A stretch of DNA of 64,000 nucleotides. Origin: Candidatus Magasanikiibacteriota bacterium. Lineage in GTDB: Bacteria > Patescibacteriota > Patescibacteriia > Magasanikbacterales > GWA2-37-8. Made by a program: the position numbers and the translations under genes. Positions 1-64,000 of the stretch are shown one piece after another. The notes under the pieces were generated by a model. That model did not search any database. It was not told where the DNA came from and saw only the letters and a program-made list of their open reading frames with translations. Position 1 is the stretch's first letter. Each line of letters opens with the position of its first letter. The stretch lies in contig DAIOHD010000001.1 of the NCBI GenBank assembly GCA_036744835.1, positions 464,414 through 528,413 on the forward strand, in the 5' to 3' direction.

Positions 1-404
1 ATATTCTCGCAAATCTTCAGGCAAATAAATCAATTTGTAGTTAAAACTCAATGTCCCTTTTTTAGTACAACTCCCCCAACGACTTTTTTGATTCCCAATT
101 CTGATTTTGACAAATCGCAAACCCGTTTTTTCACATATTTCTTTTGTTTTTTGAGTGATGATTTTCCGCGCTTTTTCTTTATTTTTTAAATAATCCTTTT
201 TACCTCTAGGTAATATTATTTTTGTTTCTTGATTTTTGATTAAATTTATTTTATGCGTTATCCAATCTTTTTTTCTCTGCAAAAAATCCTCTATTTTGGT
301 AATACTTAACCACATAGGCGCGGAAACAGAAACTTGGCCGTCGTCTTTGATGGTAATGCGTAGATTTTTGATTTTAAAATTTCTTTTTAAAATATAGTTA
401 AGTG
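1..404 (-). CDS. YgjP/DUF45-like metal-dependent hydrolase, N-terminal part; gene runs off the window start
   Basis: Manual minus-strand translation from the ATG at 404..402 gives MTLNYILKRNFKIKNLRITIKDDGQVSVSAP...IGNQKSRWGSCTKKGTLSFNYKLIYLPEDL. The SRWGSC...N..L..LP motif is the YgjP/DUF45 signature. Not in the ORF track because it is truncated by the window edge. Confidence 0.5.
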
Positions 405-450
405 TCATATCACTTAAATCACAAGCTCAAAATTCCAATAATTTATTGTT

Positions 451-1845
451 TTACAAACCTACTTGCTGATTCATAAATTCCTTCACGATTGGGTCCGTAA
501 TAATATGTCTTTTGAGTAATGGTTGCTTAAGCACCAATCCAGACAGTGTTTCACACCGAGAAAGCGCTACATAGAGTTGTCCGTGAGCAAAAGTCCCCCA
601 ACCAATATCTAAAACAGCTTTTTGAAAAGTTTTTCCCTGTGCTTTATGGATTGTCACGGCCCAAGCAAGCTTGAGCGGATATTGCGTATAAGTCCCGACA
701 ATTTCAGTTTCTACTTTATTTTTTGCTTTATCCAAAAAATGTTTATAATTACTCCAAGTAAAAGGCAGTACTTCCACCATATTTCCTCCGTCCAGTTCCA
801 CCAAAATTTTGGCTCCTTTTATTTCTCTACCAATTTCTACTACTTTACCAATAGTACCATTAACCCAACGACTTTCTTTATCATTATTGAGCATCATCAC
901 TTGCGCACCAACTTTGAGTTTGAGAAAATTTTCCGCCGGTACGATCCTATCTTCAAAATCCCCTTCCATTTTCCCCTTGAAAACTCTTTCTATTCCCGGT
1001 AACTTACGTAATCTATTTTCATTAATTTGATAGGCCAATGCATTGGTAGAAGTTAAAGAAATATAAAAATCATTTTCCGGACAAATAAAATTAGGATCGT
1101 GACGTTCGTTTAAAACTCCCAAATCTCTTTCATCAGCTGTGTTTTCTCGCACTTTGTTCAAAATATCTATAAACCCATCGTCTTTTTGACGATATATTTT
1201 ATTCAGTTCAATAATACGAAAATTGAAATCATCACCGAGTAATCTTTTATCATTAAGTACTTTGGCACTGAAAAAATAAGGTGAAGCGTAATAATCATTG
1301 AAATAATCTCTTTCTTCATCAGTCACTACCGGCGGAAGTTGATAGAGATCGCCCAAAAATATCATCCTGGCTCCGCCAAACGGCCTTCCTGGTTCTTTAC
1401 CATTGAGACGCATAAACTTATCAATACAATCTAACAAATCCGCTCGAACCATAGATATCTCATCTATCACCAAAGCATCCAATTTACCATAAAGTGATTT
1501 ACTACCGTCCTTACTATATTTACGTACACTAGAGGGAGTAATTCCGGGACGAAAACCGAAAAATGAATGGATGGTTTGCCCACGGACATTGAGTGCTGCT
1601 ACTCCGGTCGGTGCTAACACGGCGATATTTTGTCCGGTTTTGGTACGCCAATATTCTAGCAACGTTGATTTCCCTGTCCCCGCTTTGCCGGTCAAAAAAA
1701 CATGGTCCCGACGATTTTCAAGCACATCCAAAGCAACAGCAAACTCATCGCTGATTTCGATATTTGAAAAACGATTTTTATCTTCCTTTTTGTCTTTAAA
1801 TTTTTCCTCATCACTCTTTTTCCGGCGGAGGGAATATTTGTGCAT
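451..1845 (-). CDS. PIF1/RecD-like ATP-dependent DNA helicase
   Basis: Walker A GKAGTGKST, DEISMV (Walker B), LAPTGVAALNV and a C-terminal HKAQGKTF...ALSRC motif are typical of PIF1/RecD superfamily 1 helicases. Confidence 0.7.
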   Translation of the reverse strand: MHKYSLRRKKSDEEKFKDKKEDKNRFSNIEISDEFAVALDVLENRRDHVFLTGKAGTGKSTLLEYWRTKTGQNIAVLAPTGVAALNVRGQTIHSFFGFRPGITPSSVRKYSKDGSKSLYGKLDALVIDEISMVRADLLDCIDKFMRLNGKEPGRPFGGARMIFLGDLYQLPPVVTDEERDYFNDYYASPYFFSAKVLNDKRLLGDDFNFRIIELNKIYRQKDDGFIDILNKVRENTADERDLGVLNERHDPNFICPENDFYISLTSTNALAYQINENRLRKLPGIERVFKGKMEGDFEDRIVPAENFLKLKVGAQVMMLNNDKESRWVNGTIGKVVEIGREIKGAKILVELDGGNMVEVLPFTWSNYKHFLDKAKNKVETEIVGTYTQYPLKLAWAVTIHKAQGKTFQKAVLDIGWGTFAHGQLYVALSRCETLSGLVLKQPLLKRHIITDPIVKEFMNQQVGL

Positions 1846-2020
1846 ACAACAACAAGTTATAAAGTTGAAAGTTATAAAGTTCCAATTGAGAGAATATTAT
1901 AACATTTTTGAGTGAAAAAAACAAAAACCGGCCTTCCGACCAGTTTTAATATTCAATCCGCCCTTCGTCCAGGCTTCGCTAAAACTACACCGGACTACGG
2001 AGAGGATAAGTATCCAATAT

Positions 2021-2491
2021 TCAATATCCAATATCTTTTATAAATTTTTCTAATTTTGATTCGAATTGACTAGTATTCATTTCCTTGTTGTTTATCACCA
2101 CGCTAGCCAGAGATTTCTTCCCGACTAGTGTTTCTATCTCTACTATGGCTTTGTCACTCCCAGAGCCTCCCTGGGTGCAAAAAACAGCCAAATTTAGCAG
2201 TTGCGCCCCATACTTGGTCACAAAAGCGCGCACCGGCGAGCTCATATTCCAACCCCAAATCGGGGTGCCGATAATCACCAAGTCATAAGTCTTTAAATCA
2301 CTTTGAATATTCTCTATCGGGGCGGAGATTTTTTTCATTGATTCTCTACCACATCGAAAATACCCCATCACTCCGGCTCTATCTGTCGGGTCTTTTATTT
2401 CCTCGATATCCGCGTTGAGTTTAGTTTTTAAATTTTCAGCAACTTTACGAGTCATTCCTGTGCGGGAAAAGTATACGACTAATGTGTGCAT
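2021..2491 (-). CDS. flavodoxin-like protein
   Basis: MHTLVVYFSRTGMTRKVAE N-terminus and a GTPIWGW motif; flavodoxin fold. Confidence 0.6.
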   Translation of the reverse strand: MHTLVVYFSRTGMTRKVAENLKTKLNADIEEIKDPTDRAGVMGYFRCGRESMKKISAPIENIQSDLKTYDLVIIGTPIWGWNMSSPVRAFVTKYGAQLLNLAVFCTQGGSGSDKAIVEIETLVGKKSLASVVINNKEMNTSQFESKLEKFIKDIGY

Positions 2492-2525
2492 ATAATTTTG
2501 AATTTAAAATAACTGTTGTCTAAAT

Positions 2526-2996
2526 TTAAAATCTTTCCGCCCATTTACCGACAAAATAAGTGACCATCATAACTAACATGGCAATAAACAAATGTTCAAA
2601 AATAACTCCTGAAGGCGAAATATTTTTTCTTTTAGCCAAAAAATAATTGAAAATTACCAATAAAATTATGCCCCAAATTACACAAACAATAACCGCAACG
2701 GTTAAATTAAAAAACAAAATCGGCAAAACAAAAGATAGGGCAATAAAAAATTTTGACAAAAAAGTAGCTAAGGTGGATTCCCAAACTTCTTTTTCCGTAT
2801 TACTACTTTCCGATTCTTGAGAAACATGGATCCCTAGAGCATCTGACATAGCATCGGCTATGGCAATCACCAAGATACCACTGATAATAACCGTTTTGGA
2901 ATGAGTATTGGAATACAGGCCAACCAATAAACCCAAAGTAGTAATAATTCCGGAAGTTAATCCAAAACTAAAACCCTTGCGAATAGATAATTTCAT
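2526..2996 (-). CDS. VIT1/CCC1 family membrane protein (iron/manganese transporter-like)
   Basis: SFGLTSGIITTLGLLVG and AIADAMSDALG motifs; multi-TM. Confidence 0.5.
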   Translation of the reverse strand: MKLSIRKGFSFGLTSGIITTLGLLVGLYSNTHSKTVIISGILVIAIADAMSDALGIHVSQESESSNTEKEVWESTLATFLSKFFIALSFVLPILFFNLTVAVIVCVIWGIILLVIFNYFLAKRKNISPSGVIFEHLFIAMLVMMVTYFVGKWAERF

Positions 2997-2999
2997 AAA

Positions 3000-3209
3000 T
3001 TATTTTTTCTTGTTGGTGTTGATACCAAAAAGCACATAAAAACTGCAAAACCCGGAAATGGCGGTGAATAATATCAAACCGCTAACAACATACAAAAACC
3101 AAGCAAAAGCACCACTAAAGGAAGTATAGGCCCAGAAAAATACGCCGACTGAAGCTAAAAAACGAATGACTCTGTCTAGAGATCCTTCGTTGCGTTGAAA
3201 TTTAAACAT
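3000..3209 (-). CDS. small DUF2892 (YgaP-like) membrane protein
   Basis: 69 aa, two TM helices, GFCSFYVLFGINT C-terminal motif. Confidence 0.4.
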   Translation of the reverse strand: MFKFQRNEGSLDRVIRFLASVGVFFWAYTSFSGAFAWFLYVVSGLILFTAISGFCSFYVLFGINTNKKK

Positions 3210-3214
3210 AAGCG

Positions 3215-3305
3215 TTAGATTATCCCCTCCTTTTATTTAAGAGGAGGGCTAGGGTGGAGTCTCTCCCACTCCCTCCCAACCTCCCTCTCAGGCAGAGGGA
3301 GGGGG
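3215..3305. terminator. twin CCUCCU/AGGAGG palindromic hairpin element downstream of 3309..3728
   Basis: ccctcct-tttatttaag-aggaggg and ccctccctct-caggc-agagggaggg read directly. A second copy of the same architecture is at 24575..24660 and a single hairpin at 47199..47225. Confidence 0.5.
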
Positions 3306-3308
3306 TTA

Positions 3309-3728
3309 TTAAATCTTTTTTAAAAGATCAGTTAAGTGCAGTTTACCAAAATTACCATTGTAAGTTTTGAGAGTTTTTTCCCATTTTTTGGGAAGCATTT
3401 TTTGCAATTCCGGCATTATAGTTCCGGGAGCAAATAAATAAACGACTTTGGCACTACTAACATTTTTGAGATTATTTTTGAAAGCAGTGAAAGATTCTTT
3501 TTGTAAAAAGTTTTTCATAACCCCCGCCTTATCACCGGACTGAAAAAATACATTACCATATTTGCCGGTTTGTTCCCTATCGGAAAATTTAGTTTTTTCT
3601 ACTGCAAAATCAGCGACTTTGTTTATTTCTCCGTCTTTTGCCAAATAAAAATCCGCGTTTAAATTTCCAGTCACGATAATCGCTGTACTATTTTTCTCAA
3701 ATTGAGGTAAGTTTTTTGGTATTTTCAT
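3309..3728 (-). CDS. hypothetical protein, possibly host-attachment / eRF1-like family
   Basis: N-terminal MKIPKN..TAIIVTGN.NADFYLAKDGEI and C-terminal LFAPGTIMPELQKMLPK resemble the Host_attach architecture; weak, from memory. Confidence 0.3.
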   Translation of the reverse strand: MKIPKNLPQFEKNSTAIIVTGNLNADFYLAKDGEINKVADFAVEKTKFSDREQTGKYGNVFFQSGDKAGVMKNFLQKESFTAFKNNLKNVSSAKVVYLFAPGTIMPELQKMLPKKWEKTLKTYNGNFGKLHLTDLLKKI

Positions 3729-3801
3729 AGAAGCTATGAATAGATTACAAAAATTGCAGAAATTGCAAAGATTGCAAAAATTAATAAAAAGAATAAAAAG
3801 A

Positions 3802-4257
3802 TTAAATATTTGAATCTGGGTTTTTAATATAACCAGCTTTTTTTTCCGCTTCCAAGGCCATTTGGTGTGCTTTCCAATAAATCATCCCTTTCTTCATTAA
3901 ATTTCTTTCTGTCATTTCATGTAAAATCAAACTTTTACGAAAATTTTCAGACATTGCTCTATTTTTAGGAACATTAGTGCATTTACAATCCAACGGATGA
4001 GTTGTCATCACCCAAATTTCATCAAGCGGAATATATTCACAAACATAACCATGACCACCATGATTAAACCAAGCCATAATATTATTTCTAATCCAATTAC
4101 CATCAACCTCGTATATTTTTACACCATTCTTTTTATAAAGAAATTTTTTCCAAGAACCAGATAATTTAAATTTTTTATCCTTTTTGTGTGCATTTTTTTG
4201 AATCTTAGCTTCAGTAATTGCCCAAAATTTAGCTCTGGTGTCTTTTTTAAATTTCAT
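3802..4257 (-). CDS. hypothetical protein
   Basis: ORF only; HGGHGYV and HEMTE motifs of unknown meaning. Confidence 0.3.
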   Translation of the reverse strand: MKFKKDTRAKFWAITEAKIQKNAHKKDKKFKLSGSWKKFLYKKNGVKIYEVDGNWIRNNIMAWFNHGGHGYVCEYIPLDEIWVMTTHPLDCKCTNVPKNRAMSENFRKSLILHEMTERNLMKKGMIYWKAHQMALEAEKKAGYIKNPDSNI

Positions 4258-4338
4258 ATTTACAATTTTTAATTAATTTTTAATAAATTTTCTAAACACC
4301 TGTCAATCTTTAAATCTTTTAATCTTGTAATCTAACTT

Positions 4339-5295
4339 TTATCCTCTATAAATCAAGAAACTAATATAAGCAACATACATCACTACAAACGTCACACCTT
4401 GCCAACGATCAATTCTTTTCTTGGTACCGATAAATAAAAAGATAAACAGTAATAAAGTGGCGATAATCTCCGCAAAAATATCAAAATTTATTCCTCCGGT
4501 AAAAGGCAGCGGTTTGATAGTGCTGGTAATACCCAAAATCCAAAAGATATTAAAAATATTTGAACCAACGATGTTGCCAACAGCGATATCAGCTTGCTTG
4601 CGATAAGCCGCCATCGCGGAAGTAACCAGTTCCGGCAGAGATGTCCCGACCGCGACGATAGTCAAACCGATAAGCGCTTCACTCATCCCGGCTAAACGCG
4701 CCAAAATAATAGCATTATCAACTAGTAATTTACCGCCCAAAAACAACAACCCAATACCGGCTATCAGAAAAACGATTGATCTTATCCAAGTAAAAACCTG
4801 CATCTCTTCTTGTTCAACCGCTCCGTTTTTGGCCAAATTGAAAACATAATAAAGAAAAATAATAAATACGGATAAAAGAGCCAGACCATCGGTACGAGTC
4901 AAAATATTTTCTCCCAAACCATCAAATAAAATATCATTTCCCATAAAAAGAATCATTACTCCAGCCAACATGGCAAAAGGAATTTCTTTCCAGGTAGTAC
5001 TTTCTTTTACCGCCAAAGGATAGATTATCGCAGAAATACCCAAAATTAAAAAAATATTGGAAATATTACTCCCAATAATATTACCCACGGCCAAATCCGT
5101 CGCTCCTTTAAAAGCGGAATAAATATTAACCACAAGTTCCGGCATAGATGTGCCAAAAGCCACCACTGTCAAACCAACGACTAATGTAGAAATTCCCCAC
5201 CTTTTAGCCAGTGATGCCGCACCTTTGACTAAATAATCACCACCGAAAACAAGCATTATCAGCCCCACTATGAGTAAAAGTATTGCCACGAGCAT
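4339..5295 (-). CDS. Ca2+/Na+ antiporter (CaCA family, YrbG-like)
   Basis: Two alpha-repeat signatures, GNIIGSNISNIFLILG and GNIVGSNIFNIFWILG; 10 TM. Confidence 0.75.
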   Translation of the reverse strand: MLVAILLLIVGLIMLVFGGDYLVKGAASLAKRWGISTLVVGLTVVAFGTSMPELVVNIYSAFKGATDLAVGNIIGSNISNIFLILGISAIIYPLAVKESTTWKEIPFAMLAGVMILFMGNDILFDGLGENILTRTDGLALLSVFIIFLYYVFNLAKNGAVEQEEMQVFTWIRSIVFLIAGIGLLFLGGKLLVDNAIILARLAGMSEALIGLTIVAVGTSLPELVTSAMAAYRKQADIAVGNIVGSNIFNIFWILGITSTIKPLPFTGGINFDIFAEIIATLLLFIFLFIGTKKRIDRWQGVTFVVMYVAYISFLIYRG

Positions 5296-5318
5296 ACAAT
5301 GAAATTTTTAATTAATTA

Positions 5319-6554
5319 TCAATTTTCAATTTGATTTCCTGCGAGGTACCCAGTACTCCAACAAACTTGGAGATTATATCCGCCGGTTGGACCATCAATA
5401 TCAAGAATTTCTCCAACTAAATATAGATTTTCAATAATTTTAGAACGCATTGTTTGCGGATCTATTTCTTTGAGATCAACCCCACCGGTGGTAATAATGG
5501 CTTTATCAAAACTATCCAGCGCTTTGATTTCCAAAGTAAAACTTTTTAATAACTTGAACAATGTTTTTCTTTCTTCTTTGGAAATTGTATTTACTTTTTT
5601 ATCCGCTTGAATTCCTGATAATTTTACCATAATTGGGATTAATTTTGAAGGGCAAAGTTCAGTGAGATAATTTCTAAATATTTTAGCGCCAAATTCTTTA
5701 AAATCTTTTTGTAAACGATCGTCCAATTTTTTATCATCAAGTACGGGTTTAAAATCAATTTTCAAATTTACATCTCCCGGCAACAAATTGCCCGCTGTTT
5801 TACTCAAATCCAAGATTATCGGCCCACTAAGCCCGTTGTCGGTAAATATCGCTTCACCAAATTCAGACTTTATTTTTTTATTGTTTTTATAAATACCTAT
5901 TTCTACATTTTTCAAACTCAAACCTTCCAATTCTTTTATCCATTTTTCTTTGACAATTATCGGTACCAACGCCGGGCGGGGTGCGACAATATGATGACCA
6001 AGTTTTTGCAACCAACTATATCCATCTCCGGTAGAGCCGGTCATGGGGTATGATTTTCCGCCGGTAGCGATGATAAAATTATCAGCCACCAACTCTTGCC
6101 CATCGGATAAAATTATTTTTTCTATTTTTTTTCCTTTTTTGACAATATCTTTGACTTGAGCTCTGGTTTTTATTTCTACTTTGGATTCTTTTAGAAACTT
6201 TTTCAAAGCGTTTAATACATCGATAGCTCTATTGCTTTGTGGAAAAACTCTATTTCCTCTTTCTACTTTTACCCCTACTCCATGATTTTCAAAAAAAGTC
6301 ATGGTATCCTCTACCCCAAACTTATTAAAAGCGGAAAAAAGAAATTTGCCGTTTACTCCATATTGTTTAACCAGCTCGGAAACTTTCAAAGTATGGTTGG
6401 TAATATTACATCTCCCCTTACCGGTAATCAATAATTTTGCTCCAAGGTTATAATTTTTTTCAATTAAAAGAACAGGACCGTCACTTTGTCCCGCAGTTGC
6501 GGCCGCCATCATACCAGATGGTCCGCCACCAATAACTATTGTGTTATATTTCAT
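5319..6554 (-). CDS. HI0933-family NAD(P)/FAD-dependent flavoprotein
   Basis: N-terminal IVIGGGPSGMMAA dinucleotide fold and a TGKGRCNITN motif. Confidence 0.65.
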   Translation of the reverse strand: MKYNTIVIGGGPSGMMAAATAGQSDGPVLLIEKNYNLGAKLLITGKGRCNITNHTLKVSELVKQYGVNGKFLFSAFNKFGVEDTMTFFENHGVGVKVERGNRVFPQSNRAIDVLNALKKFLKESKVEIKTRAQVKDIVKKGKKIEKIILSDGQELVADNFIIATGGKSYPMTGSTGDGYSWLQKLGHHIVAPRPALVPIIVKEKWIKELEGLSLKNVEIGIYKNNKKIKSEFGEAIFTDNGLSGPIILDLSKTAGNLLPGDVNLKIDFKPVLDDKKLDDRLQKDFKEFGAKIFRNYLTELCPSKLIPIMVKLSGIQADKKVNTISKEERKTLFKLLKSFTLEIKALDSFDKAIITTGGVDLKEIDPQTMRSKIIENLYLVGEILDIDGPTGGYNLQVCWSTGYLAGNQIEN

Positions 6555-6620
6555 ACAGTGATTATACCAAAAAAATTACAAGATTTAAAGACAAGTAAAA
6601 AAACACAGAGATAACAAACA

Positions 6621-6647
6621 AAAAACCACTCTTACGAGTGGTTTTTT
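6621..6647 (-). terminator. rho-independent terminator after the cold-shock gene
   Basis: aaaaaccactc-ttacg-agtggtttttt; perfect 11-bp stem with U tracts on both strands. Confidence 0.7.
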
Positions 6648-6670
6648 AATTGTTTTAAACAATTCTGAGA

Positions 6671-6871
6671 TTAAGCGAGTGTTACGTTGATAGCGCGAGG
6701 ACCCTTATCGGAATCTTCGGTATCAAAATTAACTGCATCGCCAGCTTTCAAATCGGTGAAGTTCACACCGTTAAGAGCAGATTCGTGAAAGAAAATGTCT
6801 TTCGCGCCGCCTTCTGGGGTGATGAAACCGAAGTGTTTCTCAGCAATCAAGGTTTTAATTGTACCTGTCAT
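6671..6871 (-). CDS. cold-shock protein (CspA family)
   Basis: 66 aa; GTIKTLIAEKHFGFITPEGGAKDIFFHESAL contains RNP1/RNP2-like motifs. Confidence 0.85.
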   Translation of the reverse strand: MTGTIKTLIAEKHFGFITPEGGAKDIFFHESALNGVNFTDLKAGDAVNFDTEDSDKGPRAINVTLA

Positions 6872-6959
6872 AGTGATAGAAATAAAGTGAATAGTTTACA
6901 AAACTTAGGCCGTTGTAAAGAAATTCGACTGTATTTCTACTACGGGATTTTGTGACCAT

Positions 6960-6988
6960 ATTATAGCACAATTAAGCACATTTGTCAA
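6960..6988 (-). promoter_or_regulatory. consensus sigma70 promoter of the csp gene (TTGACA-17-TATAAT)
   Basis: Minus strand reads TTGACAaatgtgcttaattgtgcTATAAT, leaving a 5' UTR of roughly 80 nt. Confidence 0.7.
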
Positions 6989-7266
6989 TAGCTTAAGTTT
7001 ATCTCTTCATCATAAAATTTAAGATTAGCGATTAAACCTAATAAACTTTTAACTCAAAACTCAAATGTCAAATCTCAAAACTACAATTTAAAACCTTAAA
7101 ACCCTGTCATTGCAAGGAATGAAATGACGAAGCAATACCACAAAATTCAGAAAGCAGTGGGATTACTTCATCCGCTTTGCGGATTCGTAATGACACTTAT
7201 CGTTAGTTTTGACATTTAAGGTTGTGGTTTTAACTTTTAAAATTATTAAAAATTGGGATTTTCACC

Positions 7267-7295
7267 TTGACAAAAGCAAGGAATTGCGCTATTAT
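7267..7295 (+). promoter_or_regulatory. sigma70 promoter TTGACA-17-TATTAT for the Cys-rich gene
   Basis: ccTTGACAaaagcaaggaattgcgcTATTATatg, followed by GGAGG 6 nt before the ATG at 7340. Confidence 0.65.
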
Positions 7296-7339
7296 ATGAT
7301 GATTGTTCATTATCATCAACGTTTTTTTTGGAGGTTCTC

Positions 7340-7606
7340 ATGTGTAAGAATTGCGAATGCGGTGGAAACTGCGGGGATGATTGCAAGTGTAAAAAACCCC
7401 GTAAACTTCCCAAGGGTAGCAGTGGATGCACCTGTCCGGCCAAAGATTCTCAGGTTTGCTGTTGTCCGCCGCCGGATGAAGGTAAAGACAACATCGATCC
7501 GCGTTGCCCCCAGCACAACGACAGACCCGAACCGGATCCCAAATGTCCGCTTCACGGCCATCTGCCGGTGTACCCGCGGGGAAAAAGAAAGCCGAAAAAA
7601 AAATAA
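7340..7606 (+). CDS. metallothionein-like cysteine-rich small protein (88 aa, 17 Cys, 3 His)
   Basis: MCKNCECGGNCGDDCKCKKP...CTCP...CCCPPPDEG...CPQH...CPLHGH. Has its own consensus promoter, a GGAGG RBS and a terminator. Local GC is far above the window background, so four shadow ORFs overlap it. Confidence 0.5.
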   Translation: MCKNCECGGNCGDDCKCKKPRKLPKGSSGCTCPAKDSQVCCCPPPDEGKDNIDPRCPQHNDRPEPDPKCPLHGHLPVYPRGKRKPKKK

Positions 7607-7619
7607 TTCGGCAAAAACC

Positions 7620-7652
7620 AAACGGCTCACTCGCGTGAGCCGTTTTTTTTAC
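7620..7652 (+). terminator. rho-independent terminator
   Basis: aaacggctcac-tcgc-gtgagccgttt followed by TTTTTTTT; preceded by a second hairpin gccgaa-aaaaaaataa-ttcggc. Confidence 0.75.
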
Positions 7653-7814
7653 CCCGTGAAATAATTTTTGTTCAAACAAAAATTGGCGCAAAGCACCATT
7701 TCACTGGGGTGAACCCCGTGAAATTTCGTCCGCCGTGACAAACAAACCTGCCTTTGGCAGGATTTCACCGGAGTAAATATCTAATATCCCAATATCTTAA
7801 TATCTCTCCGTCTT

Positions 7815-7862
7815 CTCGCTTTACGGACTTTATAGACTTTATGAACTTTATGGACTTTATGA
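7815..7862. repeat. about 10-nt tandem repeat (gactttatg)x4.5 in a convergent intergenic region
   Basis: ggactttatagactttatgaactttatggactttatgaact. Confidence 0.6.
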
Positions 7863-7863
7863 A

Positions 7864-8955
7864 CTAGTTTAAGTATTTCGCTCCCAAAAATGTCGCTATA
7901 GGCATAGACAGCGCCACTCCAATACTACCGGTCAACGTGCGGATAATTTCTGTGGCCACCATTTCATTATTTATCGCTTGTGCAAAAGTCAAAGCTTCGT
8001 TTTGTCCCAAAGTAAATAAAAGTAACAACGGCAAAGAAGCACCTGCATAAGTCAAAAACAAAGTATTTACTATTGCCCCCAGATGAGTATTGCCAATTTG
8101 ATACCCCATTTTAAAAACTTGCCGAAAAGGAAGATTCGGATTGGCTGTTTTAATCTGCTTGACCGCTTCAATTTGTCCGATAACCACATCATCAAGCACC
8201 CCAACTGCACCAATCAACATCCCGGCCAAAAGAAGTCCGCGAAAATCTATTGCTCTTTCCCCTGCTCCAATCAGAAAAACCGCTTCTTCACTAGCCAACC
8301 CAGTTAATTTGCTCAAAGAAACAAAAAGCCAAGACAAAAATAATGTTGCAACTAGGGAAATAAAAACACTTGCTAACCCTAAATTTGATTTTCTATTTAT
8401 CCCTTCGGTGATATATATCATCGCCACTAGAATAAAAAACGAGCCAAACAAACTGATAATAAGAGGGTTACTACCACCGATAATTTGCGGTAAAATAAAT
8501 TTTAAAATTATAAAAAAACTAACTATCAAACCAAGCATGGCGCGCCAACCTTTTTTTCCACCGATCACGGCAATTATCAATACAAACAAAAACGCCAAAA
8601 AAGCTAACTTACCAGAACGAACATAATCCATGACAAAAAATCTTTCTTCGTCGTCAAAATCAGCAATTTTTTGCACCAAAACTTTATCTCCAACTTTATA
8701 AATATTACTACCAGCAACATCAACTTCGGAAATTCCTTCGTATTTTATTTTTTTATCTTTGTAAAAACCCTCTGTGCCCAACAACAAAAGATTTTGTTGC
8801 CTTTTTTGCAAGCCGTCACCTCTGTCTATCTGTCGCTCTTGTAAAATTTCAATGACTCTGGCTTGAAAAACATCTTCCGCGGTTTGTGCAAAAACAAAAA
8901 ACGGGCAAAACAATCCGCCCAAAAAAATAATAACAAAAAACTTTTTTAAAAACAT
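7864..8955 (-). CDS. YibE/F-like polytopic membrane protein
   Basis: Signal peptide, an extracytoplasmic N-terminal domain, then about 8 TM helices; overall similarity to YibE/F. Confidence 0.45.
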   Translation of the reverse strand: MFLKKFFVIIFLGGLFCPFFVFAQTAEDVFQARVIEILQERQIDRGDGLQKRQQNLLLLGTEGFYKDKKIKYEGISEVDVAGSNIYKVGDKVLVQKIADFDDEERFFVMDYVRSGKLAFLAFLFVLIIAVIGGKKGWRAMLGLIVSFFIILKFILPQIIGGSNPLIISLFGSFFILVAMIYITEGINRKSNLGLASVFISLVATLFLSWLFVSLSKLTGLASEEAVFLIGAGERAIDFRGLLLAGMLIGAVGVLDDVVIGQIEAVKQIKTANPNLPFRQVFKMGYQIGNTHLGAIVNTLFLTYAGASLPLLLLFTLGQNEALTFAQAINNEMVATEIIRTLTGSIGVALSMPIATFLGAKYLN

Positions 8956-8958
8956 AAA

Positions 8959-9237
8959 TTAATTTTTGATAATTTTGATAGCTTTACCGTGTACCAAAGC
9001 ATCGGTTACTTTTTTATAAGCACTACTCAAAATACGCTGATAGGTACTTTGTGAAGTATTCATCTTTTTAGCCGCCTCTGTTTGTTCTAAATCTTTTTCA
9101 TGACGCAAACGCAAAGCTTCGGCTTCTTCCAAAGTCAATTCAACTACTTCCAAAAACCTCATCGGTATACCTTGGGGTTTGAAATAATCCGCTTTGGGGT
9201 CAAGTTGTATTTTACGAAATCCTCTGGGTCTAGGCAT
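8959..9237 (-). CDS. DUF134 (UPF0251) family putative DNA-binding protein
   Basis: MPRPRGFRKIQ N-terminus and an HTH-like LEEAEALRLRHEKDLEQTEAAKKMNTSQSTYQRIL segment. Confidence 0.6.
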   Translation of the reverse strand: MPRPRGFRKIQLDPKADYFKPQGIPMRFLEVVELTLEEAEALRLRHEKDLEQTEAAKKMNTSQSTYQRILSSAYKKVTDALVHGKAIKIIKN

Positions 9238-9340
9238 AGGGGTTGAAATTAAAAAAATTCTCTATTATTATTATACCACATAAAAGAAGGACCGCCTCGG
9301 GAATTTGTTTACAAACTCCCGAGAACTCATCGGCCTTCTT

Positions 9341-9595
9341 TTATTTTTGTCCTTTGTCAAGATTTTTGATCTCTTCTTGTACAGCTTTCAATTCAGCGGA
9401 TAAAAATTTTTCTGATTCTTGCAAAGAAGCTAAATCGTTGGTTGAAGCGTAGAAACGACGTCCAGCTCCAAATCCACGAGCGCATCCTCCTGCACCATAT
9501 CCACGACCTCTGCCTCCTCCGGCTCCACAAGGACCAAAACCTCGTCCTGTTCCCGGGCCAACTCCATTAGGTCCGGTACCATTTAATTGCGGCAT
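9341..9595 (-). CDS. DUF5320 family protein (Gly/Arg-rich N-terminus, coiled-coil C-terminus)
   Basis: MPQLNGTGPNGVGPGTGRGFGPCGAGGGRGRGYG; promoter TTGACA-17-TATATT on the minus strand at 9657..9685. Confidence 0.5.
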   Translation of the reverse strand: MPQLNGTGPNGVGPGTGRGFGPCGAGGGRGRGYGAGGCARGFGAGRRFYASTNDLASLQESEKFLSAELKAVQEEIKNLDKGQK

Positions 9596-9830
9596 ATATT
9601 TATAAGTTAAGAATTAATTATTGACTACCGACCTTTTTGTAAGTAGTTCTATATTGAATATATACCCAAAACTATATTTTGTCAAATTATTCCCCTGTGG
9701 ACAAAAAAAACAAACCTGTTCGGGTCTGTTTTTATTTTTTGTCATTCCCGCGAAGGCGGGAATCCAGTGGCAGTCAAGCAATCAAAATGGCAACAATTCA
9801 CCATACAAATCTTTCCACTCTAGTGTTTTT

Positions 9831-10379
9831 TTATTTTTTCCTATACACCCACAATAGACCCATAATTACCAACAACGCCCCGCCTATTATCCTAACCCTA
9901 ACATCTTCAAAAAAACCTTTCTCTTTGGGCTGAATGGGAACTGTCGATGAATTTGGGTCTTTTTCTTTTATTCCAACAATTTCCGCCACACTATCAGGAC
10001 AATCTTTTCTATGACAATACTCTATCCTATCGGCCAATTCCGCCGGGGTCATAGTTTCCAAAAAACCGGAAATCGGTTTATTCCCTATTATGACAAACGG
10101 GACTCCGTCAACTCGAATATCAAGCTCTTTGCCTATTTTTTGTAATAAAGAAGTGTTTTCATAATTTTGATAAACTTCAAAATCATATACTTTTAAATAA
10201 GGATATTTATTTTTAAACTGTTCAAGTAATGCTCTTTCTTTTTCACAATGAGGACAGCCTTTCCCCCAGAAGAAATACAGATTGACATCCGACTCCGCAG
10301 AAGCGGGAGCGGCGTATAGCAAACCAGAAGCGATTATTATCACTATAACAGAAATATTTAATAATAATTTATTGAACAT
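9831..10379 (-). CDS. membrane-anchored thioredoxin-like (CPHC) protein
   Basis: Signal peptide, WGKGCPHCEK active site, C-terminal TM anchor. Confidence 0.6.
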   Translation of the reverse strand: MFNKLLLNISVIVIIIASGLLYAAPASAESDVNLYFFWGKGCPHCEKERALLEQFKNKYPYLKVYDFEVYQNYENTSLLQKIGKELDIRVDGVPFVIIGNKPISGFLETMTPAELADRIEYCHRKDCPDSVAEIVGIKEKDPNSSTVPIQPKEKGFFEDVRVRIIGGALLVIMGLLWVYRKK

Positions 10380-10577
10380 AAGCTGTACGCAATTTTTAAT
10401 TTTACAATTTTACAATTTTTAATTAATTTTTAATTATTAATTTTTAAAATACTTATCATTCTAAAATCTTCACCCTGTGAAATAATTTTTGCAATCTTTG
10501 CAATTATTGTACCACACCTAAAAACAAAGAGGCAACCCTGGGGCCACCTCTTTTTATTTAAATTATTTATTGTTTGT

Positions 10578-11639
10578 TTACTGGTTTAATGCCGCTCTCG
10601 TTGCTGTATCCATAATTCCCGTAGCTGTCAAACCTTTGGCTTTTTGATAATTAACCAAAGAGGTTTTTGTCACATAACCGAAGTATCCGGTAATAGAAGG
10701 ATAATTGAAATATCCAAGATCTCTCAATTTTTGTTGTAATGCTCTAACCTCATTACCTACAGATCCAAATCGAATTTGTGCTGTGAATCTGAATAATTTC
10801 GGATTGGTACCGACAAACTGTTGCCAATTTGTTTGACCGATAGCCCAAGTATAGTTCTTGGCATCAGTAACACTAAACAATCTACCAGAATTTACCAAAT
10901 TGGTAATACCTTGTCTTTGTTTTTCAGTCAAACCAGCGCGGAATTTTACCGTCAAACTATCTACTTGATAAGTGGAAACCGCTCCAGTCACAACTAGGGT
11001 TACCGGAGTAGCTACAGCTACTGTTTTTGTAGTTTTGACAGTAGTTGGAGTTCCCGGAACATTCAACACGGCGAATTTGGTAAAATGATTAATAATAAAA
11101 ACTACCGTACCAGCAGCCGGATCAATGATAGAACCTGGGATCAACACCCATTCATTAGTGGTTTCATTCAAGAAATAAACACCGACATTACTGACATCAG
11201 CTGGCAAGCTCAAACCGCTAAAAGTAATGGTGAGATTATTGTTGAAATTAGTAACTGAATTATTATTGGCGTCAGTGGCTGAAATCATATAAACTCCACC
11301 ACCTATAGCAGAGCCATTGGTTGGAGAAAAATCTCCCAATGAACTACCAACGACTTTGAAAGTCGCGCTACCGGTAAAAGAATTTACAGGGATAACAATA
11401 TGAACAGAATCATCGTCTCCGGTATTGTAAGTCAAAGCGCCGGCCTGTGTTCCGTTGATAGTCAAAGGAACATCAATTGCGGTAATAGAAGTGATAAAAC
11501 TACTGGAAGATCCTCCTCCACCACCTCCGCCGTAACCGAAAGCGACACTAAACCCAAATAGAGAAAAACCCAAACAAAGAGCAAAAACAATAAAAGTTTT
11601 TGCTAAAGGATTTTTCAAAAAAATACTTGCTTTTTTCAT
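10578..11639 (-). CDS. secreted protein with C-terminal peptidoglycan-binding domain (PG_binding_1)
   Basis: Signal peptide, a Gly7 run, beta-rich middle, C-terminal VRALQQKLRDLGYF...TGIMDTATRAAL. Confidence 0.6.
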   Translation of the reverse strand: MKKASIFLKNPLAKTFIVFALCLGFSLFGFSVAFGYGGGGGGGSSSSFITSITAIDVPLTINGTQAGALTYNTGDDDSVHIVIPVNSFTGSATFKVVGSSLGDFSPTNGSAIGGGVYMISATDANNNSVTNFNNNLTITFSGLSLPADVSNVGVYFLNETTNEWVLIPGSIIDPAAGTVVFIINHFTKFAVLNVPGTPTTVKTTKTVAVATPVTLVVTGAVSTYQVDSLTVKFRAGLTEKQRQGITNLVNSGRLFSVTDAKNYTWAIGQTNWQQFVGTNPKLFRFTAQIRFGSVGNEVRALQQKLRDLGYFNYPSITGYFGYVTKTSLVNYQKAKGLTATGIMDTATRAALNQ

Positions 11640-11781
11640 AATTTGAGAGTTATAATTAAAGTAATTAATTTTAGAAAAATATAAACAAAAAATATTTCCC
11701 TAAAGAATATATTTATATTATAATACTTTTACTTCTTAGCTACAACCAGCCAAATAATATAACGGTGGATAACTTTTTAAA

Positions 11782-13293
11782 ATGAAACAAAAAATATTCT
11801 ATACAATTCTTTTTTTGACTATATTTAGCGGTTTTTTGCTACGTTTTTATAATTTAGACAAACAATCCTATTGGATGGATGAGGGCTACACCATAAATGC
11901 TGTTTTGTCTGTTTTAGAAAAAGGAAATACAATTTTAGACTCCGGACAAAATTATTTTTGTCCGATGTATTGCTATCCAACGGCCTGGGTTGCCCAAATT
12001 TTCGGATCAAACGCCACATCTTTTCGTATTCTGTCGGTAATCTTTGGTATTTTCTTGATATTTGCGGTTTATTTTATTGTCCGCAAATTATTTAACAAAA
12101 ATTCCGCCTTACTGGCTACATTTTTTGTTTCTTTTTCTTATTGGCAAATAGCTTGGTCTCGCCAAGCCCGTTGGTATACAATGCTCACTCTGTTTTTTTG
12201 GTTGGCAATTTATTTTTTCTATCAATTTTTACAAGAACAAAACAATCGGAAAAAAATTATTTATTTCATTTCTTCATTAGTAATAACTTTTTTGGCGGTT
12301 TTGACACATCGAGTTGCTTATTTCTTGATTCCGATTTTTATAACCATCTTAGCTTTGGATTTATTGAAAAATAGAGAAAAAATCAATAAAAAAGGCGTAT
12401 TTTTGACCTTTTTTTCTTTAATATTAGCCACTTTTTTACTAGAAACAATCTTCAATTTCGGTATAACAAATACCCTACTAGCCAAATTTAGCCTCTATTA
12501 TGAGCTACCTTATTACTTAAGTTTCTTCCTAGTAAATTATTGGTTTTTCATCATTTTGTCGCTCTACGCCTATTTTGGCGCTTCTGAAGACGAAAAGATG
12601 AAGTATGGTTTATTTTTAGTGCCTTTCTTGGTCTATTTGGTGCTTTTTTCCTTTTTTACCAATATCGTCCACTATCGTTACCTATTCGCCCCAGCTTTGG
12701 GCTTCCTAATCTTGGGAGCAGTCGGTGCTATGGATATTTTTGAAAAACTTTGGCAAAAAAACAAAATCATATCTTGGGGATTTTTGGGTATTATCGTAAT
12801 TGCATTTTTTATTTCCGGACAAGGTGTTTGGAAACCACTCCCCTTTTATATTTTGGAAAACGACAACATCACCACCGGCAAAACAGATCGTCCATACTTC
12901 GGTTATACTCCCCAACCGAATTTTAATGGCGCTTATGAAGTAATCGCTCAAAATTTAAAACCCAACGAAATTGTGATTTCCTCCCACCCACATTTCAATA
13001 AAATATTTTTGCAACAGCCGGGATATTGGTTGAGATACAACTATCTTGGATTTGAAAAAAAAGTTGATCAAGTTATGAATGGCAAAGAATATTATGTTGG
13101 AGCAAAAGTGATTAATAGTTTAGAAGAGCTAAAACAAATAGCGTCTAGCACTCACGGATATGTTGTTTTTGATTATATGTCTGCAACTGGACGCATTCCT
13201 CCGGAAATTGTATACTTTATCCGCAATTCGTTTGAACAAATATATTTTGATGAAATAAACGCTTATAGTAAAATCTGGGTTTATAAATTCTAA
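11782..13293 (+). CDS. GT39/ArnT/PMT-like membrane glycosyltransferase
   Basis: First extracytoplasmic loop YWMDEGYT (DE motif), about 11 TM, C-terminal soluble domain. Confidence 0.55.
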   Translation: MKQKIFYTILFLTIFSGFLLRFYNLDKQSYWMDEGYTINAVLSVLEKGNTILDSGQNYFCPMYCYPTAWVAQIFGSNATSFRILSVIFGIFLIFAVYFIVRKLFNKNSALLATFFVSFSYWQIAWSRQARWYTMLTLFFWLAIYFFYQFLQEQNNRKKIIYFISSLVITFLAVLTHRVAYFLIPIFITILALDLLKNREKINKKGVFLTFFSLILATFLLETIFNFGITNTLLAKFSLYYELPYYLSFFLVNYWFFIILSLYAYFGASEDEKMKYGLFLVPFLVYLVLFSFFTNIVHYRYLFAPALGFLILGAVGAMDIFEKLWQKNKIISWGFLGIIVIAFFISGQGVWKPLPFYILENDNITTGKTDRPYFGYTPQPNFNGAYEVIAQNLKPNEIVISSHPHFNKIFLQQPGYWLRYNYLGFEKKVDQVMNGKEYYVGAKVINSLEELKQIASSTHGYVVFDYMSATGRIPPEIVYFIRNSFEQIYFDEINAYSKIWVYKF

Positions 13294-13298
13294 AACTT

Positions 13299-14333
13299 AT
13301 GGCTTGGCTTCAAAAAATTCTACACTTTCTCAAATCAATCAATTACATCCTCGTTTTGGCCTGGGTACTGCCTATTGGTATTCTTTTGACAATCCTCTAC
13401 CTCAATTTTCTGCCTTTTGGTTATGAAAAAACCTTGACCATACATGCAGGAACCGAGGGAGACGATAAAGGCGAATTTTATTTGGAAAAAAATTCTATCT
13501 TAGGCGCTCGACAATCCATTGACGGAAAAAACTTCCGTTACCTTGATGGTTTAGTTTATGCGGTCTATAAACCAAAAGCTGTTTTGCAAAATGCGACTAT
13601 AGAAGCTACTGTTGAGGGAAAAGGTGTTTCTTTTATCCTCCCGCCTGATTTGGAAAATGTTGCTTGGGATTATATTTGGGACGCACAAACTATAGCTCGA
13701 GATTTCAAAACCTCTTCAACTATTGTTATAAAAGACGACTGTCTGTATTTTGATGGTAATACCAGGTATGAATTACCAAATACAGCTGATAAATTTGAAG
13801 ACGGACCTTTTGCGGTTTATGTGGAATGGATTCCAGAAGTGGCTACAAATTCACAACAAATCGTCGGCCATTTCAATTGGGAGATCGCTCAAAATAAAGA
13901 TAATATTAGTTTTCAAGTTGGACGTATGGACACTTCTACCGGACCAACGTTTAAAATTTCTTATCCGATTAACGAAAGTTTCTTTAATCAAAAGCACATT
14001 TTATTGGCAATTTATAATCCAATTGGTGAAAATAATACTGATGGATATGCTGAACTTTTTGTGGATAATATTTTTACCGGAAAGGTTATTTTTGGAGATA
14101 GGACTATTTTGAAAAATTATGGTAAATCAAACCTGGGAATTGGTTGGAGCACACGCAATGCTCATAAAAATCTTTTTTTTAAAGGAAGTATTTATCATAT
14201 TAAATTAATTTCTACTAATTTAAATTCCCAATTAACAAATACTTGGAATTTTAAGTTTGAAGAAAAAAATATAAAAATTCCTGTTTGGGGAACTGGTGAA
14301 TTATATAAAATTAAAATAAAAGTAACAAAATAA
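13299..14333 (+). CDS. exported hypothetical protein, concanavalin/LamG-like
   Basis: N-terminal TM; beta-rich; weak LamG-like features. Confidence 0.3.
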   Translation: MAWLQKILHFLKSINYILVLAWVLPIGILLTILYLNFLPFGYEKTLTIHAGTEGDDKGEFYLEKNSILGARQSIDGKNFRYLDGLVYAVYKPKAVLQNATIEATVEGKGVSFILPPDLENVAWDYIWDAQTIARDFKTSSTIVIKDDCLYFDGNTRYELPNTADKFEDGPFAVYVEWIPEVATNSQQIVGHFNWEIAQNKDNISFQVGRMDTSTGPTFKISYPINESFFNQKHILLAIYNPIGENNTDGYAELFVDNIFTGKVIFGDRTILKNYGKSNLGIGWSTRNAHKNLFFKGSIYHIKLISTNLNSQLTNTWNFKFEEKNIKIPVWGTGELYKIKIKVTK

Positions 14334-14334
14334 A

Positions 14335-16341
14335 ATGGAAAATTTCTTATTAAAATACAGAAAATCTTTTTTGATTCTGTTTCAGAATCTCTTTTTTATA
14401 TTTATAGGATTAATTATTTTAAATAATTTTTCCATTCTTATTATAGACAAATTTATTAATATTGCGTGGCTAATTTCATTATCTATTATTGCCTTGTTCG
14501 TTTGGTTTTTCTTTTTTATCCAAAAAAATGAACTTTATTATAGAAAAAAAACTAAAATTTTCTTTAAATATGGTTTGTTATTTGGATTGTGTCTGGTAAC
14601 ATTGTCTTCCCTGAACTTTGAATTTATAAATAATATTACGTTCTTTAACAATATTATCTTTTTTCTTAATAAACAAGCTGTGATTTTGACTGTTTTGTCT
14701 ATAAATCTGGGTTTCTTCACTTTTTACTTTAATAAAGAAAAAATTGGACAAATAATAGAGAAGCAGCAAGAGAAAGAAGATACTGAAGAACAAGAAAGAA
14801 TGGCTTCTTTGTCTAAAAATTTTCCAAAAATATCTACTCTTCCGCTATTAAAAAATTTATTGAGTTGGATTAATAAAGAAGGTTTTGGATACGTTACTTT
14901 ATTAATCTTTTCTCTAACATTATTTTGTATAATTTATTTAATAAACATATCATACACAAAATTCATTGACATCGACGAAACACGGTTATTTTATGATGCA
15001 ACGCTAATTTTAAACGGCTTTAAACCCTTCACTGATTTTGTAGCCAGAGCTCCTTTTGTTATATACTTTTTGTCAACTTTTATATACTTTTTTGGCCAAA
15101 AATTACTTCCTTTATATATATTATCCGTAATCTTGGTTTTATCTATTTTATTATTATCTTATTTCTTAATTAAAAGATTATACAACAAAAAAATTGGGAT
15201 AATCAGCGTAATCGTTTTTGGTTCAGCTCCAATAATACTAAACCTGCTTTATGTGAAAACACAAACTTTCTCCGTTTTTTTAATGTTGCTATCAGCGCTA
15301 CTCTTTGATAATTATCTTCTAAAAAATAAGAGGCTTTATTTTTTTATTAGTTTATTATTATTTCTCTTTTCGTTATTTACAAGGATTTCTTGCATAGTCT
15401 ATTTATTAATTCATATTTCACTATTCATAAAACGCAAAGAATTTAATATTCGACAAATAATAAAGACTTTTTCTTTATATTGTCTGGTTTTTATAATTTT
15501 TATATTAATAAATTCATTCTTTTTTCAAGGAGAAAAATCTAATGCGATTGGTCTATCGTCTTCTTCTAATTTAACATTCGATCTCAAAGAAGCAGACATA
15601 GCGCGACTAAGGCTCATTCCTGTTTACCTCTCTTCCTCTTTTGTTCTTTTTATTATTTTAAGCACACTCTCACTTCTATTTTCTGTTCCTTTTATATCTA
15701 ACAAAAAAAATAGGACTGTCTATGTGTTGCCGATTTTTGCAATTTTAATTTATATTTCATTATATACTTACAACATTCTAAGACAACATGGTTTTTGGCC
15801 ACAATATTTAATGGAATTTAGTTTTTTTTATATCATCCTTGTTAGTATTTTTTTGTATAAAATGTTTATTCTTTTCGAGCAAAAATATTTTAAATATTCT
15901 TTATTTATAATATTAATTCTATTTCTAATAATATCCCACATCCATTCCTATACATATCTTAAAAACGATGCCGGTTGGATAGACAAGGATGTTGCATCTG
16001 AAGTTTCTGTATATATAAATCAAAAAACAGACCCCGCTGATTATATTTTTGGAGGCGTCCCAATTTATTCGTTTCTATCCAACAGAAGAAATATATTAAA
16101 TTTATCCCACTCTTACTATAATGAAAATTCAGTATTGACCGTTACAGATTTTATAAAATACAATCCACCAAAATTTATTATTAGCGATATTTATTTAAGA
16201 AAATACTATATTACCAATGATAATTTCAAACAAGTTCTTGATGACAAATACGAACTGCTTAAAATTTTTGCTATCGGACCTAATAAAAGTATTTCTGATG
16301 TTGAAGTTTATGGATTAAAGACTAATCCGCTTTCTTTTTAG
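14335..16341 (+). CDS. large polytopic membrane protein (second GT39/GT83-like candidate)
   Basis: 668 aa, more than 12 TM; directly follows the GT39 gene and the exported protein. Confidence 0.4.
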   Translation: MENFLLKYRKSFLILFQNLFFIFIGLIILNNFSILIIDKFINIAWLISLSIIALFVWFFFFIQKNELYYRKKTKIFFKYGLLFGLCLVTLSSLNFEFINNITFFNNIIFFLNKQAVILTVLSINLGFFTFYFNKEKIGQIIEKQQEKEDTEEQERMASLSKNFPKISTLPLLKNLLSWINKEGFGYVTLLIFSLTLFCIIYLINISYTKFIDIDETRLFYDATLILNGFKPFTDFVARAPFVIYFLSTFIYFFGQKLLPLYILSVILVLSILLLSYFLIKRLYNKKIGIISVIVFGSAPIILNLLYVKTQTFSVFLMLLSALLFDNYLLKNKRLYFFISLLLFLFSLFTRISCIVYLLIHISLFIKRKEFNIRQIIKTFSLYCLVFIIFILINSFFFQGEKSNAIGLSSSSNLTFDLKEADIARLRLIPVYLSSSFVLFIILSTLSLLFSVPFISNKKNRTVYVLPIFAILIYISLYTYNILRQHGFWPQYLMEFSFFYIILVSIFLYKMFILFEQKYFKYSLFIILILFLIISHIHSYTYLKNDAGWIDKDVASEVSVYINQKTDPADYIFGGVPIYSFLSNRRNILNLSHSYYNENSVLTVTDFIKYNPPKFIISDIYLRKYYITNDNFKQVLDDKYELLKIFAIGPNKSISDVEVYGLKTNPLSF

Positions 16342-17194
16342 CAATAAAAATTATCGGGTAGTATAGATCAAATTTGATAAATAACCACGATACAAAACGA
16401 GTGATTCTTGTCTTTCTTAAAAAACCTATACACCTCCCTAAAAACTTATTACTAGTCCAATGCTTTTTTATCCTTTCCTCGGATAAATTTTTTTTGAAGT
16501 TTTTTTCTCCTAAATCCAATATTTCTAATCCCAGCTGTTTAGACCAATTTTTTATTTTCTTTAGAGTTATAAACTGAAGATTGTCTATAAAATTTGTATT
16601 TCTTCTAAAAATTTTAACATACCACTTAGCCATTTTTTTGTTTAGAAAAGGAAGCCAAAACAAACCAAAATGCCCTTCCCAAAACGAATGGTAATTGGGA
16701 ATAACAAAATAAATTATTCCTTCTTTTTTTAATACCCTTTTACATTCTTCCAACACCTTCAAAGGATTTTGTGTATGTTCCAAAACTTGAAACGAAACAA
16801 TCAAATCAAATGTTTCGTCACTATAAGGTAATTTTTCTCCAAAACCTTTTTTTATACAACTTTCCACACCATTCTTCTCAAAAAGTATTTCTGAAGCTTT
16901 AAGTGAATTATCCTCGGGTTCAATACCAAAAGCCTCAATACCTTTTTTTCTTAAATACATTACCAACATTCCTGATCCGGAGCCAATCTCTAATATTTTT
17001 TTATTTTTTAGTTGTTCTTCGTTAAAAATTTGCTTGACCCTTTCATATCTTTCTTCAATTCTTTCCAAATTAAACTGATTTTCTGCACCAAAGTCAACAT
17101 TTGCTTCTAAATTTTTACAAACATTTTTATAATCAACTTTAATATAATTTTTTATAAGATTTATACTTTCTTCCGGTATTATAATTTCTGACAT
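16322..17194 (-). CDS. class I SAM-dependent methyltransferase
   Basis: ILEIGSGSGMLVMYL motif I. Confidence 0.6.
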   Translation of the reverse strand: MSEIIIPEESINLIKNYIKVDYKNVCKNLEANVDFGAENQFNLERIEERYERVKQIFNEEQLKNKKILEIGSGSGMLVMYLRKKGIEAFGIEPEDNSLKASEILFEKNGVESCIKKGFGEKLPYSDETFDLIVSFQVLEHTQNPLKVLEECKRVLKKEGIIYFVIPNYHSFWEGHFGLFWLPFLNKKMAKWYVKIFRRNTNFIDNLQFITLKKIKNWSKQLGLEILDLGEKNFKKNLSEERIKKHWTSNKFLGRCIGFLRKTRITRFVSWLFIKFDLYYPIIFIAKKKAD

Positions 17195-17204
17195 ATCACT
17201 TTAA

Positions 17205-18152
17205 TTATTTTTTTAATATAAAGACTATTCCACCTAAACTATTAATTATCACCAAAATCGAAAAAGACAAAAAAGCGGCGGCAACAGCCAAAGTGGAAGA
17301 AAGGCCTATGCTGATAAAGAAAAACACAAACGAGGCCTCTCTTAAACCTATTCCGCTAATTGATATTGGCAACATTATAAAAAGTGTAGTGATAGAATAC
17401 AAAAGAAAAACAAACCAAATACTTAACTGGACACCCAAAGCACTAATTATAAAAAATGTATACAAAATCGATAAAAACTGAAAAACAAAAGATAGAACTA
17501 ATGCAAAAAAAATATCTTTGGAAAAATCTTTATAAACTGTCATGGCCTCATAATATTTTAATAGAGTACTTCTAAATTTACCTCGTGTTAAATAATCTCT
17601 TAAACGTAATGAATTTCTTGTCAAAAAAAATAAAAAAAAGAAACCTAAAACAACAACAAATATCAATATGGCTAAAATGATTATTTTTGGTGGGTAATCA
17701 AATTTTGTACCAGCAACAGCTCCAGCAAACGATAAACAACTTAGTGCAAAAAATCCTAAACATCTGTCAAAAAAAATTGAAGCTAGCGTCTTTTCAAACG
17801 GAGCCCCGTCATTACTGACAATCTTTGCTCTTACAAAATCTCCGCCTATAACCGTAGGTAGAAAAGTATTAAAAAACATACCTGAATAATAAGCGCTACA
17901 TGATTTACCCAAAGAAACTTCGATATTTTGTTTTCTAAGAAGAATTTTCCATTTAATACTGCTTACTATAATACCTATATAGATAATAACGACTGAAAAA
18001 AACAAGTAGTATAAGTTAACGTTTTTAAGCACAACTACCAATCTATAAAAATCTATTGAATGTAGAATAAAAAATAAAACTAGCAATGATATTGCTGCCT
18101 TTATAAAAATTTTTATCTTTTTATCAATCATATCTCGCTTATTGAATAGCAA
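17205..18152 (-). CDS. flippase-like / lysylphosphatidylglycerol synthase TM-domain family protein (UPF0104)
   Basis: FLPTVIGGDFVRAKI motif; about 8 TM. Confidence 0.5.
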   Translation of the reverse strand: MLFNKRDMIDKKIKIFIKAAISLLVLFFILHSIDFYRLVVVLKNVNLYYLFFSVVIIYIGIIVSSIKWKILLRKQNIEVSLGKSCSAYYSGMFFNTFLPTVIGGDFVRAKIVSNDGAPFEKTLASIFFDRCLGFFALSCLSFAGAVAGTKFDYPPKIIILAILIFVVVLGFFFLFFLTRNSLRLRDYLTRGKFRSTLLKYYEAMTVYKDFSKDIFFALVLSFVFQFLSILYTFFIISALGVQLSIWFVFLLYSITTLFIMLPISISGIGLREASFVFFFISIGLSSTLAVAAAFLSFSILVIINSLGGIVFILKK

Positions 18153-19459
18153 TATTTGCCACTTGGTAAAGGTGGTATATCATCCACAAAAACCCATCTT
18201 ATAACTAAATTATCATCTGACATTTCACCACGAATACAGGTTTCAATTTTTTCTTTTTGTTCTTCAAAAGAATTTTTATTTTTTAAAACCACTTTTATTT
18301 CAAGTAAATCTAAACTTTTTTGGATCAGTTGATATTTAAAAAAACAATTTTTATTAAAGGTAATTCCTACAAAAAGAATAAAAAACTCACAAGGAATCAT
18401 TTTGCCACTTTTTGTTTTTAACATATTCATTTCTCTACCTTCAATTTTCTCCAATTTCCCATAATTTGTCGAGAGTGTTGCCATATCACCAATATTATAC
18501 CTGATCAAAGGCATAATAAAATTATTAAGTGTTGTGATATAAACTTTACCAGACTGTTTTGATAAAACGGCTTTTTCATCATGATCTAATACTTCCACAT
18601 AATTGTTCCAAAAATTTATTCTTAATTCTCCACTATCATCGTTTGAACAGGCTATATTTCCCGCTTCCCTCGAACCATATCTATTAAAGACCTTGCAGCC
18701 GAAAACTTCCTCAATGTCTTTTTTAATTTCAAAATACAATGTGCCAGCAGATGTTGTTATACTTCTCGGAAAAAATATCTTTATTTGTCTATTCTTAATA
18801 AATCTCGCTAATTCATGTAGCGGATGGACATACGACTCTACAGAATTTGGTTTAAATTTATTCCATTTTAATACAAAATTGGTCAAAGATGTTTCAGATA
18901 ACTTAAAAGCATTTATCTCCGTACGATTATATATCCAATTTCTAACTCGAATAGAAAATTTCTCTTTTCCCTCCAACAAATCTCTTTCTGAACCCCACAA
19001 ACGTAATTCTTTATCGCCCACATTCTGACCATTATTTTTTTTAATAAAAAGTTTATCGGCCGTATTCCATTCATTATAATACTTATCCTGAAAAAAACTG
19101 ATGGGTTCACCTGTAGATCCTCCGGAAAGGTTTTCGTAAGCCCCTCTTCTTTTAATTCTAGAAATTAAATTCTTTTCCTCTCTTCTAATAATTTGTTTTG
19201 TTAAAATTGGAATTTTATCAAAATTTTCCAAAAATACTTCGTTGTTTTTTACAACACCCGCTTCTTTTAAAACTCTTTCATAATAAGGAACATTTTGGGA
19301 AGCATAAAGCAATAAAACTTTTAATTTGTTTTCTTGATATTGTTTTTGTTGTTCAATAGGGGCTGAGGATATTTTTTTAATTTCTTTAAAATAACGTGGT
19401 ATTTTACTGCCAGTTATGTAAAGTAAAAAATATATTAAAGGTTTTCTCCAATTAAACAT
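18128..19459 (-). CDS. phenylacetate-CoA ligase / CapK-like adenylate-forming enzyme
   Basis: GGSTGEPISF P-loop-like AMP-binding motif. Confidence 0.5.
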   Translation of the reverse strand: MFNWRKPLIYFLLYITGSKIPRYFKEIKKISSAPIEQQKQYQENKLKVLLLYASQNVPYYERVLKEAGVVKNNEVFLENFDKIPILTKQIIRREEKNLISRIKRRGAYENLSGGSTGEPISFFQDKYYNEWNTADKLFIKKNNGQNVGDKELRLWGSERDLLEGKEKFSIRVRNWIYNRTEINAFKLSETSLTNFVLKWNKFKPNSVESYVHPLHELARFIKNRQIKIFFPRSITTSAGTLYFEIKKDIEEVFGCKVFNRYGSREAGNIACSNDDSGELRINFWNNYVEVLDHDEKAVLSKQSGKVYITTLNNFIMPLIRYNIGDMATLSTNYGKLEKIEGREMNMLKTKSGKMIPCEFFILFVGITFNKNCFFKYQLIQKSLDLLEIKVVLKNKNSFEEQKEKIETCIRGEMSDDNLVIRWVFVDDIPPLPSGKYCYSISEI

Positions 19460-19460
19460 A

Positions 19461-20132
19461 CTATTTATTTACCTTAGCAATACAAATTATTGATGGCTGA
19501 AAAATTTTAGGTAAAGTTTTGACAGGATAAAGAAAATGCAAAAATCCTATTTTGCTTTTTTGTCCCAACGTCAATTTTTTCATCTTAATAAAAGAAACAT
19601 CAAACCCTTGATTCTCTAACTTTTTTTTAAGTGTTTTATGTGATTGTGAAGAAACATGAAGATCGTCATTTTTTCTTGAAAAAAAATTAAACAATCTTTC
19701 AACTATTAAATTCGGTGTGGAAAAAATATAAAAACCTTTTGGTTTCAAGATTCTCTTGACTTCATCAAAATGTCTTTCCAACTTTGGTAAATGTTCAATT
19801 AACTCACTACTTACAACAATATTATAAGAATTATCTTGTAAATTAATGTTTTCTGCATCAATTTCATTTAAAACAATCCCGTTGATTTCGCGAGCCAACA
19901 AAATATTTTGTGGATTAAAATCACTACCGTCAATATTAAATCCTTGCTTTGTTAACTCTTTAACTAAAAATCCCCTACCCGAACCAAGTTCTAATATTTT
20001 AATATTACTTTTATCTTGAAAATTTTCTAGATATTCTATCAAAGAATCCTGTTTAGTTCTCCATTTTTGGATTATATCTGAACCAGTGTTTTTTTGAACA
20101 AGATTAGAATATTTTTCCTTAAAATTATTCAT
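19461..20132 (-). CDS. class I SAM-dependent methyltransferase
   Basis: ILELGSGRGFLVKEL. Confidence 0.6.
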   Translation of the reverse strand: MNNFKEKYSNLVQKNTGSDIIQKWRTKQDSLIEYLENFQDKSNIKILELGSGRGFLVKELTKQGFNIDGSDFNPQNILLAREINGIVLNEIDAENINLQDNSYNIVVSSELIEHLPKLERHFDEVKRILKPKGFYIFSTPNLIVERLFNFFSRKNDDLHVSSQSHKTLKKKLENQGFDVSFIKMKKLTLGQKSKIGFLHFLYPVKTLPKIFQPSIICIAKVNK

Positions 20133-21240
20133 AAATTTGTGAATATTTTTTTACCACAAAATTCCAACTCATTTTCTCTGCTTTTTGCCTACTGACTATT
20201 TTCATTTTTTCTAGTAATCCCCTACTATTATAAAATTTCTCTAAAGCATTATAAATTTCTTCCTCGCTATTTTTGTCCACTATTATACCATTTTCTTCGT
20301 TAATGAGCTCTTTAGAACCTCCGACGTCCGTTGTTATTATAGCCAATCCGGATGCCATGGCTTCAAGCACAGAATTGCTCATACCTTCGTTCAAAGAAGG
20401 TAAAACAAACACATCGGCTCGTTGATAAATTTTAGGTAAATTTTTATGTTCAACTGAACCAAAAAACTCTACTTTTTTATCTAATCCGGCAACTTTTATT
20501 TTATTTACAAATTCTTCTTTTAAATCCCCATCACCAACAATAAGTAGCCGACTATTTTTATATTTTCTCTCAAAATCAACAAACGCTTCAATTAAATATT
20601 TAATTCCTTTTCTTTTAATCAAACGCGAAGTGGAAATAATAACAAATTCACCATTGTCTTTTGTAACAGGAAAAAATTGTGCCGTATCTACTCCGTTATA
20701 AATAACAGAAATTTCTTGGTGTGGTGTTATTTTTAAAGCCAGATCTTTAAGTCCTTGAGAATTAGCGATTATGGCCTTAGATCTTTTCCAAATTTCTTTA
20801 CTTAATCGTTTAAAAAATAATTTATCTAACCAATAAAATCTTTTATTATAAAAAGGGACATCCGAACCACGCAAACTAACAATATAAGGAATTTTTAATT
20901 TCATCGCAATGTATCCGCAAGGAATCCCAAAAAAAGCATGTACTAAATCAATTTTTTCTTCTTGCTTCAATTTTTTACAATAAAAATAAGCTTTTATCGA
21001 ATAAACTAGGAGATCTTTGATACTTTGGTAATGGAAATTTCCTTTTTTATTAATATCAAGATAATGAATACAAATATTATCACTAAATTGCTCAATTTTA
21101 AATTTATTAACTGAAGAGGTAACTAAATCAATCTTTAAATCGGGGTATTTCGCAAATTCTTTAAGTAGATAATGGGTAGCATTGCCTGCTCCCCCGCCAA
21201 GAGGCGGAAATTCATAATTTAATACAAGAATTTTTTTCAT
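20125..21240 (-). CDS. GT4 family glycosyltransferase
   Basis: EGMSNSVLEAMASGLAIITTDVGG (E-X7-E region). Confidence 0.7.
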   Translation of the reverse strand: MKKILVLNYEFPPLGGGAGNATHYLLKEFAKYPDLKIDLVTSSVNKFKIEQFSDNICIHYLDINKKGNFHYQSIKDLLVYSIKAYFYCKKLKQEEKIDLVHAFFGIPCGYIAMKLKIPYIVSLRGSDVPFYNKRFYWLDKLFFKRLSKEIWKRSKAIIANSQGLKDLALKITPHQEISVIYNGVDTAQFFPVTKDNGEFVIISTSRLIKRKGIKYLIEAFVDFERKYKNSRLLIVGDGDLKEEFVNKIKVAGLDKKVEFFGSVEHKNLPKIYQRADVFVLPSLNEGMSNSVLEAMASGLAIITTDVGGSKELINEENGIIVDKNSEEEIYNALEKFYNSRGLLEKMKIVSRQKAEKMSWNFVVKKYSQIYE

Positions 21241-21244
21241 GTTT

Positions 21245-22099
21245 TTATTTCTTTAATAAAACATTTGTTATCCCACATTCTACATTTTTTCCAAAAAACA
21301 TTGGATTTATTTTAACTTGTTCTATAGAAAAATTTTCTATCTCGCTGTTTATTAAAGACAAACCATTGTCTGCAAATACTTTTATGTAATCGTCATAACG
21401 CCAACGATTGGTGTAGGACACTCCTTCTTTGGTTAAATATTTATTCCAGGCATAATCTGAATATTTATAAAACAAAAAAGGAGAATTAAAATTATAATGA
21501 TCACGTAAATCAATGTGATGATACATATAACCACCCGATACCAAAATTTCTGCCAATTTTTTTATATTTTCCGTTATATTTTTTATGTGCTCAAAAACAC
21601 TGATGGAATAAATAAAATCAACACTGGTTTTGATATCGCTTTCCACAAGGTCTTTACTGATAAAAGTAATATACTCACTCTTAATATTATTACTTTTGTC
21701 TAGAAAAAATAAACTATCAATTTTGTATTTATTTTTTATATAATCAATCTCTTCTAAAAAATACTTCAGTTGTTTTTTTGTTTTTATTTGTCTAGGAAAT
21801 TTATCGATCAAAATGACTTTTTTTGATCCTTTTAATAAAAAATTATAAGCATTAATGTATGAATTACCTGGTCCCAATTCAAGAATTACCTTATCTTTCA
21901 AATTAATATTATTTTTTAAAATACATTCATACATCTTTTCAAATCTCCTGTCTAACTCAATAAAATTACTAGAATATAACTTCCAAAATAAAAATTTATT
22001 AAATATTTTACTAACAAACCCTAATTTACAATAACTAAATCGTATCGAAGCATCAAACTTGTCAAAAACAAAACTAGCAAACCTATTTTTAATTTGCAT
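21245..22099 (-). CDS. putative methyltransferase
   Basis: ILELGPGNSYINA motif I-like. Confidence 0.4.
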   Translation of the reverse strand: MQIKNRFASFVFDKFDASIRFSYCKLGFVSKIFNKFLFWKLYSSNFIELDRRFEKMYECILKNNINLKDKVILELGPGNSYINAYNFLLKGSKKVILIDKFPRQIKTKKQLKYFLEEIDYIKNKYKIDSLFFLDKSNNIKSEYITFISKDLVESDIKTSVDFIYSISVFEHIKNITENIKKLAEILVSGGYMYHHIDLRDHYNFNSPFLFYKYSDYAWNKYLTKEGVSYTNRWRYDDYIKVFADNGLSLINSEIENFSIEQVKINPMFFGKNVECGITNVLLKK

Positions 22100-23051
22100 A
22101 TTTATCTGTTTTGATTACTTCCCTAACATAATATCTTTTTTCCGTAGTTGAAGAATTAAACCTGATTTTCATAAGTAAACCGATAATTATACCAAAACTA
22201 AAAAACATTATTCCGGATAATAAAAAGAAAAATGTAACCAACGTCCAACCGTTTCTATTTAAACTCAAACCAAAAACCAATTTACCGTGGAGTGTCCAAA
22301 AACCGGAAAGACCGCCCAATAAAAATGAAATAAAACTTAAATAACCAAATAGATGAAGAGGTCTTTGTGAATATTTATTTAAAAACCAAATATAAATAAG
22401 ATCTATAAACCCTCTAATAGCTTTGGTACACCCATATTTACTTTCTCCTTTTACTCTCTGTCTATCATTTACAACCATTTCACCGATAGAAAAACCTTTC
22501 CAACGTAGCAAGGCGAGAATATAACGATGCATCTCCCCTTCAATATCTAGAGATTTTACCGCTTCTTTTTTATAAACCCGCAAAGAACAACCAGTATCGT
22601 GAACAATATCGCTGATAAATAATCTTCGCAGGCTTCTGCCGATTACAGTCAATATTCTAATACTCGCTTTATCTTGACGGTTTTTTCTCCAACCAGCAAC
22701 AACGTCCAGATTTTCTTCTTGTAGCTTCTTTAAAAGCACTGGAATGTCACTGGGATCATTTTGCCCGTCTCCATCCAGTGAAACCACCAAATCCCCTGTA
22801 CAGGCCTTAAAACCCGCATCAAAGGCCGTGGTTTGACCGTAATTGCGGTTAAAATTAATAATAGTAACGTTGGATAAGGACTTTAATTCGGAAAGTGAGT
22901 TATCTGTGCTTCCGTCGTTTATATAAATAATTTCAAAATTATCGGTTAATTTAGTAACCACTTCTTTGATTTCCCCGTCTAATTTTATAATATTCCCCTC
23001 TTCATTATAAATCGGAACGACCACAGATAAAGAGTTGATTTTGTTTTCCAT
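22089..23051 (-). CDS. GT2 polyprenyl-phosphate sugar transferase (GtrB/Ppm1/ArnC-like)
   Basis: VVVPIYNEE, YINDGSTDNS and DGDGQNDP motifs plus a C-terminal two-TM anchor. Confidence 0.7.
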   Translation of the reverse strand: MENKINSLSVVVPIYNEEGNIIKLDGEIKEVVTKLTDNFEIIYINDGSTDNSLSELKSLSNVTIINFNRNYGQTTAFDAGFKACTGDLVVSLDGDGQNDPSDIPVLLKKLQEENLDVVAGWRKNRQDKASIRILTVIGRSLRRLFISDIVHDTGCSLRVYKKEAVKSLDIEGEMHRYILALLRWKGFSIGEMVVNDRQRVKGESKYGCTKAIRGFIDLIYIWFLNKYSQRPLHLFGYLSFISFLLGGLSGFWTLHGKLVFGLSLNRNGWTLVTFFFLLSGIMFFSFGIIIGLLMKIRFNSSTTEKRYYVREVIKTDKYAN

Positions 23052-23199
23052 AAATTTGACTTTTTATTTAATACAAAAAATCTCCTCTTTCTCATGTTTT
23101 CAGGGAAGATTTTTCTCTTCAAACTATAACAAAAATCACGATTTTATGCAATATAACAAAAACGACCCGGTTGAGACGAGTCGTTTTTATATTTATGCT

Positions 23200-23862
23200 T
23201 TATTTCTTCTTTTTCCCTAGTGCTTTTTTCGTAGCCACTTTTTTTACTGCCTTAACTTCCTTTTTAACCTCTACAACTTTTTTTGGAGCAGCGATTTCTT
23301 TTTTAACTTCAGGTTTTATAGTTTTTTCTACAGGAGCGTTTGGAGCTAAGATTTTCATCAAACGATCGAGTTTGACGTGTAAACCTTTGACTTCAGCCAT
23401 GAGCTCTCCGGAATCTTTACTACCACCTTTTTTATCAAAACAGTTATCACAGAAAACATCTTTGCCTTGCATTGGTTTGAAAGGCACTTGGCATTTCTCA
23501 CCACATTTAGCGCAAACTGCATCGTGCATTCCACCTCTGTCTTCAAAGCGAGGTCTCTCTCGTCTTTCTCCTCTATCGCCACCTCCGAAAGAACCACGAC
23601 TTGGTCTATCAGAACCTCCGCCTTGTTTTTCAAAACAAGAACTGCAGAAAACAGGTCTGCTACCAGTCGGTCTAAAAGGAATTTCACAATCCTTACCACA
23701 TTCACTGCAAGTAGCCTGGTGCATTTGAGGACGACCTCCGTCCCTACCACCAAAACCACCTCGACCACCGCTAAATCCACCTCTGTTACCACCACCGAAG
23801 GATCTTCCTCCTCCGCCGAATGATCTACCACCCGGTCTTTTTGCTCGATTAAAATCTCCCAT
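23200..23862 (-). CDS. RGG-box protein with two CxxC-x17-CxxC zinc ribbons and a Lys-rich tail
   Basis: GGRSFGGGGRSFGGGNRGGFSGGRGGFGGRDGG; CSECGKDCEIPFRPTGSRPVFCSSC and CAKCGEKCQVPFKPMQGKDVFCDNC; C-terminal KKEVKAVKKVATKKALGKKKK. GC-rich, so three shadow ORFs overlap it. Confidence 0.55.
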   Translation of the reverse strand: MGDFNRAKRPGGRSFGGGGRSFGGGNRGGFSGGRGGFGGRDGGRPQMHQATCSECGKDCEIPFRPTGSRPVFCSSCFEKQGGGSDRPSRGSFGGGDRGERRERPRFEDRGGMHDAVCAKCGEKCQVPFKPMQGKDVFCDNCFDKKGGSKDSGELMAEVKGLHVKLDRLMKILAPNAPVEKTIKPEVKKEIAAPKKVVEVKKEVKAVKKVATKKALGKKKK

Positions 23863-24072
23863 ACGATATAGATTAAATTTTTAATTTTTAATTTAAAATT
23901 TTTAATTAATTTTTAAATCCCAATTTTCAATAATGCAACTTCATGGAAATTGGAGACTTTTTACATTTTAGCATACTTAAGCAAAAAAAGCAAGGTTTAG
24001 CTCTATTGCTTAAAAAGTAAAATTATTTTATCATACCTACAATCTATAATAAAATCTGAAATCATAAATTTT

Positions 24073-24570
24073 ATGCAGGTTCCTCATCGCAAACCCGGAA
24101 TTTATACTCACCAAAAACCCGATCCCTTCATTACACAGGGACGTTTTGACGAACTTACAGCTAAACTGAAAAGATTAAAACAAAATAAATTGCCGGCCAT
24201 GGAGGAAGTAAAGCGTTTGGCGCAAACCGGGGACTTTTCTGAGAACCACGCTTATCAACACGCCAAAGGACGTCTTCGTGGAATAAATCAAAGAATTTTG
24301 GACATTGAAAGTGAGTTAAATAAAGCTCAAATCATAGACACAAAAAAACACAGCGAAACAGTGACATTAGGAAGCTTTGTTACCCTAGAAACCGCTGGTA
24401 AAGCCCGAATTTATCAAATTTTGGGCTCTACACAAGCTGATCCGATAAAAGGAATAATTTCACACCATTCCCCGCTCGGGAGTGCTCTGATGGGCAAAAG
24501 TGTTGGAGATGAGATTGAATTAAAACTAGAAGATAAAGTGGTGAAATATGAGATAATAAAAATAGCATAA
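24073..24570 (+). CDS. greA: transcription elongation factor GreA
   Basis: GDFSENHAYQHAKGRLRGINQRILDIESEL and a C-terminal FKBP-like domain. Confidence 0.8.
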   Translation: MQVPHRKPGIYTHQKPDPFITQGRFDELTAKLKRLKQNKLPAMEEVKRLAQTGDFSENHAYQHAKGRLRGINQRILDIESELNKAQIIDTKKHSETVTLGSFVTLETAGKARIYQILGSTQADPIKGIISHHSPLGSALMGKSVGDEIELKLEDKVVKYEIIKIA

Positions 24571-24574
24571 AGGA

Positions 24575-24700
24575 TAAACTCCACCCCACCCCTCCTCTTG
24601 AATAAGAGGAGGGAGGTTTCCCTCTCTTCTATTAAGAGAGGGATTAAGGGAGAGTCAAAAAGACCCGCTTCGTCAGCGAGTCTTTTTTTGTATTGAGATT
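24575..24700. terminator. bidirectional terminator region: twin CCUCCUCUU/AAGAGGAGG hairpins plus a U-flanked hairpin between greA and the giant gene
   Basis: cctcctctt-gaat-aagaggagg; ccctctctt-ctatt-aagagaggg; aaaagaccCGCttcgtcaGCGagtcttttttt (short CGC/GCG stem, weak). Confidence 0.55.
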
Positions 24701-27700
24701 TAGAATCCTATCCTGGAAGTATACGCCAGTATTTTGGAAATTATAGTTTCTCCAAGAGCAAACCCGGACATGATAGTTGACGGTAAAGTTCGCACATAAG
24801 AGGTTTTGATATTGTTTTCCAACATCCCCAAAGCGGTTATTTCGCGCAAAGTTTTATCTTCATCTACAAAATAATTTCTTCCGCCGATTTTAGCAAGCAT
24901 CCCCGGATAAACCGTAGCTTGAGTGATGCTTTCGGAACTCTTCACATAATATGGCCATTCGGACAAGCCGATAGTTTTGGCTTTGAATTTATCACCAAAA
25001 ATAGTTTTGGCTGCAGATAGAGTGATTGGGTATAGAGTACTGTTCAAACCAACCACATACAATTTATCCGAACTTAGATATTTTACTACTTCCGAACCAG
25101 GACGATAAAACACATGATAAGGAGCTTCCATTGGTTGACTCAAACTATCAAAACAACTTTGCGTAATAGATTTATAATATTTGGAATAATTATCATCCGC
25201 ATTCCAAGATTTGAAAACATCACCATCGGAGAAATATCGATAATTCATGTTATTGTCAAGCACATAGATAGCCGGTTTGCCCTCAACTTTGATCATATCT
25301 CCAGGAGCCAAAATACTACAAGTATCTCCGACTGCAAAGGTTGATGTACTGACAGCATCCGGACTATAAGTAATACTGGAAAGATAAGTGTTGGTCATAC
25401 CACCATTGGAGGATCGGAACATCGCGTAAATAGTTTTTCTACCATTATTTGAAGAAAGGGTAAAACTTTTGGTAATAGCGTATTTTTCCCAAGTCGTATC
25501 AATAAAACTGGATTTTTCTGAAACTACCATTTCTGTAGCATTGGCAACATTGAAACTTACACTCACCGCTCGTTCCTTGGTGATAAGTGCGCCACCATTA
25601 ATCACTACCGGATTTCTACCAACTGTCGGGATAGTTAAAACAGGAGCCACGACAACAATCGGTGTACTACCGCCGCCACCACCGCCTCCGCCGCCACCAC
25701 CAACATAAGTTTGAGTGTAAGCGATGTAATCAGTAAAGTGCTTGGTCCAAATTACCAAATCAGAACCAACATTTATCCTACAATCACCTCCGGCAGATAG
25801 AGCATCTCCAACTACCTGAGTATCAGCGCTACAAGTAGCAGTAATTTTAGTGAAAGTTGTTCCGCGATAATAACCGGCAAGATATCCTGATTTACCAGGC
25901 ATCAAAATCCTGACTGCTTTATCAAAATTCAAAGCTGTGTCACCAAAGCCAAGAGATATTACCGTATTTACAGTTGCGCTATAACCGGAATCAGGAGTTA
26001 CCGATACAGAGCTGGTAGCTTCGATAATTGGTAAAGAGATAGTACCGTTCCAGGTGCTTGTTGGAGTTGTGACAGTCATACCAGCTGGGAAAGTTACTTG
26101 AACAATACCGATAGTTGTTGAAACATTAACAGTGATCGAACCGGGAATGGCACCAACTGTAGATGTGGTAGAAGTAGCACTAGTTGCCGAAATATCTAAA
26201 TATATTGTAGTTGTAATACTGTCTGATACAGTGACTGTGGAAGTTGCTGTACTGTTATCACCGATTAAAATAATTGGTGTAGTCGTATTACCCTGAGTAG
26301 AGGTTGTTAGATTTTGCTCATCCGAACCAACTGATAAAACCCAGACTGTTCTGGTGGTAGAAGCGGTGTTGGAAGAACCATCGGTTGCAGAATAAACAAC
26401 ATAATATGTTCCCGTGACGTTAGTATTGACTGGGTTAGTAACATCAACTGTTGTAGTACCGTAAACAGCATCATAAGCGGTAGCGCCAAAATCTGTATAA
26501 ACCGTACCTACATAAATCTTCATATCCTCGCCTATTTTGGTAATAACCGGAGGAGTTGTGTCTGGACCAACTTTACCGGCTTCAAAGGTATCAATAGCAT
26601 TTTGTAAAGTGATCACTTCAGCATCTACTGTGGCTTGTGAAGAAGTGTTAGTTACTCCTTGAGCATGAACAATTGCTGTATTCAATGTTGTTTTGGAACC
26701 AACAGCATATTGACCGGGCAAAGTTCCTTCTACAGCACTACCATAAATAATGGTCGCAGTAGCGATTTTTGCATCAAGAGATGAAGTGTTGGACAACGGT
26801 ACTTTACTGGCTTCAAAAATATCAATAGCTCCTTGCAAAGTAGTTACTTCAGCATCTACCGTAGATTGTGAAGAAGTATTGGTAACTCCTTGAGCGTGGA
26901 CAATAGCTATATTGAAAGTAGTTTTGGACCCCGCAATATAATTTATCAATGGAATATCACCTTCAACCGCTGCATCATAAGTACTGGTAGCTACGGCAAT
27001 TTTAGTATCAAGTGCGGACACATCAGATAGTCCTACTTTGCTGGCTTCAAAATTATCTATGGCGTCTTGTAAATCAATAACCGCTTGGTCAATGGTTGCT
27101 TGAGAAGAGGTATTGGTATAACTTTGCGCGGTTTCAATTTCCGGTAAAAATATTGCTTTGGATCCTGAAACATAATGTACAATCGGGATATCACCTTCAA
27201 CCGCTGTATCATAAGTGCTGGTAGCTATAGCGATTTTAGCATCAAGTGCGGACATATCAGATAACGGGATTACACTATCTATGAAATCACTTTCTGCTTG
27301 TTGTAAATTTAAAACTGCTCCATCAACTTCCGATTGTAAAGAAGTACTGGTATAACCCTCTGCTATTTGAATCGCTGATAAAAATGTATTTTTTGAACTG
27401 GTAGTATATTGTCCTGGTAAGGTTCCGGTTACCGCCACATTGTACATAGCGGTGGCAGTAGCAATTTCAGCATTTAATTCTGTCATATCCGCATAAGGAG
27501 CGATGTTCACAATGTATACTTTTTGTGTTCCATTTTCCGCAGTCACAGTATAATTTACCGAATTGGTAAAATTTTGAGATACATCGCTTTCCGGATTTAT
27601 TGTCGCCAAAGAGCTTTCCAATTCTATGCTTGGAGTCAAAGAAGTAACAACTGTACCGGTCGAAACACGTATATCAATAGTGGAGGTAATTCCTTCATTT

Positions 27701-30700
27701 ATTGTCCCATAGATAGTACCCTCTGTCGGTAAATAAATAGAAAAATTCTTGATATTATTATTGGAACTAGAAACTACGGTTAATGTGGCAATAGAAGGAT
27801 CGGAAACGTTGTCATATTGATCAATGAGATAAAGATAATAAATACCGGTACCAAACGGAACATCCACAAGAGTACTTGTCCCAAATTCATCATCAGAAAC
27901 ACGCATATAGTCACCTTTTGCAAACTGATCCGCAGAAGTTAATTCCGTTGAAGTGGCGAACCAAATATGACTATTTGGCAAACCAGAAGGGTTGATGACA
28001 ATTTGTACTGTATCTCCTGTTTTTTCACTAGTAGTATCTAATGGGAATACAGTATCTTGATTATATGGCCTAACAAAAAGTATAGCATCAGAAGGTTCGG
28101 AAACTCCGGTTTCATTATTTATAACATAAAGACGATAAGCACCAGAAATATCTGGAGCTTCTATAGTAGTAGAAGTTCCAACCGCCATAGTCATAGTCGC
28201 ACTTACTGCAAATGAAGAAGTAGTATAACTGACAGAATATGGAGCAAACCAAATAAAGTTTTCCGAAGCGGTAGAGGTGGTCAAAGGGATTATAGAATAC
28301 CATTCAACAGTACTTGAAACAGTAAAAAGTTCGTTTTGATCAGTAGGGGCCGGAGAATTAATAACGTTGATTTCCCTAAGATTTGCATCTGCACAATTGC
28401 CCGCTGTATCGCAAACCTGATAAACAATATAAAAAGTACCGGTGTTATTTGTATTAACGAAATTTATATATCCCTCAGGTAACTTTGCTGACCTAACTAT
28501 GTCAGATGATACATCTCCGTCAATATCATCTATAGCCGTAGCGCCAGCATCAACATAATTACTATTTTGATAAACAGTGGTAGTAGCTTCTCCAATCAAA
28601 GAAATTACCGGAGGGGTGTTGTCTACTGTTAGGGAAGCTATAGAATGAGTGGAAACATTGCCCACTATATCTACAATATAAATATAATAAATTCCTTCGT
28701 CACTTGGAACATTCATCCCTGTATAAGTACCGTCATAGGCCTTAGTCATAGTCGCACATTCATAAAATTGTTCCTGAGTAGTTAATCCGTCCGGAGCAAA
28801 CCAAACATTATTATCGGCATTACCAGAAGAGTTTATCTCGACCCAATTACCGCCAGAGATAATTTTTGACACTGGAAATACTACATCTTGAATTTCAGCG
28901 GTAAATACCGATACGGTATATTCTTTGGTAGTAACTTCGTCTTCAGCAGTTACCGTATAAATTTGCGGATTAGTAAAATCTTTTGGCAAACCGTCATTTT
29001 CCGGATATATAGTTGTTGATAAATATTTGCTTAGTTGTATTTCAGGTGTTAATGAACCTCTATCCGTTCCTAACGGCAAGTAACAATTGATATTAGCATC
29101 GGAAATATTACATTTATAATATGTGCTTGAAACAGTAAAACCAAAATTATCAATATTGGTACTATTGCTTGATAATATTGTCCAAGTAGCCAAAGATTGA
29201 TCGGAAACATTATTGTTTTTATCAATAATGTAAAGGTGATAGGTGCCGGTGGCTATAGGCGCCCAAGCTTGTCCCCCCATACCATCATCACCTTGATAAA
29301 AATTTCTCATATTTAAGGACTCTTCAAACTGCACACTAGAGGTTAGGCCAGCTGGAGCAAACCAGACATTGCTATATGGTAATCCTACAGGATTGATATT
29401 TATTAAAATATCCCCACCTGTTCGTATCGTGGAAGTTGAATTCGGAAAAACTTCATCTTGATTATCTGGTCCAAGCACAGTTAAAATCGCATTTGATGGA
29501 TCGGAAACATTACCATATAATATATCATCAACGACATACAAACGATAATTACCAGCTTTATTTGGAGCCTTAATCACATAATCTTCTTTCCAGCCACCTT
29601 TGGTCATATAATCATCTTCCACAAATTGTTCAACAGAAGTCATACCTTCCGGCGCAAACCACGCATTACCAACCCATCCTTCTATAGGGATAGTTATAGC
29701 AACATTTTCTCCAGGCAAACTACTGGTAGAAACTGGTAAAAATTCATTCTGTTTTAGTGTTTTTGTGACAGTAACCGAAGCATCCGATGGTCCAAAAATA
29801 TCGCCGACATTATTTATAACATAAACAAAATATTCTCCAACTCGTCCGGGAGCATCCATACCGGTATTTTGCCCGTTATCAGTTTTAGTGGTTGTCACAC
29901 CATTCAAATCAAACTGTTCTGTGGAGGTTAAACCGGCTGGAGCTAACCAAACTTGATTATCAAAATTACCGGAAGAATTAATATTAATCCAGCGATTTTC
30001 CGGATAAACAGTTTTGAAAGCCGGTAAAACTAAATTTTCAATATCTTCTTCAATTTCCACAGTCACTATATATTGTTTTATATCTCCACTTTCCGCTGTA
30101 ACTGTATAAACTACTGGATTAGTGAAATCTTGTTCAACCCCCTCTTCCGGACTAACTGTAGAATTAGTTCCTTTGGGGAAACTAATACTGGGAGACAAGT
30201 GTGTAACATCAATCTCTGGATCGTTTGGAATATAAACTTTGATGGTCGGACTCGGAGTAGCGGTTTCATCAATAACCCCCAAAATATCTCCGGTAAAATA
30301 AGAAGTTGAAAAATAAAAGTAAAAATTCCGAATACTATTATTCGCACTTGGTAAAATAGTCAAAGTAGATGTAGAAGCTTCGGAAACATTTCCGTATTCA
30401 TCAATCACATAAAAATAATATGTTCCTGTGGCAATGTTAAAATTAAAATTTATTTGATCTCCCATCGGACCAAGCATCCCCAAAGAAGTGGTAGGGCCAT
30501 CTTGGATAAAATCCGAAGAAGACACCATTCCCGCTGGTGCAAACCAAAACTGCATTTTCTCGTTTACGCTTGGATCAGATACTAAAACTAAATTTACATA
30601 ATTATAAGTGCTGGTAGATTCGGTAAATATTAAATTTTGATTTGTCGGGCCGGTGACGGTCAAAGTAGCATCAGAAGGATCGGAAAGCGCCACAGCTCCT

Positions 30701-33700
30701 GGGCCCTCACCTTCTCCACCTTCAGTTGCCAATAATACAAAGAATTTATATTCCCCGGCTAAAAACGGCACAGTGGTGGTAGTTGAAGAAGCAGTATAAG
30801 GAAAAACTGCCGAAACCCTGTCAGCTGAAGTTTCTCCTTCACCTATATCGGGAAAACCTTTAAATAAAGCTTCCAAATCATCTTTGTATTCTTCCGGGGC
30901 AAAAAATCCGCCCACCATAATATATTCATCATAAATCGCTAGATTTGGTGCAAAAGACACTACTCCACCAACAGCTTGAACTATGGTAGACGAAGAAAAA
31001 AGAGCATTATTTTCCGGTTTAACTCCAAGCAAAGCTAACGAAGGGGCTGAAACTATACCTTCTTCGCTAATCACATACAAACGATAAAAACCAGGTTGAG
31101 TAGGTGCAATAATCTCAATTGCATCCCCTACCGCCATGGTCATAGTAGCGCTTTGTACAAATTCTTCTACACTTGTAAACAAGGTAGTGGACGGAGCAAA
31201 CCAAATCTCATTATTAACATCTCCCGAAGAATTTATTGACACATTAGATCCACCGTTTACAGTTGTGTAATCTGGAAAAACTTGATCTTGAAGTAACGGA
31301 CGATCTATAACATTCACTTCTCTCCAAAATACACCACTCCAATTACCAGCCTCATCCCAAGTTTCATATCCTATACTGTAAGTTCCGGTGACACTGGAAT
31401 CTATATAATCTCCGCCTCTAGCGACTTCAACATCTATAGTAGTGCTGACTCCATCAATCAAATCCCAAACAATAGTGCCAGCATCTACTTCTATCCCTGT
31501 ATTAGTCAAACTTTCACCTTGGTAAATATAAGCCGGGTTATCACCTAAAATTTCTATAGTTGGTGGGGTTGCATCAACTGTCAAAGTCGCATTTGAAGGA
31601 TCACTAACAAAGCAGGTGGCATGATCATTGTTACAATCTATATCTGGAAATTCCGGACTGGGAGTTAAAACATAAAGCTTATAATGACCCTCAAGCGAAG
31701 GAGCATATAGAAAGGAAAAAGATCCATTTTCCGCCTTAGTCATTGTTGAACCGTCTATATAAAATTCGGTAGGGTCAGTTAAACCAGCAGGGGCAAACCA
31801 AACAGAATTGGAAACATTTAATGAAGGATTGATAGATACATAGCCACTGGAACCGACTCTTACTGGTCCTGGAAAAACAAAATTTTGCACTCCAGCCTCA
31901 AAAACAATTACCGTATATTCTCTTTGGTCGCCATTTTCTGCGGTAACAGTATAAACAACGGGATTAAAAAAATCCTGCAACACATCACTTTCCGGTTCAA
32001 CTGTAGCAAAATCGGAAATTTTAAATGTCGGTGTTACTGAACTGAGATCAGAGCCAGTTGGAACATAAACATTTATATTTGTTCCGCTGGTTATCCCAAA
32101 ATAATTAACATTATCAATAGAAAGAGAAAAACTATCAATATAATTACTCGCACTTGGTAAAACCGTCAAAATTGCATCAGATGGTGAAGAAACATTTTCA
32201 TACGGATCTATAACATAAAGATGGTATGTTCCAGTAGTAATGGGCGCTCTCAATTGGGTAGATAATCCACTTTGTGCCTGTGTCATTGTTTCTCCGGCAA
32301 CAAAATCCAAAATTGTCGCCATACCCGGAGGGGCAAACCAAACTTGGTTTAATTCATTTCCGGAAGAATTAATTGAAATAGAAGGCATTTTACTTGTTTC
32401 TTTGGTCACACTGGTAGAAGCGGTAAACACATCATTTTGCAAATTCAATCCGGTCACAGTCAAAATAGCAGTAGAAGAATTTGATAAAACATAAGCTTCC
32501 GGGCCTGATTCTCCCATAATAAAAGCAGCGATATAGATATTATAATCTTGTGCAGAATAAGGCGCTTGCATCTGATAAGTTTCAGAATTATATGAGAAAG
32601 GAGGCAGTGAATCAAAAGAAACCGTATTACTAACCATCTGTCCAGAATTAAAATCCGGTAAATTTCCCATTATATAAGCAAAAGGATTGTCTGTGTTTAT
32701 AGGTACCAAAATAGCCAAAAATGTTACCCCGTTTATTATTTCACTGGAATTTCCATTTATAGGAAACATTTCTCCAGAAGCGGAGCTAGTAGACGAAGGC
32801 AGGGTTATGTTTTGATTGTAAGGTTTAACACTCAATATTGCTTTTGAAGGATCTGATACCATCCCTGTATCTTCATTTACTAAATAAACTCGGTAAAAAC
32901 CGGCGGTGCTCGGAGAAGAAATAGAAGTTGCAGTACCTGAAGCTACGGTCATGGTAGCACTAACAACGAATTGTTCGGCTTGTGTAAATTCTAAAGTTGC
33001 CGGAGCAAACCAAATAGTGTTGGTAGCTGCAGTTGAAGTCACACTGACTGATGAAGAATGATCCACTTCCAAAGATATTGAAAAAACTTCATCTTGGTCA
33101 TTTGGTTTAGGAATGCTCGGACCAAAACCGGCCATGCTGGTAAAAACTCCAAAACCATTGGTATAAGAAAGATAAAGATTTCCGGTGTTACTTACAACAT
33201 TCAATACACCGTCATAATCTGTCATCGGTGAACTGACAGGATTTATAATATCAAACACAACAGGAGTAACAGAATTGTCAAATATACCGGAACTGGCAGA
33301 TGTCTCGGTTAAGGTAATATTTTCTATATCGCTTCCCGTGCCCCCATCTGTAGTGGTAATTGTAACATAAATCGTTTCAATAGTACTTGAAATAAAATTT
33401 GCAGTTGGATCAGTGATAGAAATAATAACAGAATCCGTATCGGTATTATAAGGTGCACTGTCAAAACCGCCAGAAGCTTCTTTGATAATTTTACCCGGCA
33501 TAGCTCCTGTAGAAAAAACCCTACCATTATTAATATAATCTCCTAAAACAACTAGATCGTAATCAAAAAAATCAAAATCTCCGTTATTAGTAAAATTGGT
33601 CGTGGTTATATTTCCTGCTAATATATGATTTCCTTCATTGCTAATAGTAAGACTATAGAAATTGACATTTCCTGATCCGCCCAAAGTTCTACTAGCAGGA

Positions 33701-34179
33701 GTAAAACTCGTGCTTAAAAAAACATTTGCAACACCACCGGTAGAATCAAAAGTTCCTCCATTAACAATAAAGTCTGAATATCCGATCGTTGAAAGTTGAC
33801 CACCGAGTAAATTTACTATACCAGAATCAATATCGACAGCGCTATCAACGGTAATATTACCGGAATTTAAAGTAACAGTACCGGAATAGCCGCTTTTCAA
33901 TCTTAAATATGAAAGGTTTAAATCTCCGGAATTGTTGGCGCTGGTATTGGTAGTTCCGTAAAAAGTAAAATTTATAGGTGAACCCCAAGGAAAAGTTAAA
34001 GGATCTCCGCAAGATCCATGCCAATTATCATAATTTTGCATGTTATATGGATCTGTACTGGACGCAGAATACCATACACATTCAGCAGCTGCGTTTACTT
34101 GCACTGGCCCGCTTAATAAAAACCAAACCCCGGCTAGTAAAATAAAGACGGCCGAGATCTTCGAAAAAGATTTTATCAT
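24700..34179 (-). CDS. giant (about 3159 aa) secreted modular surface protein / adhesin-like
   Basis: Likely start MIKSFSKISAVFILLAGVWFLLSGPVQVNA-AAE, a signal peptide. Eight or more repeats of a beta module pair (W/VWFAPAGLTS..EQF...TMTKA..G.Y.LYVID..GNVS.PS.A.LTV and QDFTNPVVYTVTAE.G....Y.V.V). Three DUF5011-like Ig domains (DTTPPVI...TGTYY..Y...D..GN). Four FIVAR-like repeats. A Gly11 linker and a unique C-terminal domain. Confidence 0.8.
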   Translation of the reverse strand: MIKSFSKISAVFILLAGVWFLLSGPVQVNAAAECVWYSASSTDPYNMQNYDNWHGSCGDPLTFPWGSPINFTFYGTTNTSANNSGDLNLSYLRLKSGYSGTVTLNSGNITVDSAVDIDSGIVNLLGGQLSTIGYSDFIVNGGTFDSTGGVANVFLSTSFTPASRTLGGSGNVNFYSLTISNEGNHILAGNITTTNFTNNGDFDFFDYDLVVLGDYINNGRVFSTGAMPGKIIKEASGGFDSAPYNTDTDSVIISITDPTANFISSTIETIYVTITTTDGGTGSDIENITLTETSASSGIFDNSVTPVVFDIINPVSSPMTDYDGVLNVVSNTGNLYLSYTNGFGVFTSMAGFGPSIPKPNDQDEVFSISLEVDHSSSVSVTSTAATNTIWFAPATLEFTQAEQFVVSATMTVASGTATSISSPSTAGFYRVYLVNEDTGMVSDPSKAILSVKPYNQNITLPSSTSSASGEMFPINGNSSEIINGVTFLAILVPINTDNPFAYIMGNLPDFNSGQMVSNTVSFDSLPPFSYNSETYQMQAPYSAQDYNIYIAAFIMGESGPEAYVLSNSSTAILTVTGLNLQNDVFTASTSVTKETSKMPSISINSSGNELNQVWFAPPGMATILDFVAGETMTQAQSGLSTQLRAPITTGTYHLYVIDPYENVSSPSDAILTVLPSASNYIDSFSLSIDNVNYFGITSGTNINVYVPTGSDLSSVTPTFKISDFATVEPESDVLQDFFNPVVYTVTAENGDQREYTVIVFEAGVQNFVFPGPVRVGSSGYVSINPSLNVSNSVWFAPAGLTDPTEFYIDGSTMTKAENGSFSFLYAPSLEGHYKLYVLTPSPEFPDIDCNNDHATCFVSDPSNATLTVDATPPTIEILGDNPAYIYQGESLTNTGIEVDAGTIVWDLIDGVSTTIDVEVARGGDYIDSSVTGTYSIGYETWDEAGNWSGVFWREVNVIDRPLLQDQVFPDYTTVNGGSNVSINSSGDVNNEIWFAPSTTLFTSVEEFVQSATMTMAVGDAIEIIAPTQPGFYRLYVISEEGIVSAPSLALLGVKPENNALFSSSTIVQAVGGVVSFAPNLAIYDEYIMVGGFFAPEEYKDDLEALFKGFPDIGEGETSADRVSAVFPYTASSTTTTVPFLAGEYKFFVLLATEGGEGEGPGAVALSDPSDATLTVTGPTNQNLIFTESTSTYNYVNLVLVSDPSVNEKMQFWFAPAGMVSSSDFIQDGPTTSLGMLGPMGDQINFNFNIATGTYYFYVIDEYGNVSEASTSTLTILPSANNSIRNFYFYFSTSYFTGDILGVIDETATPSPTIKVYIPNDPEIDVTHLSPSISFPKGTNSTVSPEEGVEQDFTNPVVYTVTAESGDIKQYIVTVEIEEDIENLVLPAFKTVYPENRWININSSGNFDNQVWLAPAGLTSTEQFDLNGVTTTKTDNGQNTGMDAPGRVGEYFVYVINNVGDIFGPSDASVTVTKTLKQNEFLPVSTSSLPGENVAITIPIEGWVGNAWFAPEGMTSVEQFVEDDYMTKGGWKEDYVIKAPNKAGNYRLYVVDDILYGNVSDPSNAILTVLGPDNQDEVFPNSTSTIRTGGDILININPVGLPYSNVWFAPAGLTSSVQFEESLNMRNFYQGDDGMGGQAWAPIATGTYHLYIIDKNNNVSDQSLATWTILSSNSTNIDNFGFTVSSTYYKCNISDANINCYLPLGTDRGSLTPEIQLSKYLSTTIYPENDGLPKDFTNPQIYTVTAEDEVTTKEYTVSVFTAEIQDVVFPVSKIISGGNWVEINSSGNADNNVWFAPDGLTTQEQFYECATMTKAYDGTYTGMNVPSDEGIYYIYIVDIVGNVSTHSIASLTVDNTPPVISLIGEATTTVYQNSNYVDAGATAIDDIDGDVSSDIVRSAKLPEGYINFVNTNNTGTFYIVYQVCDTAGNCADANLREINVINSPAPTDQNELFTVSSTVEWYSIIPLTTSTASENFIWFAPYSVSYTTSSFAVSATMTMAVGTSTTIEAPDISGAYRLYVINNETGVSEPSDAILFVRPYNQDTVFPLDTTSEKTGDTVQIVINPSGLPNSHIWFATSTELTSADQFAKGDYMRVSDDEFGTSTLVDVPFGTGIYYLYLIDQYDNVSDPSIATLTVVSSSNNNIKNFSIYLPTEGTIYGTINEGITSTIDIRVSTGTVVTSLTPSIELESSLATINPESDVSQNFTNSVNYTVTAENGTQKVYIVNIAPYADMTELNAEIATATAMYNVAVTGTLPGQYTTSSKNTFLSAIQIAEGYTSTSLQSEVDGAVLNLQQAESDFIDSVIPLSDMSALDAKIAIATSTYDTAVEGDIPIVHYVSGSKAIFLPEIETAQSYTNTSSQATIDQAVIDLQDAIDNFEASKVGLSDVSALDTKIAVATSTYDAAVEGDIPLINYIAGSKTTFNIAIVHAQGVTNTSSQSTVDAEVTTLQGAIDIFEASKVPLSNTSSLDAKIATATIIYGSAVEGTLPGQYAVGSKTTLNTAIVHAQGVTNTSSQATVDAEVITLQNAIDTFEAGKVGPDTTPPVITKIGEDMKIYVGTVYTDFGATAYDAVYGTTTVDVTNPVNTNVTGTYYVVYSATDGSSNTASTTRTVWVLSVGSDEQNLTTSTQGNTTTPIILIGDNSTATSTVTVSDSITTTIYLDISATSATSTTSTVGAIPGSITVNVSTTIGIVQVTFPAGMTVTTPTSTWNGTISLPIIEATSSVSVTPDSGYSATVNTVISLGFGDTALNFDKAVRILMPGKSGYLAGYYRGTTFTKITATCSADTQVVGDALSAGGDCRINVGSDLVIWTKHFTDYIAYTQTYVGGGGGGGGGGGSTPIVVVAPVLTIPTVGRNPVVINGGALITKERAVSVSFNVANATEMVVSEKSSFIDTTWEKYAITKSFTLSSNNGRKTIYAMFRSSNGGMTNTYLSSITYSPDAVSTSTFAVGDTCSILAPGDMIKVEGKPAIYVLDNNMNYRYFSDGDVFKSWNADDNYSKYYKSITQSCFDSLSQPMEAPYHVFYRPGSEVVKYLSSDKLYVVGLNSTLYPITLSAAKTIFGDKFKAKTIGLSEWPYYVKSSESITQATVYPGMLAKIGGRNYFVDEDKTLREITALGMLENNIKTSYVRTLPSTIMSGFALGETIISKILAYTSRIGF
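26570..27500 (-). repeat. four tandem about 235-bp DNA repeats encoding FIVAR-like units inside the giant gene
   Basis: Near-identical blocks seen directly, for example ttcaaaggtatcaatagc... at 26581 and ttcaaaaatatcaatagc... at 26821. Confidence 0.6.
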
Positions 34180-34295
34180 ATATAAAAATAGATAATTATT
34201 GAAATTTTTAAATAATATCTCTACTGCAAAGTATATCATATTTTGAATTTATGGTCTAATCTTTTTTTACTCTAAAATAGGCCAAAACTGTGGAT

Positions 34296-34327
34296 AAAAA
34301 ATCCTCACTTTTCAGTGAGGATTTTTG
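34296..34327 (-). terminator. rho-independent terminator
   Basis: aaaaaatcctcact-tttc-agtgaggatttttg. Confidence 0.7.
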
Positions 34328-34337
34328 TTTCTTTTAA

Positions 34338-35333
34338 TTACTGAGTTACGACTGTTGGACACGGAGCAAATTCACAATTTGGTCCTGTACGACCTACCGA
34401 ACTTCCATCCGGACAAATTTTAGCTTCTTGAGTACAAATCATAGGTTTTGCCGAATTATTTATTTTATTTTCTCTATTAACTTCTCTGATTTCTTTGACT
34501 TCCTGTCTTATTTCACTTTTAACTTCTTTTTTTTCTTCTATCAAAGATTTAATTTCATTTTTACGTTCTTCTCTAACCTGTTCTCTTTCTTGGCGAGCAT
34601 TTTTCAATTCTTCAATCGCAGTTGCATCACCAGCTTGGGCTTTTTCTAAAAGAGATTTCTTCTCTTCTAGAAAAATCTTTACTTCTTGCAAATGAGTTTC
34701 GATTTTACTTTTTACTTCTTCCAAATGCGCTTTGGTGGTAGTAGAAATATTTTCATTACCAATGGCATTTATCAATCGTTGGCTATTTTCCAAACCTCTC
34801 AAACGCATTTCTTCCAATCTTTGCATACTTTCCGGAGATAATTTTTCTTCCAAATGATTGATAACTTCTTGGCGCTTTTCTGATTGTTCAGCGGCTTTTT
34901 GTAAAACTTTTTGCGCACGTTCTGTTTGTTTTTCGGCAATTTTATCTTTACGATCAGTAATTTGTTGTATAAACTTTTCCGCCTTTTCCATCATCTGATG
35001 AGCTCTTTGTTGTAATTCTGGTTTATCCCCCGCTTTGTCGGCGAAAGATTGAGCCATTTCCATTCTACGTTCTGCAAATTCGGTCAATTTTTCTGCTTTA
35101 GCAACTGGATCAAGTGTAGTCAAAAGAGTAATTTGTTCTTTAATACTTTGCCACATCAGTTTCCAATTACTGATAATTTCCGCAGTTGTGGTAGTAACAA
35201 CCGCTGGAATGGTTTCCATAGCCGTCACTACCGGAGTGTCTGTGGTGGTAGTTTCAACTTGTGCCAAAACCGGACTGATGAACAAAAAACAGGCAAAAAG
35301 AGCTAATCCAAACAATATTTTGTTTTTAATCAT
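34338..35333 (-). CDS. secreted coiled-coil protein with C-terminal Cys-rich knot
   Basis: Signal peptide, Thr-rich stretch, long coiled coil, C-terminal CTQEAKICPDG...CEFAPCP. Confidence 0.45.
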   Translation of the reverse strand: MIKNKILFGLALFACFLFISPVLAQVETTTTDTPVVTAMETIPAVVTTTTAEIISNWKLMWQSIKEQITLLTTLDPVAKAEKLTEFAERRMEMAQSFADKAGDKPELQQRAHQMMEKAEKFIQQITDRKDKIAEKQTERAQKVLQKAAEQSEKRQEVINHLEEKLSPESMQRLEEMRLRGLENSQRLINAIGNENISTTTKAHLEEVKSKIETHLQEVKIFLEEKKSLLEKAQAGDATAIEELKNARQEREQVREERKNEIKSLIEEKKEVKSEIRQEVKEIREVNRENKINNSAKPMICTQEAKICPDGSSVGRTGPNCEFAPCPTVVTQ

Positions 35334-35432
35334 ATAGTTAAATTAAAAGTTAAAAGTTAAAAGTTGAAAGTACAAAGTTATAGGAAAACAGAATTATAAA
35401 ATTAAGTTAAAAGTTAAACAGAAAAAATTACA

Positions 35433-36404
35433 TTATTTAACAATAACTTCTCCGGGTGTTACTACTGTTCTTTCTTTGTCTTTATAATATTCCGGGTCTA
35501 TTTTTCTGTCAAAACAAACTCTGCCCTCTTCATGTTGCCAGTTTTCTTGATAATAAGGATCTGGATAATAACCGTATTTTCCCATATTATCTGAATTTTT
35601 ATCGTTCATGTTAGATGTGCCAAAATTAGCACAAAGACTGAAATTTAATTCATCATTCACAATATATTCATAATTCAATTGTGTGTCTGGATCTTGAGGA
35701 ATATAGTAACCAGCTACATCAACTTTCAAATCATCCAGAGTTTCTGGTAATTTATTTTTTTGCACCCAAAAATTGATAACTTGACCTTGCAATGATTGTA
35801 AATCACTTATTCTTCTTTCATCAAAACGACGATTACGTTGATCCATAGGTGTGCCGATAATAAAAAATCCAGCAATAATACTACCCAACACCACGGCTGA
35901 AACAACTATGGTTAAAATTTTCGGAATATTTGTTTTTTTATTATCTCTTTTCAATTCCCAAAAATAATAACCAAAAACCGCTCCGGCAATAAGAAGAACA
36001 ACTAAAACTTTCAAGAAAAATCTAGCAGAAATTTCTCCATCTAGAAAATAATAAACAAAAATCATCAAATCCACAATCATAGTGATGGCCGAAACAAACA
36101 AGGTAAAATAAATCAACCACTTACGTAATTTCAAATCTCTTTTTTCCGGTTGTTTTTTGATATCTCTACCAAGCATCCAGGAACTTACCAAATAAGCCGG
36201 AACTGCAACAAACAAAACCGAACTGGCCCAACGAACCCCGGTAGAAATCCCGGTAAAATAATAATTTAACGCATCCGGAAAAAGAGCATTAATATAATTG
36301 ACACAAAGTGTTATCAAGCCGATAACACTGAGATAAAAAGTCACAATATTGAAAAGATGCAAAAATACATCCTTGGGCGTGCTTTTGACATGGTTTTGTT
36401 CCAT
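35433..36404 (-). CDS. DUF5671-like integral membrane protein
   Basis: N-terminal multi-TM domain then a soluble C-terminal domain; family call from memory. Confidence 0.35.
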   Translation of the reverse strand: MEQNHVKSTPKDVFLHLFNIVTFYLSVIGLITLCVNYINALFPDALNYYFTGISTGVRWASSVLFVAVPAYLVSSWMLGRDIKKQPEKRDLKLRKWLIYFTLFVSAITMIVDLMIFVYYFLDGEISARFFLKVLVVLLIAGAVFGYYFWELKRDNKKTNIPKILTIVVSAVVLGSIIAGFFIIGTPMDQRNRRFDERRISDLQSLQGQVINFWVQKNKLPETLDDLKVDVAGYYIPQDPDTQLNYEYIVNDELNFSLCANFGTSNMNDKNSDNMGKYGYYPDPYYQENWQHEEGRVCFDRKIDPEYYKDKERTVVTPGEVIVK

Positions 36405-36436
36405 ATAGTTTATCGTTATTTTAAATTAAAATTTAA

Positions 36437-39154
36437 TTATTTCCTATTTTTTATATATTTAAATATTTCCGACGAAATCACTACACTGAAACTTAATAAT
36501 AACATTATAAACCATTCTTTTAAAGTAATAGGGAAAATTTTCAATAATTTAGACAAAAACGGATTATACATGGCGAAAATGTGCAAAACATGAGCGGCAA
36601 CAACAGCAAAAATCAATAATTTATTTTTGGTTAAAGAAATTTTAAAAATAGAACGACGTTCCGAACGACAATTTAAAGCGTTCACATTTTCAAATAAAAC
36701 CATCAATAGAAAAACTAAATTACGAACAACATTTTCTTCTAAATTTAAAATTCTCAATCCTACAACCCAAACCATAAAAGCTACTCCACCGATAACCAAA
36801 CCGGAAAGCAATGTTTGTTGAATCATCAAAGAATCAAATATACCTTCTTTGGGTGATCTAGCCGGTCGAGACATCACCCCCGGCTCCCCGGCTTCAAAAG
36901 CTAAAGCTACATATTGAACACCTTCGGTTACTAAATTTAACCACAGTAATTGTACAGCAAAAAAAGGAAGAGGAAAACCAGAAAAAATAGCGAAGAAAAA
37001 TAACATAATTTCCGCGCAACCGGTACTGATCAACAAATAAATAACCTTTCTAATATTGTCATAAGCAAATCTCCCTTCTTCCACTCCAGCCACAATAGAG
37101 GAAAAATTATCATCCATCACAATCATAGATGCAGTTTCTTTGGCCACATCTGTACCTGACCCCATAGCCACACCCAAATTCGCACGTTTTAGTGCAGGCG
37201 CATCATTGGCTCCGTCACCGGTCACAGCTACAAAATGTCCAGACTTCCTCAAAGCTTCCACAATTTGATATTTTTGAACCGGAGACACTTCGGCAAAAAC
37301 TCGACAAGTAGCTATTTTATTGTAAAATTCTTGGGTATCGGGAGGGCCTAACTTTTGTATTTGTTCCCCGGTAATTATTTGTGAATTATTACTAGCAATT
37401 CCAAGCTCTCTGGCAATAGTCAGCGCGGTAAGCGGATGATCACCGGTAATCATCGCTACTTCTATTCCGGCACCACGACATTTTTCTACCGCTTCCTTAG
37501 ACTCAGCCCGCAGAGGATCTATGAAGCCAACCAGTCCCAAAAACGTCATTTGTTTTAATTCCCTTTTTTCTAACAGACCGTCTTTATCTTCGGCTGTGGC
37601 TTCTTTTTTTACTAAAGCCAAAACCCGATATCCTTCTGATGCCATTTTTTTTACTTGTTTTAAAACTTCTTCTTTATCTATAACTTTCTTTTTACCTTTT
37701 ACTAAAACATGAGTAGACATTTTAAGCAACACTTCAACCGCGCCTTTGGCAAAAATTTCTTTTTCTTTTTTATTTTCTACCAAAACTGCAGAAAACCTAT
37801 TTTCCGATTCATAAGGAATAGAAAGAATTTCTTTATATTGTTTTTTTAATTTTTCTAAATCAAGTTTATTTTTTATCGCCAATGCCAAAAAAGCCACATC
37901 CATTGAATCGCCATGATGATGCCATTTATTTCCAACCTTTTTGAGTTCCGCTTCATTGTTTATTGCTCCGGAAATACACAGCTGTTCCAAATCTTCTAAA
38001 CATTCTTTTTCGCAATCTTTGCTATTGATAATTTTAATGTGCCCATATCCATTATAACCTTGGCCGCCAATTTCAAAGATAATCCCCTCTGGTAACCAAA
38101 CCATTTTGGCAGTTTGTTGATTGACGGTAAGTGTGCCTGTTTTATCACTGGCTATGAGAGTACAACTACCCAACCCCTCTACGGCATTTAATCGTCTAAC
38201 CAAAACGTTTCTTTTGGACATACGAAAAGAAGCAATAGAAAGAGCCACGGTTAACGCCACCGGTAAACCTTCTGGGATAACAGCTACAGCCAAAGCTACA
38301 GCCAAGAAAAAAACTTCCATTAATGGCATTCCTTTGCCCAAAGAAATTACTATCAAAATTAAACAAATAAACAACATTACTAAACTTATTTTTTGGGTAA
38401 AATTTTCCATTCTAATGATTAAAGGCGGTTTTTCACCTCTGGAGGAAGAAATAACTTTGGCTATTTTACCAATTTCCGTATTTAAACCTGTTTTTACTAC
38501 CACCGCCGAAGCTCTGCCGGTCATAACAGTAGTGCCAGCAAAAAGCATATTTTCTTGAGCATTTATAGGAGCACCTTCGTCTATCAAATCTAATTTTTGT
38601 TTTTCCACCGCTCTTGATTCTCCGGTTAAAAGAGATTGGTCAATGGTTAAGTTTTTTGTTTCTATCAAGCGAGCATCTGCGGGAATTTTATGTCCAGATA
38701 AAAGTTTTATTATATCTCCAGGAACCAGTTCCGCAGAATCAACTTCGGTTTCAAAACCGTTACGAATAACTGTAGTAGATATTTTCATCATTTTTTTTAA
38801 AGCCCCGGCTGTTTTTTCCGCTTTGTTTTCCTGCCAAGTTCCAACAATTGCATTTAAAAAAATAACAATAAAAATAAAAAAAGCATCCGACCATTCATGA
38901 AGCAAACCAGCAACCGTTCCGGCAAAAATCAATATATAAATCAAAGGACTCAAAAATTGACGTAAAAAAATAACAGCCAGGCAAGGTGGTTTGGCGGAAG
39001 GTAAAATATTGAGACCGAACTCTTCCCTTCTTTTTTTAATTTCTCTATCATTCAAGCCATTTTTGGTAACATCTAATTTCTTAAAAATTTCCTCTACGGT
39101 TATATTGTGCCAATGAGTTGTTTGATTGTTATTTAAAAATTCTATCTCTTTCAT
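36437..39154 (-). CDS. P-type Ca2+-transporting ATPase (type IIA/IIB-like)
   Basis: DKTGTLT, TGES, MITGDHP, VAVTGDGANDAPALKRANLGVAMG. Confidence 0.85.
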   Translation of the reverse strand: MKEIEFLNNNQTTHWHNITVEEIFKKLDVTKNGLNDREIKKRREEFGLNILPSAKPPCLAVIFLRQFLSPLIYILIFAGTVAGLLHEWSDAFFIFIVIFLNAIVGTWQENKAEKTAGALKKMMKISTTVIRNGFETEVDSAELVPGDIIKLLSGHKIPADARLIETKNLTIDQSLLTGESRAVEKQKLDLIDEGAPINAQENMLFAGTTVMTGRASAVVVKTGLNTEIGKIAKVISSSRGEKPPLIIRMENFTQKISLVMLFICLILIVISLGKGMPLMEVFFLAVALAVAVIPEGLPVALTVALSIASFRMSKRNVLVRRLNAVEGLGSCTLIASDKTGTLTVNQQTAKMVWLPEGIIFEIGGQGYNGYGHIKIINSKDCEKECLEDLEQLCISGAINNEAELKKVGNKWHHHGDSMDVAFLALAIKNKLDLEKLKKQYKEILSIPYESENRFSAVLVENKKEKEIFAKGAVEVLLKMSTHVLVKGKKKVIDKEEVLKQVKKMASEGYRVLALVKKEATAEDKDGLLEKRELKQMTFLGLVGFIDPLRAESKEAVEKCRGAGIEVAMITGDHPLTALTIARELGIASNNSQIITGEQIQKLGPPDTQEFYNKIATCRVFAEVSPVQKYQIVEALRKSGHFVAVTGDGANDAPALKRANLGVAMGSGTDVAKETASMIVMDDNFSSIVAGVEEGRFAYDNIRKVIYLLISTGCAEIMLFFFAIFSGFPLPFFAVQLLWLNLVTEGVQYVALAFEAGEPGVMSRPARSPKEGIFDSLMIQQTLLSGLVIGGVAFMVWVVGLRILNLEENVVRNLVFLLMVLFENVNALNCRSERRSIFKISLTKNKLLIFAVVAAHVLHIFAMYNPFLSKLLKIFPITLKEWFIMLLLSFSVVISSEIFKYIKNRK

Positions 39155-39163
39155 AATAAAATT

Positions 39164-39673
39164 TTATTTATATATCACAATCATACGGCGCAAAATAAAA
39201 TCTTTTTGTTTTTTGGGATAATCCTTAGGAAAATCAAACCAAACACTCATAAAATCTTTTCTTTCCATTTTACGTATTCGTCCAATTTCCGGATCGGAAA
39301 CATAAATATATTTTTGATCCAATCCGATTGCTACCGAATAATGCCCTCCGGCAACATCAAAATCATCATAGTCATTGCGTCCGCGAGTAAACCAATCCAC
39401 AATTACAGGGACACCTTTTTTAAACCACGAAGCAATATCACCAAAACTGCTATTATCTTTAATTTTAACTTTAAAACCAAAGTTCTCTACCGCTTTTTTT
39501 AATTGTTTTTCACTAGTCCCCTTTTTTTTGGTTGTGCCACACAATTTTACCAGTGTTTTCTCTGAAATTTTAAAACCATAATAATCCAAAACAACCTTAA
39601 GTGAATAAGGCCCACACCAACCTTTAAAAGGTGTACCTTGAAAAGGTTTGCTTTTTAACATTATTTTTTTCAT
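39164..39673 (-). CDS. C39-like papain-fold cysteine peptidase domain protein
   Basis: WCGPYSLKVVLDYYG (catalytic Cys) and GGHYSVAIG (His). Confidence 0.45.
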   Translation of the reverse strand: MKKIMLKSKPFQGTPFKGWCGPYSLKVVLDYYGFKISEKTLVKLCGTTKKKGTSEKQLKKAVENFGFKVKIKDNSSFGDIASWFKKGVPVIVDWFTRGRNDYDDFDVAGGHYSVAIGLDQKYIYVSDPEIGRIRKMERKDFMSVWFDFPKDYPKKQKDFILRRMIVIYK

Positions 39674-39678
39674 AAAAT

Positions 39679-41172
39679 TTATTTATCGTATTTTTTATTT
39701 ATCAACTCCGCAGCTATTTTCCCGGATTGATAAATGGTCGGTAAACCACTACCCGGATGGGTTCCCCCACCGACTAAATATAAATTTTTAAGCTCTTCAA
39801 AACGATTATGCGGTCGGAGCCATAACATCTGCCCTAAATTGTGGGCTAAATTGAAAACCGCCCCTAAATCAACATTGTAATCTTTTTCCCAATCATCTGG
39901 CGTAATAATTTTTTCTACTTCAATATTTTTGGACAAATCTCCTGTGTTCAATCTATCGCTCATCAATTCAAGCACTCTATTGCGAACTTCTTGCTTTTTT
40001 TCCGCCCAATTTATTCTGGCACGATTGTTGGCTACTGGCACCAAAATGTATAAAGCTGATTTTCCCTCTGGTGCCAAAGTCGGATCGGTTCGGGTAGCAT
40101 CACGGACATAGAAAGAAAAATCTTTTTCTGTCAATTTACCATTAAATACATCGGCAATATTTTGTCGATAATCTTTGGCAAAAACTATAGTATGATGATC
40201 AAGCGGTAGGGTTTTATTAACCCCTAAATAAAGCATAAAAATAGAACAGGAATATCTCTTTTTCTCAAGTTTTTCCGGTGACCATTTTTTTAAAATCCCC
40301 GGCGGCACCAAATTTTTCATAGCATAAGAAAAATCCGCATTAACAACCGTTTCATCAGCAAATTCTTTTTGCCCGTCTTGCAGCTCAACCCCGACAACTT
40401 TTTTATTTTCCAATATTAATTGTTTTATTTTTTTATTATAAAAAATTTCTCCGCCATTTTCCTTTATCACCCTGACCATCGCTTCGGTAGTTTGTGATAA
40501 ACCACCCTGGGTATGATAAATCCCGTCGGCATGCTCTACATAAGGCACCATCGTAAAAGCTCCTGGACATTCCCAAGGAGACATCCCGAGATATTTGGAC
40601 TGAAAAATAAAACTAAGTTTGGCATATTCACTTTTGAAATAACTTCCCATCACTTTATAAAGCGAACGACCGATAGAAAAAGCCGGCAAAGCACGCAAAA
40701 ATCGCCAACCAAAAACTTCAAAAATATTATTATTGTGATTTGATAAAAGCGGAAAAAGTTTATCAAGTCTTATCTTTTCTTTTTCCATGAATTTATCTAT
40801 TCCATTTTCTTCACCAGGAAAAACTCTTTTGAGCTCATTTCTCATTTTTTCTTTTTCATCATAAATATCCAAATGCTTATCTTCGAAATAAAGTCGGTAC
40901 ATCGGAGATAATCTAGTCATTTTTACATAATCTTCTAAATTGCGCCCGGTAAGAGAAAAAACTTCTCGCAAAACCCTGTCCATCATAAAAAAAGTCGGGC
41001 CGATATCAAATTTATAATCACCTAATTGCAAATATCCATTTCGTCCACCTGGAATACTTTCTTTTTCAAAAATTTTTACTTTGAAACCGTAGTGAGATAA
41101 AAGCATCCCGGCAACCAAACCACCTGGTCCGGCACCTACAATAACGATTGTTTTTTGACTATTATTATTCAT
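39679..41172 (-). CDS. phytoene desaturase-family FAD-dependent oxidoreductase
   Basis: IVIVGAGPGGLVAGMLLSHYGFKV Rossmann fold; CrtI-like length. Confidence 0.6.
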   Translation of the reverse strand: MNNNSQKTIVIVGAGPGGLVAGMLLSHYGFKVKIFEKESIPGGRNGYLQLGDYKFDIGPTFFMMDRVLREVFSLTGRNLEDYVKMTRLSPMYRLYFEDKHLDIYDEKEKMRNELKRVFPGEENGIDKFMEKEKIRLDKLFPLLSNHNNNIFEVFGWRFLRALPAFSIGRSLYKVMGSYFKSEYAKLSFIFQSKYLGMSPWECPGAFTMVPYVEHADGIYHTQGGLSQTTEAMVRVIKENGGEIFYNKKIKQLILENKKVVGVELQDGQKEFADETVVNADFSYAMKNLVPPGILKKWSPEKLEKKRYSCSIFMLYLGVNKTLPLDHHTIVFAKDYRQNIADVFNGKLTEKDFSFYVRDATRTDPTLAPEGKSALYILVPVANNRARINWAEKKQEVRNRVLELMSDRLNTGDLSKNIEVEKIITPDDWEKDYNVDLGAVFNLAHNLGQMLWLRPHNRFEELKNLYLVGGGTHPGSGLPTIYQSGKIAAELINKKYDK

Positions 41173-41270
41173 ATTATTAAAAATTTAGTATCAATATTAT
41201 ACCATTTTTCAAAAATAAACGCTAATTAAAAAACCGGCCCAATAGCCGATTTTTCTATTTATTTATTTTA

Positions 41271-42722
41271 TTAAAACTTACCCAAATCCAATTCATGATT
41301 AAACTTGATTTCTTTTACAAAATCAGGCATATGAGAAATAAGTATAATCGCTCCATCGTAATTATTTATCGCCTGAGCAATTATCGGAATATGTCGGAAG
41401 TTGATATGATTAGTAGGCTCATCCAAAACCAATAATCCGGGTTTTAGTAAAACTAAACGCGCAAAAGATAGTAATCCTTTTTGTCCTTCGGACAAATCCC
41501 CGACTTTGTGTCCCATCAATTCTCCGGTTATTAAAAATCCCGCAGCAATAGAGCGCATGTCTTGAAGATCAGTCCCATCGGTTAAAACACTTTTCAAAGA
41601 ATCAAACACTGTTTGATTATAATCCAAAGTCGCAAAATCCTGACTATAATAACCTACACGAGTATCTTTCAAAATCGAAACACCTTCACTAGTACCATTT
41701 ACTAATGTTCTCAGCAATGTGCTTTTACCAACACCATTTGGTCCGGAAATTATTAATCTATCTCTTTGGCGTAAAGTGATGTCTACTTCTTTTGTTTCTG
41801 CTTCATGATTTTTGATAACTTTGACAGACTTTATAACCACAACATTTCCAACAATTCCTTGATCCGGAATAATAAAATCTCTGATAGTTTTATCTTCTTT
41901 ACGCACATCAACTTTGTTCTCTTCCATTTCTTCAATCTCTTCTTTGAGTTTACTGGCGAGCTTTCTCATTTTACCACCTTTGTGTGAAAAAAAGTTTACT
42001 TTATCTTTATTGTCTTGAATTTCTTTTTCTAACTGTGCGTTTTTCTTTCTTTCTCTTTCTATTCTAGCGTTAATTTCTTCTACCACTGTATAATAATCTC
42101 CTACATAAGTTTCCATCTTTTTGGTATAAGCATCTAGATAAACCACGCCTTCGGTAAAACAATTCAAAAAATCCGCATCGTGAGAAATCACCATCACGGT
42201 TTTGTCATACATCACCAAAAATTCTATCAAATGATCAATACCAGCTTTATCCAAATTGTTTGTCGGTTCGTCCAACAATAAAATATCCGGATTTTGTATC
42301 AAAGCATAAGCCAATAAAATTCTAGCCTGTTGACCACCGGATAAATCTCCGATTTTCCTATCTGTTGGCACAGTTAGGTTTACTGCATTCATCACTTTAT
42401 TTATTTGACTTTTGATATTACCCGGAACTTCAAAAAAAGCTTTAGAAAAATATTCTTCTACAGTCAGATCAAAATCTTCTCTAGCAATAACTTGCAATGC
42501 TGTGGCGATAGATGCATTGTTAGTAATAAAAACATTGCCTTTGGTCGGCTTCAATTCACCTTTTATCAATTTGAAAATTGTACTTTTACCTGCGCCGTTT
42601 TGTCCCATCAAAGTTATTTTTGCACCTTTACGCACACCAAAACAAACCTCGTCAAGGATGGGTTTTTTTTCTGTGTATTCAAATACTACATTGTCAAACC
42701 TCAAAATAACTTCTTCGGCCAT
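41271..42722 (-). CDS. ABC-F family ATPase (two ABC domains, no TMD; EttA/Uup-like)
   Basis: Two Walker A sites (GQNGAGKST, GPNGVGKST), two signature motifs (LSGGQQARILLA, LSEGQKGLLSFA), and a charged linker. Confidence 0.8.
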   Translation of the reverse strand: MAEEVILRFDNVVFEYTEKKPILDEVCFGVRKGAKITLMGQNGAGKSTIFKLIKGELKPTKGNVFITNNASIATALQVIAREDFDLTVEEYFSKAFFEVPGNIKSQINKVMNAVNLTVPTDRKIGDLSGGQQARILLAYALIQNPDILLLDEPTNNLDKAGIDHLIEFLVMYDKTVMVISHDADFLNCFTEGVVYLDAYTKKMETYVGDYYTVVEEINARIERERKKNAQLEKEIQDNKDKVNFFSHKGGKMRKLASKLKEEIEEMEENKVDVRKEDKTIRDFIIPDQGIVGNVVVIKSVKVIKNHEAETKEVDITLRQRDRLIISGPNGVGKSTLLRTLVNGTSEGVSILKDTRVGYYSQDFATLDYNQTVFDSLKSVLTDGTDLQDMRSIAAGFLITGELMGHKVGDLSEGQKGLLSFARLVLLKPGLLVLDEPTNHINFRHIPIIAQAINNYDGAIILISHMPDFVKEIKFNHELDLGKF

Positions 42723-42806
42723 AGTATAAATTTATTAGTTTCATGAGAATATCATATTTTTGGCTAATTGTCAATAAAAAACATTGATTGGCGTTTTAAA
42801 ATCTTA

Positions 42807-42835
42807 AAAGCTTCACACGGCGCGTGAAGCTTTTG
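42807..42835 (-). terminator. rho-independent terminator
   Basis: aaaagcttcac-acggcgc-gtgaagctttt. Confidence 0.7.
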
Positions 42836-42901
42836 ATATGGCTAAAATAAGCTAAAACTAAATCATGCAAAAACAACGTCTTTTGAAGAAATTATTTAAT
42901 T

Positions 42902-43150
42902 TTACTTTCGTAGAAGTTTAACAATCCAAATAAGGACAACTGCTCCTAGCAGTGCCACTAAAAAACTATACCAACTGAAACCAACCACACCGCCTTTACC
43001 AAAAAAGTTCATAATCCAACCACCCAAAGTTGCACCGACGATACCGACGATAATATTTAATAAAATACCTTGTTGCGCATTGGTTTTCATAATCAAAGAT
43101 GCAATCCAACCAACCAAGCCGCCAAATATGATCCAAAAAATAATATCCAT
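42902..43150 (-). CDS. GlsB/YeaQ/YmgE family transglycosylase-associated small membrane protein
   Basis: [21 protein letters not shown]; 82 aa. Confidence 0.7.
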
Positions 43151-43204
43151 ATATTTAATTTTTTACTTATTAATTTAAATTATTACCTTGTTCAGAAAAT
43201 CTTT

Positions 43205-44260
43205 TTATTTCTTCCAAATATATCTTGCTGATTTCCAACTATATTTTGCTATAATCAAAACAATGAAGAAATAAATAACGTATTGCAAGATCACAAACAA
43301 TAGAGAAACAAGATTAATGGTGATATCTTGAACCACTTTATTGATATCACGCACAAAAAACTTAACCGCATCTTTCCAAGAATCTTTTAAATTTTGTCCA
43401 TCAATAAATTTATTTTCCAAAATATTAACATTAAAATAAATGTAGTCCAAACGATCGAGCTGTTCAGCTTTGGCGCGTCCGAGTCGTTCCAGTTGCGTAT
43501 TCACGTAAATACGTTGTTGAGTCAGTCTTTCAATGATAGCAATTTTACTATCAATAATTTTTGCCAAACTTTCCACATTTTGAGTTCTGATAGCAAGTCC
43601 AGTAATATCATCATAGGCCTTTATCGCATTAGCTAAAATTTCTTCGATAGAACTTAATTTTTTCTCCAATATTTCTACTTCACTAGTATAATCATCAACT
43701 AACCGTTTAATAGTATAGGTGTTTTCAATAAGCTCCTTTGGGTCCAGGGCCTCAATAACCGCTAAAATTTCCGTGACACTGTCACGCTTAACTTTAAAGT
43801 TATAATTACAACCTTTTTCATATTCATTAGCATTTTCAAAAATAACATCCGCACGTGATTTCAAATCAGAAATTTGTTTACAAGTATCTTCCAATTGGCG
43901 CGTTTCAATGTTAGCGTTGTATTCGGTCACTTCAAATTCTTCGGCATTATCACCAATAGTTCCTCCACCATCTACAACAGGAGGAGCAGATGGTGAAATC
44001 AAATTGCGAATAGACAAATCAACTGCAGCACCAGATTCACCGTAGGCCATTTCGCCTGATTTATTATATACTCCGCCGGTATCAAAATCCGCTGCGCTTT
44101 GGGACATTGAACTGTAAGTTCCAACTTTAGGAAACAACGCCACAAAAGACGAGCCGATCAAACGAAAACCTAAAACGACTACGACAAGCACAGCCAATGC
44201 CAAACCGGTAATTTTCAAAATATTTATCGGCTTAAAATCAAAATTATTTGGAAATTGCAT
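43205..44260 (-). CDS. bitopic membrane protein with coiled-coil ectodomain
   Basis: N-terminal and C-terminal TM helices; ORF only. Confidence 0.35.
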   Translation of the reverse strand: MQFPNNFDFKPINILKITGLALAVLVVVVLGFRLIGSSFVALFPKVGTYSSMSQSAADFDTGGVYNKSGEMAYGESGAAVDLSIRNLISPSAPPVVDGGGTIGDNAEEFEVTEYNANIETRQLEDTCKQISDLKSRADVIFENANEYEKGCNYNFKVKRDSVTEILAVIEALDPKELIENTYTIKRLVDDYTSEVEILEKKLSSIEEILANAIKAYDDITGLAIRTQNVESLAKIIDSKIAIIERLTQQRIYVNTQLERLGRAKAEQLDRLDYIYFNVNILENKFIDGQNLKDSWKDAVKFFVRDINKVVQDITINLVSLLFVILQYVIYFFIVLIIAKYSWKSARYIWKK

Positions 44261-44278
44261 ATGTTTTGTTTTAAAAAA

Positions 44279-44491
44279 TTATTTTTGAATTTCTAAAGCT
44301 TTCTTTTTACTGAAAACAAAAATATACAATATTTCCAATAAACCTACGGTGTTTATCACTAAAAGAGCAAGGAACCACCATTTTTCGTTTTGACGAGCGG
44401 ATTTCCAAAGTGCCCAACCCTTCCAAGGTAAAGTCCAAAGACCTAAAACGATTAATAACCACCATTGGTTGTTGGTCAAAAATTGTTCCAT
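44279..44491 (-). CDS. DUF5652-like small two-TM protein
   Basis: Start taken at the internal MEQFLTNNQWW; WKGWALWKSARQNEKWWF motif. Confidence 0.4.
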   Translation of the reverse strand: MEQFLTNNQWWLLIVLGLWTLPWKGWALWKSARQNEKWWFLALLVINTVGLLEILYIFVFSKKKALEIQK

Positions 44492-44546
44492 AAAATTTAT
44501 GTTAAATGAATAAATTAAGACTTTTTTATTATACCACAATATAAAT

Positions 44547-45329
44547 TTATTCTGTAGCCACAGCAATAAAACCGCATTTTGGTCTTATTTGAACAAGTAC
44601 TTTCATAATATCGTCTATCTTAGGCTCATAAACCTTGAGTTTATCACCATTTTTCAAATCCAGGGTTACAAGTTTATTATGTGTTTGAAAAACCCTTTCT
44701 ACTTCGCAATTTTCTAAAAATATCAAAGCCGATTCCCATTCTCCGTTACTTTCCTGGACAAAAATACGATCATCTATAGTAGTGCACTGCGGTGGATTAG
44801 ATTTCATGATAGCAAATCCGGCTTTAACACAATCATCAAAATTTCTAATAGTAGCTAAAAGTTCATTGCATCGTTCGTGACTGCCCATATCACTTTTTGG
44901 CAAACAATTGGCCAACTCGCGTACAAGATCAACCTCTATTTCCGCTAAATAAATATTTTCAAGATCTTCTGGAAAATTCCATAAGGAATAAAATCTACTA
45001 TAATAACGATGAGTAATTGCAGTGCCTATTCCCTGTTTCTCAAATACAAATCCGGAACCAAGCTGTTCTTTGAATATATAACCTTTTTGCAACATAAAAT
45101 TTATCACCACTTCCCTACCACCTTCGCTTTTGGTCATATACTTATTTTCCTGGTCAGAAATTTTGACAATCTCGTTTTTATTCATAGTCAATCGCATCAT
45201 TCCTTTGATTTGAGGCCAGGGATTTCCTTCTTGAAAAATAACCGGGGAATATAAAAATAGACTTAATCCAAAAATCAATACTACTAATAAAAAAATTCTA
45301 AGAAATGGTTTTGTGTAAAATTTGTTCAT
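44547..45329 (-). CDS. exported hypothetical protein
   Basis: N-terminal signal/anchor; ORF only. Confidence 0.35.
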   Translation of the reverse strand: MNKFYTKPFLRIFLLVVLIFGLSLFLYSPVIFQEGNPWPQIKGMMRLTMNKNEIVKISDQENKYMTKSEGGREVVINFMLQKGYIFKEQLGSGFVFEKQGIGTAITHRYYSRFYSLWNFPEDLENIYLAEIEVDLVRELANCLPKSDMGSHERCNELLATIRNFDDCVKAGFAIMKSNPPQCTTIDDRIFVQESNGEWESALIFLENCEVERVFQTHNKLVTLDLKNGDKLKVYEPKIDDIMKVLVQIRPKCGFIAVATE

Positions 45330-45338
45330 ATTTCTAAT

Positions 45339-45498
45339 TTATTTTTTCCTATTCTTTACAATACTCACGATACCGCTGATAACTACCAATAATCCGAGCC
45401 CTTGTGCTCCTGGGCTATCATCGTATCCGCCATAGATAAACAAAAATGTACCAAATAATATTGCTAAAATAAATAATATAATTTTAATAATTTTCATA
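45339..45498 (-). CDS. unlisted 52-aa small membrane protein
   Basis: Manual translation MKIIKIILFILAILFGTFLFIYGGYDDSPGAQGLGLLVVISGIVSIVKNRKK; fills the gap between neighbouring genes. Confidence 0.35.
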
Positions 45499-45512
45499 TA
45501 AAGACATTGGAT

Positions 45513-46088
45513 TTAAAAACCTCTTTCTTGTTCAGATGAAATAATTTTATCAACCTGTTCTTGAGTAAGATATTGAGCTGAATAAGATACGCCTAATCTA
45601 GAGAGTTGTTTAGTAAAAGACCTTAAATGATTTCTGGAACCTCTGGATAAATTATCATAAACTACCAAAATATCCTGATTATTTGTTTTACTGATTAAAT
45701 CTTGTAAATCTTTAATATCCAAATCTTCAATTGTAGCCCCTACAAATAATGCGTCCGATAATGAATTATTTCCTTTTTCGACTAATTCTCTATACAATTT
45801 AGAAAATATTTGATTACTAAAAATACCAACAGCATTGTCTTTTACAGGGTCTTCTAAATTATACCTTTCAATCAAATATCTAACTGCGTCAGTATGTGTT
45901 GATTCACTACTAGCAATGTTCCTAAATATATTATTTTGCCACTTTTCATACAAAGTAATATATACGTCGTGAGCCAACTTTTCTTCTTCACGCATCATAA
46001 CCAAACCATCTTTTTCTTCTTGACTTAGATTTTCAATTGGTAATGCACTGACCTGATTATGAGCAACAATATAATCGCTGGCATCCAC
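45513..46088 (-). CDS. DUF2202 (ferritin-like superfamily) protein; N-terminal signal peptide is out of frame
   Basis: EEEKLAHDVYITLYEKW...FRNIASSESTHTDAV. The annotated start is a GTG. An ATG-initiated signal peptide MKKNISIGIVVF... lies upstream in the +1 frame across an A7 run at 46164..46170. Confidence 0.55.
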   Translation of the reverse strand: MDASDYIVAHNQVSALPIENLSQEEKDGLVMMREEEKLAHDVYITLYEKWQNNIFRNIASSESTHTDAVRYLIERYNLEDPVKDNAVGIFSNQIFSKLYRELVEKGNNSLSDALFVGATIEDLDIKDLQDLISKTNNQDILVVYDNLSRGSRNHLRSFTKQLSRLGVSYSAQYLTQEQVDKIISSEQERGF

Positions 46089-46311
46089 TATATTTTCATT
46101 ATTTTGTACATTATTATCTTTGCTAAAATTTTGTATTAATAGAAATAAAATTATTGCAAGAATAAAAAAACTACAATACCAATAGAAATATTTTTTTTCA
46201 TATTTTGGATTAATTAATTATACTTTGTATAATAACAAAAAAACACCTTTTTGCAAAGATAATTTTGAATAAAAAAAGCCGTCAGAAAAACTGAACGGCT
46301 AAGCAAAACCC

Positions 46312-46635
46312 TTATGGATTCGGTTTAAGTTCAAGGATGTTCCGACAGATAGCAAGGAACATCTCTGAAGTCAGGTTAATACCGTGATGTTTAACATGGC
46401 CACGAATTTCAGGGTGTTGGTGTTGAATGTACTTTTGATAGTGTTTCTCCAGGATACTGAACACTTTTTCCACTTTACCTTGATCAGAAGCAAGGAGAAT
46501 GACGTTAGTAACGTCAAACGCCAAGTTGCTGCCATAGTTGTTGAAGATTTTCAGTGCGTGGCCATAGAGATCACCCAACTTTTCTTTCAACATTTTTTCA
46601 AAATCTTCGACCTTGATTTCCTTAATACTAACCAT
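46312..46635 (-). CDS. hypothetical small His-rich protein
   Basis: 107 aa ORF; no family recognised with confidence. Confidence 0.35.
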   Translation of the reverse strand: MVSIKEIKVEDFEKMLKEKLGDLYGHALKIFNNYGSNLAFDVTNVILLASDQGKVEKVFSILEKHYQKYIQHQHPEIRGHVKHHGINLTSEMFLAICRNILELKPNP

Positions 46636-46733
46636 TAAATTCTCCTTTAAAAAAACATTGAGGATGTTTAATTATACGCATTAAATAAAAACTAAGTCAA
46701 GATTTAAGGATAAATAAAAAAATAATACCCTAA

Positions 46734-46866
46734 GCTCCCGGGGTCGGCGCTTCGCTATTCGAAGTCGTCGCTACGCTCCTCTCACAAAAACCTTCGGGTT
46801 TTCGTGGACTTTCCTCAGCAAGAGAAAACTCCCGTTTTCTCCCTTTCCCGTTCGAATCCTCACCAC
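46734..46866. ncRNA. tRNA-linked structured element, copy A (3' of tRNA-Asn)
   Basis: Left end gctcccggggtcgg-CGCTTCGCT-ATTCGAA duplicates the tRNA-Asn acceptor-3'/T-stem and T-loop with a 9-nt insertion. Hairpin1 cacaaaaacc-TTCG-ggttttcgtg; CU-rich linker; hairpin2 gagaaaac-TCCC-gttttctc; cctttccc. Right end GTTCGAATCC is complementary to the left ATTCGAA. Confidence 0.55.
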
Positions 46867-46872
46867 AGAACA

Positions 46873-46908
46873 AAAAAATATCACCCCATAAATGGAATGA
46901 TATTTTTT
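46873..46908 (-). terminator. hairpin terminator immediately 3' of tRNA-Asn
   Basis: aaaaaaatatca-ccccataaatggaa-tgatatttttt. Confidence 0.6.
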
Positions 46909-46909
46909 G

Positions 46910-46981
46910 CTCCCGGGGTCGGATTCGAACCGACGACCAATTGATTAACAGTCAACTGCGCTACCGCTGCGCTACCCGGGA
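46910..46981 (-). tRNA. tRNA-Asn (GTT)
   Basis: Manual cloverleaf: TCCCGGG TA GCGC AGCGGTA GCGC A GTTGA CTGTTAA TCAAT TGGTC GTCGG TTCGAAT CCGAC CCCGGGA G; 72 nt, no encoded CCA. Confidence 0.8.
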
Positions 46982-47198
46982 ATTTGTTTAAAAAATTTGA
47001 AAGAATGTTGAAAAATTATTCTCTCAAAACAAACCGGCTTAAACGACCTACGTTACATATATTTCATTAATATACATTAACAACCTCGGCGAAAAAAGCC
47101 AGTCTCTTTCGAAAAAACAACTATTTTAAATAGCAGTGATAATTATAGTTTTTTTGGCTTAGTTTGTCAAATAGGCCAAAAAGAGTTATACACAATAA

Positions 47199-47225
47199 AA
47201 AAGGAGGGATTTAACCCTCCTGAAA
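47199..47225. terminator. AGGAGGG/CCCTCCT hairpin at the stop of the lipoprotein gene
   Basis: aggaggg-attta-accctcct. Confidence 0.5.
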
Positions 47226-47520
47226 ATTATCTTGACCTCCCCAGCCATCTGGTGGGCCAGGTTCGTCGTTTTCCGGTATAGAATCGTCGTCATCTTCTTC
47301 CGGCGGTTCACGATCTGGCATGGGGACACACTTCAGGTTGTCACCCTCACAATAACACTCCGGGTAACAGTTACAGATTCTTCTCGGAAGAATACACTTC
47401 CCCCCAAGCTCTCCGTCTTCGTTGGTGTACTCGGGTTCACTATACCACGAAGAATAGTTTGACCCAGAATCACAAGAAATGAAGAAAAAAACAAAGAAAA
47501 CAACAATAATAATCTTCATC
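47211..47520 (-). CDS. small Cys-rich acidic lipoprotein (about 103 aa)
   Basis: Start taken at MKIIIVVFFVFFFISCDSG (lipobox ISC), preceded by GGGAGGATAAG. The ORF-track N-terminal extension overlaps the upstream gene and is rejected. Confidence 0.45.
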
Positions 47521-47632
47521 TTATCCTCCCAAAAATAGTTTAAAGAACATTTATTAATGACACAAAACACCATTTTTGTCAATACAAAATAAAAAACCAA
47601 CCATTTCTGGTCAGTTTTTTGATAATTTGATT

Positions 47633-48964
47633 TTATAACAATTGAAAACTTTTGGCCGGGTCTTTTACACCATTGAAAACCACATCTTTGATATTGGCCA
47701 CACCAAATTGCCGTCCATCCAAAAATCCTGACATTGCCGCTTCCGCCAACCAACCGGAGTTTACCCAATCAAAAAGCCATTCGTGAGTATCGCTCGGGAT
47801 ATTTTGGGAAATTCCCGCCCCGACCATTTTAAGCCAAGTTTTGTTAAAAAATTCTTGAGAACCCAATGGTGGCGCCATGACAATCGGAATTCCTAAACCG
47901 CAATAAAAAGAAAGTTCTGATGGTTTAGTCCAAAGAATATCAGTTTTTCGTAAAGTTTGATTAAATGATCTAAAATAATCTTCTTTATGAACCTCAAAAA
48001 TAATATTTAAGTTTTTACCAAGATTTTTTTGCATCCCATGACGACAAATCTGTTTTTTAAAATAAAGATAAACATCGTTACGCGTTCCGGCCACTAAATT
48101 AAAATTTATTTCTTCGGTCAAAATCTTCTTTTTTAAAGACAACAAAATACTATGGGCCAAATCACGTTGTGCCCCAGCTCCCCCAACGGCAAATGTCAGC
48201 GTAAGAGGATGTTTATGTTTATCTTCTATTTTGATATCTTTTATAAACCGCATGATAGTATCGGAATATTTTTGACGATACATTTTTTCTGGATCAAGAT
48301 TGATGAGGCGTTCAGCCAAATCACTTTTTAAAATTTTTAAATCCTTACCGCCAAGATTTTCTTCTGGTAGTGGAAACCCGGTTAAAAATATATTTTCTTC
48401 CTTGACTCCGTATAATTTCAACCTTTCCACCACTCGACGACAAGGGGCTAAATATTTTATCCGACTTTTGGAAGGATCAAGAGCCACCCAAGCGCGTGAA
48501 ATATCTGCATCGCAAAGCACACAATAAATTTCATTTTTGAATCCGTGTTCCTCGGCAAAAAAAGCTACGGTAAAAAAAGTAGTAATAAGCGGAATATCTT
48601 CCTGATTGAGATAATTGACAAAATCTTTTCCCCAACCTTTTTTAATAAGTCGATAAATTTGAGTAACTTGTAAAATAGGTTTACTCAAATCACGACGAGG
48701 ATAAAACTTCGGAATAGCCTGAAGTTTGTCATAAAAATTAAATACTGGTTTTCCAATAAGTGGAATATGGGTAAACCGAGAAATGGCTTCATAAAATTTT
48801 CTGGTATTAACCCATATTTTTCTGTCTTTTTCCGGAATTCCCGGATAATTATTGGCATTTATCACTTTACCGTTGGGTGATAAATGACGTAGTGGATAAG
48901 CAGCACGTTGATGACCATACCCCATATCTACTGACACTATCCAAGCTTTTTTATTTTCTTCCAT
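47633..48964 (-). CDS. hypothetical protein, possibly GT-B fold glycosyltransferase
   Basis: N-terminal SVDMGYGHQRAA (G-rich loop like the MGDG synthase/MurG N-domain) and C-terminal FAVGGAGAQ; weak. Confidence 0.3.
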   Translation of the reverse strand: MEENKKAWIVSVDMGYGHQRAAYPLRHLSPNGKVINANNYPGIPEKDRKIWVNTRKFYEAISRFTHIPLIGKPVFNFYDKLQAIPKFYPRRDLSKPILQVTQIYRLIKKGWGKDFVNYLNQEDIPLITTFFTVAFFAEEHGFKNEIYCVLCDADISRAWVALDPSKSRIKYLAPCRRVVERLKLYGVKEENIFLTGFPLPEENLGGKDLKILKSDLAERLINLDPEKMYRQKYSDTIMRFIKDIKIEDKHKHPLTLTFAVGGAGAQRDLAHSILLSLKKKILTEEINFNLVAGTRNDVYLYFKKQICRHGMQKNLGKNLNIIFEVHKEDYFRSFNQTLRKTDILWTKPSELSFYCGLGIPIVMAPPLGSQEFFNKTWLKMVGAGISQNIPSDTHEWLFDWVNSGWLAEAAMSGFLDGRQFGVANIKDVVFNGVKDPAKSFQLL

Positions 48965-48965
48965 A

Positions 48966-49727
48966 TTATTTATTTTGTTTTTTTATTCTCTTATTACGGG
49001 CTAGTAAAAATCCCATGGTTTTGTCAAAATGTGACGGAAAAACCTCCACTGAAAAACCGTTTTCTCGCAAAATATTTTCTATAACTTTAAAATTTCTATT
49101 TTCACTTTGATGATACTCCAAAAAAATATTTTCTATTTGGGAAAAATTTTCTTTCTCCAGATTTTCAAAAATCTCATATTCCCCTCCTTCAATATCCATT
49201 TTGAGAAGGGAGATTTTTTTTATTTTATATTTCTTGATAAAATCCACCAAACTCAAACCTTTTATTTTTTGAACTTGGTCACTTATCGGTAAAAGTGAAT
49301 GATTGTGACTATCTTCACTTAAAAAAATATTGATTTCTCCTGTCTCCCTGGTCAAAGCTACATTTTCAGCTTTAATATTTTTGAAATTATTCTCGGCTAA
49401 ATTTTGTTTCAAAAAATCAAAGTTTTCTTTTACCGGTTCTAAGGCGTAAATTTTGATTTTTGAATTTAAAACTGCTGTCCAAAGAGAAAAATAACCGGCA
49501 TGTGCCCCAACATCTACTATCGCTCCATTAGAATTCTGAATAATCTCTTGTGCACTACGATATTCGCGAAATTTAAAAACCTCGTTGACAATACTCTCAT
49601 CAACGTCATCGCGCAAAATCAAATTGACTTTTTTACTATTAATAATTTGCTCTCTTTTGTGCATAACTATATTATACAGGAAATTAAACAATAAAAAAAG
49701 CCCCAAAAAGGGGCAAAAAAATATCAA
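48966..49727 (-). CDS. FkbM family methyltransferase
   Basis: VDVGAHAGYFSLW. Confidence 0.6.
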   Translation of the reverse strand: MIFFCPFLGLFLLFNFLYNIVMHKREQIINSKKVNLILRDDVDESIVNEVFKFREYRSAQEIIQNSNGAIVDVGAHAGYFSLWTAVLNSKIKIYALEPVKENFDFLKQNLAENNFKNIKAENVALTRETGEINIFLSEDSHNHSLLPISDQVQKIKGLSLVDFIKKYKIKKISLLKMDIEGGEYEIFENLEKENFSQIENIFLEYHQSENRNFKVIENILRENGFSVEVFPSHFDKTMGFLLARNKRIKKQNK

Positions 49728-50062
49728 AAATAAGCTTTGATGATCTCTTCGGGAAACACGATCTCCCCAAAGAGTTTAATCATGGTCTTGCCGAGCTCTT
49801 TGAGATTGGCAAGATTCGCAGAATTAAGCTCTCTAATCTCTTTTTCTAGAGAACTAAATTCGGCCACCATACTTTTGAAAAAACCATGATTTTCGATTTC
49901 TTGGTTGATCATTTCCCGGTACAAAACCAAACGGCGACGCAGTACTCTCATCCTCCTGACCACCCGCAATGAAGGCGTGGGTAGTAAAGAAAAGAGTTCT
50001 TCGGCCTTTTGAGAAAGTTGAAGAAGTTCTTCAAACTTCTCTTTTTCAAAATAATTGACCAT
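49724..50062 (-). CDS. hypothetical helical protein
   Basis: ORF overlapping the FkbM gene start by 4 nt (operon). Confidence 0.35.
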   Translation of the reverse strand: MVNYFEKEKFEELLQLSQKAEELFSLLPTPSLRVVRRMRVLRRRLVLYREMINQEIENHGFFKSMVAEFSSLEKEIRELNSANLANLKELGKTMIKLFGEIVFPEEIIKAYF

Positions 50063-50140
50063 GATGGATACCTCCCTAAAAATAGTAATGAACGATAATT
50101 TATAATTTTACTCTTAGAAAATTGTTTTGTCAAGATAAAC

Positions 50141-50165
50141 AAAAAAACCTTTGAAAAAGGTTTTC
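50141..50165 (-). terminator. hairpin terminator 3' of element B (copy of the tRNA-Gln terminator)
   Basis: aaaaaaaccttt-gaa-aaaggtttt. Confidence 0.55.
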
Positions 50166-50175
50166 TGTTTATAAG

Positions 50176-50318
50176 TTCCGAGGCTTGGCGCTTCGCTACT
50201 CGAAGTCGTCGGTCTTCGGCCTCCTCCTTGGAAAACCTTCGGGTTTTCCAATACCTTTCCTCCTCATAGAGAAACCTCCCGGTTTCTCCCTTCCCCAGTT
50301 CGAGTCCAAGCTCAAGAC
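50176..50318. ncRNA. tRNA-linked structured element, copy B (3' of tRNA-Gln), with its own minus-strand promoter and terminator
   Basis: Left end ttccgaggcttgg-CGCTTCGCT-ACTCGAA duplicates the tRNA-Gln 3' end with the same 9-nt insertion. Hairpin1 ttggaaaacc-TTCG-ggttttccaa; linker cctttcctcctca; hairpin2 gagaaacc-TCCC-ggtttctc; right end TTCGAGTCCAAGC. Minus-strand TTGAAA-16-TATAAT at 50320..50347. Confidence 0.6.
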
Positions 50319-50319
50319 A

Positions 50320-50347
50320 ATTATATAAACAAAAAAACCTTTTTCAA
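50320..50347 (-). promoter_or_regulatory. sigma70-like promoter (TTGAAA-16-TATAAT) oriented into element B
   Basis: Minus strand reads ccTTTGAAAaaggtttttttgtttaTATAATtgtcttgag; the -35 lies in the loop of the tRNA-Gln terminator hairpin. Confidence 0.45.
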
Positions 50348-50366
50348 AGGTTTTTTTGTTTATAAG

Positions 50367-50437
50367 TTCCGAGGCTTGGACTCGAACCAAGATAGACAGC
50401 TTCAAAGGCTGTTGTCCTACCTTTAGACGACCTCGGA
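50367..50437 (-). tRNA. tRNA-Gln (TTG)
   Basis: TCCGAGG TC GTCT AAAGGTA GGAC A ACAGC CTTTGAA GCTGT CTAT CTTGG TTCGAGT CCAAG CCTCGGA A; U1-A72; 71 nt. Confidence 0.8.
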
Positions 50438-50442
50438 ATATC

Positions 50443-51351
50443 TTAAACTTTCAGTTGTTTTCTCATTGCTAGGCCACTGCTAATAAAGGTCAACAACAGA
50501 ACACTGACAAATTGTATTCCAACCAACAAAATAATATGCGAATTATAATAATTTGTCAAGGTGAAACCATTGGAAAATACAATGGACAAATACGGATCCA
50601 ACCAATGTAACGCTAAATAAATAATACCAAAATTTACACTAACACTAAGTAAGGCAAAAATAAACGCTTCAATAATATAAGGTCCGCGAATAAACCAGGT
50701 AGAAGCTCCAACTAATCTTTTGATAGAAATTTCTATTCTTTGTGTATAAATAGCTACTCTGACAGTGTTAAAAATAATCAAAAAAGAAATAATTGCAAAA
50801 AGTGACGCCAAACCAAAACCTACTCGCTCGATACGGTTGGTAATATTTTGAATTTTTTCTATGCCCTCTTCGTTTCCTTCAAAACTTTTTGTTTCTATTA
50901 AAGCATCGTATTCCGGAACGTCTACTGCTTGTAATACTTTTTTATAATCTTCCGGTTCTCTAGTTTTTATAATCAAAGTTGGACCAAACGGATTTTCCTC
51001 TAATTCATCCAAAGCTAACAAAACCTCCGCACTTAACTTATGACGATTTTTAAAAGATTCCAAGACTTCTTCCCTAGAAACATCGGTCATTTCGGTAATT
51101 TCCGGCAACATGGTTAAATATTTTTTTATCTCTTCCAAATTTTTATCCGTAGTTTCAGCTTTAAAATACAGAGAAATATTAATCTGTTCTTTTACCAAAC
51201 CGGTAGCTTGTTTAGTCAAAATATCAACACTCCATAAAATATTTACCGATAAAAGCATGAGAACCAAAATAAAAACCGTCATGGAAGAAAGTCCAAAATT
51301 TCTTCCTAGGTCTTGTAAAGCATATTTTATTACTCGATAAATAGAATGCAT
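50443..51351 (-). CDS. ftsX: cell division permease-like protein FtsX
   Basis: Four TM with a large extracytoplasmic loop; immediately downstream of ftsE. Confidence 0.7.
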   Translation of the reverse strand: MHSIYRVIKYALQDLGRNFGLSSMTVFILVLMLLSVNILWSVDILTKQATGLVKEQINISLYFKAETTDKNLEEIKKYLTMLPEITEMTDVSREEVLESFKNRHKLSAEVLLALDELEENPFGPTLIIKTREPEDYKKVLQAVDVPEYDALIETKSFEGNEEGIEKIQNITNRIERVGFGLASLFAIISFLIIFNTVRVAIYTQRIEISIKRLVGASTWFIRGPYIIEAFIFALLSVSVNFGIIYLALHWLDPYLSIVFSNGFTLTNYYNSHIILLVGIQFVSVLLLTFISSGLAMRKQLKV

Positions 51352-51353
51352 AT

Positions 51354-52034
51354 TTATAAACGATATTTTCCGGTTAATTCATCACTTACTATTTCTCCAC
51401 CTCTTAAAGTAATAACTCGACGACGTAATTCATTCACTATTTCTCGATTGTGTGTAGCCAACAAAATAGTAGTGCCGAATTCATTGATTTTTTTAAGAAT
51501 TTCTATAATTTCAACGGTATTCAAAGAGTCTAAATTACCGGTCGGTTCATCGGCAATAATAATTTTTGGCCTGTGCACCAAAGATCTGGCTATCGCCACT
51601 CTTTGTTGTTCACCTCCAGATAATTGCCTTGGATAACGATCTGTTTTATTTCCTAAACCAACTATGTCCAAAACTTGAGGTACAATTTTTTTTATTCGAT
51701 AACTTTTTTCTCCAGCTACTTCTAAAGCAAAAGAAACGTTTTCAAAAACCGTTTTCTTCGGTAAAAGTTTAAAATCTTGAAAAATAACTCCTATCTGACG
51801 TCGCAGATAAGGAATTTCAGAACTGGAGATTTTGGTAATATCCCAATCACCTATTGTTATCTTGCCTTTGGTGGGTTTTTCTTCGGCTATCAACAATCTT
51901 ACCAAAGTTGTTTTTCCCGTTCCACTTTGTCCAACAATTGAAACAAATTCGCCCGCCTCTATATGCAAAGAGATGTTACGTAAACCAACCGATTCGGTTG
52001 AATAAATTTTGGTAACTCCATCAAGTTTAATCAT
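51354..52034 (-). CDS. ftsE: cell division ATP-binding protein FtsE
   Basis: MIKLDGVTKIY start, GQSGTGKTT, LSGGEQQRVAIAR. The ORF-track start 52055 is probably too long. Confidence 0.85.
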   Translation of the reverse strand: MIKLDGVTKIYSTESVGLRNISLHIEAGEFVSIVGQSGTGKTTLVRLLIAEEKPTKGKITIGDWDITKISSSEIPYLRRQIGVIFQDFKLLPKKTVFENVSFALEVAGEKSYRIKKIVPQVLDIVGLGNKTDRYPRQLSGGEQQRVAIARSLVHRPKIIIADEPTGNLDSLNTVEIIEILKKINEFGTTILLATHNREIVNELRRRVITLRGGEIVSDELTGKYRL

Positions 52035-52189
52035 AGTGATATTATTATAACACAAAAAAAATAAACGAGCTAATCCCGCTTATTGTGGACAAAATTTTAT
52101 TTAAACCATCGTTTAGCCCGTCATCACTTGAACCCTCTATCAGAATCATCAAACTGATGTTTGTGGTTTACCTGCCCGACATGCCTTTG

Positions 52190-52262
52190 AGCCATCTCGG
52201 GGATTCGAACCCCGGACCTACGGTTTACGATACCGTTGCTCTACCAACTGAGCTAAGATGGC
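52190..52262 (-). tRNA. tRNA-Thr (CGT)
   Basis: GCCATCT TA GCTC AGTTGGTA GAGC A ACGGT ATCGTAA ACCGT AGGTC CGGGG TTCGAAT CCCCG AGATGGC T. Confidence 0.8.
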
Positions 52263-52291
52263 GTGTCTTTGGCGGGCGGGCGCGATACCAT

Positions 52292-52316
52292 CGTTCTACC
52301 ACTGAACTAAAGGGGC
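52292..52316 (-). pseudogene. truncated tRNA 5' fragment (acceptor plus D-arm only)
   Basis: GCCCCTT TA GTTC AGTGGTA GAAC G, then no anticodon or T arm; followed by GC-rich filler and then tRNA-Thr. Confidence 0.35.
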
Positions 52317-52384
52317 TTAGGCAAAGGCGGGTAGGTCTAATCTGAGCGGGATAGGAATCTCACTGCTCGTCCGCCTTAAACGGA

Positions 52385-52465
52385 CTGCGCTTTGAGAAAC
52401 CTTCGGGTTTCTCAAGAACTCTTCCTCCTCAAGAGAAAACTCCTGTTTTCTCCCTTTCCCTTCAT
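52385..52465. ncRNA. tRNA-linked structured element, copy C (core only; directly 3' of tRNA-Gly)
   Basis: Hairpin1 ttgagaaacc-TTCG-ggtttctcaa; linker ctcttcctcctca; hairpin2 gagaaaac-TCCT-gttttctc; cctttccc. Lacks the tRNA-derived end pieces. Confidence 0.5.
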
Positions 52466-52492
52466 CCTTGCTTGCCCGCCAGGCTTCGTCTG

Positions 52493-52563
52493 AGCGAGTA
52501 ACGAGAATCGAACTCGCGTCTCATGCTTGGGAAGCATGCATACTACCATTGTACTACACTCGC
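52493..52563 (-). tRNA. tRNA-Gly (CCC)
   Basis: GCGAGTG TA GTAC AATGGTA GTAT G CATGC TTCCCAA GCATG AGAC GCGAG TTCGATT CTCGT TACTCGC T. Confidence 0.75.
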
Positions 52564-52590
52564 GCAAACGAAGCCGGCGGGAGAAGGATA

Positions 52591-52615
52591 CATACTACCG
52601 ATGTACTAATCCCGC
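52591..52615 (-). pseudogene. second truncated tRNA 5' fragment, just upstream of tRNA-Gly
   Basis: GCGGGAT TA GTAC ATCGGTA GTAT G (D-arm near-identical to tRNA-Gly), then TATCCTTCTCCCGCCGG with no anticodon stem. Confidence 0.35.
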
Positions 52616-52620
52616 ATTAA

Positions 52621-52651
52621 AACCCGCCTTATTTAAGGGCGGGATGTTTTT
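52621..52651. terminator. bidirectional terminator hairpin
   Basis: aacccgcc-ttatttaag-ggcggg-atgttttt. Confidence 0.65.
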
Positions 52652-52653
52652 AT

Positions 52654-53715
52654 TTATTCTGTAACAATTGGGACTGTTTGATTATTATCGAAAGGATTGT
52701 GAATTTTAGAATAAAATTTTATCTCCACATTTTTTAAATAAGCATTCATATACTTTTCAAAAGTTGGAAGCATGAAAAGGATATGACTGGCATTAACAGA
52801 AGTTTGATTAATCCATTTATCTGTTTCATCTTTTACTCTTTCGTTTTTTATATCATTTACTTTTACAATATGATAACCAAATTCGGTTTCCACTAAATTT
52901 TCCGAAAGCTCTCCTTTTTTTAAAGCAAAGACCGCTTCTTCAAATTGAGGCACCATTTCTCCCTTGGTAAACCAACCCAATTCACCACCTGTTTGAGCCG
53001 TACCATCTTCTCCGTAGGTCATAGCCATTTCTTCAAAATTAGCTCCGTTTTTAATTTGATTCAAAACAGCTTCGGCATTATTTCTTACTTCTTCTATAGA
53101 TTCTTTATCAGTTTGTATTTTTTCATTTACTTTATTTTGAAGGACAAAAGGCCTGATAACTTTTTCTTCATAAGCTTTCATGTTCCAACCATATCTTTTG
53201 ATAAGTTCTTTTTCTAAAACATCCGCCGATTCAAACTGCTCCAAAACCTGATTCTTCAACTCTTCTACATCTTTTTTTTCAACTTTTATTTCCATTTTTT
53301 TAGCAATCTGAGAAACCATCACGTTATTGACTAAACGCCAAACAACTTGATCAGACATTTGCTCCTCGGATAACTCCATCGCTGTCCCATTGGCTTCTTC
53401 TTCATAGGCTTTCATAATTTTAATAGCTTTCATATCATCAAGATAATTGGTATAAGATACTTTCTGTCCATCTACTGATAATAAGGATAAGTGTAAAGCT
53501 TTGGCTATAAAATAAGAAAAGCCGTCCATAGCCCCTGAACGAACACGCACGATTCCCCAAACACTTCCCAAAGTTAAAATAACTGCCAAAAAACCAACAA
53601 TACTGTATAAAAATAATTTTTTATTTTTATCAACTGTTGTAACTACTGGCAAAATCTCCTTGACCTCTTGGTCTAAAACCTCTTGTTGTTCTTTATTTAA
53701 TGGTAAATTTTCCAT
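52654..53715 (-). CDS. membrane-anchored parvulin-type peptidyl-prolyl isomerase (PrsA/SurA-like)
   Basis: GELGWFTKGEMVPQFEEAVFALKKGELS...FGYHIVKV. Confidence 0.7.
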   Translation of the reverse strand: MENLPLNKEQQEVLDQEVKEILPVVTTVDKNKKLFLYSIVGFLAVILTLGSVWGIVRVRSGAMDGFSYFIAKALHLSLLSVDGQKVSYTNYLDDMKAIKIMKAYEEEANGTAMELSEEQMSDQVVWRLVNNVMVSQIAKKMEIKVEKKDVEELKNQVLEQFESADVLEKELIKRYGWNMKAYEEKVIRPFVLQNKVNEKIQTDKESIEEVRNNAEAVLNQIKNGANFEEMAMTYGEDGTAQTGGELGWFTKGEMVPQFEEAVFALKKGELSENLVETEFGYHIVKVNDIKNERVKDETDKWINQTSVNASHILFMLPTFEKYMNAYLKNVEIKFYSKIHNPFDNNQTVPIVTE

Positions 53716-53723
53716 ATTTTTTA

Positions 53724-54119
53724 TTAATTATGGTTGAAAAAATAATTCCACCATTTTTTATAATTAGGCAAGTTTAATTTTATCATATCTTTTATAGCTT
53801 GTCCACTCCCAGTTGTACTACTAATTTCTTTGATTATAGCCACTTGTTCTCCGGGCTTAACTAGATTCATTTCTAAACGAGCTGTTTTTTCCATATGCTC
53901 TTCCGATCTAAAATATTCAAGCCAGCTTAATGATTCTATTTTTTTTGCTTCCAAAGCTTCAGCTTGTTTTTTAAGACTTTCTATTTCTTTTTTAATTTGG
54001 TAATCCTGATAATAAACTCGTAAAAACATTATCAAAAAAACAGAAAAAATAGCCGTCATTAGAAGTAAAAACCAGCAAGAATTAAAAAATTTTTTAATTG
54101 TTTTGTTATCTTGGGGCAT
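53724..54119 (-). CDS. FtsB/DivIC-like septum formation initiator (bitopic coiled-coil)
   Basis: TM then YYQDYQIKKEIESLKKQAEALEAKKIESL. Start moved to the internal MPQDNK to avoid overlap. Confidence 0.4.
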   Translation of the reverse strand: MPQDNKTIKKFFNSCWFLLLMTAIFSVFLIMFLRVYYQDYQIKKEIESLKKQAEALEAKKIESLSWLEYFRSEEHMEKTARLEMNLVKPGEQVAIIKEISSTTGSGQAIKDMIKLNLPNYKKWWNYFFNHN

Positions 54120-54123
54120 TTTT

Positions 54124-54747
54124 TTATTTATCTTCTCTACCGGAGAGTATATCTGCAAGATAATCTTTGATTTCAAGCAAATCTTTTGTTGCCATCAAAG
54201 AAATATTATTAATAAATAAATCAATAATTTCATCCACATTTAAATCCTTTTCTTTTAACCAAAAATTATTTTTAATTTTATTTATCGTATGAAAAGCATT
54301 TTCCGGATGACTGATCCTTGATAAAAATAACAATTCTTGACGCTGGTTGTTTTCCAATGATAAATTTCCAAGATTTAATAAATTGGCCAAAAATCCTTTT
54401 TTTGAAAGAAGTATATTTTGCACTTCATAAATATTTACATTTATCATCTCTTCATTGAAAAAACCTTGACTCTTAAAGTTAACAATTCTCTGGTCAGTCA
54501 AAACACTAAAATTTTTTAATCTTGTTATAAAAATCTTTGATATTAAAAGTAATCCGATAAAAATAGAAAGACCGAAAGCCAACATCCCAAATGTCCCTTG
54601 GTCAAAAAGAAAAAAAGAAAAATAAGATGGAACTAAAATAAAAAAAAGGGCTAGAAAAATTAAAAAAAATTGAGACCACCAACTAGGATAGAACAAATAA
54701 ATTATTTTTTCATCTTTTTCCAAATTTATTTTTTTTTCTAAAGACAT
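54124..54747 (-). CDS. two-TM bacterial PH-domain (bPH_2/YdbS-like) protein
   Basis: Two TM followed by DQRIVNFKSQGFFNEEMINVNIYEVQNI. Confidence 0.4.
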   Translation of the reverse strand: MSLEKKINLEKDEKIIYLFYPSWWSQFFLIFLALFFILVPSYFSFFLFDQGTFGMLAFGLSIFIGLLLISKIFITRLKNFSVLTDQRIVNFKSQGFFNEEMINVNIYEVQNILLSKKGFLANLLNLGNLSLENNQRQELLFLSRISHPENAFHTINKIKNNFWLKEKDLNVDEIIDLFINNISLMATKDLLEIKDYLADILSGREDK

Positions 54748-54776
54748 AATTAAAATTTGGGATTAAAAATTGCAAA

Positions 54777-56063
54777 TTACAGGGTTTTTAAAATTTTACG
54801 AGTAATTTCTCTATCGTCCCAAGGTATTTTTTTACCACCAGCAACAACTATACAGGGTTCAGTTCCTTTGGCAGTTATCGCTACTATATCTCCCTTTTGA
54901 GCCAAACTTACAGCTTTTTTTATCGCTTGTTCTCGATCTATTATAACAAATAAATCTTCTTCGTCTTTTTTTCCAGACATTCTAGATCCTCTTGCTAACA
55001 TTTCCGCAATTTCTTTCGGATCTTCATCAAAACAGTTTACGTCTGTTACGATCACAAAATCACATAATTTTCCGGCAATTTCCCCCATTCTTTCTCTTTT
55101 ATTTTTATCCCTTCCCCCACCATCACTGCCAATAACGGCAATAATTTTATTTTGAACAACCATTGTTCTCAGGTTTTCAAACAAAGCGTTTAAACTCATA
55201 CTTTCATGAGCATAATCTACGATTACTTTGAATTTTTGTCCTTCATCTATAAATTCCATTCTTCCTTCCACTTTTTGCACTTGAGAAATACCTAAAGCTA
55301 TTTTTTCTTCTGTCAAACCTACAGCTTTGCCAACTGCAATAGCAGCTAAAGCATTGTAAACATTAAAAACACCGGATAAATTTAATTCGTATTTAAAATT
55401 ATCAACTTCAAATATATTTTTTGTATTATTTGATAATAATCTAGCACAAATAAAATTTTCTTTTCCAGTTATATACTGATCTTTATAACCAAAAACCAAT
55501 TTTTTATCCGCTGAAAAATCAAAAAAATATTTTGCATTTTCGTCATCAGAATTAACAATAATCGTTTTTTCTATTTTTTCATTATTAATTTCTTTTCTTT
55601 TATCTTTTTTTAAACCAGCAAAAATTTTTCCTTTATCTTTACGCAAATTTTCAAAACCGCCATGGCGTTCTTGGTGCTCTGTGCCTAAATTGGTAAAAAC
55701 GCAAATATCGTAATGCAACCCAAAATGTCTATACTGTAATATGCCTTCAGAAGATGTTTCAATTACTGCAAAATGACAACCATTATACACCATTTTTTTC
55801 ATCATTTTTTGAATTTCCCCTCGTCCTAACATAGTCATTTTTTTATCATTTAACCAGCGCTTATCACCATCTTGAAATTCAACCGTCGACATCAAACCGA
55901 CTTTTTTACCGGTTTGCTCCAGCACAGATGCGATCAAACGACAAGTTGTCGATTTTCCTTTGGTGCCAGTCACCCCGATAACAACTAATTTTCTAGACGG
56001 TCGACCATAAAACCAATAAAAAAAACAGGCTACTAAAAAATGATAAAACTTTTTTAAAAACAT
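54777..56063 (-). CDS. Mur ligase family protein (MurE-like)
   Basis: VIGVTGTKGKSTT P-loop; Mur ligase middle and C-terminal domains. Confidence 0.6.
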   Translation of the reverse strand: MFLKKFYHFLVACFFYWFYGRPSRKLVVIGVTGTKGKSTTCRLIASVLEQTGKKVGLMSTVEFQDGDKRWLNDKKMTMLGRGEIQKMMKKMVYNGCHFAVIETSSEGILQYRHFGLHYDICVFTNLGTEHQERHGGFENLRKDKGKIFAGLKKDKRKEINNEKIEKTIIVNSDDENAKYFFDFSADKKLVFGYKDQYITGKENFICARLLSNNTKNIFEVDNFKYELNLSGVFNVYNALAAIAVGKAVGLTEEKIALGISQVQKVEGRMEFIDEGQKFKVIVDYAHESMSLNALFENLRTMVVQNKIIAVIGSDGGGRDKNKRERMGEIAGKLCDFVIVTDVNCFDEDPKEIAEMLARGSRMSGKKDEEDLFVIIDREQAIKKAVSLAQKGDIVAITAKGTEPCIVVAGGKKIPWDDREITRKILKTL

Positions 56064-56065
56064 AA

Positions 56066-56641
56066 TTATTCAAATTTTAAACTAACTTCATAAACCACCT
56101 GTTGTAATTTATTAAGCGCTTGTTTAGCCTGGTCAAATTTTTGACGATTATAACCAGTTAAGTTCATATCTACTAATTCATTGATTATCTCTTCCGCTAT
56201 TTTATAACAACGCCTAACTTCGGAAATATTTCTCTCAGTAGCCGATTTTATGGCAAATCTCAATATTTCACCAGGAACATCACACAAACCACCGATATAA
56301 ATATCGGAATCTATTTTTAAATCTTTAATTTTAGTTATATTTTTACTTTCCACAAAAGACAAAAAAAGTTCAGCTTCTACATATTCTTCCAAGGCAGCTT
56401 TAAAAGATCCTTCATCAAATAGATCAGCGGTAGTTTTATACTTTCTACTTAAATTTGTAAGTATTTTTTTAGCTTCAATTAAAGAATTTTTAGCTTCAAT
56501 TATATTTCCTCCCTGGAGAGAAAAAATGGTTTTTTTAGCCAAAAATTGAGCGTCGCCGGCAAATTTTATTACCTCTCGTCTCTTTTGTGCATAATTTAAA
56601 AGCTCTTTTCTAACTGTTCGAAAAAATTTTTTATCCAACAT
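56066..56641 (-). CDS. hypothetical helical protein
   Basis: ORF only. Confidence 0.3.
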   Translation of the reverse strand: MLDKKFFRTVRKELLNYAQKRREVIKFAGDAQFLAKKTIFSLQGGNIIEAKNSLIEAKKILTNLSRKYKTTADLFDEGSFKAALEEYVEAELFLSFVESKNITKIKDLKIDSDIYIGGLCDVPGEILRFAIKSATERNISEVRRCYKIAEEIINELVDMNLTGYNRQKFDQAKQALNKLQQVVYEVSLKFE

Positions 56642-56799
56642 ATAATATAGTAGAAATTAACTTATCCACTGTTTTTTAAATCAGGGACTTGATTTTTTTA
56701 TAAATTTAGTATATCATAATGAACGTTATTTTGTCTAATCCAAGCCAAAGACAAAATGGCGTAACTTTGCCAATAAAGGCAGAAATAATGGGCCGGTAG

Positions 56800-57080
56800 C
56801 CCCTCACCTATACCTTTATGTTTTACGTTTATCTTATAAAAAGTAAAATAGATGAGAGCACCTACATTGGCTATACAAACGATCTAAAAAGACGCTTGGT
56901 TGAACACAACAAAAGACTGAATAAGTCTACCAAGAACAAAGCGCCTTTTGAGCTCGTTTATTACGAAGCTTATAAAGAAATGGCTGACGCAAAACATAGA
57001 GAATTTAATTTAAAACGTTTTGCCAAAGCTTATCAACAGTTAAAACTACGCCTTAAGGACAGCCTAAAGGCATAGGTGAG

Positions 57081-57083
<3 letters not shown>
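56800..57083 (+). mobile_element. GIY-YIG gene cassette bounded by 12-bp perfect inverted repeats, inserted at the 5' end of tRNA-Lys with an 11-bp duplication of the tRNA 5' end
   Basis: IR-L cccctcacctat (56800..56811), IR-R ataggtgagggg (57072..57083). Direct repeat GGGCCGGTAGC at 56790..56800 and at 57081..57091, the latter being tRNA-Lys nt 1-11. Confidence 0.5.
56818..57075 (+). CDS. GIY-YIG nuclease superfamily protein (UPF0213/YhbQ-like, 85 aa)
   Basis: MFYVYLIKSKIDESTYIGYTNDLKRRLVEHNK; the stop codon lies inside IR-R. Confidence 0.8.
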   Translation: MFYVYLIKSKIDESTYIGYTNDLKRRLVEHNKRLNKSTKNKAPFELVYYEAYKEMADAKHREFNLKRFAKAYQQLKLRLKDSLKA

Positions 57084-57153
<70 letters not shown>

Positions 57154-57254
57154 CAAATCACATTATCTAAAATACAAGATAGTGTTGTTTTATAGGAAAA
57201 TAACAATTTCACCGGGATATTTTTATAAAGCTCATTAAAAAAACAGGAGGAAAA

Positions 57255-57503
57255 ATGTGCAATCTGCAAGTAGAGATCGCGAAGAAAAAGAAAAAACTTC
57301 GCGGAATCAAAAACGAAATTGCTAAGACGGGAAAAAGTCTTGACAGAGAGACGAATCAAAAAGGAGAGTTGGATCTGGAAAAAATTCAAGAGATCACAAC
57401 CAAACTCCACCAACTGACTGAAAAATCAGACAGATTGGAAGCGGATATCACTGAGATGGAAAACAACAGATCAGACAATCAACCGGAATTGTCTCCCGCT
57501 TAA
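57255..57503 (+). CDS. small coiled-coil hypothetical protein
   Basis: AGGAGG 5 nt before the ATG; intrinsic terminator follows. Confidence 0.45.
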   Translation: MCNLQVEIAKKKKKLRGIKNEIAKTGKSLDRETNQKGELDLEKIQEITTKLHQLTEKSDRLEADITEMENNRSDNQPELSPA

Positions 57504-57509
57504 ATTCCT

Positions 57510-57537
57510 AACCCGCTTGTTCAAGGCGGGTTTTTTA
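57510..57537 (+). terminator. rho-independent terminator
   Basis: acccgc-ttgttcaag-gcgggt-ttttt. Confidence 0.7.
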
Positions 57538-57538
57538 A

Positions 57539-57566
57539 TTGCCAAATCTGATTTTTTTGCTATAAT
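57539..57566 (+). promoter_or_regulatory. sigma70 promoter TTGCCA-16-TATAAT; GTG start 10 nt after the -10 (leaderless or near-leaderless)
   Basis: TTGCCAaatctgatttttttgcTATAATgaatccattGTG. Confidence 0.55.
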
Positions 57567-57575
57567 GAATCCATT

Positions 57576-58772
57576 GTGAAAATTTCTTATCTTACTTTCG
57601 GTTGTAAACTAAATCAAGCCGAAACCGACAATCTAAAACGTATTTTAGAAAAAAACGATTATCAAACCGTTCGTTTTGATAGTAAAGAAGATATTTGCAT
57701 TATCCGTGCTTGTGGCGTGACTTGCGGTGCGTCTTCTACCACTCGCGAGAATATCCGTCGCGCCAAAAGACAAGGCGCTTATGTAATTGCTTTGGGGTGT
57801 TTAGAAAACAAAGATCTGTCGGAAATAGATTTTATCGGACAAAACAATGACATTGTTTTGAAACATCTTTTAAAAAATTTTCCGCCGAACACCAAAAATG
57901 TTCAAGCTAAAAATATCGCTACAAATAAAACTAGGGCTTTTATCAAAATTCAAACCGGCTGTAATTTTCAGTGTGCTTACTGTATTATCCCCTCTTTTCG
58001 CGGAAAATCCCTAAGTCGTAGTAAAAAAGAAATCATTGAAGAATTATTAATCCTTCAGGAAGAGGGGTATCAAGAAATAGTTTTGACTGGAGTTAATATT
58101 TGCCAATACCAAGAAGGTAAAACAAAATTATCTGATTTATTAAAAGAAATTTTAGAAAAAACAACAATTCCTCGTTTTCGTCTCGGTTCACTTGATCCTA
58201 GATTGATTGATAATAAATTGATAAAAATCTATAAAAATCCACGCTTATTACCACACTGGCATTTATCATTACAATCGGGTTCAGATGGTGTTTTGAAATT
58301 GATGCGACGTGGCTATACCTCAAAACAATATTTACAAATTGTCCAAGAGGTCAGAAATCTAATTCCTAACTTTTCTTTTACCACCGACATCATTGTTGGC
58401 TTTCCTGGAGAAACTGAAAATGATTTTGAAGAAACTTTGGATTTTGTAAAAAAAGTCGGATTTACCAAAGTCCATGTTTTTCCTTTTTCTCCTCGTCCGG
58501 GAACTTTGGCACAAAAATTGAAACCCGTAGTACAAGATAAGATGAAAACTCAACGGGTAAAAATTTTATCTAGCCTAGCTCGTAAAATAGCCAATGATTT
58601 TGCTTCTAATTTTTATGGTCAAAAAAAAGAAGTTCTTTTCGAACAAAAAAAATCAGGCTTCTGGTATGGATATACGCCTGAATATTTTAAAATAAAATTA
58701 AGGTCAGCCAAAAATCTTCACAATAAAATCGTAACTGTCAAAATCACAAATGAAACTATCATTTTTGAGTAG
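57576..58772 (+). CDS. radical-SAM methylthiotransferase (MiaB/MtaB family)
   Basis: N-terminal MTTase domain and a radical SAM CNFQCAYCIIP cluster. Confidence 0.75.
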   Translation: MKISYLTFGCKLNQAETDNLKRILEKNDYQTVRFDSKEDICIIRACGVTCGASSTTRENIRRAKRQGAYVIALGCLENKDLSEIDFIGQNNDIVLKHLLKNFPPNTKNVQAKNIATNKTRAFIKIQTGCNFQCAYCIIPSFRGKSLSRSKKEIIEELLILQEEGYQEIVLTGVNICQYQEGKTKLSDLLKEILEKTTIPRFRLGSLDPRLIDNKLIKIYKNPRLLPHWHLSLQSGSDGVLKLMRRGYTSKQYLQIVQEVRNLIPNFSFTTDIIVGFPGETENDFEETLDFVKKVGFTKVHVFPFSPRPGTLAQKLKPVVQDKMKTQRVKILSSLARKIANDFASNFYGQKKEVLFEQKKSGFWYGYTPEYFKIKLRSAKNLHNKIVTVKITNETIIFE

Positions 58773-59841
58773 CGGCTATCTCATTTATCAAACTGATGAT
58801 TTTTTCGTTTTTAGTTGTAGGCAAAACCACATGTAAACGTTCGCCCAATTTTTGACATTTATTCTTATTTTCTATTAATTCTTGCACTGTTTTACTTAAT
58901 TTCAAACCATTATCCCAAATTTCATTCATCAATAACACGGCATTTTTTTGTGCTAAATAAAGTGCATTTTCCAACTGATGAGAATCAGAAATTGGTAATA
59001 AAATTGCCGGTTTAGAGAGTAGAGCCAATTCAGTAATAGTTCCAAAACCGGCTCGACTTATGACCAAATCCGCAGATGCATAAGCATATTTCATCTCTTC
59101 ATCAAAAAATTTAGACATTTTATAATTTGAAAAAAATTTTAACGCTGTTTTTGCCATATCGTCAGGTCTTTCTTTACCGACTAAATGGATAATATGCCAA
59201 CTTTTTGGCCAATGATTCATCGCTTCCAAAATCATTTTATTAACTTTAAAAGAACCGGTTCCTCCACCTAAAGCAAAAATCACCGGCTCACTATCATTTA
59301 TTCCCATTTTTCTCTTGGCTTGTTCTTTATCTTCTATTTTCAAATCTCGTACTGGATTACCTATCCACTCTGATTTGTTTTTTGGGAAATATTGCAAACT
59401 TTCATTTATAGCCACGGTTACTTTTGTTGCTACATGACTCATCAACCGATTAGCCAAACCCGGACGTACATCTTGTTGATGAACCCAGGACGGAATGCCT
59501 AAAATTTTTCCCGCAAAATGTACTGGCACACTAACAAAACCTCCGGCGGAAATTAAAATATCAGGTCTTTCTTTGATAAGAAAAAACAAGGAATGAAAAA
59601 AAATAAAACCAAATTTAAATAAATCATGAAGGTTGCGTAAAGAAAAATACCGGCGCCATTTGGCCGTAAAAATAGCGCGATATTTAATTCCGCGCTTTGT
59701 TATCATTTCTCTTTCAGGACCTTTGCGAGTACCTACCCAAACAAATTCTGTTTCCGGATAAGCTTCTTTGTAAGCATCATATACAGCCAAAAGAGGTACT
59801 ACCGGTCCCAATGTCCCCCCGCCGGATAAAACTATTTTCAT
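58759..59841 (-). CDS. murG: UDP-GlcNAc:undecaprenyl-PP-MurNAc-pentapeptide GlcNAc transferase MurG
   Basis: MKIVLSGGGTLGPVVPLLAV G-loop; GT28 C-terminal domain. Confidence 0.8.
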   Translation of the reverse strand: MKIVLSGGGTLGPVVPLLAVYDAYKEAYPETEFVWVGTRKGPEREMITKRGIKYRAIFTAKWRRYFSLRNLHDLFKFGFIFFHSLFFLIKERPDILISAGGFVSVPVHFAGKILGIPSWVHQQDVRPGLANRLMSHVATKVTVAINESLQYFPKNKSEWIGNPVRDLKIEDKEQAKRKMGINDSEPVIFALGGGTGSFKVNKMILEAMNHWPKSWHIIHLVGKERPDDMAKTALKFFSNYKMSKFFDEEMKYAYASADLVISRAGFGTITELALLSKPAILLPISDSHQLENALYLAQKNAVLLMNEIWDNGLKLSKTVQELIENKNKCQKLGERLHVVLPTTKNEKIISLINEIAATQK

Positions 59842-59862
59842 ACACTTTTTATTTTTTTATAA

Positions 59863-61215
59863 CTAGTAATCTCTTAGTTTACCGATAATATTCATACCTT
59901 TTATTCTTTCTAAAGCCTTGGCTTCAATTTGACGAATGCGTTCACGCGTTACACCAAATTCTTGTCCAACCTCTTCTAAAGTATGGGTCACTCCGTCACT
60001 CAACCCGAAACGCATTTCTAAAATCTTTTGTTCACGAGGAGCTAAATCTTTTATCGCATCTTTAACATAGTCGCGTAAAATTTGCAATCCGGCCGCTCTA
60101 TCAGGTGAAACGTTTTTGACATCTTCAATAAAATCTTGCAAAGAGGAATTATCATCATCATCCCCAACTGAGACTTCCAAAGAAACAGTATCTTGTGAAA
60201 TTTTGATAATATGATTGATTTTACTAACTTCCTCACCCATTTCTGCAGCCAATTCTTCAGCTGTCGGATCACGACCTAAATCTTGTAATAAACGACGTCT
60301 GACCTGCTGAAATCTGTTAATGGTTTCCACCATATGTACGGGAATACGGATTGTACGTGACTGATCAGCCAAAGCTCTGGTTATAGCTTGACGAATCCAC
60401 CAAGTAGCGTAAGTGGAAAATTTATAACCTTTGCGATGATCAAATTTTTTAACTGCACGAAATAAACCAATATTTCCTTCTTGAATCAAATCAAGCAAAG
60501 ACAAGGTTTTGCCAACAAATTTTTTAGCAATAGAAACTACCAAACGTAAATTTGCTTCAATCAACTTTCTTTCCGCCGCTTTTTCTCCTTTTTCTTTTCT
60601 TTTAGCCAAGGATACTTCTTCCTCCATATTTAAAAGAGGAATTTTACCTATTTCTCGTAAATACATTTGAATAGAATCAGAAGAAATTTGTCCCAAATCA
60701 AAAGGCAAAGGTGTATCAGGTTGTTCACCCTGAAACTCTTTTAAAGTTTCTTTATTGGCTTCTCTGTTACCGAGCAGACCAGTTTCATTTTCTACCAAAG
60801 AAAGACCGTTCTTATCAATTAATTCCAGAAATCCTTCATATAAATCCAAATATCTTTCAGGTCTGTTAAAAACAGTATTTAATTCGACTTCGGTAATAAA
60901 ACCACGACTACGACCCTTATTTATCAAAGCCCATACTCTTTCTTCACTTGGCTCTTGTACTTCTTCCAAAACAAAGTCCTGTTTTTTCTTCGGTTTAATT
61001 GTTTTTTTTATTATTCTTTGTTTTTTAACAATCTTTTTTGTCGTTTTCTTTATCAATTTTTTTACTTTTATTTTTATTTTTTGTTTTGATTTATTTTTTA
61101 CCTGTTTTTTATTTTTAACAACTTTTTTTTGTAATTTCTTTTTAACAACCTTAACAGGAGCTTTTTTAGCTTTTTTAATTTTCATCTTTTTTTGTTTAGT
61201 TCCGTTTTTTTTCAT
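59863..61215 (-). CDS. rpoD: RNA polymerase sigma factor RpoD with Lys-rich N-terminal extension
   Basis: Region 2 [16 protein letters not shown]...[13 protein letters not shown]; region 4 [23 protein letters not shown]; the first 80 aa or so are about 50% Lys. Confidence 0.85.
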
Positions 61216-61222
61216 AAAGCTG

Positions 61223-63016
61223 TTAAATTTTAATTTTATTTAACTCCGATAATTCTAAAAAATAATTTTCTACCGCAACTAAGTCATTTTTTTGTTGCGC
61301 ATCGTTTAATAACATTTTTACTTTATTTTTTTCATTTTTCAACCACTCTTTACGTATCTCTTCAAAAGTTTTCAAAAAATCGACACGTAACTCTTTGTCT
61401 TCTTTTTGACCAAAATCATTTTCGCTTTTCATTAACAAAAGCTCAATCAAATCACTATTATTTTCTTCTCTCCAAATAGAAATAATTTTCTTTAGATTAA
61501 AATCAGCTCTGTTATTATAGCTCTTTTTAATGATTTCGTAAAGTTTTGAAAATTCTAAAACGGAAAAGTATTTTTCTTCCATTTTACTATCAACTTCAGC
61601 AAAAAAATTGAGGTTTTTGAGTAACATCGTTAAAAATTGTTCTTCCAACTCTCTATTTCGATTATGAAACAATTCGGACACGTTTTTATTTTCCGGTAAT
61701 CTTTCTTTATTTTGACGATTTATCTTGTTTTTTTCTAAAGTTCTCATGGTTTGACGTAAGAGCTCAGTTTGAACTCCAAATTTATCGGACATTTTTTGTA
61801 ACCAAAAATCTTGTTCTATCGCTTCAGGAATTTTATTTATTTGTTCAAGTAATTCCCCAGCAGCTTTCTTTTTTTCTTCAGAGCTTTGCAAAGAATATTT
61901 TTTTAAAATATTTTCAAAAAACCACTCCATTATCAATTTGGCATTATCAACACAATCAAACCATACTTTTGGGTCTTTTTTTAAACATTCATCAGCATCT
62001 TTACCCGCACCTTCAGGAATTTTTATAACTTTAACACTCAAACCTCCCGCAATCGCCGTATCAATTCCTCTCTTAGCCGCATTTTCACCGGCACTGTCAG
62101 CATCAAAAGCCATGGCCAAATTACGAGTAAATCTTTTTATTAACGCTACCTGTTCAGATGTTAATGCCGTCCCAGAAGCAGCAATAACATTTTTCATTCC
62201 CGCTTGGTGACAAGCGATAACATCCATTTGTCCCTCTACTAATATAACTAAATCCTTTGCTTTTATTTCACTCTTAGCTTTATTAAGACCATAGAGAATT
62301 TTAGATTTATCATAAATTTCCGTTTGCGGAGTATTAACATATTTACCACCGGAATTCTCTTTTTCTATTAAAATTCTACCGGTAAAACCTACAGTATTAC
62401 CGTGAACATCCCAAAGGGGAAACATTATTCTACCTCGAAAACGATCAAAATATCCTGATCCTCTTTCTTTTTTTAAAGACAAACCGGTTGCGATAATATC
62501 ATCTATACCAAAACCTCTTTTTAATAAATATTGTGTTAAAAGATCCCACTGATCGGGTATAAAACCAATTTGCCAATCTTTGATAGTTTCAACTTTTAAT
62601 CCTCTTTTTTCCAAATAATCTCGAGCTGCTTTACCACCGGGCATTTCCAATAAAAATTGATGAAAAAAATACAAGGCTTTATTATTTACTTCAAACAAAC
62701 GACTGCGTTTATCTTTGTTTATATCACTTAAAAAACTATTTGTTAATTTTACTCCAGCGCGATCAGCCAAAATTTTTAAAGCTTCAGAAAAATCAATACC
62801 TTCTATTTCCTGTAAAAAAGAGAATGCGTCTCCGCCTTTTCCGCAACCAAAACAATGCCAAATTTGTTTTTCCGGAGAAATCATGAAAGAAGGAGTTTTT
62901 TCGTGATGAAAAGGACAATTGGCTTTCCAATAAGCCCCAGCTTTTTTCACCGGCAAATATTCCTCTATCAATTGCTTTATATCTATTTTATCCTTAATCA
63001 ATTGAACATCAGACAT
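61223..63016 (-). CDS. dnaG: DNA primase DnaG
   Basis: CHC2 zinc finger [30 protein letters not shown]; [14 protein letters not shown]. Confidence 0.85.
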
Positions 63017-63173
63017 GTAGAAAAATTTTTAATTTTTAATTTTACAATTTTTAGTGAATTTTTAGTAAATTTTCAATTTCGTATCCCATCTAATCTTTAA
63101 ATCTTTCAATCTTGTAATCTTACAATTCTCAAATGTACTATGGCAAATTTAAGCCAAAAAGTCAATCTACATG

Positions 63174-64000
63174 CTATTCTTTCCTCAACGCTTCCATCGG
63201 ACTTAAATCAGCGGCTTTTTTGGCTGGATAAATACCAAAAATCAAACCGATAACAGCAGAAAAACCAACTGCTAAAAAAATAGAATTTATTGGTATCGAA
63301 TAAATCCAAACAAAACCATATGAAACAGCCACCCAATAGATAATTAAAGCAAAAATTGCTCCAAGAATTATACCAAAAAAACCTCCTCCAAGAGTCAACA
63401 TTATAGCTTCTCCTAAAAACTGCCACAGAACATCTCTACTTGTAGCTCCGACCGCTTTACGCAAACCTATTTCAAAAGTACGTTCCGTGACTGAAACATA
63501 CATAATATTCATAATACCTACTCCACCAACCAAAAGAGAAATACACACAAGAGCCACTAATAAAAAAGTCAAACCATCAACTACGGCACCTAACATCTCT
63601 GCCGCCTCTTCCATTGTGTTTACGGCAAAATCATCTTTACTCGGATCAGTAATATCGTGATTTTCTCGCATAATTTCTTCTATTTCCGCCACTGTTTCAT
63701 TTATAACGCTTCTATCTTTTACTTTAGCTATAATTTGCAACATATAATCAATTCCTAAAATTCTTTTTTGCATAGTTTTGGTAGGTAAATAAACCATACT
63801 ATCCATATCAAAACCAAAAACAGCGCCTCTTTTTGCAGCCACTCCAACTACTCGAAAAGCTTTTCCTTTAATATAAAAAGTTTTTCCAATCGCTTCATCT
63901 TCACCAAATAAAGATTCTTTGACAGCATGACCCAAGACCGCAACTTGTGAAAGCGATTCTTCTTCATCTTTAGTAAAAACCCTACCTGATTCTAATTCAA
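63174..64000 (-). CDS. MacB/FtsX-family ABC transporter permease, C-terminal part; gene continues past the window end
   Basis: Frame stays open to 64000, reading ...ELESGRVFTKDEEESLSQVAVLGHAVKESLFG; C-terminal FtsX-like 3-TM domain. Confidence 0.6.
   Translation of the reverse strand, partial: ELESGRVFTKDEEESLSQVAVLGHAVKESLFGEDEAIGKTFYIKGKAFRVVGVAAKRGAVFGFDMDSMVYLPTKTMQKRILGIDYMLQIIAKVKDRSVINETVAEIEEIMRENHDITDPSKDDFAVNTMEEAAEMLGAVVDGLTFLLVALVCISLLVGGVGIMNIMYVSVTERTFEIGLRKAVGATSRDVLWQFLGEAIMLTLGGGFFGIILGAIFALIIYWVAVSYGFVWIYSIPINSIFLAVGFSAVIGLIFGIYPAKKAADLSPMEALRKE

Follow-up and report, generated by a model that had tools for sequence, protein, structure and literature searches.

Gene content and arrangement of the locus

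The window, by which is meant the whole stretch of 64,000 nucleotides that was analysed, comes from an ultra-small CPR/Patescibacteria bacterium. The locus at 11782-23051 holds ten ORFs, both end coordinates being exact ORF boundaries (Table 1), arranged in two convergent operons on the + strand (11782-16341) and the - strand (23051-16322), with intergenic gaps of -25 to +10 nt in each. The original prediction of eleven consecutive genes was thus right about the cluster but not about the count. The gene classes that it named were all found by family profile searches, including a single GT4, a CapK_C/PaaK-like enzyme and an LPG_synthase_TM flippase-like protein. The ‘three or four’ SAM methyltransferases are also present, although there are three, all of class I, and no fourth. 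Methylated sugars, likewise predicted, are plausible because the cluster encodes these three methyltransferases. The CapK/PaaK-like enzyme, which presumably adds a non-sugar substituent, scores 56-88 bits against the NCBIfam PaaK-type ligase models, all under their cut-offs, and has a copy with 53% identity in one other locus (L016).

Table 1. Features of the glycosylation locus and its upstream neighbour, in window coordinates.
Feature	Position	Strand	Evidence and remarks
PG_binding_1 protein, secreted	10578..11639	-	PF01471 60 bits; divergent from GTC1
GTC1, GT-C fold glycosyltransferase (PMT_2/PMT)	11782..13293	+	PF13231 54 bits, PF02366 33.7 bits
LamG/ConA-like lectin-fold ectoprotein, membrane-anchored, 344 aa	13299..14333	+	lectin/CBM fold
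GTC2, second GT-C	14335..16341	+	PF13231 32.8 bits (cut-off 26.1)
MT1, class-I SAM methyltransferase	16322..17194	-	Methyltransf_11 and Methyltransf_23, 75 bits each; variable segment
MprF-TM-like (UPF0104/PplT) lipid flippase candidate	17205..18152	-	PF03706 143.5 bits, TIGR00374 95 bits; variable segment
CapK/PaaK-like adenylate-forming enzyme	18128..19459	-	PF27533 CapK_C (precomputed); variable segment
MT2, class-I SAM methyltransferase	19461..20132	-	Methyltransf_23 69.5 bits; variable segment
GT4, cytoplasmic glycosyltransferase	20125..21240	-	Glycos_transf_1 139 bits, Glyco_transf_4 64.5 bits; variable segment
MT3, SAM methyltransferase	21245..22099	-	Methyltransf_23 37.9 bits; conserved alongside GT2 in close relative
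GT2, GtrB/ArnC-type polyprenyl-phosphate glycosyltransferase with C-terminal TM hairpin	22089..23051	-	ArnC/GtrB matches
Swapped low-GC centre: most of GTC2, MT1, flippase, CapK, MT2, GT4	14572..21187		BLASTN vs L038

A cassette in CPR bacteria and DPANN archaea

Judged by gene order, the locus is built on a cassette common to CPR bacteria and DPANN archaea. The synteny check that had been suggested recovered the order GT-C, LamG, GT-C, then flippase, GT4s and GtrB-like GT2 in about 30 independent CPR and DPANN loci, so the grouping is not a matter of chance. One of these loci is verifiably archaeal, being flanked by genes for a proteasome alpha subunit, SBDS and RNase J. The LamG gene, between GTC1 and GTC2, is the signature gene of the cassette, and GT2 is its most conserved gene, with a median identity of 65% in 17 loci, among which are the archaeal L015 (63%) and L027 (62%). 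The number of GT4 genes in related loci is one to three. The flippase slot is filled by a Wzx-like protein in 17 loci and by an MprF-TM-like protein in seven, and by both in none. Homologues of the PG_binding_1 gene immediately precede GTC1 in 13 CPR loci but in no archaeal locus; because it is a conserved neighbour in CPR loci only, its product is a candidate for a substrate or partner and not an established component of the machinery.

GT2 and lipid priming

GT2 has a hydrophobic C-terminus and aligns end to end, TM hairpin included, with solved ArnC (9hwj; E 2.6e-34, residues 5-316 of 320) and solved GtrB (5ekp; E 1e-27, full length). Bit scores against the solved structures are 122 for ArnC, 100 for GtrB and 48 for DPM synthase, so that the predicted ‘GtrB/Ppm1-like’ identity holds in its first half, the enzyme being of ArnC/GtrB rather than Ppm1/DPM1 type. 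Among the NCBIfam models ArnC is best (144 bits) and PgfS second (122 bits), both under their equivalog cut-offs; with PgaC at 58 bits and NodC at 25, a cellulose or chitin synthase-like enzyme is ruled out. An initiating enzyme of the WecA/WbaP type is missing from the window cluster and from both annotated relatives, L002 and L038, which leaves GT2 as the sole lipid-priming enzyme.

The GT-C transferases and the LamG protein

Both of the expected PMT-like polytopic transferases match PMT_2 (PF13231) above the gathering cut-off in Pfam profile searches, GTC2 matching this family alone and GTC1 also exceeding the cut-off for PMT (22.7 bits). GTC1 has about nine TM helices and a C-terminal extracytoplasmic alpha/beta domain, and GTC2 about 15, including an N-terminal extension of four or five. 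GTC2 is fast-evolving, and BLASTP gave no homologue aligned over at least 60% of its length. Both proteins have the GT-C fold and carry an Asp-Glu acidic motif in the first extracytoplasmic loop; in GTC2 this is D214-E215, kept in 26/27 and 24/27 of the positional homologues. The OST-type WWDxG motif is absent from both. The predicted exported LamG-like protein proved to be a membrane-anchored ectoprotein with a jelly-roll, Concanavalin A-like lectin/Laminin_G_3 fold, and from this fold it may be a glycan- or acceptor-binding partner.

These assignments bear on the idea that an actinobacterial-type GT39 Pmt and a polyprenyl-P-mannose synthase O-mannosylate Ser/Thr residues of secreted proteins, with the giant neighbouring protein as the main substrate. 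The PMT match of GTC1, which scores higher still against PMT_2, the name ‘glycosyltransferase family 39 protein’ given to homologues by NCBI, and a best PDB profile match, albeit a weak one (E 0.02), to the O-mannosyltransferase TMEM260 are what this idea would lead one to expect. However, MIR and PMT_4TMC domains had no Pfam match at E<=0.01 in the cluster, and the priming enzyme resembles ArnC and GtrB rather than DPM/Ppm1. The actinobacterial frame does not apply to a CPR host, and O-mannosylation offers no role for the GT4, the three methyltransferases, the CapK-like enzyme or the variable centre described below. It is therefore improbable, in spite of the composition of its proposed substrate.

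The giant protein and the acceptor

That composition is suggestive. No protein in the window is richer in Ser and Thr than the giant protein, which is secreted (S+T 22.3%), the PG_binding_1 neighbour being second (20.1%). This speaks in favour of the predicted substrates, and the Pgf operon of Streptococcus mutans shows that such systems may adjoin the gene for their substrate. Against this, the giant gene belongs to a different transcription unit, on the far side of a zinc-finger gene and greA, and a large Ser/Thr-rich ORF lies within 10 kb in just 2 of the 36 related loci. The linkage of the giant protein to the cassette is not conserved among related loci. Surface or secreted proteins are, tentatively, the single most likely class of acceptor; a lipoglycan or glycolipid is possible with less likelihood, and a wall polymer is less likely again.

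Exchange of the centre of the locus

Comparison with a close relative (L038) reveals a replacement of the centre. Identity is high at the ends of the locus (GT2 91%, MT3 92.6%, GTC1 74%, LamG 68%), and by BLASTN the flanking DNA is 77-91% identical, whereas no similarity is found over 14572-21187. The recombination breakpoint in GTC2 lies at about 14571, so that only the first 79 or so codons of this gene are outside the swapped segment, and both the flippase and GTC2 fall within what has been replaced. In its centre the relative instead has a different GTC2, a Wzx, a nitroreductase, a pyruvyl transferase, a methyltransferase and two GT4 genes. Gene GC is 24-29.5% in the swapped centre, compared with 33-34% for GTC1, LamG and GT2. 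On these alignments, the middle of the locus is exchanged between close relatives in the manner of a serotype locus.

The exchange is informative about a simpler scheme, three-component side-chain decoration as in GtrABV, GacIJKL and CsbB/YfhO, in which the GT2 product would be flipped as a monosaccharide-P-lipid and each GT-C would attach this one sugar to a wall polymer, or to a peptidoglycan-linked glycan, of separate origin. The triad of GT2, flippase and GT-C is the defining set of such systems, the conserved divergent neighbour in CPR loci is a peptidoglycan-binding protein, and a wall exists, since genes for MurG and a Mur ligase are also present in the window. But the flippase gene is part of the swapped segment, as are those for the GT4, methyltransferases and CapK, instead of being kept with the conserved GT2, the cassette also occurs in DPANN archaea, there without the PG-binding gene, and the locus has neither separate polymer-backbone genes nor an LCP-type ligase. 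Side-chain decoration is thus unlikely, if less so than O-mannosylation. The presence of additional cytoplasmic tailoring enzymes, like the exchange of the centre, suggests that the product is an oligosaccharide and not a single sugar.

A model for glycan assembly

The prediction of an envelope glycosylation cluster in which a polyprenyl-phosphate-sugar GT2 works with a flippase and GT-C transferases is supported. The locus probably makes a strain-variable surface glycan, which would be built on polyprenyl phosphate, flipped across the membrane and transferred on its outer side by the GT-Cs; we infer the sugar, the lipid carrier and the acceptor, all three. GT2, whose family is assigned, would load a sugar onto polyprenyl phosphate on the cytoplasmic side of the membrane. 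The lipid-linked glycan would then be elaborated by MT3, which is conserved, and by the variable GT4, MT1, MT2 and CapK-like enzyme. The MprF-TM-like protein is the putative flippase because of its family and because the slot that it occupies holds either a protein of this kind or Wzx, but not the two together. Finally, the two GT-Cs would move the glycan to an envelope acceptor outside the membrane, GTC2 co-varying with the glycan genes and GTC1 being conserved, with the lectin-like LamG protein as a putative binding partner.

The flipping step is where a different pathway, resembling that for mycobacterial PIM/LM/LAM, has to be weighed. In mycobacteria the GT4 enzymes PimA and PimB, Ppm1, and the GT-Cs PimE and Mpt show the same division of labour. 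By analogy, the GT4 would glycosylate a membrane lipid, the resulting glycolipid would be flipped by the MprF-TM-like protein, and the GT-Cs would extend it outside with the polyprenyl-P-sugar made by GT2. A UPF0104 flippase and a cytoplasmic glycosyltransferase make glycolipids in Pseudomonas aeruginosa GpgSDF, where GpgS is a GT4, and likewise in Clostridioides difficile HexSDF, where HexS is annotated as a monogalactosyldiacylglycerol synthase, so the GT4 and MprF-like flippase of the window could do the same. The GT4 has sub-threshold matches to glucosyl-diacylglycerol and LTA-anchor synthases, and a glycan acceptor is compatible with a lectin/CBM-like partner. A lipid-linked oligosaccharide together with a separate polyprenyl-P-sugar may be more than one flippase can handle, PMT_2-type GT-Cs typically transfer single sugars, not oligosaccharides, and the WWDxG motif of OSTs is absent; these points count against assembly on polyprenyl phosphate and transfer of the finished glycan. 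A lipoglycan pathway has difficulties of its own: the cassette is found in bacteria and in archaea, whose membrane lipids differ, the flippase slot mostly holds Wzx rather than an MprF-like protein, and a second flippase, absent from the cluster, would be needed for the polyprenyl-P-sugar. This pathway is a possibility to be kept in mind, if a rather doubtful one.

At its boldest, assembly on polyprenyl phosphate could be extended to a CPR- and DPANN-specific glycosylation machine of GT-C, LamG and GT-C, moved between domains, that would transfer serotype-like oligosaccharides en bloc from polyprenyl monophosphate to S-layer or adhesin proteins. A PMT_2-type GT-C with a lectin subunit would then be a new class of oligosaccharyltransferase, and host attachment or evasion of phages by these episymbionts would be under the control of the variable glycan. 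So specific a scheme is quite unlikely to hold in full.

Comparison with known systems

Parts of this arrangement have been seen before. In archaea, neighbouring genes for a UPF0104 flippase (arCOG00899), a PMT/STT3-like GT-C (arCOG00563) and an AglD-like GT2 have a glycosylation role that is predicted only (Makarova et al. 2015, PMC5898192). These three Pfam families adjoin here as well (PF03706, PF13231 and PF00535 within 9 kb), and the window cassette is itself found in DPANN archaea, but it has two GT-Cs with a LamG-like ectoprotein between them and a swappable centre, and the flippase of most cassette loci is Wzx rather than UPF0104. In the S. mutans operon pgfS-pgfM1-pgfE-pgfM2, a GT2 and two PMT-like proteins glycosylate the adjacent Thr-rich adhesin (PMC5856776). 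A GtrB-like GT2 and two polytopic PMT-like proteins near Thr-rich surface proteins are shared with this system; however, the PgfS score is 121.7 bits against an equivalog cut-off of 500, the PgfE epimerase is absent from the cluster, and Pgf lacks the LamG protein, GT4, methyltransferases, CapK and flippase gene, all of which the window locus has.

The end-to-end alignment of GT2 and the Asp-Glu loop motif of the GT-Cs are likenesses to GtrA/GtrB/GtrV, ArnC/ArnEF/ArnT and GacI/GacK/GacL, in the last of which the flippase, GacK, is of the Wzx type and acts with a GtrB-like enzyme. Pfam and NCBIfam searches of the ten ORFs gave no match to a small flippase of the GtrA or ArnE/F type, and there are no ArnA/B/D genes; the role falls here to an LPG_synthase_TM/UPF0104 protein (143 bits), and in relatives to Wzx. 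With Wzx/Wzy O-antigen and capsule loci the locus shares conserved flanks and a replaceable low-GC centre with glycosyltransferases, a flippase and a polytopic enzyme, but it differs in having no WecA/WbaP initiator and no recognisable Wzy or WaaL, Wzy polymerase families being absent from the window cluster and from L002 and L038; its polytopic enzymes are PMT_2-type GT-Cs. In the Agl pathway of Haloferax volcanii, the GT2s AglJ and AglD prime dolichol phosphate, AglR is the flippase, AglS a GT-C and AglB the OST. What is common is the logic by which a GtrB-like GT2 primes a monophosphate lipid that then carries the glycan, with a GT-C acting outside, and sub-threshold NCBIfam matches to AglJ (54 bits) and Agl23 (59 bits) occur at the locus, which nevertheless has no AglB-type OST.

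Implications

Should the acceptor be an ordinary wall polymer, this would be a routine glycan locus in an unusual organism. The cassette does provide a clear case of MprF-type and Wzx-type flippases replacing each other in one slot, which lends support to the idea, as yet unproven, that lipid-linked glycans are flipped by stand-alone UPF0104 proteins, and it supplies testable genes, namely the LamG family, the two GT-Cs and GT2 (62-72% identical). To our knowledge almost nothing is known of the surface chemistry of CPR bacteria and DPANN archaea, which live attached to host cells. A cassette that is conserved in both groups, and whose centre can be exchanged between strains, offers a concrete candidate for the source of a surface glycan of host recognition or phage escape.

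Organisation of the locus

The interval 11782-23051 begins and ends exactly at ORF ends and contains ten ORFs, not the eleven consecutive genes originally predicted, arranged as two convergent operons of three and seven genes with intergenic gaps of -25 to +10 nt. Pfam and NCBIfam searches recovered every predicted gene class, although of the 'three or four' SAM methyltransferases expected there are three, all class I. GTC1 and GTC2, the GT-C fold transferases on either side of the LamG-fold protein, are PMT_2 membrane proteins (Pfam), with GTC1 passing the PMT model too. Among the NCBIfam models, the GT2 scores best against ArnC (144 bits) and then PgfS (122 bits). The cluster also encodes one GT4, an adenylating enzyme of the CapK_C/PaaK-like type and a flippase candidate matching LPG_synthase_TM (UPF0104, the MprF flippase domain; 143 bits). 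In this AT-rich DNA (34% GC), a promoter and terminator scan was uninformative (60 sites seen, 65 expected), and an Rfam scan of the window gave only five tRNAs, with no match inside the cluster.

Coordinates of the locus, its neighbours and features of related loci
Feature	Sequence	Position	Strand
Cold-shock-type gene (66 aa)	Window	6671-6871, within 6617-6995	-
Overlapping ORFs	Window	7209-7691	both
Cys-rich ORF (92 aa)	Window	7328-7606	+
DUF134 and DUF5320 pair	Window	8959-9595	-
PG_binding_1 protein	Window	10578-11639	-
Three-gene operon	Window	11782-16341	+
GTC1	Window	11782-13293	+
LamG-fold protein	Window	13299-14333	+
GTC2	Window	14335-16341	+
Segment lacking DNA similarity to L038	Window	14572-21187	
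Seven-gene operon	Window	23051-16322	-
GT2	Window	22089-23051	-
Zinc-finger protein	Window	23200-23862	-
Giant secreted protein (3179 aa)	Window	24700-34239	-
DUF134 and DUF5320 pair	L025 (archaeal-labelled)	5442-6067	
Fic-domain genes	L002 (distant CPR genome)	8952-9593; 17759-18946	
Variable part	L019 (Woesearchaeota)	7061-13342	

The host is a CPR bacterium with peptidoglycan, since the window encodes bacterial housekeeping proteins (MurG, a Mur ligase, RpoD, DnaG and FtsEX) together with DUF5667 and DUF5671 proteins, and the named relatives of the LamG protein and GTC1 are all from Patescibacteria/CPR (Falkowbacteria, Parcubacteria, Taylorbacteria, Uhrbacteria and Paceibacterota). The actinobacterial frame in which the cluster was first interpreted is thus inapplicable. 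Elsewhere in the window, several overlapping ORFs on both strands at 7209-7691, where no RNA family matches, include a Cys-rich one that looks metallothionein-like, and the cspA thermoregulator RNA scores below threshold over the cold-shock gene and its leader (41.5 bits against a gathering score of 78).

A cassette shared by CPR bacteria and DPANN archaea

A profile search with the LamG family, taking one genome per species, gave 35 loci. The family is small and specific, numbering 244 representatives out of 1.84 billion at E<=1e-3 and 122 at E<=1e-30. Essentially all loci with sufficient flanking sequence share one gene order: GTC1, the LamG protein and a protein in the GTC2 position (600-770 aa, 10-17 TM helices in the relatives) are encoded on one strand, and on the other a polytopic membrane protein is followed by one to three GT4/GT2 genes, with the GtrB-like GT2 last. 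Conservation is highest for the GT2, whose median identity is 65% in 17 loci, and drops to 44% for GTC1 and 41% for the LamG protein; no BLASTP match spans 60% of the length of GTC2.

Many CPR lineages are represented among the loci, and so are DPANN archaea. One locus, L015, is flanked by genes for a proteasome alpha subunit, SBDS and RNase J and is therefore truly archaeal; its GT2 is 63% identical to that of the window, and identity across the bacterial/archaeal divide is 62-63%. As cited in PMC12455944, a 2016 study by Jaffe et al. is said to describe, in general terms, gene exchange between CPR and DPANN that involves membrane-related proteins. No description of this cassette in either group turned up in a full-text literature search, though one may exist.

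The PG-binding protein is a divergent upstream neighbour of the cassette in CPR loci only. This PG_binding_1 protein shares an N-terminal motif with its homologues from 12 further CPR loci (L002-L024): a hydrophobic stretch followed by GFG-x-AFGYGGGG, perhaps a signal or processing site specific to CPR. The DUF134 and DUF5320 pair near the cassette recurs in L025 (55% and 35% identity), and L002 carries two Fic-domain genes inside the cassette with a serine recombinase gene close by. The variable part of L019 has several methyltransferase genes weakly similar to those of the window (26-40% over partial lengths), and methylated glycans may be a recurrent theme of such loci.

Immediately after GTC2 lies a Wzx-like gene in 17 loci and an MprF-TM-like gene, the type found in the window, in seven; no locus has both. 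This alternation of two unrelated lipid-flippase families in one slot gives good, if indirect, support for flipping of a lipid-linked glycan by the UPF0104 protein of the window.

The glycosyltransferases

Residues 5-316 of the 320 in the GT2 align to solved ArnC (E 2.6e-34), and the match to Synechocystis GtrB (E 1e-27) includes the C-terminal membrane hairpin, whereas a solved dolichol-P-mannose synthase reaches just 48 bits. On these alignments the GT2 is assigned to the polyprenyl-phosphate glycosyltransferases of GtrB/ArnC type, so that the GtrB half of a predicted 'GtrB/Ppm1-like' enzyme stands and the Ppm1 half falls. Nor is it a processive synthase or a cellulose or chitin synthase-like enzyme.

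In GTC1, an Asp-Glu pair (D33-E34) after the first TM helix is invariant in 20-33 homologues, as are several Arg and Tyr positions. The GTC2 family is highly divergent, with the equivalent D214 kept in 26 of 27 members and E215 in 24 of 27. Retention of these motifs in both families indicates that both transferases are probably active. Direct searches of the PDB with GTC1 and GTC2 gave no matches and a family profile only weak ones (TMEM260 and ArnT), and the fold was therefore examined by structure prediction. The AglB-like predicted fold suggested an oligosaccharyltransferase-like role for GTC1; this reading was rejected, the WWDxG motif of those enzymes being found in neither protein.

Fusions between LamG and GT-C genes were sought in long family members and none was seen, only N-terminal extensions of 4-5 TM helices. 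Four LamG-family proteins (P0301, P0304, P0308 and P0268) have such an extension in place of a single helix. The one in P0304 is weakly similar to the extension at the N-terminus of GTC2 (E 2.9e-6, 16 bits), a likeness that hints that the LamG protein and GTC2 meet in the membrane.

A swappable centre

The close relative L038 has the same flanks (YibE, DUF134 and DUF5320 proteins, 92-100% identity) and the same ends of the locus (PG-binding protein 77%, GTC1 74%, LamG protein 68%, MT3 methyltransferase 93%, GT2 91%). DNA similarity is absent from the segment between, where L038 instead encodes another GTC2 and a flippase of Wzx type, along with a nitroreductase, a pyruvyl transferase, a methyltransferase and two GT4s. 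The replaced part is the low-GC part, at 24-29.5% per gene compared with 33-34% for GTC1, LamG and GT2. Glycan loci that determine serotype are built in this way.

The variable tailoring genes are accompanied by GTC2 and the flippase, and no initiating enzyme of WecA/WbaP type is present in the window or two annotated relatives. For these reasons, we infer that the conserved GT2 would prime the lipid on which the variable glycan is assembled, and that the glycan would be flipped in this lipid-linked form and then handled by GTC2. The steps that do not vary would fall to GTC1, the LamG protein and the GT2.

The acceptor

Protein is the likeliest single class of acceptor, at somewhat less than even odds; a lipoglycan or glycolipid is less likely, and a wall polymer less likely still. 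In favour of protein, the cassette occurs in wall-bearing bacteria and in archaea alike. Both GT-Cs belong to the PMT/PMT_2 families, and the Pgf operon of S. mutans is an example of a GT2 and two PMT-like proteins able to act on Thr-rich adhesins next to them (PMC5856776). Makarova et al. predicted that the archaeal GT2/UPF0104/PMT-like triad acts in S-layer glycosylation (PMC5898192). A lipoglycan or glycolipid acceptor has precedents in P. aeruginosa GpgSDF (GpgS being a GT4) and C. difficile HexSDF, where a UPF0104 flippase and a cytoplasmic glycosyltransferase make glycolipids, and the CBM-like partner suggests a glycan acceptor.

Protein acceptors are also favoured by the position of the window's two most S/T-rich proteins, which flank the locus. 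The giant secreted protein (22.3% S+T) matches DUF5018, Bact_surface_Ig-like and FIVAR, and has 18 S/T in a 30-residue stretch near residue 2665 and an 11-Gly run near residue 2855. Its proposed role as substrate is weakened by its separate transcription unit, with a zinc-finger gene and greA in between, and by the presence of a large S/T-rich ORF within 10 kb in only two of 36 related loci. The intervening zinc-finger protein is Gly/Arg-rich, with two zf_Tbcl_2 treble-clef fingers and a Lys-rich tail. The glycosylation logic of the original prediction holds, but its specifics of Actinobacteria, mannose and the giant protein do not.

The locus is of a known kind: glycosylation takes place outside the membrane from polyprenyl-phosphate-linked donors, and the GT-C enzymes responsible are part of a variable glycan locus. 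What is distinctive is the dedicated LamG-fold ectoprotein sandwiched between two GT-Cs in essentially every locus with sufficient flank, the interchangeable flippase family, the restriction of the cassette to CPR and DPANN, and a GT2 that is 62-63% identical between two domains of life.

Follow-up and report, generated by a model that had tools for sequence, protein, structure and literature searches.

How members of the CPR/Patescibacteria display proteins at their surface and take a grip on partner cells is poorly understood, and outside the Saccharibacteria almost nothing has been tested. The window analyzed here, a 64-kb stretch of a genome assigned to this group, carries a giant gene whose product had been described, in a preliminary reading of the sequence, as a modular surface protein and a candidate for host-cell attachment. 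The locus raises the question of what such a protein is built from, how it might be held at the cell and what it could do there. Our analysis supported the view that a secreted protein composed of Ig-like and FIVAR modules has an adhesin-like architecture, and attachment to host cells is plausible.

Integrity of the gene

The gene was defined from the list of open reading frames and its translation (Table 1). It belongs to a single unbroken minus-strand ORF spanning 24700..34239, in which an alternative ATG at 34239 yields 3179 aa counted from that first ATG and the start at 34179 yields 3159 aa; identical proteins in public collections have both lengths (P0008, 3159 aa, on a 906-kb contig; P0159, 3179 aa). 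An open frame of 9.5 kb at ~34% GC cannot have arisen by chance. Given that the protein is repetitive and its source metagenomic, we considered collapse or expansion of repeats, or a chimeric ORF, but the probability of such an artefact is negligible, because two further public assemblies (L001 and L002, from SPAdes/ENA and Logan) match the window at 100% identity over the full length of the gene, the longest exact repeat within the gene DNA is 19 bp, below any read length, and orthologous C-terminal fragments from other metagenomes have the same architecture. The gene as first delimited is thus real, and the assembly collapse or expansion that had been named as a hazard is excluded.

Table 1. 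Features of the giant gene and its flanks, in window coordinates.
Feature	Position	Strand	Protein coordinates and remarks
Giant gene	24700..34179	(-)	3159 codons + stop
Terminator-like hairpin of upstream gene, with T-run	34297..34326	(-)	13-bp stem; ahead of the giant gene's promoter region
Signal peptide	34087..34179	(-)	aa 1-31; MIKSFSK, hydrophobic core, VNA/AAE
Orphan "head"	33109..34086	(-)	aa 32-357
Stalk core	27496..33108	(-)	aa 358-2228
D1, DUF5018-type Ig-like	31900..32139	(-)	aa 681-760
Ig1, PF16403 (Bact_surface_Ig-like, formerly DUF5011)	31303..31560	(-)	aa 874-959
D2, DUF5018-type Ig-like	30052-30333	(-)	
D3, DUF5018-type Ig-like	28903-29154	(-)	
Ig2, PF16403	28351-28611	(-)	
D4, DUF5018-type Ig-like	27496-27753	(-)	
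Four FIVAR units	26560..27495	(-)	block aa 2229-2540; units of 76-78 aa at aa 2231-2540 (26560-27489)
Ig3, PF16403	26320-26559	(-)	
Thr/Ser-rich spacer and PRE beta domain	25702..26319	(-)	PRE aa 2621-2826; Cys2783/Cys2800
Gly11 linker	25669..25701	(-)	aa 2827-2837; mixed GGT/GGC/GGA codons
POST domain	25339..25668	(-)	aa 2838-2947
CT domain	24703..25338	(-)	aa 2948-3159 (212 aa); candidate wall-binding anchor
Short GC hairpin	24609..24624	both	between convergent giant gene and greA

Export and a search for familiar anchors

The signal peptide proposed earlier is present. Judged from hydropathy and the -3/-1 rule, it is a textbook Sec-type signal, the sole strongly hydrophobic 19-mer of the protein being aa 8-26 (Kyte-Doolittle 2.16), followed by V-x-A at -3/-1 when the sequence is read from the start at 34179. 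The protein is ~334 kDa, acidic (pI 4.05) and rich in Thr/Ser.

As had been observed, there is no LPXTG-like anchor. No such motif lies near the C-terminus, LPxxx-like strings are internal only (aa 674, 1276, 1600 and 2460), and a Kyte-Doolittle scan of the protein found no C-terminal transmembrane or hydrophobic segment; sortase anchoring was rejected for want of both motif and segment. Pfam found no SLH domain (PF00395) in the protein, and the same tool finds SLH in a Paenibacillus homologue that bears W modules (see below); anchoring through SLH domains was rejected for this reason. No lipobox was found in the protein, Pfam detected no RTX, lytic or peptidase domains, and no catalytic domain or recognized carbohydrate-binding module was found across the 3159 aa. 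An RTX adhesin of the SiiE, LapA or MpIBP type, secreted through a type I system, was rejected in view of the N-terminal Sec signal, the lack of an RTX match, and neighboring genes (DUF5667-like, DUF5671, P-type ATPase and GreA) that include none for type I secretion.

Repeat plan of the stalk

The preliminary description had proposed eight or more alternating ~190-aa pairs of two beta modules, each with its own motif. Both motifs are true consensus sequences, but the second, QDFTNPVVYTVTAE, occurs in just four modules rather than eight (D, PF16410 DUF5018-type), and a regular alternation was not recovered. What can be counted as eight pairs of ~190-220 aa is in each case a "WFAP" module (W) with a varying partner (D in four, a degenerate and longer W, termed W', in two, and Ig in two), and three W modules stand in direct tandem. 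The order along the stalk core is W1 W' W2 D1 W3 Ig1 / W4 W' W5 D2 / W6 W7 W8 D3 W9 Ig2 / W10 W11 D4, and the real unit is a super-repeat of ~600 aa, W-W(')-W-D-W-Ig, which BLASTP detects between aa 358-878 and 960-1481 (36% identity, E 4e-72) and between aa 387-959 and 1408-1941 (37% identity, E 5e-80).

With a self-HMM of 94 positions, 11 clean W modules were found (E 1e-33 to 1e-41; starts at aa 358, 579, 761, 960, 1177, 1377, 1473, 1571, 1760, 1944 and 2038), together with partial matches to the two W' (aa 459-578 and 1060-1176), which are 30% identical to each other (E 1e-5). Beta-sandwich modules number ~22 in all: 13 W or W', four DUF5018-type, three PF16403, and the PRE and POST domains discussed below. 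Paralogous modules are 25-51% identical at the protein level. An AF2 model of W2-D1 is all-beta, with a pLDDT of 95, and W, in which seven strands are modeled, is confidently predicted to be a beta-sandwich for which Pfam has no model of its own. Segment-wise scans of Pfam, NCBIfam, PHROGs and PDB sequences gave no assignment for W or W', and the PDB-sequence matches of the scanned segments were only artefacts of scFv poly-Gly linkers. W-rich homologues pass the BiPBP_C, Big_13 and bMG6 cut-offs only by summing weak repeats, no single stretch being significant, and a lone W module falls far below them.

In an exhaustive search of representatives the W profile matched 502 clusters (E<=1e-3), and because its carriers include Paenibacillus SLH proteins, Omnitrophota and Riflebacteria, the module is, on sequence grounds, not CPR-specific. 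The W alignment retrieved nothing from a word-indexed database of 5.8 billion proteins, a result that we attribute to a limit of the index since the exhaustive profile search had found clusters. W is thus a well-defined, foldable stalk module that is widespread yet absent from Pfam. W-D was rejected as a conserved supermodule, the Riflebacteria protein P0012 being the sole W-bearing homologue that also has D, and no other ORF of the window contains any of these modules.

The D modules are not full-length DUF5018 domains, as only an Ig-like sub-domain of ~80 aa out of the 352-position profile is present; their nearest counterparts are Ig-like domains at the N-termini of surface glycoside hydrolases and surface glycan-binding proteins (SGBPs) of Bacteroides. 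The three DUF5011-like Ig domains of the preliminary description were confirmed, PF16403 scoring 75.1 bits over three stretches against a gathering threshold of 27, with three copies also found by self-HMM.

The FIVAR block and the stability of the repeats

The four FIVAR repeats, counted by eye as units of ~78 aa, also held up. Over the whole protein PF07554 scored 28.7 bits, slightly under its gathering threshold of 29.2, and it reached 40.4 bits with three significant stretches when aa 2225-2545 were searched alone; a self-HMM made from the four units found no others elsewhere in the protein. That they bind sugar, as had been proposed, is not established, and the FIVAR-containing repeats of Embp are reported to bind fibronectin (PMC7587433, PMC9302970).

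At the DNA level the four tandem repeats, given as 235 bp, are present at a spacing of 231-234 bp, but their identity is just 55-70% (reaching 84% in shorter sub-stretches), and Tandem Repeats Finder reported no arrays at either the default or a relaxed score. The expectation that repeat number is unstable is thus unsupported, because exact repeats reach no more than 19 bp, the FIVAR units are so far diverged and the protein modules are likewise dissimilar. To judge from their sequences, the DNA repeats are old and too diverged for easy recombination. Between strains only the length of the poly-Gly tract differs, a comparison drawn from C-terminal orthologous fragments. Assignment to the length-variable "Periscope" proteins was rejected, as near-identical DNA repeats are lacking and the three assemblies are identical.

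The orphan head and the C-terminal cassette

The head consists of a Cys34/Cys57 pair, periodic strands of G-x-hydrophobic pattern and a T/D-rich beta region. It had no match in Pfam, NCBIfam, PHROGs or PDB sequences and no homologue in the word-indexed database of 5.8 billion proteins. By analogy with LPXTG adhesins, it might be a ligand-binding tip.

At the other end, the preliminary description had overlooked a candidate anchor, the conserved cassette of PRE, poly-Gly, POST and CT. PRE had no Pfam or PDB match and POST none in Pfam, and the segment-wise library scans assigned neither of them. The PRE HMM matches four proteins (L015, L016, L017 and P0151), in each directly ahead of the same C-terminal cassette, and the POST HMM matches L015-L017 and P0154. 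The Gly11 linker was confirmed; its position is conserved and its length variable, from 7 to 13 (G13 in L015, G4-D-G8 in L016, G11 in L017 and G7 in L021), and poly-Gly is also present in P0003 and P0004. In the L016 orthologue, identity rises from 42% for PRE, the fastest-evolving part, to 84% for POST and 91% for CT, the best conserved.

CT comprises three PG-x-x-h-K...Y-h-h units (beta-beta-beta-alpha) with a Cys2954/Cys3009 pair and the invariant motifs DGDVFKSW and GLSEWP; by hhalign profile comparison the internal three-fold repeat is marginal (best E 5e-4). Segment-wise scans of Pfam, NCBIfam, PHROGs and PDB sequences left it without assignment. Its relatives are few and mostly in Patescibacteria MAGs, which, with the DUF5671 and DUF5667-like neighbors, bears out the CPR/Patescibacteria setting; a DUF5671 protein of at least 90% identity is assigned to Candidatus Magasanikbacteria. 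All CT proteins of full length carry a signal peptide, two MAGs encode two CT proteins per genome, and CT occurs at either terminus with unrelated passengers (FN3, Big_7, W and unknown domains), in several homologues straight after the signal peptide with the variable passenger distal. Two fold-search methods placed the EccB repeats nearest, and also listed endolysin wall-binding domains and PlyCB, all with weak scores; no sequence similarity to EccB or PlyCB was detectable. The EccB1 repeats have been likened to wall-binding PlyCB (PMC4769845), PlyCB-like binding by EccB itself being unproven. CT also differs from EccB, PlyCB and the enterococcal endolysin wall-binding domains in global arrangement: EccB has four units and a central domain, whereas CT has three units, lacks a transmembrane helix and does not stand in a type VII secretion context.

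Proposed role

We favor, with modest confidence, a wall-tethered adhesion fiber of ~100 nm with an orphan N-terminal head, exported through Sec in a Magasanikbacteria-like member of the Patescibacteria. The protein would leave the cell by way of its cleavable-looking signal peptide; CT, with its three putatively EccB/PlyCB-like units, would bind the cell's own wall non-covalently, in place of the SLH domains or LPXTG used elsewhere; the poly-Gly tract would act as a flexible hinge; and the tandem Ig-like and FIVAR modules would make up a stalk about 100 nm long, presenting the head, and perhaps the FIVAR block, to a ligand on another cell, a polymer or a surface. CT is read as an anchor because it is extracytoplasmic, terminal, joined to varied passengers and the best-conserved part, and a wall anchor is further suggested by the presence of W modules in Paenibacillus surface proteins that are anchored through SLH domains. 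Our more specific proposal, that CT and the PRE/poly-Gly/POST segment make up an undescribed non-covalent envelope anchor with EccB/PlyCB-like repeats, confined to a small subset of Patescibacteria and a CPR counterpart of SLH, CWB2 and LysM, is tentative. This terminal domain, which recurs together with a poly-Gly hinge in a small set of secreted proteins, is a candidate wall anchor or targeting signal of CPR-specific type.

Carbohydrate-active surface proteins often carry PF16403 and FIVAR. This, the kinship of the D modules with Ig-like domains of Bacteroides glycoside hydrolases and SGBPs, the W modules of SLH-bearing envelope proteins and an adjoining glycosylation gene island would all suit a structural or nutritional envelope component (a spacer, a sheath or a glycan-capturing scaffold like the Bacteroides SGBPs) rather than a host adhesin. 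We consider this unlikely: catalytic and recognized carbohydrate-binding modules are lacking throughout, the Bacteroides counterparts of these Ig-like domains are spacers and not binding sites, and a close relative does without the gene, which speaks against a core role in the envelope.

Like phage endolysin wall-binding domains, CT could instead be the business end, recognizing the wall of another bacterium, host or prey, with the protein held by an uncleaved signal anchor or by protein-protein contacts; it would then be the host-recognition module of an episymbiont. This appears somewhat less probable still, as the V-x-A site of the signal peptide looks well suited to cleavage, CT stays constant while passengers differ, and placement of CT after the signal peptide with a variable passenger distal suits a shared anchor better than a shared warhead. 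A released matrix or biofilm protein, with CT as a folding or oligomerization domain, would agree with the lack of LPXTG, SLH, transmembrane segment and lipobox, wall binding by CT being a deduction; we regard it as improbable, since the occurrence of CT at either end of numerous secreted proteins, alongside a conserved hinge cassette, is the typical pattern of an anchoring module.

These findings leave current views standing, and giant modular adhesin-like proteins are an ordinary class; the most unusual part of this one is the undescribed C-terminal domain, which may tie it to the cell wall.

The type IV pilus is the organelle by which cultivated CPR have been shown to attach (PMC9894109, PMC12206443), an observation that counts against an adhesion fiber.

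Comparison with known surface proteins

Staphylococcal Ebh and Embp are likewise very large Sec-exported surface fibers with tandem FIVAR and an adhesive role (PMC7587433, PMC9302970), the role proposed here. In contrast to them, FIVAR is a minor element of the present protein (four units that score marginally in Pfam), beta-sandwich makes up most of the stalk, and there are no GA modules, DUF1542 or C-terminal membrane anchor. Unlike the Gram-positive Ig-repeat stalks of SraP, Bap, SasG/Aap and the Mobiluncus giant adhesin, it has no LPXTG sortase signal, no known ligand-binding head was found in it, and its repeats are diverged rather than near-identical. In Paenibacillus SLH surface proteins (e.g. 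WP_167859721.1) the same ~95-aa "WFAP...TMTKA...YKLYVID..GNVS" module stands in 10 tandem copies, but these proteins are anchored through three SLH domains at the C-terminus and lack D, FIVAR and CT. With the Ig-like domains of Bacteroides surface lipoproteins (BT_2081, 3hbz; the DUF4960 SGBP of the levan utilisome, 8aa2; DUF5018) it shares the ~80-aa sub-domain only, and it has neither a lipoprotein signal nor a SusC/D context. The giant proteins known from Omnitrophota and from other predators or episymbionts among the bacteria are likewise large, secreted and multi-domain, with a proposed part in cell-cell adhesion (bioRxiv 10.1101/2023.11.21.568195), and the Omnitrophota protein MFA5092326.1 has seven W modules; at 3.2 k aa the present protein is far smaller, and it has no detected lytic or peptidase domains.

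Genomic setting

A hairpin resembling an intrinsic terminator parts the giant gene from the gene upstream. A promoter scan returned no more sites than in shuffled sequence, and we claim no promoter. In a relative with ~80% nucleotide identity, the giant gene and the upstream gene for a secreted coiled-coil protein are absent from the syntenic site. The giant gene is accessory, not core, and its presence or absence in close relatives is the pattern expected for partner or niche specificity.

Gene and module architecture

A single open frame of 3179 aa (ORF list and translation) runs on the minus strand from 34239 to 24700, and its ATG at 34179 gives the 3159-aa product of the preliminary description with a canonical Sec signal (MIKSFSK, then AVFILLAGVWFLL, then SGPVQVNA/AAE), which is its only strongly hydrophobic segment. 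The gene is real and bears an export signal. The mature protein is ~334 kDa, with a pI of 4.05, 22% Ser + Thr and its Cys residues in intradomain pairs; the GC content of the gene is 37-39.5% vs 33-35% in the flanks.

A Pfam search assigned the three DUF5011-like Ig domains noticed earlier to PF16403 (formerly DUF5011; 75 bits, three stretches), and found PF16410 DUF5018 in four stretches (79 bits, profile positions ~131-211 of 352 only). FIVAR scored 28.7 bits in the whole protein and 40.4 bits when its segment was scanned alone, in agreement with the original call. With a self-built HMM we located 11 clean copies of the 'WFAP' module, W (E 1e-33 to 1e-41), and two longer, degenerate versions, W', homologous to one another (30% identity, E 1e-5), while the DUF5018-type Ig-like module, D, bearing QDFTNPVVYTVTAE, is present in exactly four copies. 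The order is signal peptide, head, W W' W D W Ig; W W' W D, W W W D W Ig, W W D; FIVAR x4, Ig, a Thr/Ser-rich spacer with PRE, Gly11, POST and CT, the last 212 aa.

In colinear self-alignments residues 358-878 match 960-1481 (36% identity, E 4e-72) and residues 387-959 match 1408-1941 (37%, E 5e-80), which shows that the real period of the stalk is a super-repeat of ~600 aa. The eight ~190-aa pairs previously proposed are therefore each a W with a partner, but the partner varies (D in four cases, W' and Ig in two each). Likewise, the supposed tandem 235-bp DNA repeats encoding FIVAR are indeed four units, spaced 231-234 bp apart, but they are just 55-70% identical and Tandem Repeats Finder detected no repeats. 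Given that W paralogues share 25-51% identity, both sets are ancient duplications, and the predicted instability of repeat number is not supported.

AlphaFold2, given an alignment of 55 sequences, modelled W2-D1 with very high confidence (pLDDT 95, pTM 0.80) as two beta-sandwich domains. Among 1.84 billion representatives, an exhaustive search found 502 W-containing clusters at E <= 1e-3 (70 at E <= 1e-30), including a 10-copy SLH-domain protein of Paenibacillus cymbidii, a 7-copy Omnitrophota protein, a Riflebacteria protein of plan D-D-Wx6 and a protein from an Alphaproteobacteria MAG. W is therefore a widespread, unnamed stalk module and no CPR speciality; its adjacency to D is not conserved in the other W proteins. 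A 557-aa JGI protein with four W modules (P0018) is labelled 'phage terminase large subunit-like protein', a label probably due to an annotation error or to a short contig carrying a fusion. The head had no match in Pfam, NCBIfam, PHROG, PDB sequences or a word-indexed search of 5.8 billion proteins.

The C-terminal cassette

A search of 5.8 billion proteins gave just seven homologues of CT. Species-representative genomes (185 k) contained six loci, and JGI metagenomes 10. Most of the genomes with a name are Patescibacteria MAGs; one locus comes from a MAG labelled uncultured Gammaproteobacteria, and two MAGs have two CT proteins apiece. The alignment has 53 invariant columns, including DGDVFKSW and GLSEWP. 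All full-length CT proteins carry a signal peptide, and CT either follows its cleavage site directly or forms the very C-terminal end, with mutually unrelated passengers (FN3, Big_7, W or unknown domains).

Two further metagenomes yielded C-terminal fragments of orthologues (L015, L016), in which Ig, PRE, poly-Gly, POST and CT follow one another in the same order. Compared with the window protein, CT is 91% identical, POST 84%, the Thr/Ser spacer 77.5%, Ig3 69% and PRE 42% (L016); the low value for PRE may point to an exposed domain under diversifying selection or relaxed constraint. The glycine tract is G11 in the window, G13 in L015 and G4-D-G8 in L016. Tracts of 7-13 residues also recur just upstream of POST/CT in different secreted Patescibacteria proteins (P0003, P0004, L017 with G11 and L021 with G7). 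Such a pattern, in which a terminal module stays constant and highly conserved, is joined by a flexible hinge and has changing passengers, is the hallmark of a domain for anchoring or targeting.

Features of the giant gene and its surroundings
Feature	Window position	Strand	Residues or remarks
Cold-shock protein gene	6617-6995 region, CDS 6671-6871	-	66 aa
GC-richer patch	7209-7691	both	overlapping ORFs
Cys-rich ORF	7328-7606	+	92 aa
PG_binding_1 protein	10578-11639	-	353 aa; C-terminal domain, 60 bits
Glycosylation island	~11800-23050		14-22 kb part low GC, 25-28%
Zinc-finger gene	23200-23862	-	220 aa; two treble-clef zinc fingers, PF23477, 108 bits
Short hairpin	24609-24624		between giant gene and convergent greA
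Giant gene	24700-34179	-	3159 aa
Head			aa 32-357
W starts (11)			aa 358, 579, 761, 960, 1177, 1377, 1473, 1571, 1760, 1944, 2038
W' (2)			aa 459-578, 1060-1176
PRE	25702-26079		aa 2701-2826
13-bp hairpin + T-run	34297-34326		end of upstream gene
DUF5667-like gene	34338-35333	-	331 aa; secreted; 23 bits vs threshold 27

Interpretation

The best explanation, which we hold with slightly better than even confidence, is a wall-tethered adhesion fibre of ~100 nm, a length estimated by allowing ~4 nm for each of ~22 beta-sandwich modules and adding the four FIVAR bundles. The module folds, the conservation of the cassette and the accessory status of the gene (below) hold, while binding to the wall, the orientation and the ligand are inferred: CT would hold the protein to the cell wall non-covalently, poly-Gly would act as a hinge and the orphan head would form the distal tip. 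It is unlikely that the protein is instead an envelope or glycan-capture scaffold, and somewhat less likely still that CT is directed to the wall of the host. Pfam and sequence inspection found no LPXTG (as noted before), SLH domain or C-terminal transmembrane segment; that the protein is a released matrix component is nonetheless improbable. An assembly artefact can be dismissed: the identical protein sequence is already public, as an unnamed protein, on a 906-kb contig, the gene also lies in 62-kb SPAdes and 23-kb Logan contigs that are both exact substrings of the window, and its longest exact repeat is 19 bp, so that the repeat collapse feared earlier is excluded for practical purposes.

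Host attachment is a hypothesis; the attachment device demonstrated in cultivated CPR is the type IV pilus (PMC9894109, PMC12206443). Giant modular adhesin-like surface proteins are a familiar class, and the part that most merits follow-up is the CT cassette, a candidate anchor specific to Patescibacteria, followed by the unnamed W family.

Genomic neighbourhood

One flank carries the DUF5667-like gene, DUF5671, a P-type ATPase and a C39 peptidase; another DUF5671 protein, sharing at least 90% identity with this one, carries the annotation Candidatus Magasanikbacteria (Patescibacteria, Parcubacteria group). Besides its signal peptide, the secreted, coiled-coil DUF5667-like protein contains a segment rich in Thr and a long helical region rich in Lys and Glu, and its C-terminal part bears the Cys-rich motif CTQEAKICPDG...CEFAPCP. 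The flanking genes are syntenic in a relative (L009) at 78-81% nucleotide identity, but the site (10937-11036, equivalent to ~24.6-35.4 kb of the window) lacks both the giant and the DUF5667-like genes, and the giant gene is therefore accessory. The zinc-finger gene adjoins greA in both, in rearranged order.

The envelope glycosylation island on the other flank encodes two PMT_2-type (protein O-mannosyltransferase-like) membrane proteins, GT1/GT4 and GT2 glycosyltransferases, three methyltransferases and an LPG_synthase_TM protein, and could, speculatively, glycosylate Ser/Thr-rich surface proteins, the giant protein included. The PG_binding_1 domain shows that classical peptidoglycan-binding modules are also in use in this genome. 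The cold-shock mRNA resembles the Rfam cspA thermoregulator below threshold (41.5 bits vs gathering 78, E 7e-9). The GC-richer patch matched no Rfam family at threshold; its Cys-rich ORF encodes CKNCECGGNCGDDCKCKK...CCCPPP.

Follow-up and report, generated by a model that had tools for sequence, protein, structure and literature searches.

The three structured repeats A, B and C of the window (the whole 64,000-nucleotide stretch of DNA that was analysed) are best read as members of a small non-coding insertion-element family of Magasanikbacteria and related Patescibacteria. The family has not been described before: our literature searches for a description of such an element found none. The element is probably non-autonomous, with a length of about 110-200 bp and site-specific integration into the segment of tRNA genes that runs from the T-loop to the 3' end, and would be mobilised in trans as a folded single strand that is itself probably DNA. 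Its core is selected for structure, most likely to the benefit of the element itself and not of an RNA function of the host.

The core, 75 nt long and made of two hairpins, is present three times in the window, as the earlier note had proposed. The core motif AGAGAAAMCTCCYGKTTTCTCCCTT has exactly three sites on the plus strand (46821, 50268 and 52432) when the expectation from 100 shuffles is 0, and AAACCTTCGGGTTT matches exactly at these same sites of copies A, B and C. The note had also placed the copies 3' of minus-strand tRNA genes, and the cores are indeed separated from tRNA-Asn, tRNA-Gln and tRNA-Gly(CCC) by 58, 68 and 30 nt, respectively. Its coordinates were about correct, but each unit extends beyond the shared core and the partial tRNA copies at both of its ends had been overlooked. 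Further copies in related genomes were found as well: a covariance model search gave 63 core matches (50 distinct) in 54 sequences, all of them Patescibacteria-type contigs. A tRNA end on the same strand was located at most 120 nt upstream of the core in 47 of 64 copies, and the tRNA hosts span at least 15 amino-acid specificities. No Rfam family corresponds to the element, five tRNAs and nothing else passing the gathering thresholds; at E ≤ 10 the best non-tRNA matches were microRNA-like hairpin models, below one third of their thresholds, which are explained by the long palindrome of tRNA end and terminator. A phage origin was considered and is unsupported, since a collection of phage records matched copy A via tRNA-Asn only and the core had 0 matches in the viral contigs scanned.

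Read on the tRNA strand, a unit consists of the intact tRNA, usually a terminator hairpin, an inverted arm and the 75-nt conserved core, followed by a variable small hairpin, a displaced direct copy of the T-loop-to-3'-end segment and the original downstream flank of the gene. The arm is the reverse complement of the T-loop and the 3' half of the T-stem of its own tRNA. With this order the tRNA remains whole and the old 3' end is shifted downstream, where it decays, and later insertions adjoin the tRNA, thus giving arrays. Comparison of 38 non-identical elements with cognate and non-cognate tRNAs gave scores of 13.9 and 6.5, respectively, for the direct tRNA-end copy and of 11.6 and 7.2 for the inverted one. 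The arm is perfectly complementary to tRNA positions 53 to ~62-64 wherever the register is clean; the count of arm/target wobbles was left out of the results, since it was spoiled by 1-nt register shifts. These direct and inverted copies of the cognate tRNA end, which bound each copy of the element, are new; in copies A and B the repeats include exact ones. The direct repeat measures ~14 nt in copy A, 24 nt in L004 and ~60 nt in copy B; at the tRNA-Val of L004, a 110-nt element lies between perfect 24-bp repeats (GTTCAACTCCTCTATTGCCCACCA). A direct repeat of ~14 to ~60 bp is not what a target-site duplication of fixed length would leave, nor what one simple crossover would. The orphan sometimes bears a mini-hairpin that is conserved in structure and different in sequence (GCGAAGC versus GTCCCAAAGGGAC), and the tRNA-end junction is also used by another family of small inserts, unrelated to this one.

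Three other derivations of these ends were tried and rejected. The possibility that the arm is a direct copy of the 5' half of the T-stem is ruled out by the non-palindromic T-loops TTCGAGT and TTCAAGT, and is also contradicted in L033 by a base that tells the two T-stem halves apart and shows the arm to be inverted. A fixed-stagger target duplication, in the style of casposons or CRISPR repeats, was discarded because the repeats are of unequal length and T1 is not the same as T2 in copy A and in L003, and tRNA-primed reverse transcription was discarded because the orphans of CCA-less genes are without CCA.

The whole unit of copy A extends over 46734-46908 and comprises a displaced tRNA end, junction hairpins, core, inverted arm and terminator-like hairpin. 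The components of the three units and their carrier tRNAs, given below, are on the minus strand. The carrier of copy A is an intact tRNA-Asn(GTT) at 46909-46981 (ARAGORN; Rfam tRNA, 72.2 bits). Directly after it comes the terminator-like hairpin T2 (46873-46908), with a 16-pair stem and a T run; T2 and the arm pair with the 3' part of the tRNA as a long imperfect palindrome, and T2 accompanies A-like elements in L001/L054 and L065. The 5' arm, located from the sequence at 46850-46871, is an inverted tRNA-Asn T-loop with part of the T-stem (GGATTCGAAC), after which there is a diverged stretch of acceptor length. The core (46777-46850; covariance model R1, 99.8 bits) contains the tail GGGAAAGG (46842-46849), hairpin HP2 with the loop GGGA (46822-46841), the linker GAGGAAAG (46809-46816) and hairpin HP1 with the loop CGAA (46783-46806). 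Alignment of the copies delimits a variable junction, GGAGCGUAGCGACGAC (46764-46779), with a small GC GUA GC hairpin, in a region whose sequence varies among family members. The orphan 3' part of tRNA-Asn (46734-46763), with an exact 14-nt repeat of 46909-46922, is made of the T-loop copy TTCGAAT (46757-46763), a GCGAAGC mini-hairpin insert (46748-46756) and CCGACCCCGGGAGC (46734-46747), corresponding to the T-stem 3' half and the acceptor 3' strand. The native downstream flank TTAGGGTATTATTTTTTT comes after this orphan. No promoter-like site was seen in copy A.

Copy B covers ~50174-50365, with a second terminator at 50135-50173, and is carried by an intact tRNA-Gln(TTG) at 50366-50437 (ARAGORN; Rfam). 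Comparison with the empty site in L065 showed that positions 50312-50365 hold a trailer, the terminator-like hairpin T2 (50324-50364) and a duplicated downstream flank (GTTTAT..CTTGA). A sigma-70-like TTGAAA-16-TATAAT is located at 50347-50320, just upstream of the 5' arm GCTTGGACTCGAAC (50298-50311), which in reverse complement is identical to the T-loop (TTCGAGT) and the T-stem 3' half (CCAAG) of tRNA-Gln; since this T-loop is non-palindromic, the arm copy is inverted. The core (50222-50297; R1, 91.1 bits) has an HP2 of the GAGAAACC/GGTTTCTC type and an HP1 of the TTGGAAAACC type. Positions 50174-50221 contain the junction hairpin GGCCGAAGACC, GACGAC, the T-loop copy TTCGAGT (50198-50204), the GCGAAGC mini-hairpin (50189-50197) and the displaced 3' end of tRNA-Gln, CCAAGCCTCGGAACT (50174-50188). 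The original terminator T1 and the native flank GTTTATCTTGAC were placed at 50129-50173 by alignment with the element-less relative.

Copy C sits inside a broken older tRNA-Gly(CCC) gene (52343-52615), of which an orphan 5' half (52583-52615) and a displaced 3' end, GATTCCTATCCCGCTCA (52343-52359), are left; the orthologue is intact in L030 and a fuller orphan is found in L065. An intact inner tRNA-Gly(CCC) at 52492-52563 (ARAGORN; Rfam) is enclosed by a flanking stem formed by CCCGCCGGCTTCGTTTG (52564-52580) and CAGACGAAGCCTGGCGGG (52474-52491). The core (52386-52461; R1, 84.9 bits) has the HP1 TTGAGAAACC/GGTTTCTCAA, with the mirror tract GGAAGAGTT ahead of it, and an HP2 with the loop AGGA; the junction hairpin GTCCGTTTAAGGCGGAC (52369-52385) and then GAGCAGTGA come after it. 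The place of copy C is taken in L030 by one plain tRNA-Gly(CCC). A giant functional tRNA-within-tRNA had been envisaged (fold z = -6.6) and is ruled out by comparison with L030 and L065. These alleles show the outer tRNA to be an older gene broken by insertions and not a designed scaffold.

Comparison with relatives showed that the element is present at some loci and missing from others. Copy B is missing in L065, whose neighbouring protein is 95% identical and in which the terminator and flank found directly after tRNA-Gln are those that come after the copy B orphan in the window. The same copy is ~99% identical in L030, where the flanking genes are 73-87% identical; this block of near-identity takes in the tRNA gene, and could have arisen when the entire locus recombined between homologues and not by movement that the element drives. 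Copy C is missing in L030 and is present in L065 with a core of a different subtype, and in L065 an intact tRNA-Asn directly precedes the native flank seen after the copy A orphan. The tRNA-Gly, tRNA-Thr and tRNA-Gln genes of the 73-74% relatives L069 and L070 are plain, with no core. Tandem units with progressively decayed orphans were observed in L005/L039 and L069, and decayed or truncated cores occur. In L015, tRNA and core are ~700 nt apart with an ORF in between, and the tRNA-less copies adjoin restriction-modification and other accessory genes. Presence and absence among close relatives, tandem arrays and occasional cargo are new for this element. We infer from comparative genomics only that the element is mobile; neither an excised form nor an excision junction was seen. 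ORF clustering of 2.5 kb around 60 copies and Pfam scans of neighbouring ORFs turned up no gene for a recombinase, a transposase or a reverse transcriptase, within the copies or beside them. The ORF clusters near these 60 copies were ordinary syntenic genes, spurious ORFs overlapping the core and one small cluster of GIY-YIG genes (L021, L031, L052), which are tRNA-linked but are located beside a minority of copies only.

The hairpins of the core are selected. On the plus strand, as described in the earlier note, hairpin 1 has a 10-bp stem and a TTCG loop and hairpin 2 an 8-bp stem and a TCCC or TCCT loop, with compensatory differences between copies. In the 50 distinct sequences, 99.9% of the cells hold standard pairs, 14 of the 18 pairs have changes on both sides, and the observed pairing was matched in 0 of 500 shuffles. 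That note had left the strand open. All nine wobble cells are G.U or U.G when read on the tRNA-sense (window minus) strand and A.C when read on the plus strand, which favours the minus strand and puts the proposed C(UUCG)G tetraloops on the wrong strand; when whole elements were folded, neither energies nor z-scores told the strands apart. The selected form of the core is the folded single strand of tRNA-sense polarity. Mimicry of SD or CsrA sites, also suggested, gains no clear support: the HP2 loop (GGGA/AGGA) and the purine tracts both contain GGA, but mimicry does not predict that these tracts covary with the stems in mirror fashion. Selection on structure was therefore correctly recognised, while the alternative named as its refutation, a mobile element, largely applies too, given the tRNA-end duplications, the insertion polymorphism and the tandem stacking.

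Each of the two perfect hairpins has a 5' purine tract that mirrors the purine strand of the hairpin and covaries with it. One third-strand column is G if and only if the facing pair is G-C (22/22 versus 24/24); in another, A faces A-T in 39 cases and G faces G-C in 7, and in a further one A faces A-T in 37 cases and G faces C-G in 9. The observed covariation was reached in 0 of 10000 trials of a permutation test, and matches numbered 212 of 230 at shift 0 when a shift of +/-1 gave 114-156; the sequences fall into few subfamilies, so that some of these events depend on one another. The mirror is also retained, in other sequences, by three divergent copies (GAAAGGG-TTT-GGGAAAAC, GGGGGAGAG-TTCAC-GAGAGGGC and AAAGGGG-TGGC-GGGGAAA). 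The hairpin-mirroring 5' purine tracts are new, as is the finding that all non-Watson-Crick pairs are G.U on the tRNA-sense strand. We infer that the mirror covariation may be the signature of a class I intrastrand purine-motif triplex, in which the domains are ordered reverse-Hoogsteen, purine, pyrimidine (PMC4666352). Both modules have this domain order and the mirror symmetry, in the main family as in the three divergent copies. The putative triplex would have 4-7 triplets only, with one conserved non-canonical position (G over A-T).

The third strand is proposed to clamp each hairpin into such a triplex. Such structures arrest polymerase, and purine-motif triplexes are reported for DNA and stated not to form in RNA (PMC4666352), so that the active form would probably be single-stranded DNA. 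This strand could come from the lagging-strand template, from the non-template strand of a tRNA locus under transcription or from a transfer or excision intermediate; the GC skew of the plus strand is negative over the entire window, from which the minus (tRNA-sense) parental strand would be the lagging-strand template. Pairing of the arm with the T-loop/T-stem segment would then place a duplex copy of the target beside the folded core, and an enzyme supplied in trans could recombine it at the T-loop. Alternatively, polymerase stalling induced by the triplex and template switching at the palindromic TTCGAA T-loop could give the direct and inverted tRNA-end copies. We tentatively propose, as a possibility and not as the expected outcome, that the core is a natural single-stranded DNA device whose two triplex-clamped hairpins, kept by three-way covariation, serve as a module for recognition or stalling in a new mode of DNA insertion specific to the T-loop, by a trans-acting enzyme or by template switching. 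If true, comparative sequence analysis would here show for the first time that an intramolecular DNA triplex is under selection, and the ultra-small bacteria would have a new class of parasite of their tRNA genes. To our knowledge, intramolecular DNA triplexes in bacteria have been proposed for decades without evolutionary proof of selection; covariation of a mirror repeat makes such selection directly testable on a defined 75-nt sequence with natural compensatory variants. Large integrase-bearing islands classically land in tRNA genes. Here a gene-less element of ~150 bp would leave their footprint, a regenerated tRNA and a displaced 3' fragment, at many tRNAs of reduced Patescibacteria genomes. 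It would account for the orphan tRNA halves and the nested or broken tRNA genes that confuse annotation there, and hints at an activity acting in trans on T-loops.

The insertion reading does not account for the gain of a matching arm and 3' end at each new tRNA, and other explanations were weighed against it. A structured non-coding RNA gene, beneficial to the host or encoded by the element, is unlikely; its transcription along the tRNA strand would depend on read-through or on a promoter of the element. In such a gene, the closing stem of arm and tRNA-end copy would mimic an acceptor/T-arm minihelix for processing by tRNA enzymes or CCA addition while the conserved, purine-rich core binds a protein or an RNA. 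The covariation and the G.U polarity would suit a tRNA-sense RNA, as would the nearly invariant loops GGGA and CGAA, the mini-hairpin structure sometimes kept in the orphan despite sequence change, and the purine-purine-pyrimidine base triples, which tRNAs themselves use. Copy B even has the TTGAAA-16-TATAAT site just before its arm and a terminator past the orphan; however, copy A has no such site and a strong terminator hairpin usually stands between tRNA and element. The patchy distribution across tRNAs and close relatives, with 73-74% relatives lacking the element at the same loci, the decay of orphans and of some cores, the lack of an Rfam match and the reported absence of consecutive purine-motif triple runs in RNA (PMC4666352) also speak against an RNA gene.

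We consider it quite improbable that the element is a passive hitchhiker without mobility machinery of its own, which homologous repair or transformation would spread from one allele to another of a given tRNA only, with tRNA loci as hot spots of double-strand breaks (by GIY-YIG nucleases, for example) and the tRNA and its duplicated 3' end as homology arms. GIY-YIG ORFs are found 5 nt upstream of tRNA-Lys in the window, where the GIY-YIG protein is encoded at 56818-57075, and upstream of tRNA-Gln and tRNA-Asn in L065 and of tRNA-Ser in L052, but not near most copies. The 99%-identical block of copy B runs from ~4 nt before the tRNA 5' end into the orphan and is thus bounded by conserved sequence, the Asn-linked arms of different genomes are mutually homologous, and the junction is shared with the unrelated small-insert family. 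Such a hitchhiker leaves unaccounted for both the selection of the folded core and the near-identical cores at 15 or more tRNA specificities, each with its cognate arm and orphan. An integron-like cassette site has a very small probability. The arm (..GAAC) and the T-loop (G|TTC..) would be the R'' and R' boxes of an attC, the core its variable terminal structure and the T-loop an attI-like partner of the folded strand, with a cassette made of the new tRNA 3' end, the terminator and sometimes an ORF. AAC/GTT triplets are kept at both junctions, the junction is at T-loop positions 53-57, the newest unit of an array is proximal, L015 has an ORF-bearing unit and the GCGAAGC bulge would resemble extrahelical bases; the distance from arm to T-loop, ~125 nt, is similar to the size of long attC sites. 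However, RYYYAAC/GTTRRRY is matched at the triplets only, with G/C rather than Y/R at the fourth position, L boxes are absent and the paired box has 12-13 bp, no locus examined has an intI-like gene or attI, and the units are scattered at chromosomal tRNAs and not in one array. A resemblance by chance, or DNA beside tRNAs that was duplicated in tandem and is decaying, with unselected structure, has in its favour the frequent repetitiveness of tRNA flanks and nothing more. It has practically no chance and is already refuted by the three matches when 0 are expected and by the 50 distinct copies from many genomes, in which 99.9% of the cells are paired and 14 of the 18 pairs have changed in a compensatory way.

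The known systems that come closest to the insertion element include the genomic islands and integrative elements of tRNA/tmRNA genes as defined by Islander (tyrosine-integrase T-loop sublocation). A regenerated tRNA with a displaced fragment is the defining pattern of integration at tRNA genes, and the split near the T-loop, the regenerated gene and the 3' fragment at the far end are common to both (PMC4383910). The element leaves this regenerated tRNA and displaced fragment, its empty and occupied alleles exist (copy B versus L065, copy C versus L030, and L069/L070) as they do for islands, and both accrete in tandem beside the tRNA. Unlike the islands, it is gene-less: it has 110-200 bp without ORFs, and no tyrosine or serine integrase is encoded by it and no recurrent recombinase was found within 2.5 kb at more than 50 loci. 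It also differs in having one core for at least 15 tRNA specificities, an inverted copy of the target T-loop/T-stem and a core selected as a folded single strand.

MITEs and REPIN/PATE-type elements are, like this one, short, non-coding, multi-copy, hairpin-rich and presumably mobilised in trans, and polarity-specific folding would suit single-strand transposition. Their constant ends have no counterpart here, where the terminal inverted repeats copy each target and so differ between tRNAs, where a long and variable direct repeat (14 to ~60 bp) replaces a short target-site duplication of fixed length, and where the choice of target, the tRNA 3' end, is absolute. No parent IS or RAYT/Y1 transposase was identified among ORFs near the copies or by the core scan of viral contigs. 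Folded sites of the attC and CTX type rebuild a duplex recombination site from a single strand beside a structured region, as is proposed for the element, and share junction AAC/GTT triplets, bulged mini-hairpins and proximal array growth. They are set apart by core-site consensus, box architecture and genomic organisation, with R''/R' and L boxes, an intI/attI array and an integron integrase not seen in the loci examined.

BoxC/PIT triplex repeats carry the reverse-Hoogsteen tract, the purine strand and the pyrimidine strand on one strand, as proposed here, and are also small intergenic repeats, the known ones being tied to rearranged loci and polymerase arrest (PMC4666352). The element has two tandem modules of mixed A/G, when theirs is one G/C-rich motif, its triplex is suggested by covariation and not by biophysics, and it is strictly tRNA-linked, with tRNA-end duplications, in Patescibacteria. 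Group I introns, for which the element has no Rfam match, reside at position 35/36 of Patescibacteria tRNA genes (PMC13011429). The element differs from them in lying outside the mature tRNA, in its length of 75-110 nt and in being flanked by DNA duplications rather than exons. The two nevertheless share the phylum and the target genes, and tRNA genes of these bacteria are thus frequent hosts of selfish inserts (PMC13011429).

A 25-nt core motif occurs in the window at positions 46821, 50268 and 52432 only (+ strand), against an expectation of zero, which confirms the three copies (A, B and C) described in the earlier note. The two core hairpins, HP1 and HP2, and the compensatory differences among the copies are visible directly in the sequence. 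ARAGORN and Rfam both placed a minus-strand tRNA gene beside each copy: tRNA-Asn (46909-46981) lies 58 nt from the core of copy A, tRNA-Gln (50366-50437) 68 nt from that of copy B and tRNA-Gly(CCC) (52492-52563) 30 nt from that of copy C. The Rfam search of the window returned tRNAs only and no family explaining the element (weak microRNA-like matches at copy B only reflect its long palindrome), and literature searches found no description of it. Neighbouring genes in the window include FtsE/FtsX, a Mur ligase and a SurA-like gene; together with the names of the nearest homologues they point to Candidatus Magasanikbacteria (Patescibacteria), with a G+C content of about 35%. Positions 14001-22000, with about seven consecutive ORFs and a G+C content of 25-28% versus about 35%, may be a horizontally acquired region, and a single 3179-aa ORF occupies 24700-34239 (minus strand).

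Scanning one genome per species with a pattern gave 33 stretches, about 23 of them true matches (match length 57-60), found exclusively in Patescibacteria-type MAGs. A looser pattern matched 31 metagenome contigs, and the viral contigs scanned with the looser core pattern gave no match. Further copies were recovered with R1, a covariance model of the core with 74 positions, which found 63 copies (50 distinct) in Patescibacteria-type sequences, three of them divergent, at 25-55 bits. A same-strand tRNA ended 14-120 nt upstream (mostly 43-72 nt) in 47 of 64 matches, with 15 specificities represented (Leu, Met, Ile, Glu, Asn, Lys, Arg, His, Ser, Trp, Gly, Pro, Gln, Val and Asp). The other matches were second units of tandem arrays, had a pseudo-tRNA or cargo between tRNA and core, or had no tRNA.

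The structure is under selection on the tRNA-sense strand, the minus strand of the window. Read on this strand, 99.9% of 895 pair cells hold standard pairs and 14 of 18 pairs have changed on both sides, values that no shuffle reached; pair statistics were also computed on a 26-sequence set. The earlier claim of selection on structure is thus borne out, and the strand, which had been left open, can now be assigned, because all nine wobble cells are G.U or U.G when read as tRNA-sense, whereas the + strand would have A.C in their place. The loops that matter are the complement of the C(UUCG)G loops read earlier on the + strand.

On the tRNA strand, a unit comprises the intact tRNA, in most cases a long terminator-like hairpin (T2), an inverted copy of the tRNA end (the arm), the core, a variable small hairpin, a displaced direct copy of the tRNA 3' end (the orphan) and the native downstream flank; it has no coding capacity. 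The core reads GGGRAAGG, HP2 (8 bp, loop GGGA), UUGNNGAGGAARG, HP1 (10 bp, loop CGAA) and GAGAG. The arm is the reverse complement of the cognate T-loop and 3' half of the T-stem, while the orphan contains a T-loop copy followed by the 3' half of the T-stem and the acceptor 3' strand, all from the cognate tRNA. Comparison of 38 non-identical elements showed that both are specific for the adjoining tRNA, since the direct copy scored 13.9 with the cognate and 6.5 with non-cognate tRNAs and the inverted copy 11.6 and 7.2, respectively. The arm perfectly complements tRNA positions 53 to about 62-64 and complementarity is lost across the acceptor part; its inverted orientation is proved by the non-palindromic T-loops TTCGAGT (copy B) and TTCAAGT (contigs L021 and L033). 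The orphan junctions fall into three classes, GACGAC/TTCGARU followed by a GCGAAGC mini-hairpin (replaced at the same position in L051 by a GTCCCAAAGGGAC hairpin), CGAGUGA/GAUUCC and GCGA/GUUC.., and in all of them the break lies inside T-loop positions 53-57. The finding is real and richer than first reported: the selected structure and tRNA linkage of the earlier description stand, and the tRNA-end duplications, which it missed, make the element read as mobile.

Presence and absence of the element could be compared at individual loci. At copy B, where the neighbour protein in L065 and L066 is 95% identical to that of the window, the terminator and flank GTTTATCTTGACAAAAC directly adjoin tRNA-Gln in these relatives and follow the orphan in the window, which thus has about 190 extra nt. 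Between the window and L030, the genes flanking copy B are only 73-87% identical, yet the block that starts about 4 nt ahead of the tRNA and stops within the orphan has three differences over about 270 nt. These include a flipped T2 loop (GAA versus TTC, window 50340-50350 and L030 ~1810-1820), the B elements being otherwise identical; the original terminator of copy B, T1 (50150-50160), has the opposite loop orientation to T2 in the window. The T2 loop and right half, with an 8-nt insertion, also form a near-consensus sigma-70-like promoter (TTGAAA, 16 nt, TATAAT; 11/12; 50320-50347, minus strand) directed into the element, which has no counterpart at copy A.

The copy C site is a plain tRNA-Gly(CCC) in L030 and a broken old gene in the window, whose 5' half (52583-52615) and 3' end (52343-52359), both on the minus strand, enclose a new intact tRNA-Gly(CCC) and the element; L065 has the element here with a different HP1/linker subtype. 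The acceptor stem of the intact tRNA differs from that of the broken resident, whose anticodon loop encloses the intact gene between the halves of a 17-bp stem (52462-52615, minus strand; fold z = -6.6); it looks as if an incoming copy had replaced a damaged tRNA gene. The native flank of copy A, TTAGGATATTATTTTTTT, adjoins an intact tRNA-Asn in L065, and beyond it lie a pseudo-tRNA-Asn, an unrelated GC-rich insert, a third tRNA-end copy, T2 and arm as in A, and a decayed core. In the more distant relatives L069 and L070 (73-74%), the genes for tRNA-Gly, Thr and Gln are simple. At a tRNA-Val (L004), a 110-nt element lies straight after CCA between perfect 24-bp repeats. Units accrete in tandem in L005/L039 and L069, where distal orphans are more decayed. 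The tRNA is separated from the T2-arm-core-orphan block by about 700 nt including an ORF in L015, and by a disrupted older tRNA-Ser in L029/L062. Copies that have no tRNA (L001/L054, L026, L044 and L050) keep T2, arm and orphan and adjoin accessory genes, such as an EcoRI-type methylase or a GmrSD/HNH nuclease.

Other inserts of selfish appearance share these tRNA loci. Among them are small GIY-YIG genes, which lie 5 nt upstream of tRNA-Lys in the window, tRNA-Gln and tRNA-Asn in L065 and tRNA-Ser in L052. The window ORF (85 aa, 56818-57075, + strand), which stops 5 nt short of tRNA-Lys(TTT), is flanked by a perfect 12-bp inverted repeat (56800-56811/57072-57083), with 11 nt of the tRNA-Lys 5' end repeated ahead of it (56790-56800); the whole region is 56790-57154 (+ strand). 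A tRNA-Thr(CGT) (52189-52262) lies inside an older one (52132-52316, minus strand) that is interrupted at anticodon position 35/36 (ATCG/.../TAA). The insert responsible carries inverted repeats rich in GC (CCCGCCCGCC.../...GGGCAGG) and no group I intron signal. In L030 (3650-3935) the acceptor stem and T arm of the outer gene are still perfect; in the window this gene is decayed, and L069 and L070 have a plain gene. Group I introns have been described at position 35/36 of Patescibacteria tRNAs (PMC13011429), and the insert with a CCCCGATGTTAAAGTCGGGG hairpin that breaks the 5' part of an element-adjoining tRNA-Asn in L051 (~1050-1250, missed by ARAGORN) may be one of those reported in tRNA-Asn. 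Small GC-rich inserts of another, unrelated family (..GAGCGACCAAACTGCTTTGGTCGCG..GGATGAGAACGCCGGAGCGATG..) also lie 3' of tRNAs (L053 ~700-900, L065 ~8600-8760, L069 10300-10470) and share the T-loop, GCGAAGC and 3'-end junction with the element; a displaced tRNA 3' end comes next, accompanied in L069 by the GCGAAGC mini-hairpin.

Each hairpin has on its 5' side a purine tract that mirrors the 5' (purine) strand of that hairpin and co-varies with it. In 0-based positions of alignment A4, third-strand column 55 is G if and only if pair 61-83 is G-C (22/22 versus 24/24), column 53 has A with A-T 39 times and G with G-C 7 times at pair 63-81, column 54 tracks pair 62-82 with one exception, and column 4, in the tail, has A with A-T 37 times and G with C-G 9 times at pair 15-31 of HP2. 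The mirror identity was equalled in 0 of 10000 permutation trials and fell from 212/230 to 114-156 when the register was shifted. Copies with divergent sequences retain the mirror: L002:7879-7961 (GAAAGGG-TTT-GGGAAAAC and GGGGGAGAG-TTCAC-GAGAGGGC), L005:4343-4417 (AAAGGGG-TGGC-GGGGAAA) and window copy C (GGAAGAGTT-C-TTGAGAAAC). Third strand, purine strand and pyrimidine strand with mirror symmetry is the order of a class I intrastrand purine-motif triplex, a motif reported to be able to arrest polymerases and not to form in RNA (PMC4666352). Because of this order and this reported absence from RNA, the core probably acts as folded single-stranded DNA, and it may be the first natural DNA triplex to be supported by covariation. 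GC skew on the + strand is negative across the whole window; by the usual skew rule, the tRNA-sense parental strand would therefore serve as template for lagging-strand synthesis. In transcription of the tRNA unit, this strand is the non-template one.

That the element is instead a co-transcribed or separately transcribed RNA seems unlikely: its polarity, its invariant loops and the promoter-like site of copy B would fit, whereas the terminators ahead of the element, its patchy distribution and its decay fit poorly, and purine-motif triplexes are reported unable to form in RNA. Purely passive spread as tRNA loci undergo homologous repair, perhaps triggered by GIY-YIG nucleases, accounts for the near-identity of copy B across genomes but leaves the colonisation of at least 15 tRNA types unexplained, and we consider it quite improbable. 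An integron-like element would share a common logic with this one; however, the attC consensus and context are lacking, which makes such an origin very improbable.

As a mobile element, it would integrate at the T-loop, so that the 3' part it brings completes the tRNA and displaces the one already there. The arm could pair with the T-loop/T-stem segment and so rebuild a target duplex beside the folded core. A recombinase or nuclease acting in trans might recognise the structure formed by the two triplex-clamped hairpins, or these might stall the replisome and lead to template switching at the palindromic TTCGAA, yielding direct and inverted copies. This mechanism does not account for the acquisition of an arm and 3' end matching each new tRNA. 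A completed tRNA with a displaced 3' part is the footprint that defines integration at tRNA genes (PMC4383910), and the element behaves like the integrative elements of tRNA genes, as a new variant of them.
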